Under the pieces are notes generated by a model. The model ran no database searches. It had not been told where the DNA came from and saw nothing but the letters and a program-made list of their open reading frames with translations. This document shows, piece after piece, positions 1-64,000 of a DNA stretch of 64,000 bases. Positions within the stretch are counted from its first letter, which is position 1; each line of letters opens with the position of its first letter. Source of the stretch: Macrostomum lignano (taxonomy: Eukaryota); the NCBI GenBank assembly GCA_002269645.1, contig NIVC01000920.1, positions 345,685 through 409,684 of the forward strand. Reading direction: 5' to 3'. The position numbers and the translations under genes are program-made.

Positions 1-865
1 CTACTCCCTTCAAGCTGAAGCTAAAAGGTCACTCAGACACTGCCTGGCTCAAACGCAAGAATTAAAGCGATTCCAATGGACTGGAGAGTTCTAAGTCAGA
101 AAGTGCCTCCGAGAGTCCGTTCCCCTGTGGCTCGACCTCCCCCCCCCCCATGTTCCAGCAAGGCGACCTTTGAGCCACTCGAGCGAGTCCGTCACCTATG
201 ATTTGATCAGGCAAATCATAACTGGATTATGGGACTCAACTGGGCCGTGCTGGGAGACGCCAACGTGGGGCAGTCTGAAGGATTGACTTTCCCGGACTCG
301 AAATCGGCGGTCTCAAAGTCTCGGCTTGAGCTGCCCATCGGTCTTCGTTCAAGTGCCGCTTAAGGTGTGCGAGAGAATAATGGAGAATAATGACGATTCT
401 TCAATGAGTCAGTTGAGGCCCTCTTCTAAGCTTACTTTCCCAGACGGCTGAGTTGCGCCACTGTCGGAGAACTTGAGCAGTTCTCTGCAATCTGACTGTC
501 GGTTGTCTGGTTAAAAAATTTCTGAAACCTTGACCCCCGGATTTTGTACTTCAGTGTTTTTTGGGACACTTTGATCCCGAGTTAATTGGGAAAATAAACT
601 GGCAAATACTGCCTCCAGAAGCCTGTGTGGAGCGACGAATCAGTGGGGGGCGCCACGGTCCCCTACATCCAAGGCTACAGAGCTTCGAGCCTTGCTCAAG
701 GATGCCTAGCTGGACACTGTCTTGGCTTTAGCCTTCTAAACCACTGAAGCGTTTTCGCCATTTGCTCTTCTTAAAGCAATGTTGAAATTTTAGCTGGGGA
801 AAAGTTTTAGGTCTTGAATTTATTTGGCACGCAAAGTCCCGATCATCTAGCTGTCTGTGTATCTA

Positions 866-867
<2 letters not shown>

Positions 868-914
<47 letters not shown>
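868..914. repeat. (CT)n microsatellite
   Basis: Uninterrupted ctctct run; explains the SLSLSL/ERERER ORFs. Confidence 0.97.
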
Positions 915-918
<4 letters not shown>

Positions 919-1785
919 GCTTCTTTCAGTACCGAGAGCCGGGTTTGACTTTTTCACAGTCTTCAAAGCAAGTCTTTTCGTTATTTTCTCGCTTCGCTGC
1001 GCCGGCAACTTTGAAAGGAGAAACGGCGGCTCTCTTTCTTTTCGAGGGGAAGAACCGAAAAATCGTGCTGATCCAGTCTGACCAATTCCAGCCCGTAACA
1101 CTCTGGATATGCTACTTGAAGTTGAAAGTAGCAATGTGAGCAAAGTAGCAACCAGACATTATCTACGATAAATGATGCTTGTTACAAGAACTGATGTTGC
1201 ATGCCTGACTTGCAAGTAAATCTACGTACGGCAGGTAGAGCTCATTAGTTGGTTCGACATCAGTTTGAATGCAGTGCAGGTGAATGCTGAGTTGAAAGGA
1301 ATTCCTGAATTACAATTCAGCCCCCCAATAGCTATCCTTAGATAGAAAGCGAATAAAATTTCCAACAAGACAGGCTGCCCCTATTTCTCTCGGGTTCCCT
1401 AGTCAGGGAATAATGAGCCCTGTTCCACCTTAGCTGCTCTACGTCATAAGCTAAAGGATTTTCCTCAGACAATATGAGAAGAGATGAGGTTTTTAAATGA
1501 ATAGAGAGTATAGAGGAGACTCGTGCTGCATGGGGGGACGGCCTGACTTTGCTTGGCTTCCAAGTCGCGTAATATTGGATGAAAATGCTGCACAGATCTG
1601 CTGTGCAGGCTATCGGAACAGATCTATATAAGAGTGCACCTGTTTGCACCTATCACTACTCCTACGATCGTAATTATAGGTTGGTAATCAAGTTGCATCC
1701 AGTTTTGAGTTCGCCTGCACTCAAACTGCTTGACTATTCTTTGTCTAGTGATTTCAACACAGAAAGTGTGAGCTTTTAGAAGAAA

Positions 1786-1787
<2 letters not shown>

Positions 1788-1816
<29 letters not shown>

Positions 1817-1985
1817 TGTATGTATGTATGTATGTATGTATGTATGTATGTATGTACCAGGGGTATGTATGTATGTATGTATGCATGTATGTATGTATGT
1901 ATGTATGTATGTATGTATGTATGTATGTATGTATGTATGTATGTATGTATGTATGTATGTATGCATGTATGTATGTATGTATGTA
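1788..1985. repeat. (ATGT)n microsatellite
   Basis: About 200 bp of atgt units with three interruptions. Confidence 0.97.
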
Positions 1986-2689
1986 TTTGTATTATGTATT
2001 ATGTATTTATTATATATAATCTATCTATCTGAACTACAATTACGAATTAGAAACTAAAAAAACTATAAATTTAATATAATACTACACCTTAAGCTAAAAT
2101 GTACTAAAAATTAATTCACTGTTCTCCATCTGAAGTCCATCATGAATCCCCTTAAAAATGTTTCACGATGGAAGGGGCTTCATAAATCAACGAGTGTTGC
2201 CTGATTGTCCGAAATGCTCCCAGATCTATTAATAGCTGCATGGCCTCCCCGCTCTCAGCTGCCGCAAGAGCATCACGGAAGTGACGGTTCCCTGTCGACT
2301 TTTTAGCGGCTTTTTAGCTAAATTTGTTATACCGTTAGACCAAGCCGCTGTGAGGCACCGACCGCATGCAAGGCTGCTGGCTATAAGTGCAGTCAGCCAA
2401 TGAGAGCCACCTGAGTAGGCGGTTCCCTTATTATTTCTTTTCCAAGCAGTCAGGCCAGACGATAGGGCGAGAAGAGAGGGAGACTCATGCCGGATCCGTG
2501 ATGCGCGCGGAAGATATTAATTGTGCCGATAAGTACTAGCCACTCTTGGCTTTGTTGACTCGCGAGACCGGTCGTTTCCTCGCCCAACAGGACTTTTGCG
2601 GAGAAGCGTTCAAAGCAAAACTGTGAGTTTATCTTCGCTTCTTCTCTTGTACTAATTATTCAGCAGCTCCGCTCGCGGCCAACGTTATT

Positions 2690-2905
2690 TGGTGCTTGAC
2701 TTGTGCACAGCCATGGGGGAGGGCCAACCCCCACCAAGGCACAGAGATTGTACATGCTTGACGATTAGAACGTCAGGGCCGCTGTACACCCCGTGTGCGC
2801 GCTTGCCTGTGCTCAAGAGTCAGCGGAATGGGCAGATTTGCCTCTCGGGGTTGGTTGCATGATGATGTCGGCGCGAAGACGTTGCGCCAGGATGCCTGCA
2901 ACGAG
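2690..2905. repeat. Dispersed ~200-bp repeat, copy 1 (second copy at ~53210-53395)
   Basis: Both copies share gggccaacccc..aaggcacagaga..tgtacatgc(t/c)tgacgattagaa(c/a)gtc(a/t)gggccgctgtaca and ggttggttg..gatgtcg..cgaag.cgttg.gccagg. Confidence 0.7.
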
Positions 2906-4886
2906 GATAAAAACAGGAAAAACAGGACCGAAATTTGAGTTGAACTGACAAGGGCCGACTTCCGATTAAACTGTTGAATAGAGCCTGGGATCATGTCCTA
3001 ATTATTTCAATCAATTAATTTTCCATTACGGATATGAAATTTTTTCGCCCGCATCCTTGATTTGAAACCAAGAGATCCGAGATATATTTTTTACAGTTGG
3101 GAAATAAAATTTCGCCTCGGGATCTAGGCTTAAATCAATAACAATAATTAGCGACTCAAATTGCAAAAATGGGAGCTAAAACGGGGCTTATCTCTCACGC
3201 AGCTCAGGCCCATCTCTTGATGAAGAAATGTTGAAACTGGCCGATAAGCGCACCTACAGGCACCCAACACTTTCCTACACAGCAAATCTCGATCAAGCTT
3301 GCAAACACATTAGATTAACAAATCTTTGACTAACACACCTGGGCAATTTCTGAGAATTATGGCAACTACGATACACACACCTTTATTAGAAACAGATCTA
3401 GCTGTGATAAACACAACTTGGCACTTTCCGAGAGACTTATCTCAACTATCTGTGATAAACACAGCTCAATTATCCATCCATGTTTCCGTAAAAACATATT
3501 TCAACACCCTATGAGTAGCGCATGCATTTCAACTCTACCATTTCTGAGACCCAGATCGTGAACACTGCCAGTTACTCTGAACTTGTTCCTGGTTGCTAGA
3601 AAAGTACAGCGTTGTAGATTTTCCGCGGCCTGCGAGACGAAAGAATCGAAATCGGCGGCTTAACTGCATCGTCTTACTAAGCTAAGCGATAGCGTCTTGT
3701 CGATAGCCGTTCGCCATCGTTGGAGTTGCAGTTCTCTATCAGTCCACTTGATGCTGCCTTGACATATAACTGCCTATACTCGTAGCATAAGGCGAGATTT
3801 CTGTAGAATATCTCGCTATCTGCCTCTTTATTTGATCTCGCACCGAACACGACCCGCTTCTCCAGTCATCCGTTGGAGAAGCTCTCATTTCTCAGCCCAC
3901 TCGCTACATCACAAGAGACAATCGGCTAAAAAGAGACTCACGAAGAGCTGCTTCCTGATCGAGGCAAAATGCTCAACAAGCCGCTAGAATGTCACGGATA
4001 TGCTATTTTTAGTTTATAGAAGATGCACTTTAAGAGTTTGCACTGGCTGGAGGAACAGAGCTTTCCAGTCAATTAGTTAATCAAGACAGTAGGGACTGAG
4101 AGTAAGTCTTAATCTATCAAATCGAGCTCTCGACAAAGATAAGCCACTTAGTACTTAGTATTCCTTTACTCTTTAGTGGGACAAGCCTCTAAGAATTATC
4201 AGGAAATACAGTGTATAGGCACTCAAACTTGTGTACTATGATGCAGTGGCATATGCAGTTGAAGGTTGAGTGTGCTGAGTTGCGTGCGTACATGTACTAC
4301 CACATTTGAGCGCCTAGTCGAAAAATGAACTACCGAGTATTTTCCAATTTTAATAGTTTGAATGCCAAGCCATTTTGTCCGCCCGTCAAGACCACACGTC
4401 AGACCAAATGTGTCTGCATCAGCTCTATGTTCGTTGGTCTATGGCCACTTGTGCCACCTGTGCCACACGTTGAAGGTCTAGAAGCTCCGCTTGGGGAAGG
4501 CCAGTGACCAACGATGTCAGAACTGATGCAGACACGTGTGGTCCACGTGCTGATGAAATTTGCCGGCTTGAAAAGCCCGCACTGAGGCGCAGTGCTGTAT
4601 TGAACACACTAGCGCTTATGGGAAAAAATCCGACCTTCTGGAAGAATCGTTGAATATCTCGACGGTCCGGAAAACTGGCGATTTGGCTCTTGTTTGAAAA
4701 AGTGCGCAACAAAAAGTCAGCCCGTATCCTTGAATTTCGTGTGCCTGCAAAAAATTGTCGGAGGGGAAATCCCCATTCCCCTTTGGTAGCTTAAATAGCT
4801 TTACTTTTTGTTGAAATGCAATGAATGCAATCTTTTCTTGGAAATTTTTTATATCGGTCTTTTTTAATTTCAGCAGCTCCGACTTC

Positions 4887-5543
4887 ATGCCCGAACAGAG
4901 CTGCGACTATCGAGTGGCCGTGTTCGGTTCCGCCGGAGTCGGCAAGTCCTCCCTGGTGCAACGGTTTATTCGCGGCACATTCAAGGAGGCCTACACGCCT
5001 ACAGTTGAGGACACGTACCGCCAGGTTATTAGCAATGATAAACAGGTGTGTACGCTGCAGATCACGGACACAACCGGTTCGCACCAGTTCCCGGCAATGA
5101 TGCGACTCAGCATGAGCAAGGGTCACGCGTTTGTCCTCGTTTACTCGGTGACCGCTCGGGCCAGCCTGATCGAGCTGAATACAGTGGTCACTGAGCTGCG
5201 CGAGATCAAAGGCGCCGACATTGCCAGCATGCCGGTGATGCTAGTGGCGAATAAGTGCGACGAACCGGCCAGCAGCCGGGAGGTGAGCCGCGACGCCGGA
5301 GCTGCCGTGGCCGCCAGATGGAACTGCGGCTTCATTGAGACGTCGGCCAAGGAGAACGTGAACGTCAGCGAAGCCTTCGTCCAGCTACTGCGCATGGACA
5401 AGGAGCGCGACATGGCGCTGCTGTGTGAGGCCGCCTGGCAGCAGCCCTTAGCAACATCCGGCGCCTCGTCCGGTGGAGGCCGCGGCAGCGGTAGCGGCTC
5501 AACAAATCGCAGATCGGGCAGTCGAAAGTGCGCCCTCATGTAG
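4887..5543 (+). CDS. DIRAS: DIRAS (Di-Ras) family small GTPase, intronless, 218 aa
   Basis: [22 protein letters not shown] (P-loop), YTPTVEDTY (switch I), [13 protein letters not shown] (the DTTG-x-Q variant typical of Di-Ras), NKCD, ETSAK and a C-terminal CaaX (CALM). The true ATG is at 4887, after the acceptor tttttaatttcag (4873); the ORF-track start at 4821 is upstream AT-rich sequence. Confidence 0.93.
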
Positions 5544-7384
5544 CAGAAAAGCATTCATTGCCCTACTTGTCTGTATGTGTGTGTGTGTGATATTGTGTTG
5601 TGTTTTCCACTGAGCGTGACACGGTCAGACAAGACACTTTTCATCTCTTCAGCTCTTGTCTTACTCTTTTTAGACTAGCCTTCGTAGAAAGGAAAAAGTT
5701 CCTGCTTGCGAAAGCGAATTGCGAACGTGCCGTTTCCAGAATGCGAGCCAATATTCAAGTCACGTGCTTGTTCAAAAAGATGTGTCGAAAAGTTGTTTAC
5801 CAGATTTGTATATAACTATATATTTTTGTTGAATTGCGACCCTGTAACTACGGCAACTTTGGAAAAAATTCCCACGATAAATTGAGAGAGGGCACTCTAG
5901 CTTGTTTGTTGAGCTGGTCGTTGCTATTCTACATGTAATACTTGAGTAAAAATTAAATAAATCATCTATTTTTAATCCTCCAGAAGTCGTAGAGCATCTC
6001 TGTGTCATGACAGAAATATAACAAACTATAATTTTGTCTAAAGGCTACTAAAGGCTTCTAAATTTTTTAAGACGATTCACACACCATCTATAGTGATCAA
6101 GTCACCTAATGGGCCGTATGCAGAAAGCTTAGTCCCGGGACTGGGTAGTTCAGTATACGGTTTTGAAATCGGTATGCACAAAACCAAGTCGAGACCAATC
6201 TAGTCAGGCTAGACCGAACGCGCAACTTAGGCGAAATTTTTAAGGGATTCCCGCTGTCTATGGTCCAAACTGATACATTTCTTGAAGAGGAGACAGATAA
6301 TTAGATAGCCAGAATAAAGAAGATAGCCGCTCCATTGCGCATCTAGAAGAGAACCGTAGAGATACGAGCTAGATCACTGTTGCAGAAGATCCTCGAGTAG
6401 TGAACTGACCCAATTCACTGCCCAGTTGACCTCAAGAAAGGTGTTCTGTATCTGGCATCAAAAAGGGCCTGGACATTAATTAATCGAATGGTAGTTCTTT
6501 TAGTTGACAAATTCGTCCGGAAATCGGATAGCAATAGCACCGATTACATGAAGCAGTTGACAAATTTCGTGAAACCACATTGAGATGCGTGCCCGCTTGA
6601 CACTTGCGGATGGAAAGCTGATGTTAAATAGAATTCTCTGATTCAACGCCACTTCCCAGTAAATCGGGACAGAGTGGTTCTGGTTGATCCCTCCGAGAGC
6701 AGCCAGGTTCTGCTGAAAGCTGCCAGTACCAAGATACGGAGCGTGTTATTACGGATACAATGTTGTATAGTTGCATCTCATTGAGGATTTAACAATGACA
6801 TGAATGATGTGATTGCTGTAAGTAGCTGACTTAATTTGGCTGTTTTGACAGCAGTTGTGCGGATGTACAAGCTAACCAAAAGTTAAGCCAAGAATCCGGC
6901 TTATTGACGAAACAAGAATGCAGCAATACTACATGCAGTTCTATGCAGACACACAATGGCACAAAACAGTATTGTAGCATCCAAGTAGCAAATTTCTTAG
7001 AGTCTCTGCCTATTGGCCTGACTATGAATGACGAGACAGCTAAATAGAACTATTCAATGCATGCAGAAGGGTCAATGCAGATTGAATGTTTATTATTCAT
7101 CATTTCTGATAAGCTTGTAGCTATAGGCCTATTTTTGTCCTGGCAAAACGTCAAAATACGCATGTACACCTGTATATCAAGTGCAATATATGCAAGGACT
7201 ACTCAAGTTTCTTGAAAAGTATTAGAAGACAGGTTTTACCGAAAAAATACACCAGGAAGAATAGTTTTTCATTTCTACAGCACACAATTTCTAATTGCTT
7301 TTGATAGGACGCCGAACATATTTTTTGATATGACGCGCCTTTCTTATATCTCTATTGAAACTCGAGCTTTTTGTTTAGAAAAAC

Positions 7385-8290
7385 GCAACAACAACAACAA
7401 AATACGCGGCCCCGCGTGTCAGGTCGCTGCATGTCAGGTGGCAGAGCATGAAAGCGGACGAAGTCCGCCCCGTTTTTAATTGGCAGTGTCGGGCGCCCAG
7501 CGAGGCATGGGAGGCAGTCCACGTATCGACAGGTTTGGGCCTGACCCCACCTGAACGGGCCCTGCAAGGTGAGCAGCAGAATGTCCTGAACAGGTTGGGG
7601 GGCAGTATAGCCCTCTACCCGAATAACGTGGACCGCCAGTTGAATTAGCCGCCGGGGCAGGATGATGGAGGAGCGCTACAGCTTGGCCTGATCGTACAGG
7701 GTCCCGGTCCCAACGCTCTCGTTAGCTCCAAAGGCCGCACGGAGCAGGTCTGAGTGCGCCGAATCCAACTGCCGCTCCAGCGTAGCAGTCAGCGTCAACG
7801 TCTCGGAGTTGTATAGCTGGACTGCTTCGACCACCGACTGCCACAGCCGAGCTAGGACAGCTCGGATCGAACGGAAGGCCGCCCAGGCAAGTCCTCTGCG
7901 CCGCCGGAGGTCTTCGTCCACGTGAGACACCAGACTGCCGAGGTAAGATGAACTGCTGGCAGCGTGCGAGCGTGGTCGTCTGCCCGCCTGCGCCTCAGCC
8001 TGTGCGCTGGGATGTCGGCCAGCACAGTTCAGCCTGTTGACAACCATGCAGCTAGACGCTCGATGCCACCTCGACCAGCCTGTCGATCTGGCGCTGGACG
8101 CGCCTTCAACGGACGAGAACAGGAGGGGGAGGTCGTCGGTGTAGCCACCCCGCACGCTCAGGCGCATTTTCGCAGTGGCGGCGACCGATGCGTCTGCGAA
8201 GCAGAAAGCCGTCGTCACCCGAGGGGGGAGTGTGGTCCGAAGCACCCTGCAGTGATCAGGAGCAGCGAGGAACGGCACTAGCAGCATGTC
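7385..8290 (-). mobile_element. 5'-truncated, internally deleted non-LTR retrotransposon (RTE/Proto2-like RT C-terminus) with 3' hairpin and (GTT)n tail
   Basis: Minus-strand translation gives YTDDLPLL (degenerate YADD), YLGSLV, DLRRRRGLAWAAF and VVEAVQLYNSETLTLTATLERQLDSAHSDLLRAAF. The 3' end has gcggac-ttc-gtccgc followed by tattttgttgttgttgttg. Confidence 0.8.
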
Positions 8291-9170
8291 GTCGAATAAA
8301 AAATTAAATATAGAATCCCACTTTTTAACGAAAAACTTTATTAATATCAGCAGAGCTATAAGAAAGGCACAAAAAATGGAACAGTCTCTGTCTCCCCTAT
8401 CGAATTAAGCAACTTTTTCTGTGCTGAAAAATTGAAAACTTCCTATCTCCATAGTGCAATTTTTCGGAAAAACCTGCCTCCTAAAATTTCCAAGAAACGA
8501 GGTTACCCATCTTTCTACTTGAGTAGTCCTAGGAATTTACTGGTAGTTTTTCTATTATTTTCTATAATAGAAGTAGGTTCTATTTGCATGTACAGTGTAA
8601 TTCGAGTAGTCCTGAGTCTACATGTATGTGCGTGATCATTATTATGTTAAAGAAGGCTGCATGTACATTATAAATTTAGATTTCATGAACATTGTGAGAT
8701 TAACGAAATCCAACACACAATATGTACATGTACTCGTACATTTCGCTACAAAAAGAAACACATGAAAGAAAATTAAGTTCCGTTTAACTGCACTGCATCT
8801 GTTTAATGCAATTATTAGCGCCATTGAAAGAATGGTTTTGCCATGGAACACGCGGCCGAGCGAAGCCAAGGTTTTACTGGATAAACCACGTGAAAAATCC
8901 GCAGGAGTTTGTATTTAAATTATTGGTTGGACCTAAAAGTTAAGTTTTTACAACAGATGCAATAATTTTTAAACCCTTTCTGGCAGTGCAATGGATCATA
9001 AGTAAGTTACATCTTTTTGTTATAATAACCACTTTTCGTGTTGCATCGACGCCATTTAGATTCTTGGAAAGTTTATTGGTAGCGCGTTTTATAAAGGTTT
9101 TTTTTCGCTTCTAAGTTAGTAACAACTTTCTTTCGTTATAGCTTAACCAGTTAAAATTGTCAATAGGAAG

Positions 9171-12100
9171 ATGCATTTATACAACTTAACACTACAGCGT
9201 GCGTCAATTATAACGCACGCCATCAATGGAAACTTTTCAGGAACAAAAAACCAAGAAATTATTCTGGCAAAAGGAAAGATTATTGAGCTTTTGCGACCAG
9301 ATCCTAATACTGGCAAAGTTTTTGTCATTCTACAAACAGAGGTTTTTGGTGTAATTCGATCCCTCATGCCATTTAGGCTCACTGGTGGAAGCAAAGGTAA
9401 TTTTTTAATATTTGAGTCCTTAGTTGTTGCACTGTCTTGACTTAAAGCTTTTGTTTTGTAAAGTTTTTTACATTGACTTGAGTAATAGTTTAATTTCAAA
9501 AATCTGGATTTACTTTCTAGCATTCTGTTGGTAAAAATGTGCTTTTGAAATAATTTTTTAATTTCTTCCTAGTTTTAATTTTATGCCTAATATTAATAAT
9601 TTATAAATGATATAATAATCTCATTCTCAAAATATGAAAATACTCTGATTTAAAATTAACATACAAAAAGCAAACTGGCATGTATGCACAACCCTCCTGA
9701 TGGCATTAAAACTAGCAATTACAATATATAAACCTTTTATAAGAGTTTTTTCTTTTAAAAAAGTTTAATATTTTTATTTTAATAGTAAAATTAAAACAAT
9801 AAAAATATAAAATAAGTATTTGATGATAAAAAAATTGAGTTGCTCAGTTCAAATGAGACTTGTAGAATTTAAAATTTGTTTTATTTTTTTATAGACAAAA
9901 GTTTAGTTTTTAAATTCTTAACTTAAGAATTTTTGAATAAAATATAGGCCCTAGGTATATCAATAAACCACAGGGCTTACATAGTTATTTTTGTGCTAGT
10001 TCATTTTTTCATTGGTTTTTAGAAAAGGCTTATACCATATATTTCTATTTTTTAATGTTTTCTAATTTTTAATGAGCTATTATTTTTATTCTTAAAAATT
10101 TTAATATCTAATTCTATGATTATGAATTTAAATATTAGGTCTAATGCTTGAACTTTTTTCTTGTAGTCTAAAAGATAGCTTTTAAATTAGAAAATTTTAG
10201 CCTTTTTTAGCCCTTATTAAGAACCTTGATACCATAGTCAGGATGATGTACATTACGCCAGAAATTTCCAGCATACAATTGAAATTTTACTTTTTTTGGC
10301 GTACAATTGGCGTAAAAAATGAGGCAAAATATATTTGGCGTACCTTTTGGCGTGACGCTGTGGCGTAAATACACCAAGCAGCGTACGCCAACTCCAACCT
10401 TCACACCAAAGTTAATATTAACAATTGTTGACATAATGCCGTAACCTCAGAATCTTATTATAAAATCATAAAAACTGTAAAACTTGTAAGATGAAAGTTC
10501 AAAACTATTCGTGATTTATAAAAATGTAAAATTCCACACAAACTAAGTGTGTTAATTTTCTAAAAAAATTAAACAAAAAATTGATTTTTGTTGGCATTAT
10601 CTATAAGCCAATTTACTTTAAATGAAAACCACACATTTGTTAAATTTTTATTGTTAAAAATGTGTAACACACAAAAAAGGTCATTTATTGTTGCAAAGCC
10701 TAGAAAACCTAGCGTAAGTTCCTAGGACCTTGGCGTATGTTTCAGTATGAAGTGGCATAGATTTTTTTAGGGGACTTTTTATTCCGGCATATACCATGAC
10801 ATGATCCTGACTATGGCCTTGATATAAATAAATAAATAGATAAATAGAAAGATCCTAGAGACAGACTTTTAGCATTCATATGCTCACAAAAAGCTCAGAG
10901 GGGCAAGACATAGCATTAAGAAAGGTGAGGTAAGATAGCCTAAAGGTCACTAGCAAAGGTCTTTAGAAGTGTCTCAGTGTATGCATGTCCATGACAATAT
11001 AGGTTGCATGATGGATTGAGCATGATGGTAGCAAGGGGGTTTATTTCTCCTTACATCTATAGCTAAGTAGCAGGTGGCTAATAAGAGAAGTTGCTATCTG
11101 TATTTTGAGTATAGAGGTCACTTAGTAGGATGTTAGAGCAAGCAGTGAGTGTGTAGTTTGATAGCCTTTTAGGATAGCAAAAGTTGAGAGCAAATTGCAA
11201 CAAAGCTCTGAATGTGGCATTGAGAGCCTAGTTGCAAGATTCTATGACCATCAGAGCTTTGAGACCATAGAGAAAAATTAGTTCCATAGCAGCTTCGCAA
11301 ATCCTGATCTTAAGTTGGTTAGGCATAGGCAAACTAAAGATAGAGCTCAGTTGCCAAGCAGCTCTCCAGGCTTGTGCATGGTAGTTGATGATGATGTTGT
11401 CCAAAGAGAGACCACTAGCAAGCCAAGGTAGTGGAAATCCAAGCAGTAAAAGATTTTGTCACCATTTGGGAATGTGAGAGCAAGTAGGTTGCTGATGCCA
11501 ATGTTAATGCTTCTCACAAGATGTATAGTCTTGCAGGCATTCACCTTGGTATACATTAGTCATATGGAATATGCAAGTTCTATATATATAGAATTTTCAA
11601 GTCCAACATTGGCATATAGTTTGTGTACAAATCTAGGGCTCCAAACTTAGGTTTTTAATTCTAGGTTTATTTTTTGTATAATAGGGATGTTATATCATCC
11701 TGACTTTCAAAGTCATATCCTTAGATTAGACCTTGGGTGCAATTTCACATCCTATCACTAGCAAAAACACAGGCTAACAAAGAGCTAATAAAGATAAAGG
11801 TAAATATGAAAGGTATTGCCTATCAAGCTTACTGACAAATTTTAGAGTTGAACTATGTTTTCAATATATGATTTACTTAAAAGCAGATAGGGCCTACCAT
11901 TATTGTAATTTTGATTCTTATAATCTTATTAAACTAAAAAGTTACACTTAAAAACTGCCATAGACCTCTAAGTCTAACTTTGAACCCTAGAAAAAAGATT
12001 TTAAAGCTTGTCTAAGAACTGTAACTGTGATTTATTGAGTGGCCAATATTACTAAAATGCGAAATATGCATTCCTGTAACCATATCTGTAACTATGACAA

Positions 12101-15100
12101 CATTTTAAGTTACAATAACTTATTTTTGTGTTGACAAATTGCTAGTCTTACTACAAGCAACTCGCCTCGCTCACACCCAAACGCAGACTTCATAGTGGTT
12201 GGCTCAGACTCCGGTCGGATCGTCATCCTGGAGTACAATCCCACTAGGAATCAGTTCGAGAAGCTGCACCAGGAGACATTTGGCAAGAGCGGCTGCCGCA
12301 GAATCGTGCCCGGCCAGTACCTGGCCGTGGATCCGAAGGGTCGCGCCGTTATGATTGGCGCTATTGAGAAGCAGAAGCTGGTGTACATTCTTAATAGAGA
12401 CTCGCAGGCCAGGCTGACCATCTCCAGTCCACTGGAGGCTTTTAAGTCTCACACGCTTGTCTACCACATGGTTGGTGAGTGACTCAAAGGTTTACTGTGG
12501 CGAGCCCTAATGTATCTTAAAAAATTCTCATCTATCCCACAATCCCTCAGTCCCAGAATCCCCAGTCCCAGAATCCCTCAGTCCCAGAATCCCCAGTCCC
12601 AGAATCCCTCAGTCCCAGAATCCCTCAGTCCCAGAGTCCCTCAGTCCCAGAATCCCTCAGTCCCAGAGTCCCTCAGTCCCAGAATTCTTTAGTCCCAAAA
12701 TCCCCAGTCCCAGAATCCCCCAGCCCCACAATCCCCAGTCCCAGAATCCCCCAGCCCCACAATCCCCAGTCCCAGAATCCCCCAGCCCCACAATCCCCAG
12801 CCCCAGAATCCCCCAGTCCTACAATCCCCAGTCCCAGGATCCCCCAGTCCTACAATCCCCAGTCCCAGAATCCCCCAGCCCCACAATCCCCAGCCCCAGA
12901 ATCCCCCAGTCCTACAATCCCCAGTCCCAGGATCCCCCAGTCCTACAATCCCCAGTCCCAGAATCCCCCAGTCCTACAATCCCCAGTCCCAGAATCCCCC
13001 AGTCCTACAATCCCCAGTCCCAGAATCCCCCAGCCCCACAATCCCCAGCCCCAGAATCCCCCAGCCCTACAATCCCCAGTCCCAGAATCCCCCAGCCCCA
13101 CAATCCCCAGCCCCAGAATCCCCCAGCCCTACAATCCCCAGTCCCAGAATCCCCCAGTCCTACAATCCCCAGTCCCAGAATCCCCCAGTCCAACAATCCC
13201 CAGTCCCAGAATCCCCCAGTCCTTCAATCCCCAGTCCCAGAATCCCCCAGTCCTACAATCCCCAGTCCCAGAATCCCCCAGTCCTACAATCCCCAGTCCT
13301 ACAATCCCCAGTCCCAGAATCCCCCAGTCCTACAATCCCCAGTCCCAGAATCCCCCAGTCCAACAATCCCCAGTCCCAGAATCCCCCAGTCCTTCAATCC
13401 CCAGCCCCACAATCCCCAGCCCCAGAATCCCCCAGTCCTACAATCCCCAGTCCCAGGATCCCCCAGTCCTACAATCCCCAGTCCCAGAATCCCCCAGCCC
13501 CACAATCCCCAGCCCCAGAATCCCCCAGTCCTACAATCCCCAGTCCCAGGATCCCCCAGTCCTACAATCCCCAGTCCCAGAATCCCCCAGTCCTACAATC
13601 CCCAGTCCCAGAATCCCCCAGTCCTACAATCCCCAGTCCCAGAATCCCCCAGCCCCACAATCCCCAGCCCCAGAATCCCCCAGCCCTACAATCCCCAGTC
13701 CCAGAATCCCCCAGCCCCACAATCCCCAGCCCCAGAATCCCCCAGCCCTACAATCCCCAGTCCCAGAATCCCCCAGTCCCAGAATCCCCCAGTCCAACAA
13801 TCCCCAGTCCCAGAATCCCCCAGTCCTTCAATCCCCAGTCCCAGAATCCCCCAGTCCTACAATCCCCAGTCCCAGAATCCCCCAGTCCTACAATCCCCAG
13901 TCCTACAATCCCCAGTCCTACAATCCCCAGTCCCAGAATCCCCCAGTCCTACATTCCCCAGTCCCAGAATCCCCCAGTCCAACAATCCCCAGTCCCAGAA
14001 TCCCCCAGTCCTTCAATCCCCAGTCCCAGAATCCCGCAGTCCACAATCGCACAGTCCTTTACCCCCGCCGACCCTCAGGCATGGACGTGGGCTACGAGAA
14101 TCCGATGTTCGCCTGCATCGAGATGGACTTCGAAGAGGCCGACACGGACACTAGCGGAGAGGCAGCTCAGAAGGCGCTGCAGCACCTGACCTACTACGAA
14201 CTGGACCTCGGCCTCAACCACGTGGTCCGCAAGTACTCGGAGCCGTTGGAGGAGCACGCCAACTTCCTCATCTGCGTGCCCGGCGGCCAAGAAGGCCCCA
14301 GCGGCCTGCTAGTCTGCTCGGAAAACTACATCACCTATAAGCACTCTGGCGACCAGCCCGATATTCGAATCCCGTTGCCTAGGCGACGCAACGATTTGGA
14401 CGATCCCGATAGGTCTGTCATGCTGGTGTGCGCCGCTTCTCACAAGACTAAAACCATGTTCTTCTTTCTGGTGCAGACTGAGCAGGTAAAGCCATTTGCT
14501 TTCAGGTTTTGGTTCTTCCCTTTACTCACCTCTCCCTCTCGCCTGCCCCTCCGCCCATCGTACACTGACTTTCGCCTTCTCTCCGTTTCCTCCCTCGTCT
14601 TCTCCCCGTCTCCCCTCTCGCCTTCTCCCCGTCTCCCCTCTCGTCTTCTCCCCGTCTCCCTCTCGCCTTCTCCCCGTCTCCTCCATCGCCTTCTCTCCGT
14701 CTCACCCCGCCTTCTCTCCGTTTCCTCCCTCGCCTTCTCCCCGTCTCCCCTCTCGCCTTCTCCCCGTCTCCCTCTCGCCTTCTCCCCGTCTCCTCCATCG
14801 CCTTCTCTCCGTCTCACCCCGCCTTCTCTCCGTTTCCTCCCTCGCCTTCTCCCCGTCTCCCCTCTCGCCTTCTCCCCGTCTCCCTCTCGCCTTCTCCCCG
14901 TCTCCCTCTCGTCTTCTCCCCGTCTCCCTCTCGTCTTCTCCCCGTCTCCCTCTCGTCTTCTCCCCGTCTCCCTCTCGTCTTCTCCCCGTCTCCCTCTCGT
15001 CTTCTCCCCGTCTCCCCTCTTGTCTTCTCCCCGTCTCCCTCTCGTCTTCTCCCCGTCTCCCTCTCGTCTTCTCCCCGTCTCCCTCTCGTCTTCTCCCCGT

Positions 15101-18100
15101 CTCCCCTCTTGTCTTCTCCCCGTCTCCCTCTCGTCTTCTCCCCGTCTCCCTCTCGTCTTCTCCCCGTCTCCCTCTCGTCTTCTCCCCGTCTCCCCTCTTG
15201 TCTTCTCCCCGTCTCCCTCTCGCCTTCTCACCGTCTCCCTCTCGTCTTCTCCCCATCTCCCCTCTCGCCTTCTCACCGTCTCCCTCTCGTCTTCTCCCCG
15301 TCTCCCCTCTCGCCTTCTCTCCGTCTTGCTCACTATCAAGCTCAATTGAACTCCATCTCAGGGCGACGTGTTCAAACTGACGCTGGAAACAGACGAAGAC
15401 TTGGTCACGGAGATCCGTCTGAAATACTTCGATACGGTGCCAGTAGCTGCCAGTATGTGCGTCCTCCGTACCGGCTTCCTGTTCGTGGCCTCGGAATTTG
15501 GCAACCACTATCTGTACCAGATCGCTCATTTGGGCGACGACGATGAGCCGACGTTCTCTTCGGCGATACCGCTGGACCAGGGCGACACGTTCTACTTTGC
15601 GCCTAGGCCGCTGCGCAACCTGGTTATGGTTGACGAATTGGATAGCCTCTGCCCAGTGATGGACTGTCAGGTGGGTCTGAGCTGTGCGGCTCAATTATAG
15701 GGCATAGTGTACTTTTGGGTAATTGGTTAGATTAACATTGGCCGAAAGTTTAGTATGTGTTTTAGGGTGAAGTTTTGGCTATGTACTTTAGGGTGAGTTG
15801 TTCTATATGTACTTTAGGGTGAGTTGATGTACTTGAAGGCGAGTTGTTCTATATGTACTTTAGGAACAGTTGTTGGATATGTACTTTAGAGCAACGTGTC
15901 GATACGCTCTTTGCTCAACCCACCGTCCCTTCCCCCCGCAACCCCAGGTGGCGGACCTGGCCCGCGAGGACTCGGCCCAGCTGTTCACCCTGTGCGGCCG
16001 CGGTCCCCGGTCCTCGTTGCGCGTCCTTCGTCACGGCCTGGAGATCAGCGAGATGGCCGTGTCGGATCTGCCCGGCAGTCCCAACGCCGTCTGGACAGTG
16101 AAACGATTCAGCGATGAGGAGTTCGACTCCTACATTGTGGTGTCGTTCGTCAACGCCACCCTGGTGTTGAGCATCGGCGAAACCGTGGAGGAAGTCACCG
16201 ATTCCGGATTCCTGGGCACCACGCCGACACTGCAGTGCGGCCAATTGGGTGCCGACGCTCTCGTGCAGGTGCGTAAACTGAATTGAGAATGTACGCTGGG
16301 ATAGGGCGTCTAATGTACAATTGTTGGAGGGCGTTCTAATGTACGCATGCTGAGGGCAAGAGATTGAACAGATTGAAATGTACACTGGGGGGTAAGACAT
16401 TAAAATGTACATTGGGGTTAAAGAGTTTGTGTAGTGTGTACACTGGGGGTAAGGAGTCAGTGTACATTGGGGTAGGGAGTCAGTGTACATTGGGGTAAGG
16501 AGTCAGTGTACTGGGGTAAGGAGTCAGTGTACTGGTGTAAGGAGTCAATGTACATTGGGGTAGGGAGTCAGTGTACACTAGGCTTAATATTGGACATCTA
16601 TGCCTGATCCCTGCAGGTGTACCCTGACGGCATTCGCCACATCCGGGCGGACAAGCGCATCAACGAATGGCGCGCACCTGGTAAGCGGATCATCGCCAGA
16701 TGCGCCGTCAACCAACGCCAGGTGGCCATCGCCCTGGCCGGCGGCGAGCTGGTGTACTTCGAGATGGACGCGGCCGGCCAGCTGAACGAGTACACCGAAC
16801 GGAAGGACATGTCTGCAGATGTGGTCTGCATGGCTCTTGGCCGGGTGCCGCCCGGTGAGCAGCGCTGCCGGTTTCTCGCCGTGGGACTGTCGGACAACAC
16901 CGTCCGGATCGTCAGCTTGGACCCGGCCGACTGCTTGGCGCCGCTCAGCCTGCAGGCGCTGCCAGCGCCGCCTGAGTCTCTGTGCCTGGCTCAGCTGGGA
17001 TCTACTTTGTCAGGTTGGTCTCTGGGGTTTGTCTAGTGCTGAGTTACTGGGGTTTATCTACTGCTGAGTTTCTGGTTTGTCTACTGCTGAGTTTCTGGTT
17101 TATCTAATGCTGAGTTTCTGGTTTATCTACTGCTGAGTTTCTGGTTTATCTACTGCTGAGTTTCTGGTTTATCTACTGCTGAGTTTCTGGTTTATCTAAT
17201 GCTGAGTTTCTGGTTTGTCTACTACTGAGCTTCTTCAGCTCATGATTTCGATTTTTGTCTAACGAGAAAAGTGATTTTCGCTTTATCTCTTATGCCTCTA
17301 CAGACTGCCTGTTACTACTTACAACATAACCATCTCTGTAGTATAAACATAATTCCCTTCCCATTAATTCTCCAATCAGGCGCCGCTCCGGACGCTCCCG
17401 GCGGCGTCAGTGGCGGAGGCGACGTGGGCTGGAGCGCCGGCACGCACTACCTGAACATCGGGCTGCAGAATGGGGTGCTGCTTCGGGCTCTGATCGACCC
17501 AGTGACTGGAGACCTGTCCGACACCCGCACCAGGTACCTGGGCAGCCGGCCAGTGAAACTGTTCCGAGTGTTCGTCCAAGGCTCGGAAGCTGTGCTCGCC
17601 ATCTCCTCGCGATCTTGGCTTTATTACACCTACCAGAGCCGCTTCCACCTGACTCCGCTGTCCTACGGTAGTCTGGAGTTCGCGTCCGGCTTCTCGTCTG
17701 AGCAGTGCCTGGAGGGCATTGTGGCAATAAGTGCCAGCACTTTGCGGATTCTCAGCCTAGAGAAACTCGGCACCGTGTTTAATCAGGTTTGCGCTTATTG
17801 TGTTTTGCTGCTGCAGCTGGCCTGGCTGAGGGCAATAGACAGACAAACACAGACAGGCAGACAGACAGGCACTTAGGAAGACAGACAGACAGACAGACAG
17901 ACAGACACTAAGACAGACAGAAAGACAGTCACTAAGACAGACAGACAGACAGACAGACAGACTGACAGACAGACGGACGCTAAGACAGACAGGCAGGCAG
18001 ACAGGCAGGCAGAAAGACAGACAGAGAGACAGACAGACAGACAGACACTAAGACAGACACTATTACACCATGTGCCCCCTCCCCGCCCGCAGGTGACCTT

Positions 18101-20730
18101 CCCCCTGCAGTACACGCCGCGCCGCCTGCTGCTACACGAGAGCGGCCAAGCCGTGCTTATCGAGACTGAGCACAACGCCTTCACTGAGGACAGCAAGCAG
18201 CAGAAGAAGCGCCAGATTGCTCAGGAGATGCTGGAGCAGGCCGGAGCCGACGGTGACCGATCCGGTGACGCCCAGCTGGTCAGGGAGATGGCCGCCGCCT
18301 TCCTCAGCGAGAACCTGCCAGAGCCAGTGTTTGGCGCACCCAAGCCGGGCGCCGGCATGTGGGCCTCCGTGATCCGCGTGATGCGACCGCTCACTGGCCA
18401 GACTGCTCAGATTATCCGACTACAGCAGAATGAAGCTGCGCTCAGCATCTGCCTGTGCCGGTTCGCCTGCAACCCCATGGAATCCTACCTGCTAGTTGGC
18501 ATTGTCAAGGACATGACCCTGGCGCCCAGGTCCGTTGGCGGCGCCGTCCTGCGAACCTATCGGGTTGTTGGCGCTCTCGAAAGGCTGGACTTTCTGCACG
18601 AGACCGCTGTGGAGGATGCGCCTCAGGCTATGTGCCCCTTTCAGGTGCACGACCGCTTTTATCTACCTGGTTACGAATTGTACCTGTGTTGGGGAGATTT
18701 CTGGGAGAGGGGAGGAGAAGTTTTGGGAGATTTCTGGGAGAGGGGAGGAGAATTTGAGGGAGATTTCTGACTGTGTTGGGATTTGTGGGAGATTTCTGTC
18801 TGTTGGAATGGGATTTGTGGGAGATTTCCGTCTGTGTTGGGATTTATGGGAGATTTCTGTAAAAATAATTTATAATTTTTTCAGGGTCGCGTCCTGGTCT
18901 CAGTCGGTCGCGTGCTGCGAATCTACGATTTGGGCAAGCAGAAAATGTTGCGCAAATGCGAGACCAAAGCCCTGCCCAACTACATTGTGTCCGTAGCGGC
19001 TTTCGGCGACCGCGTGGTCGCTGCCGATGTGCAGGTGAGAAATTGTAGCACACAGTCTGAGCTTAGTAATATTAGTTCATTTCTTGCGTTCCGTAGCAAA
19101 TTATTCCATAAAACTCCAATTATATGCTGGATAAATATCAGTAGCTAATAAGAGTTTAATATTCTGTTCTATTGTTACATTAAAATATTTGATTAATATG
19201 TGTACCATCCTAAGCTGTCGACGTCTTTCTGTTAGAAGTAAGCCGATATGTATCGAAAACAGCATGATAAAGCAGTTTTAGCCATCTACTATTTTGAGAA
19301 GTCTATATGTATCGGAAACAATACGATAAAGCAGTTTTAAGCTCTTTGTTATAAGTCAGCCGAAATGTATCGAAAACAATATGATAAAGCAGTTTTTGTT
19401 TCTCGCTATTTTAAGCAAGCCGATATGTATCGAAATCAGAATGATAAAGCAGTTTTAGCCATGTGCTATTTTAAGTTAGCCGATATGTATCGTGAAACTA
19501 TTTCATTGAGGAATTTTAGTTTCCCTGTAATCCGATATGTCTCGAAAAACATGATAAAGCAGCTTTAGTTTCCCGCTATTTTAAGTAGGCCGATATGTAT
19601 CGAAAACAATATAACCAAGTATCTCAAAACCCTACGCCTGCAGGAGTCGGTCTTCTGGATGCGCTACCGAGCCTCGGACAACCAGCTGCTGGTGTTCGCT
19701 GACGATTCGCTGCCCCGCTGGGTGACCTGCCTGGCCATGCTGGACCAGTTCAGTGTCGCTGTCGGCGACAAGTTCGGCAACATCAGCGTCCTCCGCCTGC
19801 CGCCCGACGCTGTCGAAGACGACGCCGACGATGTTGGCGACCTGGGCTCGGCGCGCGGCTCCCTGTTTGACAGGGGCGGCCTGCTGGGCAGCTCCAGCCA
19901 GAAATGCGTGGCTGAGTGCACCTTCCACGTGGGCGAGGCGCTGAGCAGCCTGCGGAAGACCAGCCTGGTGCCCGGCGAGAACGACTGCCTGCTGTACACC
20001 ACCATCAGCGGATCCGTGAGTGCCGGCTTGGCTGCAGTCTGCCGCACCCCCCTGCCTGCACTACCAGATCCCCACTTTAAACTTCTGACATCATAGATTG
20101 CACTTTAAGCTCCTGGCATCTCAGATATCCCCACTTAAAGCTCCTGGGATCTCAGATCCCCACTTTAAGCTTTTGACATCCCAGATCCCCACTTTAAGCT
20201 CCTGACATCCCAGATCCCCACTTTAAGCTCCTGACATCCCAGATCCCCTCTTTAAGCTTTTGACATCCCAGATCCCCACTTTAAGCTCCTGACATCCCAG
20301 ATCCCCACTTTAAGCTCCTGACATCCCAGATCCCCTCTTTAAGCTCCTGGCCGACCAGATCCACACGCTCTGCTTTTGACACGGATTCCCACTTTTATCT
20401 ATCTAACATCCCAGACCCCTAGCGACAATTGAACCCTCCCTCACTCCTCAGGTGGGCATCGCGCTCCCCCTGGCCAGCAAGGAGGAGCACGACCTGTTCC
20501 AGCACCTGGAGCTGCACCTGCGCTCCCAGCACCTGTCCCTGCTTGGCCGGGACCACCTGCAGTTCCGGTCGATGTACTTTCCCAATCGGCGAGTGATCGA
20601 CGGCGACCTGTGCGAGATGTTCAACAACCTGGAGCCGGCCAGGCAGAAGGAGATTGCCCAGGAGCTGGATCGGACACCCAGCGAGCTGTCCAAGAAGCTG
20701 GAGGACATCAGGACTCGGTTCGCTTTCTGA
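9171..20730 (+). CDS. SF3B3: Splicing factor 3B subunit 3 (SAP130), 11 exons, 1235 aa
   Basis: Exons 9171-9396, 12187-12474, 14079-14485, 15362-15670, 15948-16268, 16617-17013, 17380-17786, 18093-18644, 18885-19034, 19644-20015, 20452-20730. All are GT-AG, phases are consistent and the total is 3708 nt. Hallmark peptides: [110 protein letters not shown] at 20884. Confidence 0.97.
10232..10816. mobile_element. Non-autonomous DNA transposon (MITE, 585 bp) with 8-bp target-site duplication (hAT/P-like)
   Basis: Terminal inverted repeats ccatagtcaggatgatgtacat / atgacatgatcctgactatgg. Identical flanking ccttgata at 10224-10231 and 10817-10824. Clustered subterminal (t)ggcgta motifs. Confidence 0.85.
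10870..11620 (-). mobile_element. Highly decayed RTE/Proto2-like LINE RT fragment in SF3B3 intron 1
   Basis: Minus-strand frames give [25 protein letters not shown], then (after a frameshift) [57 protein letters not shown]. This is the same RT-thumb region as the 7.4-8.3 kb element. Confidence 0.72.
12530..14045. repeat. C-rich minisatellite (cccagtcccagaatcc / ctacaatcc units), SF3B3 intron 2
   Basis: Tandem 15-17-bp units with higher-order repetition. Confidence 0.95.
14530..15325. repeat. Pyrimidine-rich minisatellite (tctccccgtctccctctcgtct), SF3B3 intron 3
   Basis: Tandem ~22-bp units; source of the long SPRLP/RREG ORFs. Confidence 0.95.
15770..15890. repeat. Short minisatellite (atgtactttagggtgagttg), SF3B3 intron 4
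   Basis: 4-5 imperfect copies. Confidence 0.75.
16375..16580. repeat. Minisatellite (gtcagtgtacattggggtaagga), SF3B3 intron 5
   Basis: About 8 imperfect 20-23-bp copies. Confidence 0.85.
17035..17230. repeat. Minisatellite (ctactgctgagtttctggttt(a/g)t), SF3B3 intron 6
   Basis: About 8 copies of a 23-bp unit. Confidence 0.9.
17835..18060. repeat. (AGAC)n microsatellite with taagacagac variants, SF3B3 intron 7
   Basis: Direct reading. Confidence 0.92.
18690..18860. repeat. Minisatellite (gggagatttct..), SF3B3 intron 8
   Basis: Repeated gggagatttctg units. Confidence 0.8.
19240..19610. repeat. ~60-bp tandem repeat (gccgatatgtatcgaaaacaatatgataaagcagtttt..), SF3B3 intron 9
   Basis: 6-7 copies at ~60-bp period. 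Confidence 0.88.
20080..20420. repeat. 29-bp minisatellite (gatccccactttaagctcctgacatccca), SF3B3 intron 10
   Basis: About 10 copies; the same family recurs at 26020-26140 and a derivative at 27530-28340. Confidence 0.92.
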
Positions 20731-21020
20731 GTCATTGTGACAAACTGTTTGACTCTGCGGACTTTTGTCCGAGTTAATTGTGCCGTTTTTCCTAATAACT
20801 TTTCTTATTCGTGTTGTCTGTTGAATTATTATTAATAAGTATAATGTTTAGTAATCATTATGTACAGTTTCCAGTCCGGTGGAAATAAACTTGCAGCAAT
20901 CCTAGCGCTCGCATTCAAACTGCCTGGCGTTTTTTGTTAAATTCAATTTCTAGGAATGAGCAGCTAATTAATAATAAATGCTGGTGCTGAGTATGCCCTG
21001 GTTTTTCTACTCTATTAAAG

Positions 21021-21769
21021 TATAGCTTTTTGCAGCCCATTTGGGCTTACGCGCATTGAATTTAATCCAAGATATGTTTGTCAAAGTAATGGAGCTTTTG
21101 TCTATGGTAGCAAGGCTGGCACAGCGGCATTTAATTTGGTCCAACAAGCATCAATTTGGTCCATTTAGTTCATTTGCAGCTCAGTCCCAGAATTGTGGAC
21201 CATATGCTAGGCTGTTGAACGGATGTCATTGGCTTGTGATCGAAGCACTCGACGGAGGTGAACACCCAAAGGACATTGCAAGGTTGCTGAATGTAAAAGA
21301 AAAGGTGGTTTACAGCATCCAGCAGCGCGTTGAAACTCTGCCGGCAGAGATTGCCTGCGAAAGGTTGGCAATCGCCAAGGAAAGTTGCTCGAGAGCCTCA
21401 GGTCCAACTGCTACTCGATGCAGTGGAGACGAACCCTTTGTTGACGTTGCCGAAATGCAGCAGAAGTTGAGGGAACAGCTCCAGTTGGTTATCAGATTTC
21501 GACTATCAGCAGAGCTCTGGAAAAGCAACTGAAAATTTTTGGTAGAGACGCTGACATTCCAGCGGTGCGAACAACCTGCAGACGGTTGAGAGAAGGCAAG
21601 AGTTTGTCCAATGACTCACGAGTGTTTGGACCAAATGGATGCTTGTTGGACCAAATTAAATGCCGCTGCGCCAGCCTTGCTACCATAGACAAAAGCTCTG
21701 TTACATTAGCAAACGTAACTTGGATTAAATTAAATGCGCGTAAGCCCAAATGGGCTGCAAAATGCTATA
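21021..21769 (+). mobile_element. Tc1/mariner-like non-autonomous deletion derivative (~750 bp, ~140-bp TIRs)
   Basis: tatagctttttgcagcccatttgggcttacgcgc..ccaacaagcatcaatttggtcca at the left end is the reverse complement of the right end (..gcgcgtaagcccaaatgggctgcaaaatgctata). TA flanks both ends. The interior retains an HTH-like peptide (LVIEALDGGEHPKDIARLLNVKEKVVYSIQQR). The element is absent from the paralogous segment at ~26730. Confidence 0.8.
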
Positions 21770-21970
21770 TTGGCAGTCCGCGGCAATGTGCAGCAATATC
21801 CGAGCAAAAGAGGCAATAATAACGACTATGAATTTTCATGAGATGTTGCAATCATCGTGGCATCAACTTTTCATTTAAAGTAAGCCATCACCAGAGAACA
21901 CACTAATCTATTTTATTTAACAATATTAATATTAGTTGTGGTCTCATCAGCAGGTGTATTAATATGCGGT

Positions 21971-23887
21971 CTATTCAGGCAGGTGCAGTACAAACTGAAT
22001 CTGGCCATGCGACTGGGTTTTCTCGCATTTGATGGGCTTTCCGCCAACCAGATCTTGCATGCACCTCTGTACCATGTTAGCCAGCTGACGAAAGTCTTCA
22101 ATGCTGCTCAAGTTGGTCTGGCGGATGCGGGGACAATCTTCGAGAACTTTGTGTAGAGCCTGCAGCATCCAGCCACCTGTGTCTGGCCGAGAGTAGGCCA
22201 TGTGCCCTGGACAGCTGGCGAAAAGCGCGGAGCAGCCCGGCACAAGACTTGGCAACGAGCTGCCAGCGGTTGCAGCGTCTTCAAAGCTGAAGACTTCAAA
22301 GCTGAAGCCTTCCAGCCCGGTGCTGAGCTCATCAACACTGTGCCGATAAGCGCCTCTGCAAGCCTGGTAGAAGACTCTGACGTGGCTGGCAATTTTTTTC
22401 AATTTGTTTACCAATTTCGGAAGTTCAACAACTGTTCCGTCTGAGAGGACAAAGCCGTCTTGAGATCCATGGGCCGATATGAACAAGTAAATTTTAATAT
22501 TTGATGACGCATTGGCTGAATGGCGTTTGCATGAATTTAATATGGCCTTGATGAAATCTGAATAGGTGCTTTTTAAGATATTATATCCATGCAGCATGTA
22601 GATGTTGTTTTTTATGCAGCCAAGCATCTCAGAAATTTCTCTGCAGTTCTTAAAATCGGCGTCGCAACCAGACCTATCCGGAAGATTACTCGTACTTCCT
22701 GAGGTGCTGTAGCTCTGCACAAACACGCCCACCGCTAACAGAGTGTTCTGTCCGGACTCTGCGCGTACATGTGCCAGCTCAGCGGGTTCCTCACCCACTA
22801 GCTGGGGTAAGTCTGTAATTTGTGTTTGTCTGTATCCTTGAGGATCCAAACCTCTAGGAATTCCAGTTCCCAGCAGAAATTCAAATCCTACAGCTTGCAG
22901 CAGGCGCACCATGTTGCTCACTCCATGTTGTTCGGTAATAGAAGTCACAGCCCGCTCCAAGTAAATATTTAGCGAATCCCAACCGGAAAATTGGGCATGC
23001 AGTGAATCTGTAGACCTCAAGGCCACTGAAAGCTGCGCTATGTTGAATCTGCTGGACCTGCTGCGGTCTGTGAAAAAGGAGGTTATGGCGAAAACTTAGA
23101 GTTACCCTACTGATAACCATAATTTCCACGACTTTTTAACACTTGGGGAATAGGCAAGATGAACAAGCAGTGCACTTCATCTCTACAAATGAATAAAGTG
23201 AAAACAAGTTAATCAATTACACACCGGTTAAGTGGAAGGCTTGACGTGGCCTTTTTGGGGGAAAATTTCCCAATAGACACGCACAGTTGAAATATTGTAA
23301 CTGACTCCAGGTCAGGCCGCCGATTCCTGGGAATGCAATCGTACAGGTCGCTTTCATGCACTATGCCGCCAAGAACAGGTCGCCCGTCTGCTGTTACCAA
23401 CAGAACATGAAGCAGCCACCTGCTGCCAGAATAATAATTGCATCGTCCAAGTTGTTCCTGACTGCATTTCGGTACTCCTCAAGGCTGCCAATCTGAATTG
23501 CCCGCAGTCTGACTGACGGCATTGATCGTAAGTTACCCAAGGTTTCAACTAGCGGGTGAGGGCTCAGAACAAGTAGTCGCAAAGTGATCGTACTGATTGA
23601 GGCGGCCTCAGCAGGGGGAAGTGAGGCGTCACTTTGCCGTTGCAGGCCTTGCGGCTCTGAAAGGTCATTCGACGTAAAGAAGACGTTGAAAACTGCATTG
23701 GCTTGCAAAAAGGAATCAACTTTTAGTTGCTGGGCAAAAGTCATGCGCACAAACCTGAATGATCTGGCAGCGGAGCAACATTGTCCTCTTCGGGATCGGC
23801 AGAAACGCTCGAGTTTCTGGTCCTGCCGATTGGTGCTGCAGCTTCCGGAGGCAAATTTTCTTTGTTAGAATGGTTTTGCTGGTCCAT
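21971..23887 (-). CDS. Caspase-like protease A (peptidase C14A) with N-terminal degenerate caspase-like domain
   Basis: The catalytic region reads DRSGCDAD, ISAHG..SDG, FYQACRG, ASCPGHMAYSRPDTGGWMLQAL. Proposed exons: 23887-23755 (MDQQNHSNKE..), ~23692-23420, 23390-~23222, ~23067-21971. Joining exons 2 and 3 needs a 29-nt GT-AG intron or a frameshift; the exon 3 donor is uncertain. Confidence 0.82.
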
Positions 23888-24609
23888 TTTAACTCTGGAT
23901 TGGAGCTGCAGATATTAAATACAATATTACTGTTATGGAGGCGGCAAAAAACATGAGTGTAAAGTAATTAGGAATTCCTTACTTAGCCTCTTTAAATGAA
24001 AAGGTGCATCATCTATGCTCATCTAAGGTTGCATTGTCAGGTATTTTGTAATAAAATAAAGCAAACTATTAAAACAATTTGAAACAAGGTACTCAGTATT
24101 TTTGATGGGTAGAACCATGTTGGGGTAGGAGTGAATGCACAGATGGCTGTCTCATGCCAGGTGAGGTTTCCAATGAACTTTTGCACCCTTAAGAATATTT
24201 AAGAATATTTTATATTATCCTGGCCTATACAGAATGAATGCATTTGGTTTGGTTGAGTCCACAGACCTAAAAATATAAAGACTATGCATTGGGAATTCTT
24301 ACAGTATCATAATAGTCATAAAAAGTGCTTCTTCTTTAGAAAAAAAAACAATTTTTGTGACAACCTTTCTTTTTCTAGCAAAATATTGTAGCAAAATGCT
24401 CAAAACTTCAAAGCCTTTTTCAAAGATTTTTGCTCTCATGAATACACAAATTTGCCAAATAATTTAAATTATCTGCATGCTTAGGTAAATCATCAGTAAG
24501 GTTCAAAATGGTCTAGATACATGCAAGAGGTTTGAACTCAGCAATTCGAGCTGTAAGAACTCCTAAACTTCTAAAAAATGTTCATCAATTTTTCAGCAAC
24601 AAGAGCCTT

Positions 24610-25890
24610 GGAAGTGCCTTGGCGGAGGGGTTGGGCGCCCACCCAACCAAAAAGAGACAGAGCGTGCACACGCGGCAGGGGCACACAGAAAGAGCTTGCT
24701 TGCATGGACACTACTACAAGTAAAGCCGGTTTGCTTAAGTGCCTTGACTTTTGACTCAGCTGCAGGGGCTTGCATCCGGATGCTGCGAGGAGGCGTTGCC
24801 GACCATTTCACTAACCCCTGGCGACCACGGGCAGCCGCGGTGCTGCGGTGTCGCGCAGGGAGATCCACGGAGGCAATTGGACTGACTCCCCAGACTGCTG
24901 CGACCTGCCCTACCTCTTTTTCGCAATCGTGTGCGCGCTAGCGCCCCCCGACCCTAGCGTCGTTGTAATGTATGTAATGTAATGTAGATCCACGGTGGTG
25001 CCGGTGCCTGCAGCGCGGTCCCCCTCAAAGTCCAGGAGGTGGATTGTCGCTCGCCCGGTAGCCCTTAGGTAGGCAGAGGTTCTCGAGCCTGAAAACATCG
25101 GAGAGGTCCGGGTGTGGGCCGAGGTAGATGAGCCTGTCCTGAGTAAAGGCGGGGTATCCACAGACACCGGAGATGCAGAAATTCTCGCTACGGATTTTTC
25201 CAAGTTTTTTAAACGTCTTCAAAAGCCATGACCGAGAAGTTCACGTTGATGTCTGCTGTTTATCCAGCATGAGCAAAACGTACAAAGTTGGCTGGGGCGC
25301 CCACTCAAACCCAGCCCTGCCGGCGGTGGGGTTGGGGCCACTCAACCAGAAAAGAACTCGTGCACAGCGGCGGGGACTTGACGGGGGGCCGAGTGCCGGT
25401 CACTTGCACTTAAGTGCCTAAGCGGTTACTGCCTGCTTACTGACTCAGCTGGGGGGCTCCGATCCGGATTGCGAGGAGGCGTTGCCGACCATTTCACTAA
25501 CCCCTGGCGACCAGGGCAGGCGGTGCTGCGGTGTGCGCGCAGGGGAGATCCACGGAGGCAATTGGACTGACTCCCCAGACTGCTGCGACCTGCCCTGCCC
25601 CTCTTTTTCGCAATCGTGTGCGCGCTAGCGCCCCCCGACCCTAGCGTCGTTGTAATGTATGTAATGTAATGTAGATCCACGGTGGTGCCGGTGCCTGCAG
25701 CGCGGTCCCCCTCTGGAGAGTCCAGGAGGTGGATTGTCGCTCGCCCGGTAGCCCTTAGGTAGGCAGAGGTTCTCGAGCCTGAAAACATCGGAGAGGTCCG
25801 GGTGTGGGCCGAGGTAGATGAGCCTGTCCTGAGTAAAGGCGGGGTATCCACAGACACCGGAGATGCAGAGAGGGCATTCCTCGCTACGGA
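24610..25890 (-). mobile_element. Tandemly duplicated ~580-bp unit containing a 3' fragment of an I/R1-group-like LINE with (ACATT)n tail
   Basis: Two similar copies (~24610-25195 and ~25310-25890). The minus strand encodes YPAFTQDRLIYLGPHPDLSDVFRLENL / AYLRATGRA, resembling the C-terminal end of non-LTR ORF2 proteins, followed by acattacattacatacattaca. Confidence 0.5.
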
Positions 25891-26168
25891 TGGCAGTGTA
25901 ATCCTGTCTAACAATGGCAGTGTAATCCACCAGAGGCGGCGGGCAGCGCGAATACACCGAGCAATGAGATGCGGCTCACCCCCTTATATCAAACTACTAT
26001 ACTTCTACCAGGTGTCAACTTTAAGCTCCTGGCATCCCAGATCCCCACTTTAAGCTCCAGGAATCCCAGATATCCCCAATTTAAGCTCCTGACATCCCAG
26101 ATATCTCTACTTGAAGCCCCTGGCATCCCAGACCCCTAGCAACAAGTAAACCCTCCCTCACTCCCCAG

Positions 26169-26446
26169 GCATCGCGCTCCCCCTGCTGGCCAGCAAGGAG
26201 CAGCACGACCTGTTCCAGCACCTGGAGCTGCACCTGCGCTCCCAGCACCTGTCCCTGCTTGGCCGGGACCACATGCAGTTCCGGTCGATGTACTTTCCCA
26301 ATCGGCGAGTGATCGACGGCGACCTGTGCGAGATTTTCAACAACCTGGAGCCGACCAGGCAGAAGGAGATCGCCCAGGAGCTGGACCGGACACCCAGCGA
26401 GCTGTCCAAGAAGCTGGAGGACATCAGGACTCGGTTCGCTTTCTGA
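26169..26446 (+). pseudogene. SF3B3: Duplicate of SF3B3 terminal exon, part of a ~26015-26885 segmental copy of 20290-21910
   Basis: Same exon with 6 substitutions (4 non-synonymous), loss of gtgg after the acceptor and a ctg insertion. The preceding minisatellite, 3' UTR, AATAAA and downstream flank are also copied. Confidence 0.9.
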
Positions 26447-26947
26447 GTCATTGTGACAAACTGCGGACTTATGTCCGAGTTAATTGTGCTGTTTTTCCTA
26501 ATAACTTTTCCTATTGTTTGTGTTGTCTGCTGAATTCTTATTAATAAGTATAATGTTTAGTAATCATTATGTACAGTGCAGTCCGGTGGAAATAAACCTG
26601 CAGTAATGCTAGCGCTCGCATTCAAACTGCCAGGCGGTTTTTTAAATTCAGTTGCTAGGAATGAGCAGTTAATTGATATTAAGTGCTGGTGCTGAGTATG
26701 TTGTGGCTTATTTATTTTTTCTCATCAGTTCAAGTTTGGGCAACCAGCTGCCTTAGCGATGTGCAGCAATTATGTGCAGGCAAAAAAGAAGCAGAAATAA
26801 CACGACTTTGATTTTTCCTGAGATGTTGCAATCTCTCTGGCATCAACTTTCTTTTATGCCATCACCATGAGAACACACGAATCAAGTTTAATTTTTCCAA
26901 TAGATTGACACTTGATTAATTTTCTTACAATAATAATTAATTTTTTT

Positions 26948-29455
26948 TCATACAGTATTATTAATATTAATAATATTACTCATTATACTATTGTATATTA
27001 TTGTCAATATTATTGGTACTTGTAACATTTTTATTATTATTAGCATTATTAATTTTTCAGCATAAGCTACTCGGGGGTAACACTTTTTTATTATTCCATT
27101 AAATTCATGATCAATTCCATATCCATCAATATAATTCAGCCTTTTTTGGATTTTTTGAGCTAAGCCAGCAATACTCGTATTGTTATTGAATAATCGGTAA
27201 CCGTAAAAACAGAGTACATACCGCACGGCCATCAGCAACCGGCTGCCGTCCTTCTCCTGCCATCGGCTGACGTAGCCGCTCTGGCTGCTGTAGATCACCG
27301 AGCAGTTGAGCCGCAGCTCCAGTGGCAGTGAGGCTCCGTCTCCAGCTTCACCGTCTCCATCGTCTCCAGAGTCGAGCGCTGGGTCCTCTTGCTTCACGAA
27401 ATGCTCTTTGGTGCCTCGACAAGCATGGTAAAATGTCAGAACCTCGTGCTGCCCTTGACAGTTGGTTCCAAAGCTCTTGATTCTTGCTTCGATCGGTCCC
27501 ATCCCCAGACTACCAGCCTCCATCACATTCCCAGATCCCGCAATATACTCACGCAATTTGACATCAAAGATCTGACATCCTCCTCATCACATCCCAGATC
27601 CCTACTCCCAATCCCTACTCCATCAAAGATACCCACTTCTCACATCCCAGATCCCCGCTCCTCACATCCCAGATACATCCCAGATACCCACTCCTCACAT
27701 CCCAGATCCCTACTCCAAACATCAAAGATACATCAAAGATACCCGCCCACTCCTCACATCCCAGATCCCTACTCCTAACATCAAAGATACCCGCTCCTCA
27801 CATCCCAGATCCCTACTCCTAACATCAAAGATACCCACTCCTCACATCCCAGATCCCTACTCCTAACATCAAAGATACCCACTTCTCACATCCCAGATCC
27901 CCGCTCCTCACATCCCAGATACCCACTCCTCACATCCCAGATCCCTACTCCAAACATCAAAGATACCCGCTCCTCACATCCCAGATCCCTACTCCTAACA
28001 TCAAAGATACCCACTTCTCACATCCCAGATCCCCGCTCCTTGTATCCCAGATACCCACTCCTCACATCCCAGATCCCTACTCCTAACATCAAAGATACCC
28101 GCTCCTCACATCCCAGATCCCTACTCCTAACATCAAAGATACCCACTCCTCACATCCCAGATCCCTACTCCTAACATCAAAGATACCCGCTCCTCACATC
28201 CCAGATCCCTACTCCTAACATCAAAGATACCCACTCCTCACATCCCAGATCCCCACTCCTTACATCCCAGATCCCCACTCCTCACATCCCAGATCCCCGC
28301 TCCTCACATCCCAGATCCCCGCTCCTCACATCCCCACTTTTAGCTTGCGATTGTAGATCGTACTGTTCATTGTTATATTCCTAAGGCATTGAGACATTCA
28401 CAAGTGCCACTTACTTTGACCTGCTTCCAGAGCATTTAGCGACTGATGATTATCCTTGACTTGTGACACTCCTTTGCGCTTATTGCCGATTAGAAATCCG
28501 CTGTGGAATTTAGAATTCAAATGGCATTCAATCTCTTTTTTGCACAGTATTAAAAGTTTTACCATCAAAACTACGTGCTACATGTATCAGATATCAAAGG
28601 AGATTCGCCGGAAGGCAGCAACGCAGGCACACGGAAGGGGCGACTTAAATGATTTTTGTTTGAGAAGGCGCACAACAAAAAGTTGGCCTGTGTTCTTGAA
28701 TTTCGTGTGCCTGCGTTGCTTCGCTCCAGCAATGCAAAAAAATGTCAGATGGATTCCACCTTTGATAATTTTGCTGCTAATTAACTCTGCTGACAGAATT
28801 CTCCCAGCAAAAAAGTTTTGGCAAGACCTTAGAGTCAGCCTCACGCTTTAAGTTGAACATGTTCCTAACGCATGAACAATAATAAGCTTCGTCGCTGGCG
28901 TTTGGGGCATTGTGCACGAAGGTATGACGAATGCGCTTCCATTTTTAGAACTGACGCTTGCACCCAAATGAGACCTACTCTGATTACAAAAACTTTCTGC
29001 ATAGTCTTCTCAGTCTCCTCTAACAAACTGCATTCCCTGCTCACGAGGGGAACATGAAGTTGAATGGCCCAAGAGATTTTCTAAAAGGTTTGGTCTTCCA
29101 AATTTTACTATTTCAATTGGGCCTTAAAAAAGAATGAAGTACACTTTCGAGGGTAGGCTACAAGAAAGTCTTGAAAATTCCCATGTTTCCTACTATACTC
29201 ATGCAGCTTAAGCAACAAATGATTTTCCCCCATCAGAAGTACTCACGCTGTATTCGTTTTTTTCTGTTGCTCATTGTGCTTAGTAGCTTCAAACTCGGCT
29301 CGAAGCTCTTCAAGCGATCGAAGCCGCCCGACATCCACCAATTCCTGGGGCCGCTCCGACGCCACTTTGTGACGCCGAAGCGGCCCCTGAAAGTTTGAAT
29401 CGTTATTGGAGTTAAGCCTTATAGGAGTTTGTTCGGTTTGCTCAGATTTGCTCAT
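26948..29455 (-). pseudogene. Caspase-like gene C, degenerate/interrupted
   Basis: The 3' ORF has TFYHACRG and SVIYSSQSGYVSRWQEKDGSRLLMAV (p10-like). Upstream pieces LVDVGRLRSLEELRAEFE (29455-29248, ending at a gtgagt donor), KLIIVHA, FFAGRILSAELI, GIHLTFFC and GFLIGN match the N-terminal domains of paralogues A and B. No SAHG segment was found and I could not build a continuous frame. Confidence 0.68.
27530..28340. repeat. Minisatellite (ctcctcacatcccagatcc / ctaacatcaaagatacc) inside caspase-like gene C
   Basis: Tandem ~19-40-bp units related to the SF3B3 intron-10 family (catcccagatcc core). Confidence 0.92.
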
Positions 29456-29526
29456 AAAAAAGGGTAAAGTAGAATGAACGCCAGTCAGGCTTATTTAAAT
29501 TGTATGTAGGGTGAGCGCTCAAGCAG

Positions 29527-32500
29527 TGTGCATTACGGGGTTGGCCTCTTTCCATTTCTCTGTCATTCTATATCGGCGTACATTCAACTCTCTAACCATG
29601 CACGCGCCAACCCCCATTGAAATACACGCATCGGCATTGACTCGTGATTAGGACTTTGCTATCGGTATCGATCCAAACAAATTCACACGACTTATCAGAG
29701 TTCCTACAGTGGCGTCGCAAACACACAAACCTACGCGAGGGCAATGGCCACTAGCTACGTTTCTCTGCCCCCACCAGAGCCGTTCTCAATTATCAGCGAC
29801 CCTCACAATGCTGGCAAACGCTGGAGCGAGTGGTCAGCACGCTTTCAAGATTGCATTGACGCTTCTGCCCCCGCCAGCTGAAGGGAATCAGACCACACTC
29901 GACAACACGCTAAATGCTTTAAAGGATTTCTTTAGAGAGAAAGAACATCGTCTTCGCTCGATACCAATTTAGGAACTGCATCCAGCAACAAGGAGAGAAA
30001 ATCGAAGCTTGGTATTCACGAATGCGTGCTTCAGCCGAGGCTTGTGAGTTCGAAAATCTGAAGGACTCCCTTATCAGAGACCAGCTTGTAGCGACCTGTA
30101 CATCAGACAAGTTGCGACGGCGGCTACTCCAAGAGACCAACATTTCCTTGGACGAAGCCCTGCGAAAAGCGAGAGCGTTTGAAGCAGCGGAGGAGCAGGC
30201 ATCGGAGATGGAGTAGACAGATTCGCAGGTGGCAAGCGTTACAAGATCCAACAAGCCCCGGATGAACGGACGCGAAGCATCCAGCACCGCCAGCAGCAGC
30301 AGCAGCAGCAGCAGGCAGTCTCAACAGCAGACATGCTACCGCTGCGGAGAAAAAGGTCACTCTACATGCGACTTGGCGAGAGGAAAAATCTGCCTCAACT
30401 GCGGAAAAACCAATCACCTAGCCAAAGCATGCCGCAAAGCACGCTCGAGTAACAACACGATTCGATCGCAAGTCAGCGCTAACCTAGTGAGCACCTCACC
30501 GGAGCCAAACCTCGACACTAGCATTGGCGAAGACGTTTTTCGGCCTGTGCAAATACAGCAGCTTCCCAGCAGACGTCTCGTTAACTGTCGAAATCGGAGA
30601 CTGTAAGCTACCGATGATGCTGGACAGCGGAGCCAGCTGCAGTATCATGAGCATCAAAACATTCCGACAGCTGGCCGATCAGCGAATTCGAACCACCAAG
30701 GTAAAAGTTCATGCATATGGAACGCCCGAACCTCTCAAAATCATCGGTACTGCGAGCTTAGGCATCAAAATAGGTACCGCTAGCGCAACTGTGCCCTTTC
30801 ACGTTCTCGACGGCGACGGTCTAACGATACTCGGACGCCAAGCTGCCTTTGAGCTAGGAATCCTGCTTATCCAGCGGCCAATTCTCAGCCAGACAGAAGA
30901 TGTCAACTCCAACGTCAAAGCAGCCGAGGGGTATAAAAGCCAGAACATTCAGGACATCTTGCATCAGCACAAAAAAGTATTTGATGGAATCAGATGCATC
31001 AAAGGCGTGCAGGTCGAAGTTCAGCTGTCGGACAACGCGGCCCCGGTGTGTCATCCGCTAGCCCGAGTTGCGGCGCATCTCCGAGAATCTGTCGTCAAGG
31101 AGCTGAAAGACCTAGAAAGGCAAGATATCATCGAGCCAGTAAAAGGACCCTGCGCGTGGGTGGCCCGCATGGTAGTATTGTAGTTCCAAAGGACGATGGC
31201 GGAGTCCGAATCTGCCAGGACCTGCGCAACCTAAACGCCCATGTCATCCCTGAAAAACAACAAATACCGACATTGGACGAGGTCACCGAGGAGATGTCCG
31301 GAGCCAAGCTGTTCAGCGAGCTAGATATTCGTAAAGCCTTTTACCAGATCCCAGTGCACGAGAACAGCCGACACCTTTTCACATTTAGCATTTAGCCGCT
31401 CGGACTAATGCGTCTCAAAAGACTGAGCATAAGTTTTACGAATGCATCCGAAATCCTACAAAGAGTCATGCTCGGCGTGCTCAGCGGAATCGATGCTGTT
31501 CGATGGTCCACGACGATGTCATCGTATACGCTTCGGACCTGCAAGAGCACTGCAAAAGACTCGAAGCCTGTCTGCAGCGTCTCGAAGAATTCGGCATTAC
31601 GCTAAATAAAGAAAAGTGCAAAATCGCCGTCCCCGCTGTCGAGTTCCTAGGAATGCACCTATCTGCAAAAGGAGTGCAGCCTGCTAATGAGAAGACCGAA
31701 GCTATGAAGCACTTCAGACAGCCGACCAGCGTATCCGAAGTTCGCTCGTTCCTAGGCACAGCAAACTTTCTGGCGAAATTCATACCTAACTTCGCTGATG
31801 TCTCCGCACCGCCGCGCAAATTAACAAAGAAAGGGGAGACATTCGAGTGGACTGCCAGCCACTCAAAAGCCTTCGAAGAGATCAAATCGATCATCTGTAA
31901 GGAAGAAACTCTTGCCTTTTTCGACCGCAAACACCAAACAGAGCTTATAGTTGACGCATCGCCAATCGGACTTGGTGCGATTCTGACACAAAAGCAGCCG
32001 GACGGAATCTGTAGACCAGTGGCTTACGCCAGCAGAGCGCTGTCACAAGTTGAGCAGCGGTACGCCCAGATTGAGCGGGAGGCGCTGGCTATCAAATTTG
32101 GCTGCTTAAAGTTCGAAAACTACCTGGCTGGTGGTCCAAGTTTTACAGTGGTGACCGACCACCGACCGGTCCTGCCACTCTTCAGACCGGGATCCCGCCC
32201 GCCACCACGGATTGAACGCATGGTTCTTCGGATTCAACACCTCCGCTTCAACTTGGTGTACAGACCGGGGCCGTCCAACCCAGCTGATCTACTAAGCCGC
32301 CAATCGCTTCCAGAGCTCAGGAAAAACTGGGGAGAGGTCTTCGACACCGCATACGTCAACGCTGTATCAACAGGAGCCGTGCCAAAAGGTTTCAGTGCGG
32401 AACAAATTCGAGACGCAGCAAAGACAGACGCAGGAATTCAAGCCGCGCTGTGCGCCATCAAGACAGGAAACTGGAACACACACGACTCGGTACAACGCGC

Positions 32501-33452
32501 ACTAAAAGCCATCAGCAGCGAACTGACAGAAGACAATGGAATGCTACTTCGAGGAGACCTCATTGTCGTCCCAGAGTCACTACGGAGACCAATTTTGCAA
32601 CTGGCCCACACCGGACATCTTGGTGCCAATCGAACACTCAAGCGTCTGCAGACCAAAGTCTGGTGGCCAGGGATGCGCAGCGATTGTGATGTCTTCGTGA
32701 AATGCTGCATTCCTTGTCAAGCGTCGGACACTCGTACAAATCAGACACCTTTGAGACCGACAAAGTTACCCGAGGGTCCCTGGCAGCAACTTGGAATGGA
32801 CTTCTTCGGACCTGTCCAAGGCCAAATGCTTCTAGTTACTACGGACCTGTATTCTAAATACCCGGAGATCAACATTTTGAGCTTGACAACAGCAGAGAGT
32901 GTAAAACCGCATCTGAGGAGATCAACCTGCCTCTGCCGGCCAACCTGCCTCTGCCGGCCAGCCTGTCTCTGCCGGCCAGCCCGCCGGCCAGAGGGACTTC
33001 CTTGCCTTCAGGAGGCGTCCGCGTGAGGCTACAGAGGGGCCGAAAATTTATAAATGACAAGCGCTGTTTGAATCTCAAACTGAACTGACAACAACAATAT
33101 TATTTTTATTCCCGTCAACTGATTTACTGACAATAACAATATTTTATATTTCCGTCAGCTGTTATTTTTATTCCTCATCATTTTTTCCTTAGGGGGGAAG
33201 AATCGTAGGCTTGCGCCTTAGCAGTTCTCAATGTTTACTAGCTATTGAGTATTTGTGTGCATTACGGGGTTGGCCTCTTTCTATCTCTCTCTGTCATTCT
33301 ATATCGGCGTAAATTCAGCTCTCTAACCACATGCACGCGCCAACCCCCCATTGACTAATATTTAAATACACGCATCGGCATTGACTCGTGATTAGGACTT
33401 TGCTATCGGTATCGATCCAAACTAACTCACACGGCTTGTCAGAGTTCCTATA
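29527..33452 (+). mobile_element. Ty3/gypsy LTR retrotransposon (two-CCHC-knuckle, Mag-like), decayed
   Basis: LTRs at 29527-29708 (ends CA) and 33256-33452; PBS-like tggcgtcgc at 29710; PPT aggggggaagaa at 33191. Gag from ATG 29744 (LPPPEPF..WSEWSARF; CYRCGEKGH..C, CLNCGKTNHLAKAC), protease LDSGAS, RT (FYQIPV, HDDVIVY), RNase H (VDASPIGLGAIL), integrase zinc finger (AHTGH..CIPC) and the start of the core (GMDFFGP), truncated at ~32910. Multiple stops and frameshifts. Confidence 0.93.
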
Positions 33453-33456
33453 GTAT

Positions 33457-33570
33457 GTAGGGTGAGCGCTCAAGCAGTTTCTCTCTGTGCCGTTGTCGGT
33501 GTGTTGTTGTGATACCGATGTCGTTGCCTAACAACAGTACAGAGAAAAACTGCTTGAGCGATAACCCTAC
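33457..33570. repeat. 114-bp fold-back element with 32-bp inverted arms
   Basis: gtagggtgagcgctcaagcagtttctctctgt versus the reverse complement of acagagaaaaactgcttgagcgataaccctac (29/32 match). Confidence 0.8.
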
Positions 33571-34644
33571 CCAGCGGAAACTATTCGATGCTCTGCATTT
33601 TTGTAAGCACTGGAATTTTACTTACATCGAAGCGAAAAAAGCTTGTACATAGTTGCATGAAACATGAGCAGTCTGACAATTCAAAAAATTCACATTTAAT
33701 ACGCTCGTAGGTAATGCTTTCAGCGGTTTAGAGACTCGCCTTGCAAGAACCCTCTACAGAAAGTCCTCTGTCCCAGCATGGTCAGTGCGATCGTGTCGCC
33801 TTCAATTGCCTGTGACCTCGAGATTACCAGCTAAATACACTTAATTGTTTATGGCATGGCTTGATGATAAGCCTTAATCTCGATCCGGATTAGCTGATTT
33901 CTGCCTTTTCAAATTCTCCCTGCTTGACTCTCGCTGTCTTCTCGATCTTAGCTACATGTATGGGAGCCAGCTCTAAGCTACCTTGAGGCTGGTCAATATC
34001 TGACAGCTGAGTGCGGGCCGAGACCAGAGCGCTAATAACTGAAGTGGCTGTCTATCTATGAAGAGAGTATCGCACACGGGTGTTAGTAGTCTTTTTTAGT
34101 TTTTTTAACTATACAGTTCATACAATAATTATGAGAATTTCATCTTATACTACTGATAGAAATATTTATTCAAAGCATCCAAGTAAGAAATTTAAGAAGT
34201 AGCCAAAATAAAAATTACATAAAATAAAAAAATTAGGCAAAGCGTCATTATGCCAAATTTAGCAACAAAAGTTTACCGGTACTTCAGCCCAGACTATCAA
34301 AAGCAGTGTACACCAGTTTAAAAATAACTGTGAAAAAATACTAGTATGATACTCACAAAAAAGAAAGAGGAGACTGGGTTAGCGAATTGCTATTTTTATT
34401 ACACGGAAGCATATTTGATAAATTTATATAATAAGCAAACATATAAACGCTTATTAAACTGAATAAAAACAGATTAGATTAGCTGAATAATTCACATGAC
34501 GCGGTAAAAAATTTACAATAGTACAATGTGAATAAAAACATTTTTTTAAATTGCAATGCAAAAATATAATACAAATTTGTGTACGAGTATAGGAGAAAAA
34601 ATTGGCAGCTCTGTTCAAATAAAATGCTCATTAAAGCCACCCAA

Positions 34645-36537
34645 TCAGTCCGGTTGACCAGTGCATTCAGGGTTGTTGAGCTCCAGCTGGGCCAGCTCTT
34701 TCGTTGCAGCAGTTGTCCCTCTGGCTCCGCCACCCAAGCCAGTCTCGATGACGAAGTTCTCAAATCCCTGATTCGCGCTGTACTGCGTCTGCACGTAGGC
34801 CGTGTAGGATTTGCCTCTTTGTCGAAGGGGAACGATGCCCAGCTTCAAGAGCTGTCGCAGCTCAGCTTGCAACAAGTCTGCCAGCCTCTTGACAGTGATT
34901 CTGCCACGGCGTCTGACAACATTCAGCAGCGCTCGCGGCATCCAGCTGCCTTTGTGTTGATTCCTGTACGCCTCATAGCCCGCCATGCTGGCGAAGATGG
35001 CAGCAGCGGCCGCCATCTCGGGCGGCAGGGTGCAGCCGGCGGCTTTCGGCGGGCTGACAAATCCCAGGCAGCAAGCAGAAGCCGGTCGGTGATTCTCCCC
35101 GGCCTGAGCAGCGTGAAACCGCGGGCCCCGGCACGCCTGGTAAAACAGCAGGACAAAGCCAGCCAGGTCTTCCACTTTCTTCATCAGATCCTTAATAGAG
35201 ACAATTTTCCCGTCCGATGTTCGAATCCCAGCCTCGCAGCCGTGAGCAGAGATGGCGACAAACAGGCAACGAGGCGTGGTCGACTTGTTACGCCAGTCCT
35301 GAGCGTAACTATCCACAAATTGCAGAGCTTTCTCGGCTGACACGTAGCCATCGTCAGGGCAGAGAGAGCGCACGTTCTCTGATGAACAGCCGAGCTGCCC
35401 CGCAATTTCATCAAAGTTCTCCTTGTCCATTTTAAAACCAGCCCTGTCTTTATCTGTGCTGTCTTTTTCGTACTTGCCGATGATAACAGAAACAAAGGCA
35501 TTCGGCTCCGCCCACTCATAGGAAGGTTTCGAGTTCAGTGCGTAAAGCTGCTCAAGAGGATTGCCTTGGTCGTCAGACACCGTAGGAATCGGCGGAGCTT
35601 CGGCATGCTCGACACTGGCTGCGACCTCAGCTAACTTGCCGCTCGGGACGCCTGACATTCGAAGTTGGGAACACCTGCAGCAGTTGGCAATCCGGTCAGC
35701 CAACCTGTCTGTCGTTACTGACTTGTCCAATGCCTGATGCACATCCTGCCACTGCCAGTTTGGCTCCCCAAAGTTTGGCTTGAGTAGGTAGATCTCGGCA
35801 TTGCAGAGCGTCGGACATTTCGGAGCTTCATCGTCACCGCTACCAGTCTTGCCAACACCCTGTTCGACGCTGCCACTGTACACTTCTGCGCATTCTGTCG
35901 GACAGAGTAAGTAGGCCACTCGAATCTTGATAGGTTCCGAGCTCTGTCTCGAATACAGCGGCTTGTACAGCTCGTCCTCTGTCACAATTTTGCCGCTAAG
36001 CACTGGCTGCATGCAGTTGGCAGTGACGTCAATCTGGTGAACAATCAACGCCTCGCAAGCTTTTTGTGACTTCACGTCAGACATGAACTCTTCAACTGCC
36101 TGATGGTAGCTCTCCACCGAATCGGGCTTTTTAAAATCGAAGTCAAACCGGTTGTTGCGTGATTTTCTGCTCGGAAACTCGACTTGGCTATCTGAGTGGT
36201 GAGTGTCGAGAAACAGCACTGACACTGTCTCAGAAGTCTCGAATTGCGGCAGCTGCGGACAGCTCTGTTGAGTTCTGCTGCATTGATTCTGGTCATTGCC
36301 AGACTCTGAAATGAATTGGAAATTATCATACAATGGAAGTCTTGCCAATGTTAAAAAATAGAATTATCCAGGATGCATTGTAACTTTTCACTTACCTTCA
36401 AGTTCGCAGTCTGGCACTGATGGAGGCCCAACTGCATCTTCTTTGGATGCAACCGCAGTTGCACTGCTCAGCTTCTCATCTGGCTTCACTCCTGACATTG
36501 AATCCTGCAGAGAAGAAAATGACACACTTTCAGACAT
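34645..36537 (-). CDS. Caspase-like protease B (~600 aa) with N-terminal degenerate caspase-like domain
   Basis: Exons 36537-36396 (MSESVSF..; donor gtaagt) and 36305-34645 (acceptor atttcag), phase 1, 1803 nt in total. Motifs: LYALNSKP, DRAGFKMD, VAISAHG..SDGKIV, FYQACRG (Cys codon 35131-35133), FASMAGYEAYRNQHKGSWMPRAL. The start could alternatively be the ATG at 36498. Confidence 0.92.
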
Positions 36538-37922
36538 GGCTAATCTTGGAATTAACTTAACTTTCTAGGCTTTAGCAGCAGAATTTATACAGTTGTGATC
36601 TTGTTTTGCTTTGGTTAGAAAGCTATTTCTAATATTGAGCATTTGCTTTATAATTATATAATTATATAAAATGTACAATGTCTATTTGTATAGCTATATA
36701 TTTATAGCTATTAGCTATTATTTACAAAGAACTAAGGTGTTGTTGCATTATTACCAATGACTCACAACATAATGTGCACATTGATCTATAAATAAGTACT
36801 TTTAGTTGCAATGTAATACACTTTTTGAACATTATAGACAAGTTCCTTGTTATATTTATAAATTATAATCACCTATCCTCCAGCTCTAGAAATTACTCAT
36901 GGGCAAAGGTATACAAGGATGTTAATATGTAGAAGCCAGACTTGATGTGTGTATTTTAAGAAAATAATTAGACAACTTAAGAGATGAAAATCCACTAAAT
37001 AATCCCTTTTATCCTTGCATACTTTTATAGACAGTATAATAAATCTGGGGTCTAATTTTGGTTAATTTTGTAAACACCTTTTTAAAATGTGTATTTATAA
37101 CTTACCAATGCTAAATCCGTAGGCAACATCGGTGCATTGTGGTGATTGTCCTGATTGATACTCATTGTCGCTGTTAGTGTGATTTTATTTAGAGTCAGAG
37201 TTTAATTTCAAACTCGACTTTGTATTTTTGAACTAAGATGCTGGCATTTAAAACTGTTCTATTTTTTCTGTTTTAGTAACGGCCGTAGTAAAACAATTTT
37301 AACTCTATTGTATTTTTTTTGGTAGCAGCAACAATACACAATACACAAATATTATTTATTTTTAAACTGTAAGCCTGACTTAAATGTATTCGATTGTCCA
37401 AACTTTTTATTACGACGAAATTGCCGAATATTCGTACATACAGAAACGCATGGACTATATCGCATAGATACAACTTTGCCAATTTTTCACGTTCCCCAAG
37501 ACGTTTTTACATCTCTGCGTCTTAAGATATAGTCCTGAAGAGTACTGAACATTATACTAAGTATAAAATTCGATTCAAGCAGACTAAATGAAACTACTAC
37601 TCTACTGGGCGACTGATCGAGTGCAATGAATAATTTCTGCCCTCCAGATAAAAGGTTTTAGAAAGTCGAGTCCATCATGCATAATGTTTCAAAACAGATA
37701 TAACTGCTTTACACTCATATCCTTCCAAGTTTATTATTCAAGAAGCAGGCATATTGCATTGATTTATTGGCATAGAACGGAGATTTGGAGATTTGGCAGA
37801 TGACAAGATTTTTAATGAAATTCAAACTCAGCAACATTAATAATACGAGGTCCAACATGCAAATACATACTTATATTACAGTACAAAATTATAGGCTCGG
37901 TTGAGTTGCCAAGCTACAGTTG

Positions 37923-40004
37923 CTAAGGCAGTTCGTTGGCGATCGTGCTAAGTCTGGCCGATGAGGCTTGGGATGATGACGCGTTGCTATTGGTTACCGG
38001 ACTGAGGGACTGGAATAGTTGAGTGAGCGATGACCGTTTTGAGATTGTTGGCTTTCGTAATCCCATCATTTTACCCATCCTCAGAATTCTCCATCTTCAG
38101 CTAAAATTTCCCATCCTCAGAATTCCCCATACTCAATTCCCCATCCTCAGAATTCCCCATCCTCAGAATTCCCCATCGCAGAATTCCTCGAAATTCCCCA
38201 TATCTCCAGACTCACGTCAGCACTGGCGCCTCCGAGTTCGGACTCCAGCGACCCTTTGGAGCGCATACGCTTGTTGGCGAACCACTTCTTCACCTGGGAA
38301 TAGGTCAGCCCGGTGGCCAGGGCTAGGGCCTTGGTGTCCTCGGCACCAGGGTAGGGTCGGTCGCGATGCTGGAGGAACCACCGCAGCAGGTGGTCATTCT
38401 GACTGCTGCTGAAGTTCTGCCTCATCTGCTGCTGTTGCTCCAGCGGCTCCTCGGATAAAATTGGTTTTGGTTGCTGAGGAACAGCGCTTTCTTCTGCCGG
38501 CCGCTTTTTCGTCTTCAAGCTCAGATCCAAAGCTGTTTCCGCCTGTTTGGGAGTTGCGAGATCGAATTTTCTAGAGTGCCTTTCCCTTAGTGTCACTCCA
38601 ATGTCCTGCAGTGTCACTCCAATGTCCTGCAGTGTCACTCCAATGTCCTGCAGTGTCACTCTCTTCCTCAGTGTCACTCTCTTCCTCAGTGTCACTCTCT
38701 TCCTCAGTGTCACTCTCTTCCTCAGTGTCACTCTCTTCCTCAGTGTCACTTTAATGTCCTGCAGTGTCACTCTACTCTCCCTCAGTGTCAATCTACCCCC
38801 CCCTGAGTCTCCCAATCTGAATTTCGACTAACCTGGCAACCGAAGTTAAAGTTGTTGCTAATGACGCCAAGAACTCCGCACGGGAAGCCGAATGGTAAAA
38901 AATATGATTTTGCATCTGCAGTTGGAAGCTGAGTCTGCTCCATCAGATGGGGTCGCTTGCTGGAGTGCGGAAGCTGCGGCAGTCCTTGGCACTTCTCTGA
39001 CTGGCTGGTGACTTGTTCGCCGTTCAGAGCCAGCGGAATTCGCTCCTGCAATGAAATTACAGCAACAGAGCGGTGATTTTCTGGCTACTAATAGTAATGT
39101 AAATCAGTTCATTAGAATGAATGACATGGGTTCAAGTGCGATGGTAGCTGTGGGATGGGGCTGTGGGATGGGGCTGTGAGGCTGTGGGATGGTGCTGTGA
39201 GGCTGTAGAATGGTGCTGTGGGATGGGGCTGTGAGGCTGTAAAATGGGGCTGTGGGATGGGGCTGTGGGATGGGGCTGTGAGGCTGTAAGATGGGGCTGT
39301 GAGGCTGTGGGATGGTGCTGTGAGGCTGTGGAATGGTCTGTGGGATGGTGCTGTGAGGCTGTGGGGTGGTGCTGTGAGGCTGTGGAATGGTCTGTGGGAT
39401 GGTGCTGTGAGGCTGTGGGATGGTGCTGTGAGGCTGTGGGATGGTGCTGTGAGGCTGTGGGATGGTGCTGTGAGGCTGTGAGATGGTGCTGTGAGGCTGT
39501 GGGATGGTGCTGTGAGGCTGTGGGATGGTGCTGTGAGGCTGTGGGATGGTGCTGTGAGGCTGTGGGATGGTGCTGTGAGGCTGTGGGATGGTGCTGTGAG
39601 GCTGTGGGATGGTGCTGTGAGGCTGTGGGATGGTGCTGTGAGGCTGTGGGATGGTGCTGTGAGGCTGTGGGATGGTGCTGTGAGGCTGTGGGATGGTGCT
39701 GTTAGGCTGTGGGATGGTACTGCGAGGCTGTGGGATGATGCTGTGAGGCTGTGGGATGGGGCTTTTTCATACTACTCTCCACTATCAGCAGTAGTCAATA
39801 TAAACTATTTGTATAAATACCAAAAAATCAGGAGCACTGCTGAAGCGCCACTCACCGGTACATGGGATTTTCGCTTCCTCGATCCAATCGGAGTTGAAGA
39901 CCCCGGCGTGTGTGCAGCTCTGTCCGGCGATCTGGCGAACTCCTTCATGACCAGGCTGTGCACCGACTGCTGGCTCTGCTGGGTGAATTCAGCAGAAGGT
40001 GTCA

Positions 40005-40086
<82 letters not shown>

Positions 40087-40784
40087 AGTGTCATTCTACT
40101 CTCCATCAGTGTCAATCTAATTTCCCTCGTGTCACTCTAATCCCCCCTCAGTGTCACTATAATCTCCCTCAGTGTCACTCTACTCTCCCTCAGTGTCACT
40201 CTACTCTCCTTCAGTGTCACTCTACTCTCCCCAGTGTCACTCTACTCTCCCTCAGTGTCACTATAATCTCCCTCAGTGTCACTCTACTCTCCCTCAGTGT
40301 CACTATAATCTCCCTCAGTGTCACTCTACTCTCCCTCAGTGTCACTCTACTCTCCCTCAGTGTCACTCTACTCTCCCCCAGTGTCACTCTACCCCCCTAG
40401 TGTCACTCTACTCTCTCTCAGTGTCACTCTCTCTCACTCTCCCTCAGTGTCTCTCTCTCTCCCTCTCCCTCAGTGTCACTATAATCTCCCTCAGTGTCAC
40501 TCTACTCTCCCTCAGTGTCACTCTACTCTCCCTCAGTGTCACTCTAGACTCCAGAGTCTAGTGTCATTAAGTTTCATCATTAAGTAAGTCAATGTCACTT
40601 TACTATCTACTATACTCTACTCCACTCCACTATATTTTACTCTTACCCCAAATTACGCTTCTTTTGTCCTACTCCCAGTCCATATAGTCTATGGAACAAA
40701 TAGGATATCAGTAAAACAAGCAGACTCCAGATGGCTCACCCAGCGGTCTCCAATTCCACCGATGACGCCCGCAATATTGTGCAT
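37923..40784 (-). CDS. TALE-class homeobox transcription factor (divergent, family unassigned)
   Basis: Homeodomain MRQNFSSSQNDHLLRWFLQHRDRPYPGAEDTKALALATGLTYSQVKKWFANKRMRS (PYP insert, WFxN). Phase-0 exons 39978-39856 (SRKRKS NLS-like), 39045-38833, 38542-38216 (ALDLS plus homeodomain) and 38009-37923. The first exon at 40784-40740 is speculative. Confidence 0.85.
38075..38200. repeat. Minisatellite (attccccatcctcaga) in last intron of the homeobox gene
   Basis: About 6 copies. Confidence 0.8.
38585..38790. repeat. 21-bp minisatellite (cagtgtcactc..) in a homeobox gene intron
   Basis: About 10 copies; same family as 40085-40550. Confidence 0.9.
39145..39765. repeat. 21-bp minisatellite (gctgtgggatggtgctgtgag)
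   Basis: About 29 near-identical copies. Confidence 0.95.
40005..40550. repeat. (CT)n followed by 21-bp cagtgtcactctactctccct minisatellite
   Basis: Direct reading. Confidence 0.93.
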
Positions 40785-41984
40785 GGCTTATTCTAATTTG
40801 TAGTTTTTGAAAACCTATGAAAGTTAAAAGATTTTTCTTGACTAAGCTGCTGCAGGTGATCAGGTCGCGGCCTTTTTATCCTTTCGTGCCGGCTGGCGGA
40901 AGTAGAAGTGGGATGAGAGCCCAAGCAAGGGTTTCAGCACTAGCTGTAAACAATATCTTGTCTCTAAGTCTCTTATTGCTGCCTCCGAAGCTGATTTCTA
41001 AACAGAAATTTTCGCTGAAAGTCTCCACCTAAAGCTGTCAGGCCTTGTGCTGGTGGTGAGGGGTTTTAAATCGTTTCAGAGCTGAGATGCCTTATCAACA
41101 CAGAAAATTATTAACTTCGGGGCCTAGGGGCCTGCTAAGCCTGTGGGGTGGAGGTTGAAGAGGCCGGAGATGCGATAAATAAACAGAGAACAGCTCGGAG
41201 AAACTGGGCACAGGCAGTGCTAGCAACTATAGCTGAAGATGCGGCGCAGATTGCTTGGCTTGTTGCTTTTGCAGAAGAGAAATTCAGTTTGGTGGCTTGC
41301 TGTGATGGAGAACTTTGCTTCAGAGAAGACGGGACAGAGGAATGGCGCTGGTTTTGCTGCTTTTGCTCCGGAAATTGGAGCTGAAACTGACTGCTATGGC
41401 TGTTCTTGATGCAGTCAGAGTTTTGCGATATGCCAAACTTTTATGTTAGCTCTGCTTGTCTGACTCCTGGAAATTTAGTAGGCTTTTCAAGAGACAGTCG
41501 TGCCTACTTATTTTTGAGTACAATTCTTATCCTGTGCTCATCCACGCATTTATGGCTGGGGGAGAAGTCTTCTCTGGTTGGCTGGATCAAGAGCTAGTCT
41601 CTGTTGCTGTTTTGCTTCTAAAAGAATATTTTGGGGCTCGAGAGACCACTCCCCCCCTTGGCCTTTGTTGCAAACTCCCCTAATGCGGCCCCAATTACTC
41701 AAACTTCTCACACACCGGCCTCACCCCATTTCTCTGTGTCATTTCCGTTGAGAAGACCATATAATATAAGCTCAAAAGTTTGCTCTATAGAAATATTGTT
41801 TTCCAAACTCCATGGACTGCTACTGCCAACTGGACTGCGATCCGCTTTTTCTCAAACAGAAGGAAGCTAAGAATTTCTTAGAAAGGAGATTGAAGGCCGG
41901 AAAGTAGCGAACATTTAGTGTGCTCTAGAGCAGGGATTGGCAAACATTGTTAACTAAAACCGTCAGATAGATAAGCTAGAGGCC

Positions 41985-42190
41985 GGAGGGGGGAGAGAGG
42001 AGAGAGAATAGAGAAGAAAGATAGGAGAGACGAGAGACGAGAGGAGAGACGAAAGAGAAGAGGAGAGAGAGGAAAGTAGAGGAGACGAGAAAGAAGAGGA
42101 GAGAGAGGAAAGTAGAGGAGACGAGAAAGAAGAGGAGAGAGAGGAAAGTAGAGGAGACTAGAAAGAAGAGGAGAGAGAGGAAAGTAGAGA
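41985..42190. repeat. Purine-rich tandem repeat (agaggagagagaggaaagtagaggagacgagaaaga)
   Basis: About 4 copies of a 36-bp unit plus a degenerate flank. Confidence 0.85.
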
Positions 42191-43024
42191 GGCTTTAACA
42201 TGTGGGCCGCGGGCCGGAGTTTCATGTCGATCTCTGCTCTGGAGGAATCGATTTTTCCTGTCCGAATTTGTCTATGGCAAACCCCCCCCCTGTTCAGCAG
42301 TGCGCGTTCTCCAGAGCCAGAGAACTAAATGCAGGAATTGTCTGACTTTTGCCAGCGAAAAATTATGCTCCGCACAAGTTTCCAGTCCAGATTAGCAGTC
42401 TAGTAGTCCCCGCGGTTAGTCAAAGCTCTCAACTCAGCTCCCAGCTCATACAGGCACAGACTGGTCTCAAAGAGCTTCAGACGCCCGGGTTCTCCCCCCA
42501 TTTTTCGGGGAAGTTCAGTCATTTCCATGTCTCCCAAGTGTTCCCTCTATGAGCCCCCCCCCCCTACCTTTTGTTCTTGTTTATGCAAGCCAAGCCCATA
42601 GAAGACGAATATAAGAGTGAAATATTAATATCTATACTAATCAAAGTTGAACACAGAAAATGTTCGTTACTGCCGGCTGTACAAGCGGATGTTTAGTTTG
42701 TTTATTTGACAATTTGAAACTTGGAAACTTTACAATAATAAAGATTCATATTTTTATAGATTTGGATTCAACATTTATTTTTGCTGCAGCAGCAGGAAGT
42801 GGATTTCTTCCGAAGCTCTTAATGGTTGTTGCTATGCCATATGGGCCTGTCAACATCCTGTCTGTCTTAATATTGTGCTCATCCGGAACTGGAGTCTGAA
42901 CTGAATCACTCACTTCCTGTCCGAGGGGAATTGTTCTTGACTAAGATTCTTTTTGACTCAAGCCTGATGATTCATGAGCCTTAAGTGCTCTGGATTTTTT
43001 ACTTTTTTATCTTTGAGTACCTGT

Positions 43025-43052
43025 TATAATATAATAATAATAATACTAATAC

Positions 43053-43087
<35 letters not shown>

Positions 43088-43385
43088 TTTTCAATTGATC
43101 ACACCTGCCCTAATGGCCAGATGTGCAACCGACAGCTCAGCCGCAGCCATTGCGCGGCGCATCTGAAGGCTGCGTACGGCTGTTCAGTCCAAGGACTGGG
43201 GGGTTGCCACACACACCCTCAATTACCCCAGCTAATGCTGGCACCCATTCTACAGCTGGGTGAACTGAAGCAGTGCAGAGTTAAGTGTCTCGCTCAAGGA
43301 CACGAATTTTTCCGAGTATAGGTCGAGAATCGAACCCCTGACCTTTCAGTCGTGAGTCTCATGGTGCTCTACCACCAGGATAAAA
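43025..43385 (-). mobile_element. tRNA-derived SINE with conserved central domain and (TTA)n tail
   Basis: Minus strand: A-box-like tggtggtagagc, B-box ggttcgattc, then gtgtccttgagcgagacacttaactc..cacccagctgtagaatgggtgccagc (resembles widespread metazoan SINE core domains), ending in an (att)n run at 43025-43087. Confidence 0.75.
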
Positions 43386-43804
43386 CACCCTAAAACCGCA
43401 TGAAGTTTTGGCCATAGACTAAAACTTAACTTTTCTGACTTAAAATTACGAGTATCAGTTAAATGCAGCTTTCTCATTTACTGAACTGTCAGGCTCATGG
43501 GCCAACCAAGCTAGCGGCTACGAGTAAAAAATGAAGACACCGACAACGACCATAGACAGTGGCTCTGCCAAGTGAGAAATAAATCAATAATTCCCATTCC
43601 CACTCTATTCATTTCCATGGCCCGTAGGCAAGCCTGCGGATTTGAAATAGATAAATTGGGAATGAACTATACTTAATTACTTAACTACGTTTCAAAAGTT
43701 GGAATAGATGCACAGTAAGGTACGTTTTATGGGCCAAAGTTGGTGAGTTCCACACTCATTGATGCATTATTCATGTAGTTTTGAAGCAGTAAGGAATATC
43801 TTCT

Positions 43805-44995
43805 CTCCTGTCCTGGTTCCTGTCCCCCACTGTCCTGTCCTCTCCTGTCCTCTCCTGTCCTGTCATTTCCTGTCCTGTCCTGTCCTGTCCTGTCCTGTCC
43901 TGTCCTGTCCTGTCCTGTCCTGTCCTGTCCTGTCCTGTCCTGTCCTGTCCTGTCCTGTCCTGTCCTGTCCTGTCCTGTCCTGTCCTGTCCTGTCCTGTCC
44001 TGTCCTGTCCTGTCCTGTCCTGTCCTGTCCTGTCATTTCCTGTCCTGTCCTGTCATTTCCTGTCCTGTCCTGTCATTTCCTGTCCTGTCCTGTCCTGTCC
44101 TCTCCTGTCCTGTCATTTCCTGTCTTGTCCTCTCCTGTCCGGTCCTGTCCTGTCATTTCCTGTCCTGTCCTGTCCTGTCCTGTCCTGTCCTGTCATTTCC
44201 TGTCTTGTCCTCTCCTGTCCGGTCCTGTCCTGTCATTTCCTGTCCTGTCCTCTCCTGTCCTGTCCTGTCCTGTCATTTCCTGTCCTGTCCTCTCCTGTCC
44301 TCTCCTGTCCTGTCATTTCCTGTCCTGTCCTGTCCTGTCCTCTCCTGTCCTGTCATTTCCTGTCTTGTCCTCTCCTGTCCGGTCCTGTCCTGTCATTTCC
44401 TGTCCTCTCCTGTCCTGTCCTGTCCTGTCCTGTCCTGTCCTGTCCTCTACTGTCCTGTCCTGTCCTGTCCTGTCCTCTCCTGTCCTGTCATTTCCTGTCT
44501 TGTCCTCTCCTGTCCGGTCCTGTCCTGTCATTTCCTGTCCTGTCCTCTCCTGTCCTGTCCTGTCCTGTCCTGTCCTGTCCTGTCCTGTCCTCTGCTGTCC
44601 TGTCCTGTCCTGTCCTGTCATTTCCTGTCCTGTCCTGTCCTGTCATTTCCTGTCTTGTCCTCTCCTGTCCGGTCCTGTCCTGTCATTTCCTGTCCTGTCC
44701 TGTCCTGTCCTGTCCTGTCCTGTCATTTCCTGTCCTGTCCTCTCCTGTCCTCTCCTGTCCTGTCATTTCCTGTCCTGTCCTGTCCTGTCCTCTCCTGTCC
44801 TGTCATTTCCTGTCTTGTCCTCTCCTGTCCGGTCCTGTCCTGTCATTTCCTGTCCTGTCCTCTCCTGTCCTGTCCTGTCCTGTCCTGTCCTGTCCTGTCC
44901 TGTCCTCTCCTGTCCTGTCCTGTCCTGTCCTGTCATTTCCTGTCCTGTCCTCTCCTGTCCTGTCCTGTCCTGTCCTGTCCTGCCCTGTCCTCTCC
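43805..44995. repeat. (CCTGT)n pentanucleotide satellite with catttcctgt and tccggtcc variants
   Basis: About 1.2 kb; source of the CPVLS ORFs. Confidence 0.97.
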
Positions 44996-45529
44996 TCCTT
45001 TCGTCTCTCCTCTCTTTTCTCGATCCCTTCTAACTTCTTTCTTCACTTCTCTTCCCTTCTTAGTCAGCCGCCACCATCATCCCTTTACCCCTGGGCCCGC
45101 TGCCAGTCTGCAGTCTGCTGGTCTCACCCCCCGTGATTCTCACACCCGTGCGTGCCAGACTTCGAAGAGCTCATTCTGCAGTCCTGACCCTTGCCCAGCT
45201 ACTCAACAACAGTTCCATCTCGTCCAACTCAAAGCCGTGCTCAACCGGGAGTACGCACAGATGGCATTCGCTGTGTCTGCGCGTACCAAAACGTGATTAA
45301 ACCCAAATCCCGTCGGGTATTGCCGGATTGAGGGGAGGGGTGAACTGCTAGAAACCCAAAGCGACTCAGGAGGAGACCAGAAACACAGAGGAAAGCGAAC
45401 TTGGGCTGGAAGCGTCGGTTGCTGTTCGCTCTTCCCTCCCGCGTCTCGTCTCTCTCGGATGTCGCGGATCCCCGCCTCCCGCCCCAAGTCGAAAATCGCG
45501 CATCCAGTCATCCTTTGCTGGCCTGCCTG

Positions 45530-45543
45530 GAGAGAGAGAGAGG

Positions 45544-45579
<36 letters not shown>

Positions 45580-45585
45580 GAGAGC
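45530..45585. repeat. (GA)n microsatellite
   Basis: Direct reading. Confidence 0.9.
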
Positions 45586-48383
45586 AACACATGTAGCTAT
45601 GGCATGTATGTACTCCATCCCCAGGTCCGCTTTGATGTAAATACATGTAATATATATAAATACACCGTCTCAACTCCCAGACTCTTTCTCTTTGCTGCCC
45701 AGCGAGCTCATACGCCGTACTCATGCGGATCTTCAGTCATTTACTAGATCAGCGACCGCACAGATAGATTTTGTAAGCAATTGCCGGATTATTTTTATGC
45801 GTGAAACTACCGAGAATTCGTCTAGCACCGATTCTCTTGTGTTGCTGACCAGCCAAGATAATCCAGATTTAAATGGCTTTCACTTGTTAGCACCACAAGA
45901 AATCGGTGTCATATTCTCTTTCTACATCGGTGCAGCGAATACGCTCGTACATGGTCTAACCTTTTGCTTCGATGATGAATACGGCATTTAACTCTATTAT
46001 TGTTGAGCAGCTTTTTATGCACTCTTGCTGCATGATAGCGAAGCAGACAGCTGACATTTACATTAGGATCAAGTTATCCCAGTGGTTTTTCTTTTCTGGT
46101 ACTTCACCGATTTTTTTCTCTAATTTTTAGTATGGAACTCCTCGCATTAACAGTGTCCGAGCGCCGAGCGGTAATAAGGCACTTATTTTTGCTGCTGTTA
46201 ATAATGCACCAAGTTCTCAATTCGAGCTAGCCGTGGACTGAAATTTCCCGGCACGGCTGACCGTTGCTCCTCTTTAATTGGTTTCCTGTAACGGACTATT
46301 CCCTTTTTTATTTTCTGCATTCCAACCAGCAGGTAATTTACTTTCTTTGGAAAATTGTGTAAGTCAACGCTTAATTAATTACTTGTTTCTGGAACCAAAA
46401 CTCCGAGTTAAAAGGAACCGTGAGAGCTGACAACAAAGGTGGAAAACTGTATATATTTATAGTTAATGCGGGGGAAGTTAGGTGGGGTGTGCGGCGTAGA
46501 TAATGTAACAAAAATCGTTTTAAACAAAAAAGGTGATCATTCAAGCAAACATTACGATACTTAAGCAAAATTTTACGCTTTTAAACAAAAAGGCGTTTTG
46601 TGGCGACAATTCAAAATAGCGCCTGCCTCACTATATCACAGTATAGTCTTATTTTCAGGTAATACAACACAGCCAAAATACCACTTTTATCAATTAGATT
46701 ACATACGTGCAAAAAAGAAAATTTATGTACAGTTCTGTCAAAAAATTGACAATAAATTGAAGCGATAAAACTTTCGGTCCTTTATTCCAATGAATATTTT
46801 TAGCGATGCTGTTGATCACTTTGACAAATTGTTTCATAAGTCTCCAGCCGATTTTGGTGGGACATTACTTTATACAACACATCGACTTGTCACTCGCATA
46901 CACAACGAACCTTAGCTTTTCAGTAAAAAAATCAGGTATAATATTGTGATTTAAATGATAAAAAAAGCAATAAAAAGCTGTTCATTTTTTCTTTTTGCTA
47001 TGAAAATTCATACAAAATTGTTTATTTCAAGGTGAAAATAATTGGCGCACGATATCAACTTTTTAATTTTCAAAGAAAAAAAAATCCGTAATGCGGATGC
47101 GCTTTTTGACTGTTGTCCTTTGATTTTTTATTTTGTTTTTGTTTTTTTATATCTTCTTCACTGGCATAGTAGCTAGAGTTGAGCTGATTATTTCTTTTAT
47201 CCTTGTGAATAATTAAAAATATAGTTTTGTCCGTAATGCCTAAGCTGTTTCTGTCGGTCATTTTCTTGAATTCCACTCTAAAGTAAAGTGCTAACTAGTG
47301 CTAAACAGCAGCAAGTCTATATGAATATTTGAGACTTAGATTAATTGATTTCATTTATCTGAAACTAACTGGTTGAATATTAAAAAATTATGATACAAAC
47401 AAGTTTATTCCTTTGTTAGATATAAATCAAAACTATGGAATTGAATGATTGATTGAGTTGAGTATTAACTATAGTTTTGCTACTTTGCCTGCTTTTAATT
47501 GAAAAAACCGAATAGAATATTGAAACTCGAAAAAGTAAATAATACAAATGACTCTGTAGATATTGTCATTTCTCAGTAGAAAATGTCTATGCCACAATTT
47601 TAAATACCTTGCTATATTATTTATGGGTATAAAAACATGAAATAGTGAACCAAACTTGTATATGCTTTTAATCAGAATATCCTTTAATGTTTCAGATAGC
47701 TTATCTAAAATAAATGGACTGTAACTGAAAAAGTAATTTAATTTATTAGTTTATTTATTGGTTTGTTAAAATCATTTGATATCCTTATAATAGTTGCTAT
47801 GGTTATAAATAGATAGAAGAAATTGGTTGAAACACTAACTATTCTAACTATATAACAAAGCTGAATGGTTATGTTTTTTGTAACAATTTCATTTATTAAC
47901 TTACTAATTAGCTCATGTATACTACTTTTAACAAAAACAAAATTTGAGTTTTTACCTGACTATGTTTCTTTTTTAGCCAAAAATATGTAATCAAAGATAT
48001 ATGCAATTAAATATCTATAGATTAACTAAAATTCCCTATTAATAGATATATCATCGTACAGCTAACTGGTGGCAAGAGCAAAATAAATATTGACCCTAAT
48101 TCTCTTTTTTTGTCATTTATTTTTTATTATTACCATTTAATAGCAATTTATATTGATGCAATTAATAATTTTATACCGATTTAATAAGCATTAAAAATAG
48201 CTCACATCAACTAGCCCATTGCTGGTAGAAAAGCTAGATGTTAATTAATATAAAGTAGAGGTCTAGATAACCTTTTTCTAGTCCTATTATTTAATAGTAT
48301 ATTTCAAACCTACATTTCACTGAGTGCATACAAATTATGGTTTTAAATATTTCTATTACCATTTCATGCTAAGTCACCAGCAG

Positions 48384-49374
<991 letters not shown>

Positions 49375-49554
49375 TTTTGCTCCTTCAATTAATTGAAATT
49401 ACGAAATATGGTGACTATTGCCTACTTACAAAGTGCCAGCAGTTGTGATGTGAATTTTTTATATAGAATGTAAAAAATACACACATTTTTCAATTTGCTC
49501 TCATAATAATAATAGCAATAGTTGCAGGAAGACTAATTGTCGTGCACACAAGCC

Positions 49555-49625
49555 CCAAATGAATTGGAATCGAACCAAGGTTGCGGCGCGAGAGTCTGAC
49601 ACTTTTATCGCTGAGCTGCTCTACC
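49555..49625 (-). other. Degenerate tRNA-like/SINE head
   Basis: Minus strand agctcagcgataaaagtg..ggttcgattcc gives A- and B-box-like motifs, but the cloverleaf is poor. Confidence 0.35.
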
Positions 49626-50209
49626 TGCAGTCTCCCCCTCTCTCTCTCCCTCTCTCCCTCTCTCTTCCCTCCTCCGTTGAATGCGTGTTTTCAGAACATT
49701 ATAATTAAAAAAAGAACAGAACATTAAAAAAAGTGCTAAATTCTTGTATATTTAGTTTCAGCTGTTTGTAAAAAAACTTGAGTGACTCGATCTTGAATTT
49801 GTTGTTTATTTTTTCTTATATTTCTACTATGAGTAGAGCAAATTGAATATGAAATTCACAGCTGATTTTACGCGGGTGTTGGGGACAGACTTGTCTTTCT
49901 GCTAGGTGCTTATAACGAACTGTTTTTGTTTAACTAGTGTTATAAAAATATTCGATTTTAAAGTTGCATGTAACTTGGTTATAAATATGGAAGTTAATTT
50001 TGAGTTGTTTCAACGACATTAGCAGACAACTCTGCTAAGAATTTTATTAAAGTTTTGTTTGCATTTAGCAAACTTGTAAGCATTCTGCAATACTTCAGTT
50101 AGTATTCACAAGGCGCTTTAGCCGACTCCGGTTACAGCTTGAATGCCAGGAACTGGACCAGTTCTGAACTACCAACTCTAAGGTACTAATCAGGAGGTAT
50201 ATGTAGCCA

Positions 50210-50520
50210 CTCTGACCTACCCATCCTGACCTACCCACCCTGACCCACCCATCCTGACCTACCCATCCTGACCCACCCATAACTGACCTAACTCATCCTG
50301 ACCTACCCATCCTGACCCACCCATAACTGACCTACCCACCCTGACCTACCCATCCTGACCCACCCATAACTGTCCTACCCATCCTGACCTACCCATCCTG
50401 ACCCACCCATAACTGTCCTACCCATCCTGACCTACCCATCCTGACCCATCTTGACCCACCCATAACTGACCTACCCATCCTGACCTACCCACCCTGACCC
50501 ACCCATAACTGACGCAACTC
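50210..50520. repeat. 14-bp minisatellite (ctgacctacccatc / ctgacccacccataa)
   Basis: About 22 copies. Confidence 0.92.
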
Positions 50521-50535
50521 ATCCGATCCATCCTT

Positions 50536-53525
<2,990 letters not shown>

Positions 53526-55674
53526 TACTTGCCGTTGTCTGGATTTTTCCTGGGGGATATTTTTTCACGCCTCCTCCTTCCAGAGCCAATTTGAAAGTTG
53601 ACGCGGTCGGGGCGAAGTTAACGTGGCTGATCTGTTTTTTTCCTTTTGGTGAGCCTCGGTGCCCTGAGGAGCGGCTCGGCCTGGGGAGAAAAAAATACAA
53701 AACAGAGGCTTAAGTAGGGGAAGAGAGGGCAAAGTTTTTTGTCCACAAACGCTGAGTGAAATGGGAGAGACTTAAAAAGAGAGAGAGGAAGAGAGAGGGC
53801 GAGCGAGGGCGATACGGTGCAAAAATAGCCGCTAAAATGGAGAAAAATGACGGGCCAAAGGCAGCTTGTTGAGGCCTGTGACAAGCGGCAGTGCGCCTGC
53901 GGTGGCGAATGGGAAAAGGCTGCATATGAAATCGGAGGCCGCCGCAAAAAAATAGTCTTCTTGCCTGCGCGTCTTAAGAAAGAGGTGCCATTGCCGGCCA
54001 TTTTTCTTTGGCAATATTCTCGAGGAAATTGGCTCGGCGCAGCTGGGCTGAAGAGGAGGTGAAGCTAAATGGAAGATGTCAGCAATTATTGGGGCAGCGG
54101 ATGGAACATCGCCATGCCGGAATCGCCCCCTCCCCCCCCCCAGCCCGATGGCGCCCAAGTCTATGTCGAGCTCATCAGAGGAACGTCATCGAGACATTGC
54201 CGCCAATTCCTGCGCTTGTTTGCTGCAGTCTCCCTCTTTATCCGGCTGCCATCTGCGATCTGTTCCAGCCTCTCTCGATTCCCCTGCGTCTTCGTGTCGC
54301 GATCGACCTGCCCGGCATGTTTTTCAACGGAAAAATTTGCAATCGTCTCTCCGCATACTTGAAGGGATGCGTGAAATTTAATCTGGGACGACCTGATGCC
54401 GATCGCGGCTGATCGGAGTTCCGCTCGGCTGCAGCTGCTTTCAATAATTCAGACCCCCGGGGATCGCTTCGATGCTCAGAACAAGGAATCCTTGATGCAG
54501 AGAACAGACGGCCCACTAAACCCCACCTGGCCAAAGCAATTATCTGCTTCGGATTTCGAATATCTTCGACAATCGCTTAATCCCACTGATAAGTAGGAAA
54601 ATACCTGCATATTGACTTCGGTCTCCTATTTCCTAAATTCAGCTTTTCTAACTGGAATCGGCGTTGCCTTACCTGCAATTCGATGCGTTTGTTGTACCTT
54701 CTTGCACTTCGGGCAGCACGAACTCAAAGAGGAAGAAAGAAGGCGACCGATGGCGCTCTTGTGAGCTCAGAGCAATCTCTGTATTATAGTCCTGCTGGGC
54801 TCAAGGTGGACGCAGCTGGGACACGGAGGAGCAAGGGATGCGGCTAGCGAAGCAAAGCATCATGGCCCGGGGAGACGATGAGGCACCACTAAATTTCCAG
54901 GGGGGGGGGGGGCTGCGAACCCCGATTTTCCAGTCCGTCGGTCGTCGCCACCTCCGCAACGACCGAGTAGCCGGCCCCGCAGTTCGTCACCGCGCAAATC
55001 CCTTTTGCCTCCTTCATAAACGGATTGGCTCGAGTTACTCAGCTCTAGCAAGGCGACTCTGCAGGTTGTCAGCGCGTCACACGGGCAGGCCCTCTAATTA
55101 GTGTCGGACTCGGAAAATGAGCTGACTTCATCAATCGCCGAGGCGCCTGTGTCCCCAACATGGTTTGGGGGGGGGGAGGGGATTGACGAATTTCTGCATA
55201 GTTGGGCGATCGCGCGTGGCTTGCATTACCATGCAGCCGTCTGATTTTTGTAATATTTATGTAACACGCTACTGATAGTAAAGCGAGTTGTGTTTTAAAA
55301 ACGAGTTAGCAAGGAGTAAAAGCAATTAGTCTCCGATCGTTTTTATGAAATGAAATTTCTTTCAGTGAAATGTAGATGACTCCCTTGCTCAAAATTTACA
55401 GCGCAAACGAGCTACAGTACATGCTAAATTCTGTGATTCACCTGTATTATCATTTCTAATACATGTAGCCCTCAAATAAAACATAGAAGTATCAGAGAAA
55501 AAGCGCATCTAATAATTATTTTAACATTATTTAGTATGTTGATTAGTAAAAACTGCAGACTGAGAAATAGTTAATTCTTCGTAACTTTCGAGACACAGCT
55601 ATATGTATCGAAAAGTGATAAAATGGACTAACAATTTGATGACGCTGCAGTGCACATGTCTTTCTTTCCCCGAA

Positions 55675-56241
55675 TCAGCAAGACACGGCCGGCTCTGGCA
55701 CTTGAATCAGAGCCAGGCGAGCCCGCCTGAGCAGACGCAGCGCCCAGCTCACTTCGAAGTCGTCAGTAGCTGTCAGGGCGTCGTACGTAGCCAGGATGAG
55801 ACTCGCCCGCTGCTCGCTTGCGATTCTCACCAGCGTTTCCACCCGGCTGCGGCCGAACGCGTGAATATAGCGGAAAGCAGCGCAGCCGCGCGCTTTCAGC
55901 TGCTTCGCTAGGCGCTCCTCGCGTCGGACAGACTCGGCCAGCTGCCGCTCCATGGTTGCCTCGATCGGCGAGACTGGCAACCGTTTGCGTCTCTCAGCAT
56001 CGGCCTCGTTGTCTGCTACAGTGGTCTCGATCGACCACTCGCTGCCCCCACCGTTCAGACCGTCCACGCAGCCGCTGTCCGCATCGGGAGCCAGCAGGTC
56101 CCGCAGTGTCGGCACCAGAACGCTGACGAACACGAGACGGTCCCCAGCTCGCTTCAAATTGGCGACGTACCAGTCGGCGATGTGCAAGTTCGTGTCTAGG
56201 CTGGGAACCACCGGTACCAGGATGGACCGTTCGACGCTCAT
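55675..56241 (-). CDS. Universal stress protein (USP) family member, intronless, 188 aa
   Basis: MSVERSILVPVV..IADWYVANLKRAGDRLVFVSVLVP matches the N-terminal pattern of flatworm-type USPs. ETLVRIASEQRASLILAT..LLRRARLALIQVP matches the C-terminal USP pattern. Confidence 0.8.
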   Translation of the reverse strand: MSVERSILVPVVPSLDTNLHIADWYVANLKRAGDRLVFVSVLVPTLRDLLAPDADSGCVDGLNGGGSEWSIETTVADNEADAERRKRLPVSPIEATMERQLAESVRREERLAKQLKARGCAAFRYIHAFGRSRVETLVRIASEQRASLILATYDALTATDDFEVSWALRLLRRARLALIQVPEPAVSC

Positions 56242-56592
56242 CTTCAGCTCCCAACCCGGACTTCTCCGTCGCGTTTTCGCGTTAAAATTTTCAAGATTCG
56301 CCCTCGGGTTATCCAGGTCTTTACGCTGCGTCTGCACTGAAATATAACTGTCGCACCGCACGGTAGGACAGTCTGCGCCTGTCAGTCACGTTCTGTCAGT
56401 CACGTGGTCGCCAATTGACAGACAAGCGAACCGTCTTGGCGAACAAGGGGGGGGCTGTTCAGAAGCTGCAAGGGACAAAGTGCGCTAAGATCTTGAACCT
56501 TTATTTATGCAGACTATTGACCCTCTTTGGCTGTCTTCCACTGATGAAGCTGTTATATAGCTTTCTCATGCCTGTCCAATGCTAAATTTGGA

Positions 56593-56960
56593 CTAGTACA
56601 GAATCTTGCCATGTACTGTGTTCACGAGTGGAAGCAATATTTGCCAAAAGCAGGCGCTCGATTCCGGTACACATAAGTCTCTGCCTCTGCATGCACAACA
56701 AGCGATTTCGCATTCTGCAGGGGGTCCGTTCACCAGTGCAGATGCATCAGAGAATTTGACCGAGAATTTGCTACTGAGGACTGAAGGCGACCTCTTTTTT
56801 GTCTGGATCGCCGTCAGCTGCTGCGATATGCGATATGCCTTTTGGCACATTTGGTGCTGCATCTTTTTAAAGTGTTTCTCTTGTGCCATTTCTTTGTCTT
56901 TCTGTCGGTTGCCGAAGTGGCGGGTCGGTGCGAGTGTGTTTTCTTGTAAATGGGTCTGGC
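56593..56960 (-). pseudogene. Possible decayed C-terminus of a pogo/Tigger-like transposase (charged helix + PHD-like Cys cluster)
   Basis: RQKDKEMAQEKHFKK followed by CEIACCACRGRDLCV..CFWQ..H spacing; weak similarity only. Confidence 0.25.
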
Positions 56961-57109
56961 GGAGTCACGTGAGTTGAATTCTATTTGGTGTTATAATCAC
57001 TAATGAATTCTTGGGCATCTAATTTTCATGTAGACAAATGGATTTGCCTTTATCCTACGCTAGTTAAACTATTTGATTCTCTCTCATTTAGTTCTTCAGA
57101 GGGTCCCAA

Positions 57110-57510
57110 CTGCCTCAATGCCAATGGTCCTTTGGAGGGTGCCAGTGCCCCCGATGGTCCTTTGGAGGGTGCCAGTGCCCCCGATGGTCCTTTGGAGGGT
57201 GCCAGTGCCCCCGATGGTCCTTTGGAGGGTGCCAGTGCCCCGATGGTCCTTTGGAGGGTGCCATCGCCCCCAAATGGTCCTTTGGAGGGACAATTGCCCC
57301 TAATGGTCCTTTGGAGGTGGCCATTGCCCCGATGGTCCTTTGGAGGGTACCATTGTCCCCAATGGTCCTTTGGAGACAGGCCATTGCCTTAATGGTACTT
57401 TTGATTCGGAGTGCCATTGCCCCAAACCCAATGGTCCTTTGGAGTGTGCCACTACCCCCAATAGTCCTTTGGATGGTGCCACTACCCCCAATGGTTCTTT
57501 GGAGGGCTTT
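57110..57510. repeat. 30-bp minisatellite (atggtcctttggagggtgccagtgcccccg)
   Basis: About 12 copies, degenerating toward the 3' side. Confidence 0.9.
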
Positions 57511-57771
57511 GTTCTTGGTGGGCGCCGCTACTAACAACACAGTTGGTCGACAGGTCAATTGATGGGATACATCGATCCGATCTGCACTTATAGTACCTTT
57601 TTCCTTTGATGGGTGTTAATACGACCACTAGCTCAACGGCGATCCTTTTGGTGCAAGTTAGAAAGTCTTTCGGTATATTTTCAGTGCTTTCTGATCGGAT
57701 AAAATAAAATCCGTGAGCAGTTTTTTAGCAAATTGCGTTTAAATTGCCCGCCAAAGTACAGAGTCGGGCAA

Positions 57772-57851
57772 GGTAGCGTGGCCGAGTGGTCTAAGGCGCT
57801 GGATTTAGGCTCCAGTCCGAAAGGGCGTGGGTTCGAATCCCACCGCTGCCA
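57772..57851 (+). tRNA. tRNA-Leu-TAG: tRNA-Leu (anticodon TAG)
   Basis: GGTAGCG/CGCTGCC acceptor stem, D arm GCCGAGTGGTCTAAGGC, anticodon arm CTGGA-TTTAGGC-TCCAG, long variable arm, T arm GTGGG-TTCGAAT-CCCAC, downstream TTTT terminator. Confidence 0.97.
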
Positions 57852-59310
57852 AATATATTTTGACATCCTTACGTCGCAGTTTCTGGTCATATTTTTGTAA
57901 ATAGCATTTTCAAATTTATATTTGCATTTTAATTTATCTCTTCGTGACATAACTTTTATCTTGATTATAACATGATTTATTATTATAACTGTTTTTGAAT
58001 TTTTGCGCGTAAATTCTTCAGCGATCGAAAATTCTACCTTAATGTCTAATGGAAAAGTACCTACTTACAGTAGACAGTATAGAATATTTAGCCAACATTC
58101 GATACAAATACTGAAATAGTTATAATTGGTCATCTAATTTTATGTTAGAGATGTTAGAAAATAAAAATTGTCCGCTACAGTGATGAAATGACCATACAAA
58201 ATGTGTATGTGATATTTGTGCTATCATGATAAGTTAATAAGTTAATATTTAAATAAGTCAAATTCTACAAAAATCTAAATTTTTCAATTGTACAAAGTTC
58301 TTAGAAGTCTTATTTCTTGTCTATCCTAAGCTGTCTATTTCTATCTATCAATTTTATGTTTTCTTTGTTTGTTTATGCCCGAGCGATTTTTGCGTATGCA
58401 TTCGATTTGTCTGCATTGCATTTTTTCTCTGCATTATGTGAATTTCGATACATATCGCCTACTCATTTCTATTAAATTTTGTGGTAAAATTTTGTCATCG
58501 TAAAATTTGTCCTAAAAAGTTCTCCATTTTTCGATTTTTTGAGCTAAGAATCTGTATGCACATGTATGAATTTATTGTTTCTCACGATAAACCACGAGTA
58601 TACTGAAATGTTTTTTCTCAAATATTATTATATATGGAATTCTCTTCGAATTTAGTGGCTTTTCTTTAGTTTCAGCATATTATTTTTAGTATATAGGATT
58701 GATACTGTACTAAAACACTATAGATTTTTTAATAATCAATACTCCTATCTCCCTCTCTCTCTAAGTCTTCTATCTTTCTACTCACTTATCTCCTCTCTCC
58801 TCTATCTACTCTTTTACCCCTGTACTCTATTTAATCTCTAATCTCACTAATATCTACTCGACTACTCTCCCCATCCCATATCTACTTAGCCCCAAAATCT
58901 GGAATGCGTTGGAGCGACTTAGCAAGATCAGATCAAAAAGATTTTGTCAAGGCAGCCGCCGGATCGCATTGGAAGGTCAACAAAGAAGCAAAGCGCGGCC
59001 GATAAGAAACTCCGGCGCCCAAACCAGCAAAAATGTCAAACTCGCCGCTGCCAAAACTTTCGCGTCGGCGATTCGGTTGTAAAAACCGTTGGTTGTGGTT
59101 GTAAAAGCTCTCGCCAAGCAACAGGCGCGCACACGATTCCTGTAAAATATACCGTAGATCCAAATACCTGCGCCAGGTGAGTGGGGGGAACTTTCTCGAA
59201 GTCTGCCGACTGCGGCGGGGTTTTAACTTGTATGGCTTTGTGAGCCTTGATCCCTGGCATTTTCTTCGGGCAAATTTGGGATCCGGGATGCCTGTGAGTC
59301 ACCCAGCCTG

Positions 59311-59679
<369 letters not shown>

Positions 59680-60354
59680 CATAATGGTGGAATGGGAGAC
59701 AAAGGTGGCAGTGCAGAGAATCAGAAGCTCCCCTCTTTATTCACGCATCCCTTTAGCACCCTCGCGACCCCGCCTGCCCTTTGCAAGAAGGCTAATTAGA
59801 TCGCCACCCCTCTCCAGAGTCTCCGGGGCTTCCTTCGATATGCAGGGCGGGTTTAGCCAGTGCAAACTGCGAATGGAGGCCGCACCCTTATGGCACGGTT
59901 TGATATTGAAAACTGGGGCCTTGTGGAAGCGTGGCAGGCCAGGCTGCGCTGTCTGGGCTGATGGGGATTGCGGGGACATAAAAATTCAGAACGCTCCGGG
60001 ATTCAAACAAAGGGGTCGGGTTTAAGAGGCTTCTGGAGCCTCTGGGAAACTGAGCTTTGGATAGGGGTACAGGAAGGGGTGGAAGTGGTAGGGGATTCGA
60101 AGGAATCGCTGGAATCAGTCAGTAGATAGCAATAAAACTCGACTTCTGTAGGCTTAAACAGAAGGAAGAAGCCAAGGTTATCCCCACCTAACAGGGCCTC
60201 GATCTGGATAAGTCTGGAGTCCTTGCTGGATTTCTAGACAAATTTTAATTCAAAATTTTGCAAATGCTTCATATAATAGTAGTGGCTCCAGCTAGCTAGA
60301 AATACATGTGATATGTTAAGTACTCACCCACCCAAAGTGCCCACTTTGGAGGAC

Positions 60355-63300
60355 AGAGTGTGCCCCCAAAGACAGTCAATGTGCCCCCCTTAAGGACAGT
60401 CAGTGTGCCCCCCAAAGACAGTCAGTGCCCCCCCCAAAGACAGTTAGTGCCCCCCCAAAGACAGTCAGTGCCCCCAAAGACAGTCAGTGCCCCCCCAAAG
60501 ACAGTTAGTGCCCCCCCAAAGACAGTCAGTGCCCCCAAAGACAGTCAGTGCCCCCCCGAAAGACAGTCAGTGCCCCCCCAAAGACAGTCAGTGTGCCCCC
60601 TCAAAGACAGTCAGTGCCCCCCCCAAAGACAGTCAGTGTGCCCCCTCAAAGACAGTCAGTGCCCCCCCCCAAAGACAGTCAGTGCCCCCCCCAAAGGCAG
60701 TCAGTGTGCCCCCCTCAAAGACAGTCAGTGCCCCCCCAAAGACAGTCAGTGCCCCCAAAGGCAGTCAGTGTACCCCCCCCCCCAAAGACAGTCGGTGTGC
60801 CCCCCCCCAAAGACAGTCGGTGTGCCCCCCCCAAAGACAGTCGGTGTGCCCCCCCCCAAAGACAGTCGGTGTGCCCCCCCCCAAAGACAGTCGGTGTGCC
60901 CCCCCCCAAAGACAGTCGGTGTGCCCCCCCCCAAAGACAGTCGGTGTGCCCCCCCCCAAAGACAGTCGGTGTGCCCCCCCCAAAGACAGTCGGTGTGCCT
61001 CCCCCCCCAAAGACAGTCGGTGTGCCCCCCCCCAAAGACAGTCGGTGTGCCCCCCCCCAAAGACAGTCGGTGTGCCCCCCCCAAAGACAGTCGGTGTGCC
61101 CCCCCCAAAGACAGTCGGTGTGCCTCCCCCCCCCAAAGACAGTCGGTGTGCCCCCCCCCAAAGACAGTCGGTGTGCCCCCCCCCAAAGACAGTCGGTGTG
61201 CCCCCCCCAAAGACAGTCGGTGTGCCCCCCCCAAAGACAGTCGGTGTGCCCCCCCTCAAAGACAGTCGGTGTGCCCCCAAAGACAGTCGGTGCCCCCCCC
61301 CAAAGACAGTCGGTGTGCCCCCCAAAGACAGTCGGTGCCCCCCCCCCCAAAGACAGTCGGTGCCCCCCCCAAAGACAGTCGGTGTGCCCCCCCAAAGACA
61401 GTCGGTGTGCCCCCCCCAAAGACAGTCGTGCCCCCCAAAGACAGTCGTGTGCCCCCCCCCAAAGACAGTCGGTGTGCCCCCCCCCCCAAAGACAGTCGGT
61501 GTGCCCCCCCCAAAGACAGTCGGTGTGCCCCCCCCCAAAGACAGTCGGTGTGCCCCCCCCCAAAGACAGTCGGTGTGCCCCCCCCCAAAGACAGTCGTGT
61601 GCCCCCCCCCAAAGACAGTCGGTGTGCCCCCCCCAAAGACAGTCGGTGTGCCCCCCCCCAAAGACAGTCGTGTGCCCCCCCCAAAGACAGTCGGTGTGCC
61701 CCCCCCCAAAGACAGTCGGTGTGCCCCCCCCCAAAGACAGTCGGTGTGCCCCCCCCAAAGACAGTCGGTGTGCCCCCCCCCAAAGACAGTCGGTGTGCCC
61801 CCCCCCAAAGACAGTCGGTGTGCCCCCCCCCAAAGACAGTCGGTGTGCCCCCCCCCAAAGACAGTCGGTGTGCCCCCCCCAAAGACAGTCGGTGTGCCCC
61901 CCCCAAAGACAGTCGTGTGCCCCCCCCAAAGACAGTCGGTGTGCCCCCCCCCCCAAAGACAGTCGGTGTGCCCCCCCCAAAGACAGTCGGTGTGCCCCCC
62001 CCCAAAGACAGTCGGTGTGCCCCCCCCAAAGACAGTCGGTGTGCCCCCCCCAAAGACAGTCGGTGTGCCCCCCCCCAAAGACAGTCGGTGTGCCCCCCCC
62101 CAAAGACAGTCGTGTGCCCCCCCCCAAAGACAGTCGGTGTGCCCCCCCCCAAAGACAGTCGGTGTGCCCCCCCCCAAAGACAGTCGGTGTGCCCCCCCCC
62201 CCAAAGACAGTCGGTGTGCCCCCCCCCAAAGACAGTCGGTGTGCCCCCCCCCAAAGACAGTCGGTGTGCCCCCCCCCAAAGACAGTCGGTGTGCCCCCCC
62301 CAAAGACAGTCGGTGTGCCCCCCCCAAAGACAGTCGGTGTGCCCCCCCCAAAGACAGTCGGTGTGCCCCCCCCCCAAAGACAGTCGGTGTGCCCCCCCCA
62401 AAGACAGTCGGTGTGCCCCCCCCAAAGACAGTCGGTGTGCCCCCCCCCAAAGACAGTCGGTGTGCCCCCCCCAAAGACAGTCGGTGTGCCCCCCCCCAAA
62501 GACAGTCGGTGTGCCCCCCCCAAAGACAGTCGGTGTGCCCCCCCCCAAAGACAGTCGGTGTGCCCCCCCCAAAGACAGTCGGTGTGCCCCCCCCAAAGAC
62601 AGTCGGTGTGCCCCCCCCCAAAGACAGTCGGTGTGCCCCCCCAAAGACAGTCGGTGTGCCCCCCCCCAAAGACAGTCGGTGTGCCCCCCCCCCAAAGACA
62701 GTCGGTGTGCCCCCCCCCAAAGACAGTCGGTGTGCCCCCCCCAAAGACAGTCGGTGTGCCCCCCCCCAAAGACAGTCGGTGTGCCCCCCCCAAAGACAGT
62801 CGGTGTGCCCCCCCCCAAAGACAGTCGGTGTGCCCCCCCCAAAGACAGTCGGTGTGCCCCCCCCCCAAAGACAGTCGGTGTGCCCCCCCCAAAGACAGTC
62901 GGTGTGCCCCCCCCCAAAGACAGTCGGTGTGCCCCCCCCAAAGACAGTCGGTGTGCCCCCCCCCCAAAGACAGTCGGTGTGCCCCCCCCCAAAGACAGTC
63001 GGTGTGCCCCCCCAAAGACAGTCGGTGTGCCCCCCCCCCAAAGACAGTCGGTGTGCCCCCCCAAAGACAGTCGGTGTGCCCCCCCAAAGACAGTCGGTGT
63101 GCCCCCCCAAAGACAGTCGGTGTGCCCCCCCCAAAGACAGTCGGTGTGCCCCCCCCAAAGACAGTCGGTGTGCCCCCCCCCAAAGACAGTCGGTGTGCCC
63201 CCCCCAAAGACAGTCGGTGTGCCCCCCCAAAGACAGTCGGTGTGCCCCCCCAAAGACAGTCGGTGTGCCCCCCCCAAAGACAGTCGGTGTGCCCCCCCCA

Positions 63301-64000
63301 AAGACAGTCGGTGTGCCCCCCCCAAAGACAGTCGGTGTGCCCCCCCCAAAGACAGTCGGTGTGCCCCCCCCCAAAGACAGTCGGTGTGCCCCCCCCAAAG
63401 ACAGTCGGTGTGCCCCCCCCAAAGACAGTCGGTGTGCCCCCCCCAAAGACAGTCGGTGTGCCCCCCCCCAAAGACAGTCGGTGTGCCCCCCCCAAAGACA
63501 GTCGGTGTGCCCCCCCAAAGACAGTCGGTGTGCCCCCCCAAAGACAGTCGGTGTGCCCCCCCCCAAAGACAGTCGGTGTGCCCCCCCCAAAGACAGTCGG
63601 TGTGCCCCCCCCAAAGACAGTCGGTGTGCCCCCCCCAAAGACAGTCGGTGTGCCCCCCCCAAAGACAGTCGGTGTGCCCCCCCCAAAGACAGTCGGTGTG
63701 CCCCCCCCAAAGACAGTCGGTGTGCCCCCCCAAAGACAGTCGGTGTGCCCCCCCAAAGACAGTCGGTGTGCCCCCCCCAAAGACAGTCGTGTGCCCCCCC
63801 CAAAGACAGTCGGTGTGCCCCCCCCCAAAGACAGTCGGTGTGCCCCCCCCAAAGACAGTCGGTGTGCCCCCCCCCAAAGACAGTCGGTGTGCCCCCCAAA
63901 GACAGTCGGTGTGCCCCCCCAAAGACAGTCGGTGTGCCCCCCCAAAGACAGTCGGTGTGCCCCCCCCCCAAAGACAGTCGGTGTGCCCCCCAAAGACAGT
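60355..64000. repeat. Minisatellite ccaaagacagtcggtgtg(c)n, ~23-27-bp unit, running off the window end
   Basis: About 145 copies with a variable C-run; source of the >1000-aa GGHTDCLW ORFs. Confidence 0.98.

Follow-up and report, generated by a model that had tools for sequence, protein, structure and literature searches.

A tandem cluster of diverged caspase-like genes in Macrostomum lignano with predicted S1-pocket changes in two of three members

Little is understood about caspase repertoires outside vertebrates, flies and nematodes. Control of cell death is important in Macrostomum lignano, which serves as a model for regeneration and stem cells. A 64,000-nucleotide stretch of its genome (the window) contains three caspase-like paralogues, A, B and C, all on the minus strand within about 15 kb and flanked by SF3B3 and a TALE homeobox gene. 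The initial annotation described them as prodomain-less members of a rapidly diversifying, lineage-specific family with non-canonical substrate preferences. This raises the question of whether they are true caspases, what they might cleave and how they are evolving. The arrangement itself was borne out by Pfam matches for A and B and by protein similarity, with 27% identity between A and B (E 5e-19) and similarity of C to A and to B confined to the C-terminal half (E 1e-5 and 3e-3, respectively). Every motif quoted earlier is present, and the paralogues are 22–30% identical. The gene limits first given were too narrow, as B extends to 37165, A to 23887, and exon 1 of C lies at 29455. The cluster probably represents three old, diverged paralogues that are true caspases (MEROPS C14A), restricted to Macrostomum and weakly constrained, with B probably Asp-specific and the S1 pocket altered or lost in A and C.

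Profile searches place the family among the caspases. Against a curated threshold of 21.4 bits, Peptidase_C14 (Pfam PF00656) matches A with 43 bits (5.7e-11), B with 51.8 bits (1.2e-13) and an intact copy of C from L002 with 23.9 bits, while the C open reading frame of the window (26948-27556) has no Pfam C14 match. The window carries only a remnant of C. When the family profile was compared with the PDB, caspase-3 was the best match (41 bits, 8.6e-10), ahead of CED-3, caspase-7 and caspase-2, although the nearest placement to caspase-3/7 is based on small score differences. In a PDB sequence search the best 60 of 147 matches were all caspases or CED-3. The segments corresponding to p20 and p10 align, and identity to caspases from outside Macrostomum is about 17–25%. 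Assignment to the metacaspases or paracaspases (C14B) was rejected, as no metacaspase occurs among the same 60 matches, the QACRG and GSW motifs are of caspase type, and the acidic residue of C at the Arg179 position (Glu) is not shared by P0008.

Gene B (37165-34645; all gene features given here are on the minus strand) is intact, with three exons encoding 609 residues. Exon 1 (37106-37165) starts with the ATG at 37165, encodes MSINQDNHHNAPMLPTDLAL and ends at a GTAAGT donor. Exon 2 (36396-36504; DSMSGVKPDEK...PDCELE) lies between a CAG acceptor and a GTAAGT donor, and the intact exon 3 (34645-36305) runs to the stop codon, encoding an N-terminal domain, linker, caspase domain and C-terminal tail. 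This structure agrees with the NCBI model PAA74861.1 (P0161, 609 aa) on the window's own contig. The conserved N-terminal alpha/beta domain (35890-36228) is marked by TVSVLFLD ... VTANC ... YLLCPTEC, and the caspase (Peptidase_C14) domain, located by Pfam and alignments at 34846-35487, begins at about residue 330.

The Asp-binding S1 pocket of caspases is formed by Arg179, Gln283 and Arg341. Alignment places the equivalents in B within KDRAG (Arg179; 35451-35425), QACRG (Gln283 and the catalytic Cys; 35139-35125) and GYEAYR (Arg341; 34980-34963), with the catalytic His in ISAHG (35253-35239) and the GSW motif also present. B would thus be a complete cysteine protease and, since all five canonical residues are kept, the prediction is of a caspase with ordinary Asp preference, most likely cleaving after Asp. 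Its intersubunit linker (QACRGPRFHAAQAGENHRPASACCLGFVSPPKAAGCTLPPEM) contains no Asp, so B probably works without classical linker autoprocessing; the linkers of A and C do contain Asp. A second B-like gene, P0007, with 43–52% identity, has the N-terminal domain as well and has lost none of the canonical residues.

In gene A (21971-23887) the caspase domain is intact and the N-terminal frame is broken in the window copy. Exon 1 (23887-23756) is followed by further N-terminal exons down to about 22998 and by a main exon open reading frame at 23026-21971. Two insertions in the N-terminal exons shift the frame, and neither is present in the homeolog L004 or in L005, the sister contig. The first adds two nucleotides (AA, 23438-23439) and brings a stop codon at about 23394 into frame, and the second adds four (TGCA, 22998-23001). 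The caspase domain (22058-22687; Pfam, alignments) begins at about residue 290. By alignment it retains the catalytic dyad, Arg179 and Gln283 within PDRSG (Arg179 motif; 22681-22655), ISAHG (22480-22466) and QACRG (22366-22352). Arg341 is replaced by Ser in GHMAYSR (22207-22187), with an Arg at +1, a register that is the same in the HMMER alignment to caspase-3 and in MAFFT, as the initial annotation had read it.

Gene C consists in the window of exon 1 (29246-29455; MSKSEQTEQ...KKTNTA), exon 2 (28416-28499; GFLIGNKRKGVSQVKDNHQSLNALEAGQ) and a remnant of exon 3 (26948-27556) present only from the active-site pentapeptide onward, which includes FYHACRG (27433-27413) and GYVSRW (27277-27260). 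The intron after exon 2 contains a 22/44-bp minisatellite (27583-28334). At the lesion site (27476-27606) there are 130 nt, compared with about 486 nt in L002 and L001; the ~355 nt gone correspond to the half of the caspase domain that runs from beta1 to the His motif (ISSHG), and the Cys motif is kept. Intact copies elsewhere carry both ISSHG and HACRG, so the dyad is present. C has Gln283 changed to His and Trp and Arg swapped (SRW), placing Trp at 341 and Arg at −1. Arg179 is replaced by Glu in the intact copies, which is not conserved in P0008, where the residue is Pro. The N-terminal extension of C is only ~95 residues. Since S1 residues are substituted in both A and C, these proteins are inferred from linear alignment to have a weakened, altered or lost pocket. 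A non-canonical substrate preference, as first proposed, may apply to A and C but is not supported for B, which keeps all canonical residues.

The assembly contains several homeologous or duplicated copies of the cluster. In the window B alone is intact, with A frameshifted and C truncated, while the sister contig, 99.5% identical, has intact A and C but a 158-nt deletion in B. Three different disabling lesions are thus distributed across two 99.5–99.9% identical copies. These could be assembly errors, because the window and the sister contig share one long-read assembly. As only one gene is intact in the window copy, the locus can be regarded as a genuine lineage-specific expansion of a gene family, of a fairly ordinary sort apart from one extra domain that may be unusual.

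The suggestion of a lineage-specific family was supported by an exhaustive HMM profile search of 1.84 billion representatives, in which close relatives were found only in M. lignano. Seven proteins matched at E<=1e-30 and the top ten were all from M. lignano, the last being P0010 at 9.4e-21. Bit scores were 145–577 for seven of these ten (P0009 upward) and 90.5 for P0010, a truncated model. Scores fall from 90+ bits in M. lignano to no more than 68 for generic caspases of mites, a snail and metagenomes, and word-indexed searches returned M. lignano matches only. This restriction depends on database sampling, which is sparse for the congeners of M. lignano and for most free-living flatworms. 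The gene identifiers gave no match in the literature.

Rapid evolution was supported. The dN/dS between homeologous copies is 0.76–0.87 for A, 0.87 for B and 0.67–0.78 for C, with one C pair at 1.69 on 21 substitutions only. At similar dS the neighbouring SF3B3 and homeobox genes have values of 0.11 and 0.19, respectively, and the excess in the caspase genes is significant (Fisher p 1e-3 to 4e-6), in comparisons of 2–4 sequences per gene. These values could reflect positive selection on substrate-binding loops, generating new P1/P3 preferences, for example in immunity or reproduction. Consistent with this, the S1 changes are fixed between homeologs, with GHMAYSR in A and A'' and HACRG with SRW in C, C' and C''. 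However, the dN/dS of B is ~0.87 in both its N-terminal and caspase halves, showing no regional concentration, and values above 1 are absent from the pairs with adequate counts. Weak constraint is also favoured by the disabling lesions. Adaptive diversification is unlikely. High dN/dS together with independent lesions in near-identical copies means that relaxed constraint fits at least as well as adaptation.

Relaxation could extend to decay, with A, B, C and their copies nearly or wholly non-functional, drifting to pseudogenes after polyploidisation and retaining their motifs as leftovers. The dN/dS of 0.7–0.9, reaching 1.7 in one C pair, and the three distinct lesions are as expected of such relics, as is the difference between C and C'' at Arg179 (Glu versus Pro), and the literature yielded no evidence of expression. 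This reading is nonetheless quite improbable. Open reading frames of 290–615 residues are maintained in most copies despite a dS of ~0.3 between C and C'', and the catalytic His (SHG), the Cys pentapeptide ((Q/H)ACRG) and the p10 motif (GY..(R)..GSW) are conserved across paralogues of 22–30% identity. P0007 retains all canonical residues and the N-terminal domain. The open frames and motif conservation imply long-term function of the family. A further reading takes A, B and C for ordinary apoptotic caspases of a flatworm, orthologous to known initiators or effectors and of standard specificity. It is very hard to credit. Although caspase-3 is the best PDB match and B has all canonical residues, identity to non-Macrostomum caspases is low, no score outside Macrostomum exceeds 68 bits, compared with 145–577 for seven of ten M. 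lignano matches, no CARD or DED is recognised by Pfam, canonical S1 residues are missing from A and C, and a separate M. lignano CARD caspase, PAA59014.1, is used and treated as its caspase-2-type initiator in a published survey (PMC11463336).

The reading of weakly constrained, lineage-restricted caspases is preferred. The family appears to evolve almost neutrally between homeologs which, together with disabling lesions in single copies, indicates that each copy is only weakly constrained, the genome being highly redundant.

The genes are not prodomain-less as first described, because the caspase domains of A and B are preceded by 280–330 residues that include a shared alpha/beta domain of ~110 residues, also common to P0007 in alignments. 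The accompanying claim that CARD and DED are absent agrees with the Pfam scans, in which no death-fold domain (CARD, DED or PYD) was found in the full-length B, P0001 and A models, or in the N-termini at E up to 10. The shared domain had no Pfam match of any kind, and no signal peptide was apparent by eye at the N-termini of A, B or C. The AF2 models are of low confidence (mean pLDDT 44); that of the B N-terminal region, with pLDDT 70–85 for residues 68–130, is alpha/beta rather than a six-helix bundle.

It is conceivable, though doubtful on balance, that the N-terminal ~110–200 residues of A and B are a degenerate second caspase fold (p20-like), forming a pseudo-caspase and caspase tandem in a single chain. 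In Foldseek the top matches of the low-confidence B model were caspase p20 chains (E 1.2e-3, probability 0.98, TM 0.36–0.42 to target). By hhalign, the N-terminal domain aligned with the family's own caspase domain at a score of 29.8 (E 0.0015), reached by 0 of 360 shuffles, pairing VTAN/VTADG with SAHG and YLLC with YQAC. In this candidate pseudo-domain the catalytic His may have become Asn (B-type) or Asp (A-type), with the Cys kept after the beta4-equivalent strand. Conversely, the low-confidence A-type model gave no caspase matches in Foldseek, hhalign against generic caspases was not significant, and HMMER and Pfam searches were negative. If such a fold is present, the dead domain could dimerise with the active caspase of its own chain or regulate it. 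The proteins would then mirror the FLIP(L)/caspase-8 heterodimer in cis, parallel the separase architecture and exemplify regulation by a pseudo-enzyme in cis within C14A.

With a novel N-terminal domain shared by A and B, one canonical member and two with predicted S1 changes, this species-restricted subfamily provides a natural series for the drift of caspase specificity and regulation. The near-identical copies in the polyploid-like M. lignano genome carry complementary null lesions, which has to be considered when RNAi or CRISPR experiments are designed or genes are counted in this species.

Among known systems, the best solved-structure matches are the effector caspases (caspase-3/7 and Spodoptera Sf-caspase-1; MEROPS C14A). 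The family shares with them the Peptidase_C14 signature, SHG, QACRG, the R-x-G-x-x-x-D (Arg179) loop and GSW, and B has the full Arg179/Gln283/Arg341 triad. It differs in its ~17–25% identity, the 280–330-residue N-termini of A and B in place of a short prodomain, the B linker without Asp, Arg341 to Ser in A and, in C, Arg179 to Glu/Pro, Gln283 to His and the Trp340/Arg341 swap. The best matches outside Macrostomum, at 60–68 bits, are from the oribatid mites Oppiella nova (P0011) and Medioppia (P0013) and the snail Batillaria (P0012). With two or three caspase domains per chain, they show invertebrates to possess proteins with caspase domains in tandem. Unlike the N-terminal domain of A and B, these repeats are obviously caspase-like, mostly with SHG and xxCRG, and there is no orthology.

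FLIP(L)/caspase-8 pairs a pseudo-caspase with a caspase in trans, and separase pairs a pseudo-protease with an active caspase-fold domain in cis. A and B would resemble both if their N-terminal domain proves to be caspase-like and catalytically dead (His to Asn/Asp). However, only a p20-like core is detectable, its homology is weakly supported, and A and B have neither DEDs nor a sequence relation to separase (C50). Among lophotrochozoan caspases, non-canonical prodomains are described in the ANK-caspases of parasitic flatworms and a kinase-prodomain caspase of M. lignano, and that survey reports no other unexpected prodomain in platyhelminths (PMC11463336). The N-terminal domain of A and B differs from these in having no Pfam match, but is alike in being neither CARD nor DED, and such flatworm caspases illustrate how prodomains can be invented within a lineage.

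The three caspase-like genes A, B and C all lie on the minus strand, between the 3′ end of SF3B3 (plus strand, CPSF_A domain by Pfam, ending at about 20730) and a TALE homeobox gene (38147-38815, minus) on the high-coordinate side. No fourth caspase-like copy was found within the window. In protein searches, the cluster ORFs match M. lignano proteins at 88–100% identity, and the product of gene B is PAA74861.1 (assembly GCA_002269645.1). A search with Pfam Peptidase_C14 recovers the A ORF at 21971-23026 (5.7e-11) and the B ORF at 34645-36348 (1.2e-13), supporting the caspase assignment made in the initial annotation for these two, but the C ORF at 26948-27556 has no match. A and B share 27% identity across 322 residues (E 5e-19), while C can be aligned with either of them only from the active-site pentapeptide onwards.

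The initial annotation described these genes as prodomain-less, which is incorrect for A and B. Gene B consists of three minus-strand exons with canonical GT-AG borders (37165-37106, 36504-36396, 36305-34645), encoding a 609-aa product in which the caspase domain begins near residue 330. Gene A starts at 23887 and its intact copies encode ~550 aa, with the caspase domain occupying the last ~260. The N-terminal regions of A-type proteins, B-type proteins and P0007, a second B-like M. lignano protein, can be aligned with invariant residues (e.g. ...Y..V.....D...H....T.....P.L.G.IV.E..L...), and Pfam detects no CARD, DED or other domain in those of A and B. A and B therefore have a long, shared, non-death-fold N-terminal region. 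In C, two small minus-strand exons (29455-29246, 28499-28416) encode an extension of only ~95 aa. By eye, none of the A, B and C N-termini resembles a signal peptide.

Three related loci of the same assembly were compared with the window: the sister contig NIVC01000482.1 (L002/L005, 99.3–99.9% identical), the homeolog NIVC01003266.1 (L001, about 93% identical), and a second homeolog, NIVC01000172.1 (L004/L009, about 94.5% over A). Relative to both L005 and L004, window A carries +2 nt at 23439, which brings a stop codon into frame at about 23394, and +4 nt at 23001. In window C, 130 nt (27606-27476) replace ~486 nt of L002 and L001, and the stretch running from beta1 up to and including the catalytic His (ISSHG) is lost. 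In its intact form, the C ORF spans 290 aa and passes Pfam C14 at 23.9 bits. With A frameshifted and C shortened, B is the sole intact gene of the three in the window. The missing half of C was not found elsewhere in the window by tblastn and three-frame reading of 26900-29600; an 11-aa match at 27597-27565 is merely translated minisatellite. P0010, a truncated C-type gene model, was rejected as independent support for the shortened allele, as its junction sequence is that of the intact allele and the gene predictor had picked an internal acceptor.

These lesions are reciprocal between copies that are 99.5–99.9% identical. The sister contig has intact A and C, and its B carries a clean, frame-breaking 158-nt deletion (L002 position 11803, equivalent to window 35362-35205) which removes the His region and falls where window B is intact. 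The His-bearing region is the deleted segment in both sister B and window C. The lesions in window A, window C and sister B may be assembly errors.

The motifs quoted in the initial annotation are all present in the window sequence. Residue registers come from a 13-sequence MAFFT alignment and from HMMER comparisons with caspase-3 and Sf-caspase-1; S1-pocket positions follow caspase-1 numbering. B and P0007 contain R-x-G-x-x-x-D (Arg179), SAHG, QACRG, and GYxAYR (Arg341). A keeps Arg179, His, Gln, and Cys, and its GHMAYSR has Ser in the Arg341 position, followed by Arg at +1, in an alignment that needs no indel. C-type proteins have HACRG and G-Y-V-S-R-W, in which Trp340 and Arg341 are swapped, and intact C copies read E-H-G-Y-K-A-D, with Glu at Arg179. 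All three S1 positions are thus changed in C, and the Arg179 position differs even between C and P0008, a more distant C-type copy with Pro there.

Every residue required of a canonical Asp-directed caspase is present in B, which would be an active, Asp-specific protease judging from its sequence. The B linker has no Asp, so activation would probably proceed without linker autocleavage. A, through the Arg341 to Ser change, and C are predicted to bind P1-Asp poorly, to have a shifted preference or to act as non-catalytic regulators. The present analysis gives no support to the immune, regenerative or secretory role suggested initially.

The shared N-terminal domain may tentatively be regarded as a degenerate, p20-like pseudo-caspase domain. 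An AF2 model of the B N-terminal 290 residues, built from a 5-sequence alignment, has a mean pLDDT of 44, rising to 70–85 across residues 68–130, and predicts a beta-beta-alpha-beta-beta-alpha-beta unit at residues 41–150. Foldseek against the PDB ranks the p20 chains of caspase-1, -11, -2 and CED-3 at the top with marginal scores (best E 1.2e-3, prob 0.98, TM 0.36–0.42 per target). In hhalign, the N-terminal alignment matches the family's own caspase domains with a score of 29.8 (E 0.0015, probability 17%), pairing VTAN(C)/VTADG with SAHG, GKIVTEDEL with DGKIVSIKDL, and YLLC with YQAC. None of 360 column- or block-shuffled alignments reached this score, nor did the reversed alignment (maximum 24.3). 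Against this reading, hhalign comparisons with 6- and 83-sequence generic caspase profiles are colinear but not significant, the N-terminal profile has no match in either the PDB or Pfam, and hmmsearch of the family caspase HMM gave no signal above shuffled controls in the N-terminal sequences. Foldseek with the A-type N-terminal model (pLDDT 43, too poor) returned generic alpha/beta folds only and no caspases. Given this mixed evidence, the pseudo-caspase reading is a lead and not a finding.

The rapid evolution proposed for the cluster is borne out by Nei-Gojobori comparisons between homeologous copies. For most pairs dN/dS is 0.67–0.87: 0.87 for B between the window and L001 (dS 0.063), 0.76–0.87 for A of the window or L005 against L004 (dS 0.034–0.036), and 0.67–0.78 for C of L002 or L001 against L004 (dS 0.27–0.32). 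The neighbouring genes give 0.11 for SF3B3, restricted to clearly coding exons (dS 0.053), and 0.19 for the TALE homeobox exon (dS 0.036). Compared with these neighbours, the cluster genes show significantly more non-synonymous change (Fisher p 8e-4 to 4e-6), and the two halves of B, N-terminal and caspase, have the same dN/dS. The one higher value, 1.69 for C between L002 and L001 (dS 0.016), comes from only 3 synonymous and 18 non-synonymous changes. Positive selection on the caspase cluster is neither shown nor excluded at 2–4 sequences per gene. Paralogues at 22–30% identity still keep the SHG, (Q/H)ACRG and p10 motifs, and long open frames persist in most copies of A, B and C. These features point to a family that is functional in the long term under weak constraint per copy in a redundant genome.

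Divergence is uneven along one contig pair. Between L002/L001 and L004/L009, C has a dS of about 0.3 and 65% aa identity, while the adjacent A has a dS of about 0.035 and 95% aa identity. The contrast may reflect gene conversion affecting A, or a C paralogue of older origin. The 10 kb upstream of the NIVC01000172.1 C copy (C'') contain no B-like gene.

The flanks of the genes are partly duplicated. SF3B3 has its final exon and 3′ flanking sequence repeated just downstream of C (20278-20995 vs. 26018-26700) at 87% identity overall, with a 278-nt core that is 98% identical. A and C have 3′ flanks (21783-21918 vs. 26756-26893) that share 76% identity, reaching to ~50 nt from each stop codon. These duplications suggested A and C as recent tandem duplicates, which was rejected because their coding regions cannot be aligned as DNA despite the similar flanks; flank similarity therefore cannot date the genes. 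Between SF3B3 and A, 143-bp inverted repeats (21021-21163, 21627-21769; 92% identical) enclose an ORF at 21041-21532 with weak helix-turn-helix matches. This unit looks like a DNA-transposon remnant breaking up the duplicated flank.

Other repeats are interspersed among the genes. The interval between B and C holds a degenerate LTR-retrotransposon body (about 29700-33030, plus) whose CCHC gag, aspartyl protease, RT, RNase H, and integrase zinc domains are split across several frames. The near-identical sister contig shares this element; L001 lacks it, and its B'-C' gap is only ~1.8 kb. Between A and C, 114- and 151-nt blocks recur at 100% identity with a spacing of 687–690 bp (24913-25179, 25600-25869), and ORFs overlapping them have no Pfam match. 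Long minisatellite arrays with periods of 15–49 bp (27583-28334, 12535-14057, 14572-15326, 43806-44996, 60363-64000 and others) explain the GC-skew spikes of the composition profile. The first of these lies within the last intron of C and directly abuts the C deletion, and a related 29-bp array is found at the SF3B3 3′ end (20064-20349). The TALE homeobox exon ORF also has, at 38585-38795 (minus), an 18/36-bp tandem repeat upstream of the homeodomain, reading RVTLRK / VTLQDIG, which varies between locus copies.

The suggested lineage restriction holds in a HMMER search of 1.84 billion representatives with a joint A/B/C profile, which matched 7 proteins at E<=1e-30 and 12 at E<=1e-10. The ten top-ranked matches are all from M. 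lignano (A-type, B-type, P0007, C-type and P0008), P0010 being the weakest at 9.4e-21, and are followed at <=68 bits by generic caspases of oribatid mites, a snail, and metagenomes. Word-indexed protein searches, one with a profile, returned nothing outside M. lignano. The 49-aa cluster mate P0160 originates from marine metagenomes and was set aside as irrelevant. The P0007 gene itself is a single exon encoding 542 aa (NIVC01000975.1, 10001-11629). It sits within an intron of an annotated IP3-receptor gene that encodes 2914 aa and runs on the other strand, and may be a retrocopy in which the N-terminal domain and the full set of catalytic residues have been retained.

No paper was found for the cluster gene identifiers in the published literature. 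A survey of lophotrochozoan caspases records for M. lignano one caspase with a kinase prodomain and another with a CARD, and reports that no further unexpected prodomain was detected in platyhelminths (PMC11463336). Among solved structures, the family profile matches caspase-3 best (41 bits), then CED-3, caspase-7 and caspase-2, with no metacaspase among the best 60 matches listed. The cluster is a real, lineage-restricted and fast-evolving variant within the well-known caspase family.

Follow-up and report, generated by a model that had tools for sequence, protein, structure and literature searches.

Background

Caspase-X of the coral Acropora (AmCaspase Xa-Xd; Moya et al. 2016) carries an inactive caspase domain (CASc*) followed by an active one (CASc) in a single chain; a model pairs the two beta6 to beta6 in the manner of cFLIP/procaspase-8, and killing activity rose upon deletion of the N-terminal domain (PMC4715348). 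The caspase-X genes expanded through tandem duplication (PMC7783167). In the cFLIP-L/procaspase-8 heterodimer, a dead caspase-like domain partners a live one and sets its activity (PMC7586951). Elsewhere in clan CD, separase and Csx29/TPR-CHAT (CHAT1 + CHAT2) have a pseudo-caspase directly before the active domain in one chain (PMC10028731). Gingipain R is built from two tandem caspase-like alpha/beta subdomains, A and B, with activity in B only (PMC4626109). Four caspases with two CASc domains have been listed in the mussel Mytilus coruscus, in a study that gives no functional or structural analysis of them (PMC10967218).

The window analyzed here is a 64,000-nucleotide stretch of the flatworm Macrostomum lignano (assembly GCA_002269645.1, contig NIVC01000920.1, positions 345,685 to 409,684 of the forward strand) that holds a cluster of three paralogues, A, B and C. 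A first-pass annotation of this stretch had read the region N-terminal to the catalytic domain of gene B (hereafter the N-domain) as a second, full caspase fold lacking the His-Gly of the dyad. It had attributed this fold to an internal duplication and had regarded the architecture as undescribed.

Results

Exon 3 of gene B contains the N-domain, an interdomain linker, the caspase domain, the C-tail and the stop codon, all uninterrupted; its sequence matches gene model P0002 at 99-100% identity and P0001 at 88% (Table 1). On the minus strand, the segment 35620-36228 encodes residues 41-243 of the ORF 34645..36348, whose frame it shares. Every N-domain string quoted in the first-pass annotation (VSVLFLD, FDFDFKKPDSVESYHQAVEEF, CEALIVHQ, PVLSGKIVTEDELYK, IRVAYLLC, AEIYLL, QDVHQALD and DRLADRIANC) was found, in frame with the caspase ORF. 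A gene-fusion artefact was considered and ruled out, because the N-domain and the caspase domain share one exon, within a single continuous ORF, at three loci (gene B, P0001 and P0003). A literature search on the Mlig gene identifiers found no paper.

Table 1. Positions of gene B features and of paralogues A and C in the window
Feature	Position	Strand	Basis or content
Gene B exon 1 (MSINQDNHHNAPMLPTDLAL...)	37100..37165	-	tblastn with P0002 N-terminus, 95% identity; 3' boundary approximate
Gene B exon 2 (DSMSGVKPDEKLSS...PDCELE)	36396..36504	-	tblastn with P0002 N-terminus and DNA reading
Gene B intron between exons 2 and 3, GT..AG	36306-36395	-	90 nt
Gene B exon 3	34645..36305	-	ORF 34645..36348; splice acceptor AG ends at 36306
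N-domain p20-like half	35890..36228	-	ORF residues 41-153; AF2, Foldseek
N-domain His	36037..36039	-	H90 in model numbering, ORF residue 104; within predicted beta3
N-domain Cys	35902..35904	-	C135 in model numbering, ORF residue 149
N-domain putative p10-like half	35662..35889	-	AEIYLL strand, helices WQWQDVHQAL and TTDRLADRIAN; low confidence
Interdomain linker, predicted disordered	35512..35661	-	pLDDT below 35
Catalytic caspase domain (C14A)	34771..35511	-	Pfam PF00656, hhalign, Foldseek
Catalytic His in SAHG	35242-35244	-	gene B
Catalytic Cys in QACRG	35131-35133	-	gene B; C392 in model numbering
Paralogue A	21971..23750	-	intact 351-aa caspase ORF 21971..23026; ahead of it, N-domain remnants in other frames
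Paralogue A N-domain remnant, VTADGRPVLGGIVHESDLY...FQLC	23209..23400	-	ORF
Paralogue A N-domain remnant, SLEEYRNAV	23394..23750	-	ORF
Paralogue C, truncated copy	26948..29455	-	partial caspase domain and N-domain remnants
Paralogue C caspase remainder, FYHACRG to C-terminus	26948..27556	-	residual part only
Paralogue C N-domain remnants	28587..28844 (TFFC), 29243..29455 (SLEEL)	-	ORFs
44-bp minisatellite in paralogue C	27730-28334		

The C-terminal domain of gene B is a canonical caspase with a complete dyad and S1 pocket. Residues 288-501 match PF00656 (E 1.2e-13; 51.8 bits against a cutoff of 21.4), and hhalign against a caspase-3 profile gave Prob 96.8% and E 2e-10. The motifs SAHG, QACRG, DRAGF and AYRN align to caspase-3 H121, C163, Q161, R64 and R207, and the S1 residues R (DRAGF), Q and R (AYRN) are all present; judged by this predicted pocket, the enzyme is probably Asp-specific. 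The AF2 model reaches pLDDT 70-90 over the domain, which Foldseek matched to procaspase-7, CED-3 and Sf-caspase-1 (E 1e-8 to 1e-6, TM 0.6-0.7); with the full-chain model as query, Foldseek reported the catalytic domain alone. The intersubunit loop has no Asp, which fits control by conformation or partner contact rather than by intersubunit cleavage.

Preceding the caspase domain is a domain of ~190 aa that is real, not junk, and conserved within M. lignano: the copy in the homeologue P0001 shares 87% identity with it, and the one in the unlinked paralogue P0003 shares 39% (E 1.9e-29). Its p20-like half is the best-conserved part, with a predicted order of beta1 VSVLFLD, beta2 RFDFDF, helix SVESYHQAVEEFMSDVK and beta3 EALIVHQIDV, followed by the hairpin PVLSGKIV, the helix EDELYKPLY and beta4 KIRVAYLLCP. 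Conservation is highest where beta3 and beta4 end C-terminally, the place of the active site in caspases, and the CPTEC/NC motifs are grouped there. Only the His of beta3 and the Cys that ends beta4 are invariant among the five paralogous N-domains, which are very divergent. Cys135 is residue 9/10 of predicted beta4, matching the place of catalytic C392 in its own strand, as the first-pass annotation had proposed. In the register given by hhalign and secondary structure, His-Gly is replaced by Ala-Asn and the Cys is kept, while the Gln preceding it and the two S1 Arg residues are gone. The reported loss of His-Gly is therefore true of this register and dependent on it, given that the invariant His lies 5-6 residues upstream of the position aligned with the catalytic His (T-A-N-C, 36013-36024). 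In the p10-like half, W186, Q187, T198, L202, A203, I206, C209 and C210 are invariant between B and P0003. The interdomain linker of gene B holds TVSDD↓Q and that of P0003 a repeated ACEL(I/V)D↓QPP, which are putative cleavage sites.

Sequence searches with the N-domain pointed to M. lignano alone. Exhaustive phmmer against 1.84 billion representatives returned M. lignano proteins only and no cnidarian protein. Pfam searches with the N-domains of B, P0001 and P0003 gave no C14 match even at E<=10, the matches up to that value being noise (DUF7647 and Androglobin_V), and neither phmmer nor profile hmmsearch against all PDB sequences gave a match at E<=10. Word-indexed searches with gene B and with a 7-row alignment found P0001 and P0002 only, and thus no deeper MSA was obtained. 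BLASTP of the N half of gene B against its C half found nothing significant (best E 0.4). An hhalign comparison of the N-domain profile with a vertebrate caspase-3 profile gave Prob 0.2%; the latter profile is shallow because its homologue search gave caspase-3 orthologues only, at identities of at least 50% and nearly all of at least 69%.

When the N-domain was compared with its own catalytic domain, hhalign produced a collinear alignment of 127-139 columns at a probability of 1-2% (P 0.055 with 3- and 4-sequence profiles, P 0.025 with a 5-sequence profile). The observed score was reached by 3/200 and 4/250 column shuffles, a control that breaks up local hydrophobic patterning. The second-best local segment, covering the p10-like half, is collinear with the first (P 0.18). 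The register pairs SGKIVTEDELYK with SDGKIVSIKDLMK, VAYLLC with LFYQAC, AEIYLL with AAIFAS and TTDRLADRIANC with TVKRLADLLQAE; it agrees with the secondary-structure correspondence and puts Cys on Cys. Similarity between the two domains thus appears marginal at the level of sequence. The register put forward in the first-pass annotation was recovered, although at marginal significance (P 0.025-0.055), and for an origin of the N-domain by internal duplication the sequence signal amounts to just P ~0.02-0.05.

An AF2 model of the N-domain was built from N-domain sequences alone, with no caspase sequence in the input; the N fragments of paralogue A were left out because MAFFT placed one of them on the catalytic domain. 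With MSAs of 3-4 sequences the AF2 models, this one and that of the full chain, were poor overall (mean pLDDT 45 and 52); in the N-domain model a beta-beta-alpha-beta-hairpin-alpha-beta order was predicted at pLDDT 60-86 over the first ~110 residues. In a Foldseek search of the PDB, the best 50 matches to the N-domain model were all caspase large subunits (caspase-1/-2/-3/-4/-11; E 6e-5 to 2e-3, probability about 1.0), with TM 0.39-0.51 on target length and rmsd of 5-11 Å. The full-chain model of gene B (pTM 0.46, without confident interdomain geometry) has the N-domain elements in the order of the catalytic domain, except that AF2 predicts neither helix alpha1 nor strand beta6 (the latter being the canonical dimer interface) in the N-domain. 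The large-subunit topology beta1-(alpha1)-beta2-alpha2-beta3-hairpin-alpha3-beta4 is present with alpha1 absent, at the level of the predicted model only. The p10-like half had a pLDDT of 22-35; in the full-chain model its strand (170-175) and helices (186-194 and 199-206) follow the expected order at pLDDT below 35.

A caspase-like nature of the p20-like half is moderately supported, because the better-modelled region, the all-caspase Foldseek matches and the matching element order agree. Of the full second caspase fold, the p20-like half was recovered in prediction, while the p10-like half, at pLDDT below 35, and the absence of alpha1 and beta6 left the claim incomplete. The caspase matches anticipated from structure and profile searches came from Foldseek, in which the best 50 were all caspase p20, but the sequence methods made no caspase call. 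Most likely, the predicted structures suggest, the small-subunit half is degenerate and the large-subunit half still recognizable.

The blocks SLEEY/FQLC in A and SLEEL/TFFC in C are present and collinear and include the Cys, as had been noted, but A and C are each damaged. In A the N part falls into three frames, one of the breaks being a 1-nt shift near 23421; P0003 gives a match to the A block (E 0.018). Of its homeologue's catalytic ORF, the C copy in the window keeps just residues 138-269 and therefore has lost the His-bearing half. A Ty3/gypsy element and minisatellites are scattered within the A-B-C cluster. P0003 is a lone gene within an ITPR intron, where no further paralogues were found. 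Full-length intact ORFs of 542-615 aa are present in B, P0001 and P0003, of which B and P0003 share 42% identity. For B against its homeologue P0001, dN/dS was 0.87 overall and 0.73 and 0.80 in the two domains, values that rest on small counts (23 synonymous and 70 non-synonymous). The p10-like region had the lowest value among regions for which it is defined (0.64); the linker has no synonymous differences, leaving its dN/dS undefined. Together with the broken A and C, the high dN/dS in both domains indicates that part of the family may be decaying. The gene B family is lineage-specific and fast-evolving.

Discussion

We give an even chance to the explanation that the product of gene B, and of its relatives in M. 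lignano, is a canonical caspase with a cryptic, very diverged, non-catalytic caspase-like prodomain. That the layout is a pseudo-caspase and a caspase in tandem in one chain, as in coral caspase-X, is a reading we accept and doubt in equal measure. It is somewhat unlikely that the N-domain is instead an unrelated, lineage-specific alpha/beta prodomain whose p20 likeness is generic or a low-confidence AlphaFold artefact. The sequence and profile searches, all negative or marginal, would agree with such a domain, as would a mean pLDDT of 45, TM <=0.5 and rmsd up to 11 Å; since shuffles destroy hydrophobic patterning, any alpha/beta domain could also have outscored them. However, flavodoxin-, CheY- or TIR-like matches would then be expected, whereas the best 50 were all caspases and the AF2 input was free of any caspase sequence, and the hhalign register coincides with the secondary-structure correspondence, Cys on Cys. 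An unlikely alternative is that a p20-like module alone was duplicated or retained (an 'extra large subunit'), the ~80 residues after it being a linker, in which case there would be no caspase-like pseudo-dimer but a different regulatory or targeting module. A report on Mytilus describes CASc domains that combine two p20 with one p10 (PMC10967218), and the p10-like half of gene B has pLDDT 22-35, no predicted beta6 and a second hhalign segment at P 0.18 only. This half is nevertheless conserved like the remainder between B and P0003, shows the lowest defined dN/dS (0.64) and has its strand and two helices correctly ordered in the full-chain model.

The broken reading frame in the N part of A, the loss of the His half from the window copy of C, the Ty3/gypsy element and minisatellites within the cluster and the overall dN/dS of 0.87 between B and P0001 could all reflect a decaying, near-neutral gene cluster in a polyploid genome, with the N-domain a functionless relic of whatever origin. 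We consider this quite improbable, given that intact ORFs of 542-615 aa persist in B, P0001 and P0003 even though B and P0003 have diverged to 42% identity, that the catalytic and S1 residues are all kept, that constraint on the N-domain is not below that on the catalytic domain, and that the ratio derives from small counts (23 synonymous, 70 non-synonymous). A death fold (CARD, DED, DD) or other known adaptor prodomain is the prior expectation for long caspase prodomains, and nothing further was found in its favor. Its probability is negligible: Pfam returned no death-fold match, five or six strands in a mixed alpha/beta fold are predicted in place of a six-helix bundle, and no death fold is among the best 50 Foldseek matches. 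We attach only a very slim chance to the N-domain not being dead but the second head of a two-headed enzyme, a non-Asp-specific cysteine-protease or redox- or metal-sensing site evolved independently in flatworms. If this were true, a self-contained, adaptor-free single-chain caspase pseudo-dimer could operate. The flatworm lineage has been reported to be without FADD (PMC11463336).

If the N-domain is a cryptic caspase-like prodomain, it would have descended from a duplicated caspase domain and would pack on the catalytic domain in cis, regulating the caspase. Its effect would most likely be restraint, by analogy with caspase-X, although by analogy with cFLIP-L/caspase-8 it could alternatively pre-organize the active site. 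Cleavage at the Asp sites of the disordered linker may then free the N-domain.

The first-pass annotation knew of no such architecture; this claim of novelty fails because inactive and active caspase domains in one chain were already known from caspase-X (2016), and the Mytilus double-CASc proteins likewise precede it. Of the two outcomes that it had named as speaking against its reading, a death fold was not found, the prediction being alpha/beta, while an architecture already annotated in known families was found in part. The structural prediction for gene B is moderately supported and would make it a new, more cryptic example of the known dead-plus-live caspase layout, not a new principle. 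If the fold assignment is right, flatworms and corals reached the same dead-plus-live fusion in cis, probably independently. The N-domain is missed by domain scans, so caspase surveys based on Pfam/SMART prodomains would undercount such architectures; in one lophotrochozoan survey, a kinase-prodomain caspase alone was noted for M. lignano. M. lignano is amenable to transgenesis and RNAi, and the species would, if the assignment holds, offer a second tractable model for in-cis pseudo-dimer control of caspases without death-fold platforms.

Comparison with known systems

M. coruscus has lophotrochozoan caspases with duplicated CASc domains or extra p20 subunits, similar to what is predicted for gene B; there, unlike the N-domain of gene B, both CASc domains are seen by standard domain scans. 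Gingipain R differs in being a bacterial, secreted, Arg-specific enzyme of family C25. Separase and Csx29 belong to other families (C50, CHAT) with other P1 specificities, and act in a very large multidomain context under the regulators securin and Cas7-11; their likeness to gene B is analogy, not membership. In cFLIP-L/procaspase-8, two polypeptides are joined by DED platforms, whereas gene B is one chain with no death fold, and the cFLIP pseudo-caspase domain is plainly homologous to caspase-8 by sequence, unlike the N-domain of gene B.

Caspase-X shares with gene B an inactive caspase-like domain, in gene B probably inactive and caspase-like by predicted model, N-terminal to a typical caspase and without a death-fold prodomain. 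Its CASc* can be recognized from sequence and has neither the His nor the Cys, whereas the gene B N-domain is invisible to Pfam/HMMER, retains an in-register Cys together with an invariant His close by, and, as a further difference, seems to be without alpha1 and beta6. With no cnidarian protein among the phmmer matches of the N-domain, common descent with caspase-X is undetectable, and an origin independent of the coral protein is likely. Regulation by the N-terminal domain was tested experimentally in coral caspase-X and is proposed for gene B by analogy; the in-cis, cFLIP/procaspase-8-like pairing proposed for caspase-X may apply to gene B as well. The caspase-X genes are tandemly duplicated, resembling the A-B-C cluster of M. 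lignano.

Gene structure and evolution of the family

Gene B lies in genomic DNA from Macrostomum lignano, a flatworm. Its open reading frame (ORF) comprises 567 aa (34645..36348, minus strand) and is 99-100% identical to its truncated gene model, BOX15_Mlig014852g1, and 88% identical to its homeologue P0001 (BOX15_Mlig001330g1, 615 aa). Three exons were placed by aligning the annotated N-terminus with the window sequence. The peptide strings quoted in the first-pass annotation for 35620-36228 are all present and in frame, and the region corresponds to ORF residues 41-243.

The N-domain of gene B is a real and conserved domain that is restricted to its lineage. An exhaustive phmmer search with ORF residues 15-243 as query, run over 1.84 billion representative proteins, found just two, gene B's own model and the unlinked paralogue P0003 (PAA74145.1, BOX15_Mlig012038g1, 542 aa; E 1.9e-29, 39% identity), and detected no N-domain relative outside M. 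lignano. P0003 is a single-exon gene within an ITPR gene intron on another contig. It is collinear with gene B end to end (42% identity); at three loci, therefore, a single ORF preserves the order of N-domain and caspase. Residues conserved between B and P0003 are densest at 85-120 and 127-139, at the C-terminal end of each of the strands beta3 and beta4, where a caspase active site sits.

Judged by its substitutions, the family evolves fast, with an N-domain no less constrained than the protease domain. Between B and P0001 (23 synonymous and 70 non-synonymous differences), Nei-Gojobori dN/dS was 0.73 in the N-domain and 0.80 in the caspase domain, 0.87 overall, and 1.6 in a C-tail of only 41 codons (window 34645-36305 versus L002 10861-12539, L002 being the homeologous locus). 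These values reflect relaxed or diversifying evolution since the recent genome duplication. A 7-aa duplication (PNFGEPNFGE) occurs in an N-domain loop of P0001.

Positions of features in the window, at related loci and in the gene B protein
Feature	Position, or N-domain	Catalytic domain	Strand	Remark
Gene B exon 1	about 37100-37165		minus	mapped annotated N-terminus
Gene B exon 2	36396-36504		minus	mapped annotated N-terminus
Gene B intron, exons 2 to 3	90 nt		minus	GT..AG
Gene B exon 3	34645-36305		minus	N-domain and caspase domain both within
beta1	28-34	269-275		full-chain model
alpha1	not predicted	291-304		full-chain model
beta2	54-59	307-315		full-chain model
alpha2	64-80	324-339		full-chain model
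beta3	85-95	347-353		full-chain model
hairpin	present	present		full-chain model
alpha3	110-118	371-381		full-chain model
beta4	127-136	384-393		full-chain model
beta5	170-175 (low confidence)	434-442		full-chain model
alpha4	186-194 (low confidence)	455-464		full-chain model
alpha5	199-206 (low confidence)	472-488		full-chain model
beta6	not predicted	505-511		full-chain model
hhalign pairing	SGKIVTEDELYK	SDGKIVSIKDLMK
hhalign pairing	VAYLLC	LFYQAC
hhalign pairing	AEIYLL	AAIFAS
hhalign pairing	WQWQDVHQAL	SWMPRALLNV
hhalign pairing	TTDRLADRIA	TVKRLADLLQ
P0003 gene	L001 10001-11629			intronless, opposite strand within intron of inositol-trisphosphate/ryanodine-receptor-type gene
TALE-class (Homeobox_KN) homeobox gene	38147-38815		minus	directly upstream of gene B; ORF continues into VTLRKR/VTLQDIG coding-frame repeat
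Homeobox neighbor in L002	L002 4621-9241
Ty3/gypsy-type retrotransposon pol	30524-33026			between paralogues C and B; ORFs fragmented; aspartic protease, RT, RNase H, integrase zinc-binding domain
RSE1/DDB1/CPSF1-type (SF3B3-like) beta-propeller protein exons	14081-18770		plus
CT-rich minisatellite, 22 bp	14572-15326			open in several frames
Ras-family small GTPase ORF	4821-5543		plus	Pfam Ras E 1.7e-42
24-bp array	60363-64000			152 copies, past window end
31-bp array	12535-14057			49 copies
15-bp array	43806-44996			79 copies
CTAT array	59311-59679			92 copies
416-aa ORF	52084-53334		minus	weak SUEL/rhamnose-binding lectin match (E 6.7e-5, under Pfam's cutoff)

In several frames, the very long mini- and microsatellite arrays read as spurious ORFs, the longest of them reaching 1092 aa.

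Window paralogues A and C

The N-domain blocks, including the Cys, are shared by paralogues A and C, as the first-pass annotation had stated; in the window, neither of them encodes an unbroken tandem protein. The caspase ORF of paralogue A is intact (351 aa, 21971..23026; Pfam E 5.7e-11). The N-domain blocks of A, NAVFNVFF, SLEEYRNAV, LLHVLLVTADGRPVLGGIVHESDLY and FQLC, occupy three different frames (23209-23750); reading is interrupted by a 1-nt frameshift near 23421 and by other breaks. The frame is not restored by a possible mini-intron (38 nt, GT..AG) around 23181-23218, and the broken N-domain reflects either pseudogenisation or indel errors in the assembly. Paralogue C (26948-29455; compare L002 14327-17328) keeps the blocks SLEEL, LIIVHALG, SCQNFFAGRILSAELIS and TFFC. 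Its catalytic ORF retains only residues 138-269, whereas that of L002 is intact (289 aa, 16459..17328); the first ~137 caspase-domain residues, with the catalytic His, are gone from the window copy. A 44-bp x 13.7 minisatellite (27730-28334), shorter in L002, closely precedes the retained part.

The catalytic domain and sequence tests of the N-domain

The catalytic domain of gene B is an ordinary caspase. Pfam PF00656 covers residues 288-501 (E 1.2e-13), and a profile built from the family's catalytic domains aligns to that of caspase-3 (hhalign probability 96.8%, E 2e-10), with R64, H121, Q161, C163 and R207 of caspase-3 falling in DRAGF, SAHG, QACRG and AYRN. AF2 pLDDT is 70-90 across the domain, and the model matches procaspase-7, CED-3 and Sf-caspase-1 in Foldseek (E 1e-8 to 1e-6, TM 0.6-0.7). 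The intersubunit loop contains no Asp.

Sequence tests of the N-domain as a second caspase are negative or marginal. A BLASTP comparison of the N and C halves gave no match (best E 0.4), three N-domains had no Pfam C14 match even at E<=10, none of the PDB sequences was matched by phmmer or by profile hmmsearch, and the hhalign probability against the caspase-3 profile was 0.2%. The only sequence signal was against the protein's own catalytic domain, with an hhalign score of 20 (P 0.055) for 3- and 4-sequence profiles and 21.8 (P 0.025) for 5-sequence profiles, which take in conceptual translations of A and C. The observed scores were reached by 3/200 and 4/250 column-shuffled controls, a lenient null because shuffling destroys hydrophobic patterning as well. 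The register read in the first pass is the one hhalign itself chose (127-139 collinear columns), and the two top local segments are collinear (P 0.025 and P 0.18). We regard this match as suggestive rather than as proof.

Predicted structure and dyad residues

Structure prediction provides the strongest support for a caspase-like N-domain. An AF2 model built from an alignment of N-domains alone, without any caspase sequence, was poor overall (mean pLDDT 45.5); its residues 27-137 reached pLDDT 60-86, in the order strand, strand, helix, strand, hairpin, helix, strand. All 50 top Foldseek matches among 350,542 PDB chains were caspase large subunits (caspase-1, -2, -3, -4 and -11; E 6e-5 to 2e-3, probability about 1.0, about 10% identity, TM 0.39-0.51 by target length), with no other alpha/beta family interspersed. 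The full-chain model (mean pLDDT 52) shows the same element order in both domains, apart from alpha1 and beta6, which are missing from the N-domain. Beta6 is the canonical caspase dimer interface. Cys135 (ORF residue 149) is residue 9 of 10 in the N-domain beta4, as is the catalytic Cys392 in its own. The p10-like (small-subunit-like) half has a pLDDT of 22-35, and at a pTM of 0.46 no interdomain geometry, including that of the proposed intramolecular beta6-beta6 pseudo-dimer, can be read from the full-chain model.

The proposed loss of the catalytic dyad depends on the register. His-Gly is replaced by Ala-Asn when TANC is set on AHGC, as in the hhalign and secondary-structure register, but the Cys and a nearby His are kept: this Cys, and a His that lies 5-6 residues upstream of the position aligned with the catalytic His, do not vary among the five N-domains, even though those of A and C are very divergent. 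The N-domain also lacks the Gln that precedes the Cys, as well as the two S1 arginines, and the canonical Asp pocket is therefore absent.

Proposed mechanism and comparison with known tandem caspases

Most likely, the N-domain would restrain or shape the catalytic domain as its partner in cis, and cleavage in the disordered linker could release it. Candidate cleavage sites in the linker are VSDD↓Q in gene B and the repeated ACEL(I/V)D↓Q in P0003. The P0003 linker contains a tandem repeat, QSPVACEL(I/V)DQPPVP, that duplicates a caspase-type xExD site.

The first-pass observation was confirmed in part, and its reading as a second caspase fused to the protease was supported in part: the models support, with moderate confidence, a caspase-like fold for the p20-like (large-subunit-like) half, whereas the claim that the architecture was undescribed is refuted by Acropora caspase-X and by Mytilus coruscus, in which four caspases have two CASc domains (PMC10967218). 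Caspase-X has two caspase domains per chain, the first without His and Cys; removal of the first domain increases killing of HeLa cells, and it was modelled in the manner of cFLIP/procaspase-8, paired through a beta6-beta6 interface (Moya et al. 2016, PMC4715348). Tandem duplication expanded this family in Acropora (PMC7783167). Outside C14, separase and Csx29 carry a pseudo-caspase domain directly ahead of the active one (PMC10028731), and gingipain R contains two caspase-like subdomains, A and B (PMC4626109). A lophotrochozoan caspase survey called only a kinase-prodomain caspase unusual in M. lignano (PMC11463336), and the N-domain of the gene B family has apparently gone unnoticed so far. 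Compared with the known tandem caspases, the flatworm N-domain is undetectable by sequence, has detectable relatives within M. lignano only, is predicted to lack alpha1 and beta6, and retains its Cys. Gene B would be a cryptic variant of the known tandem-caspase architecture.
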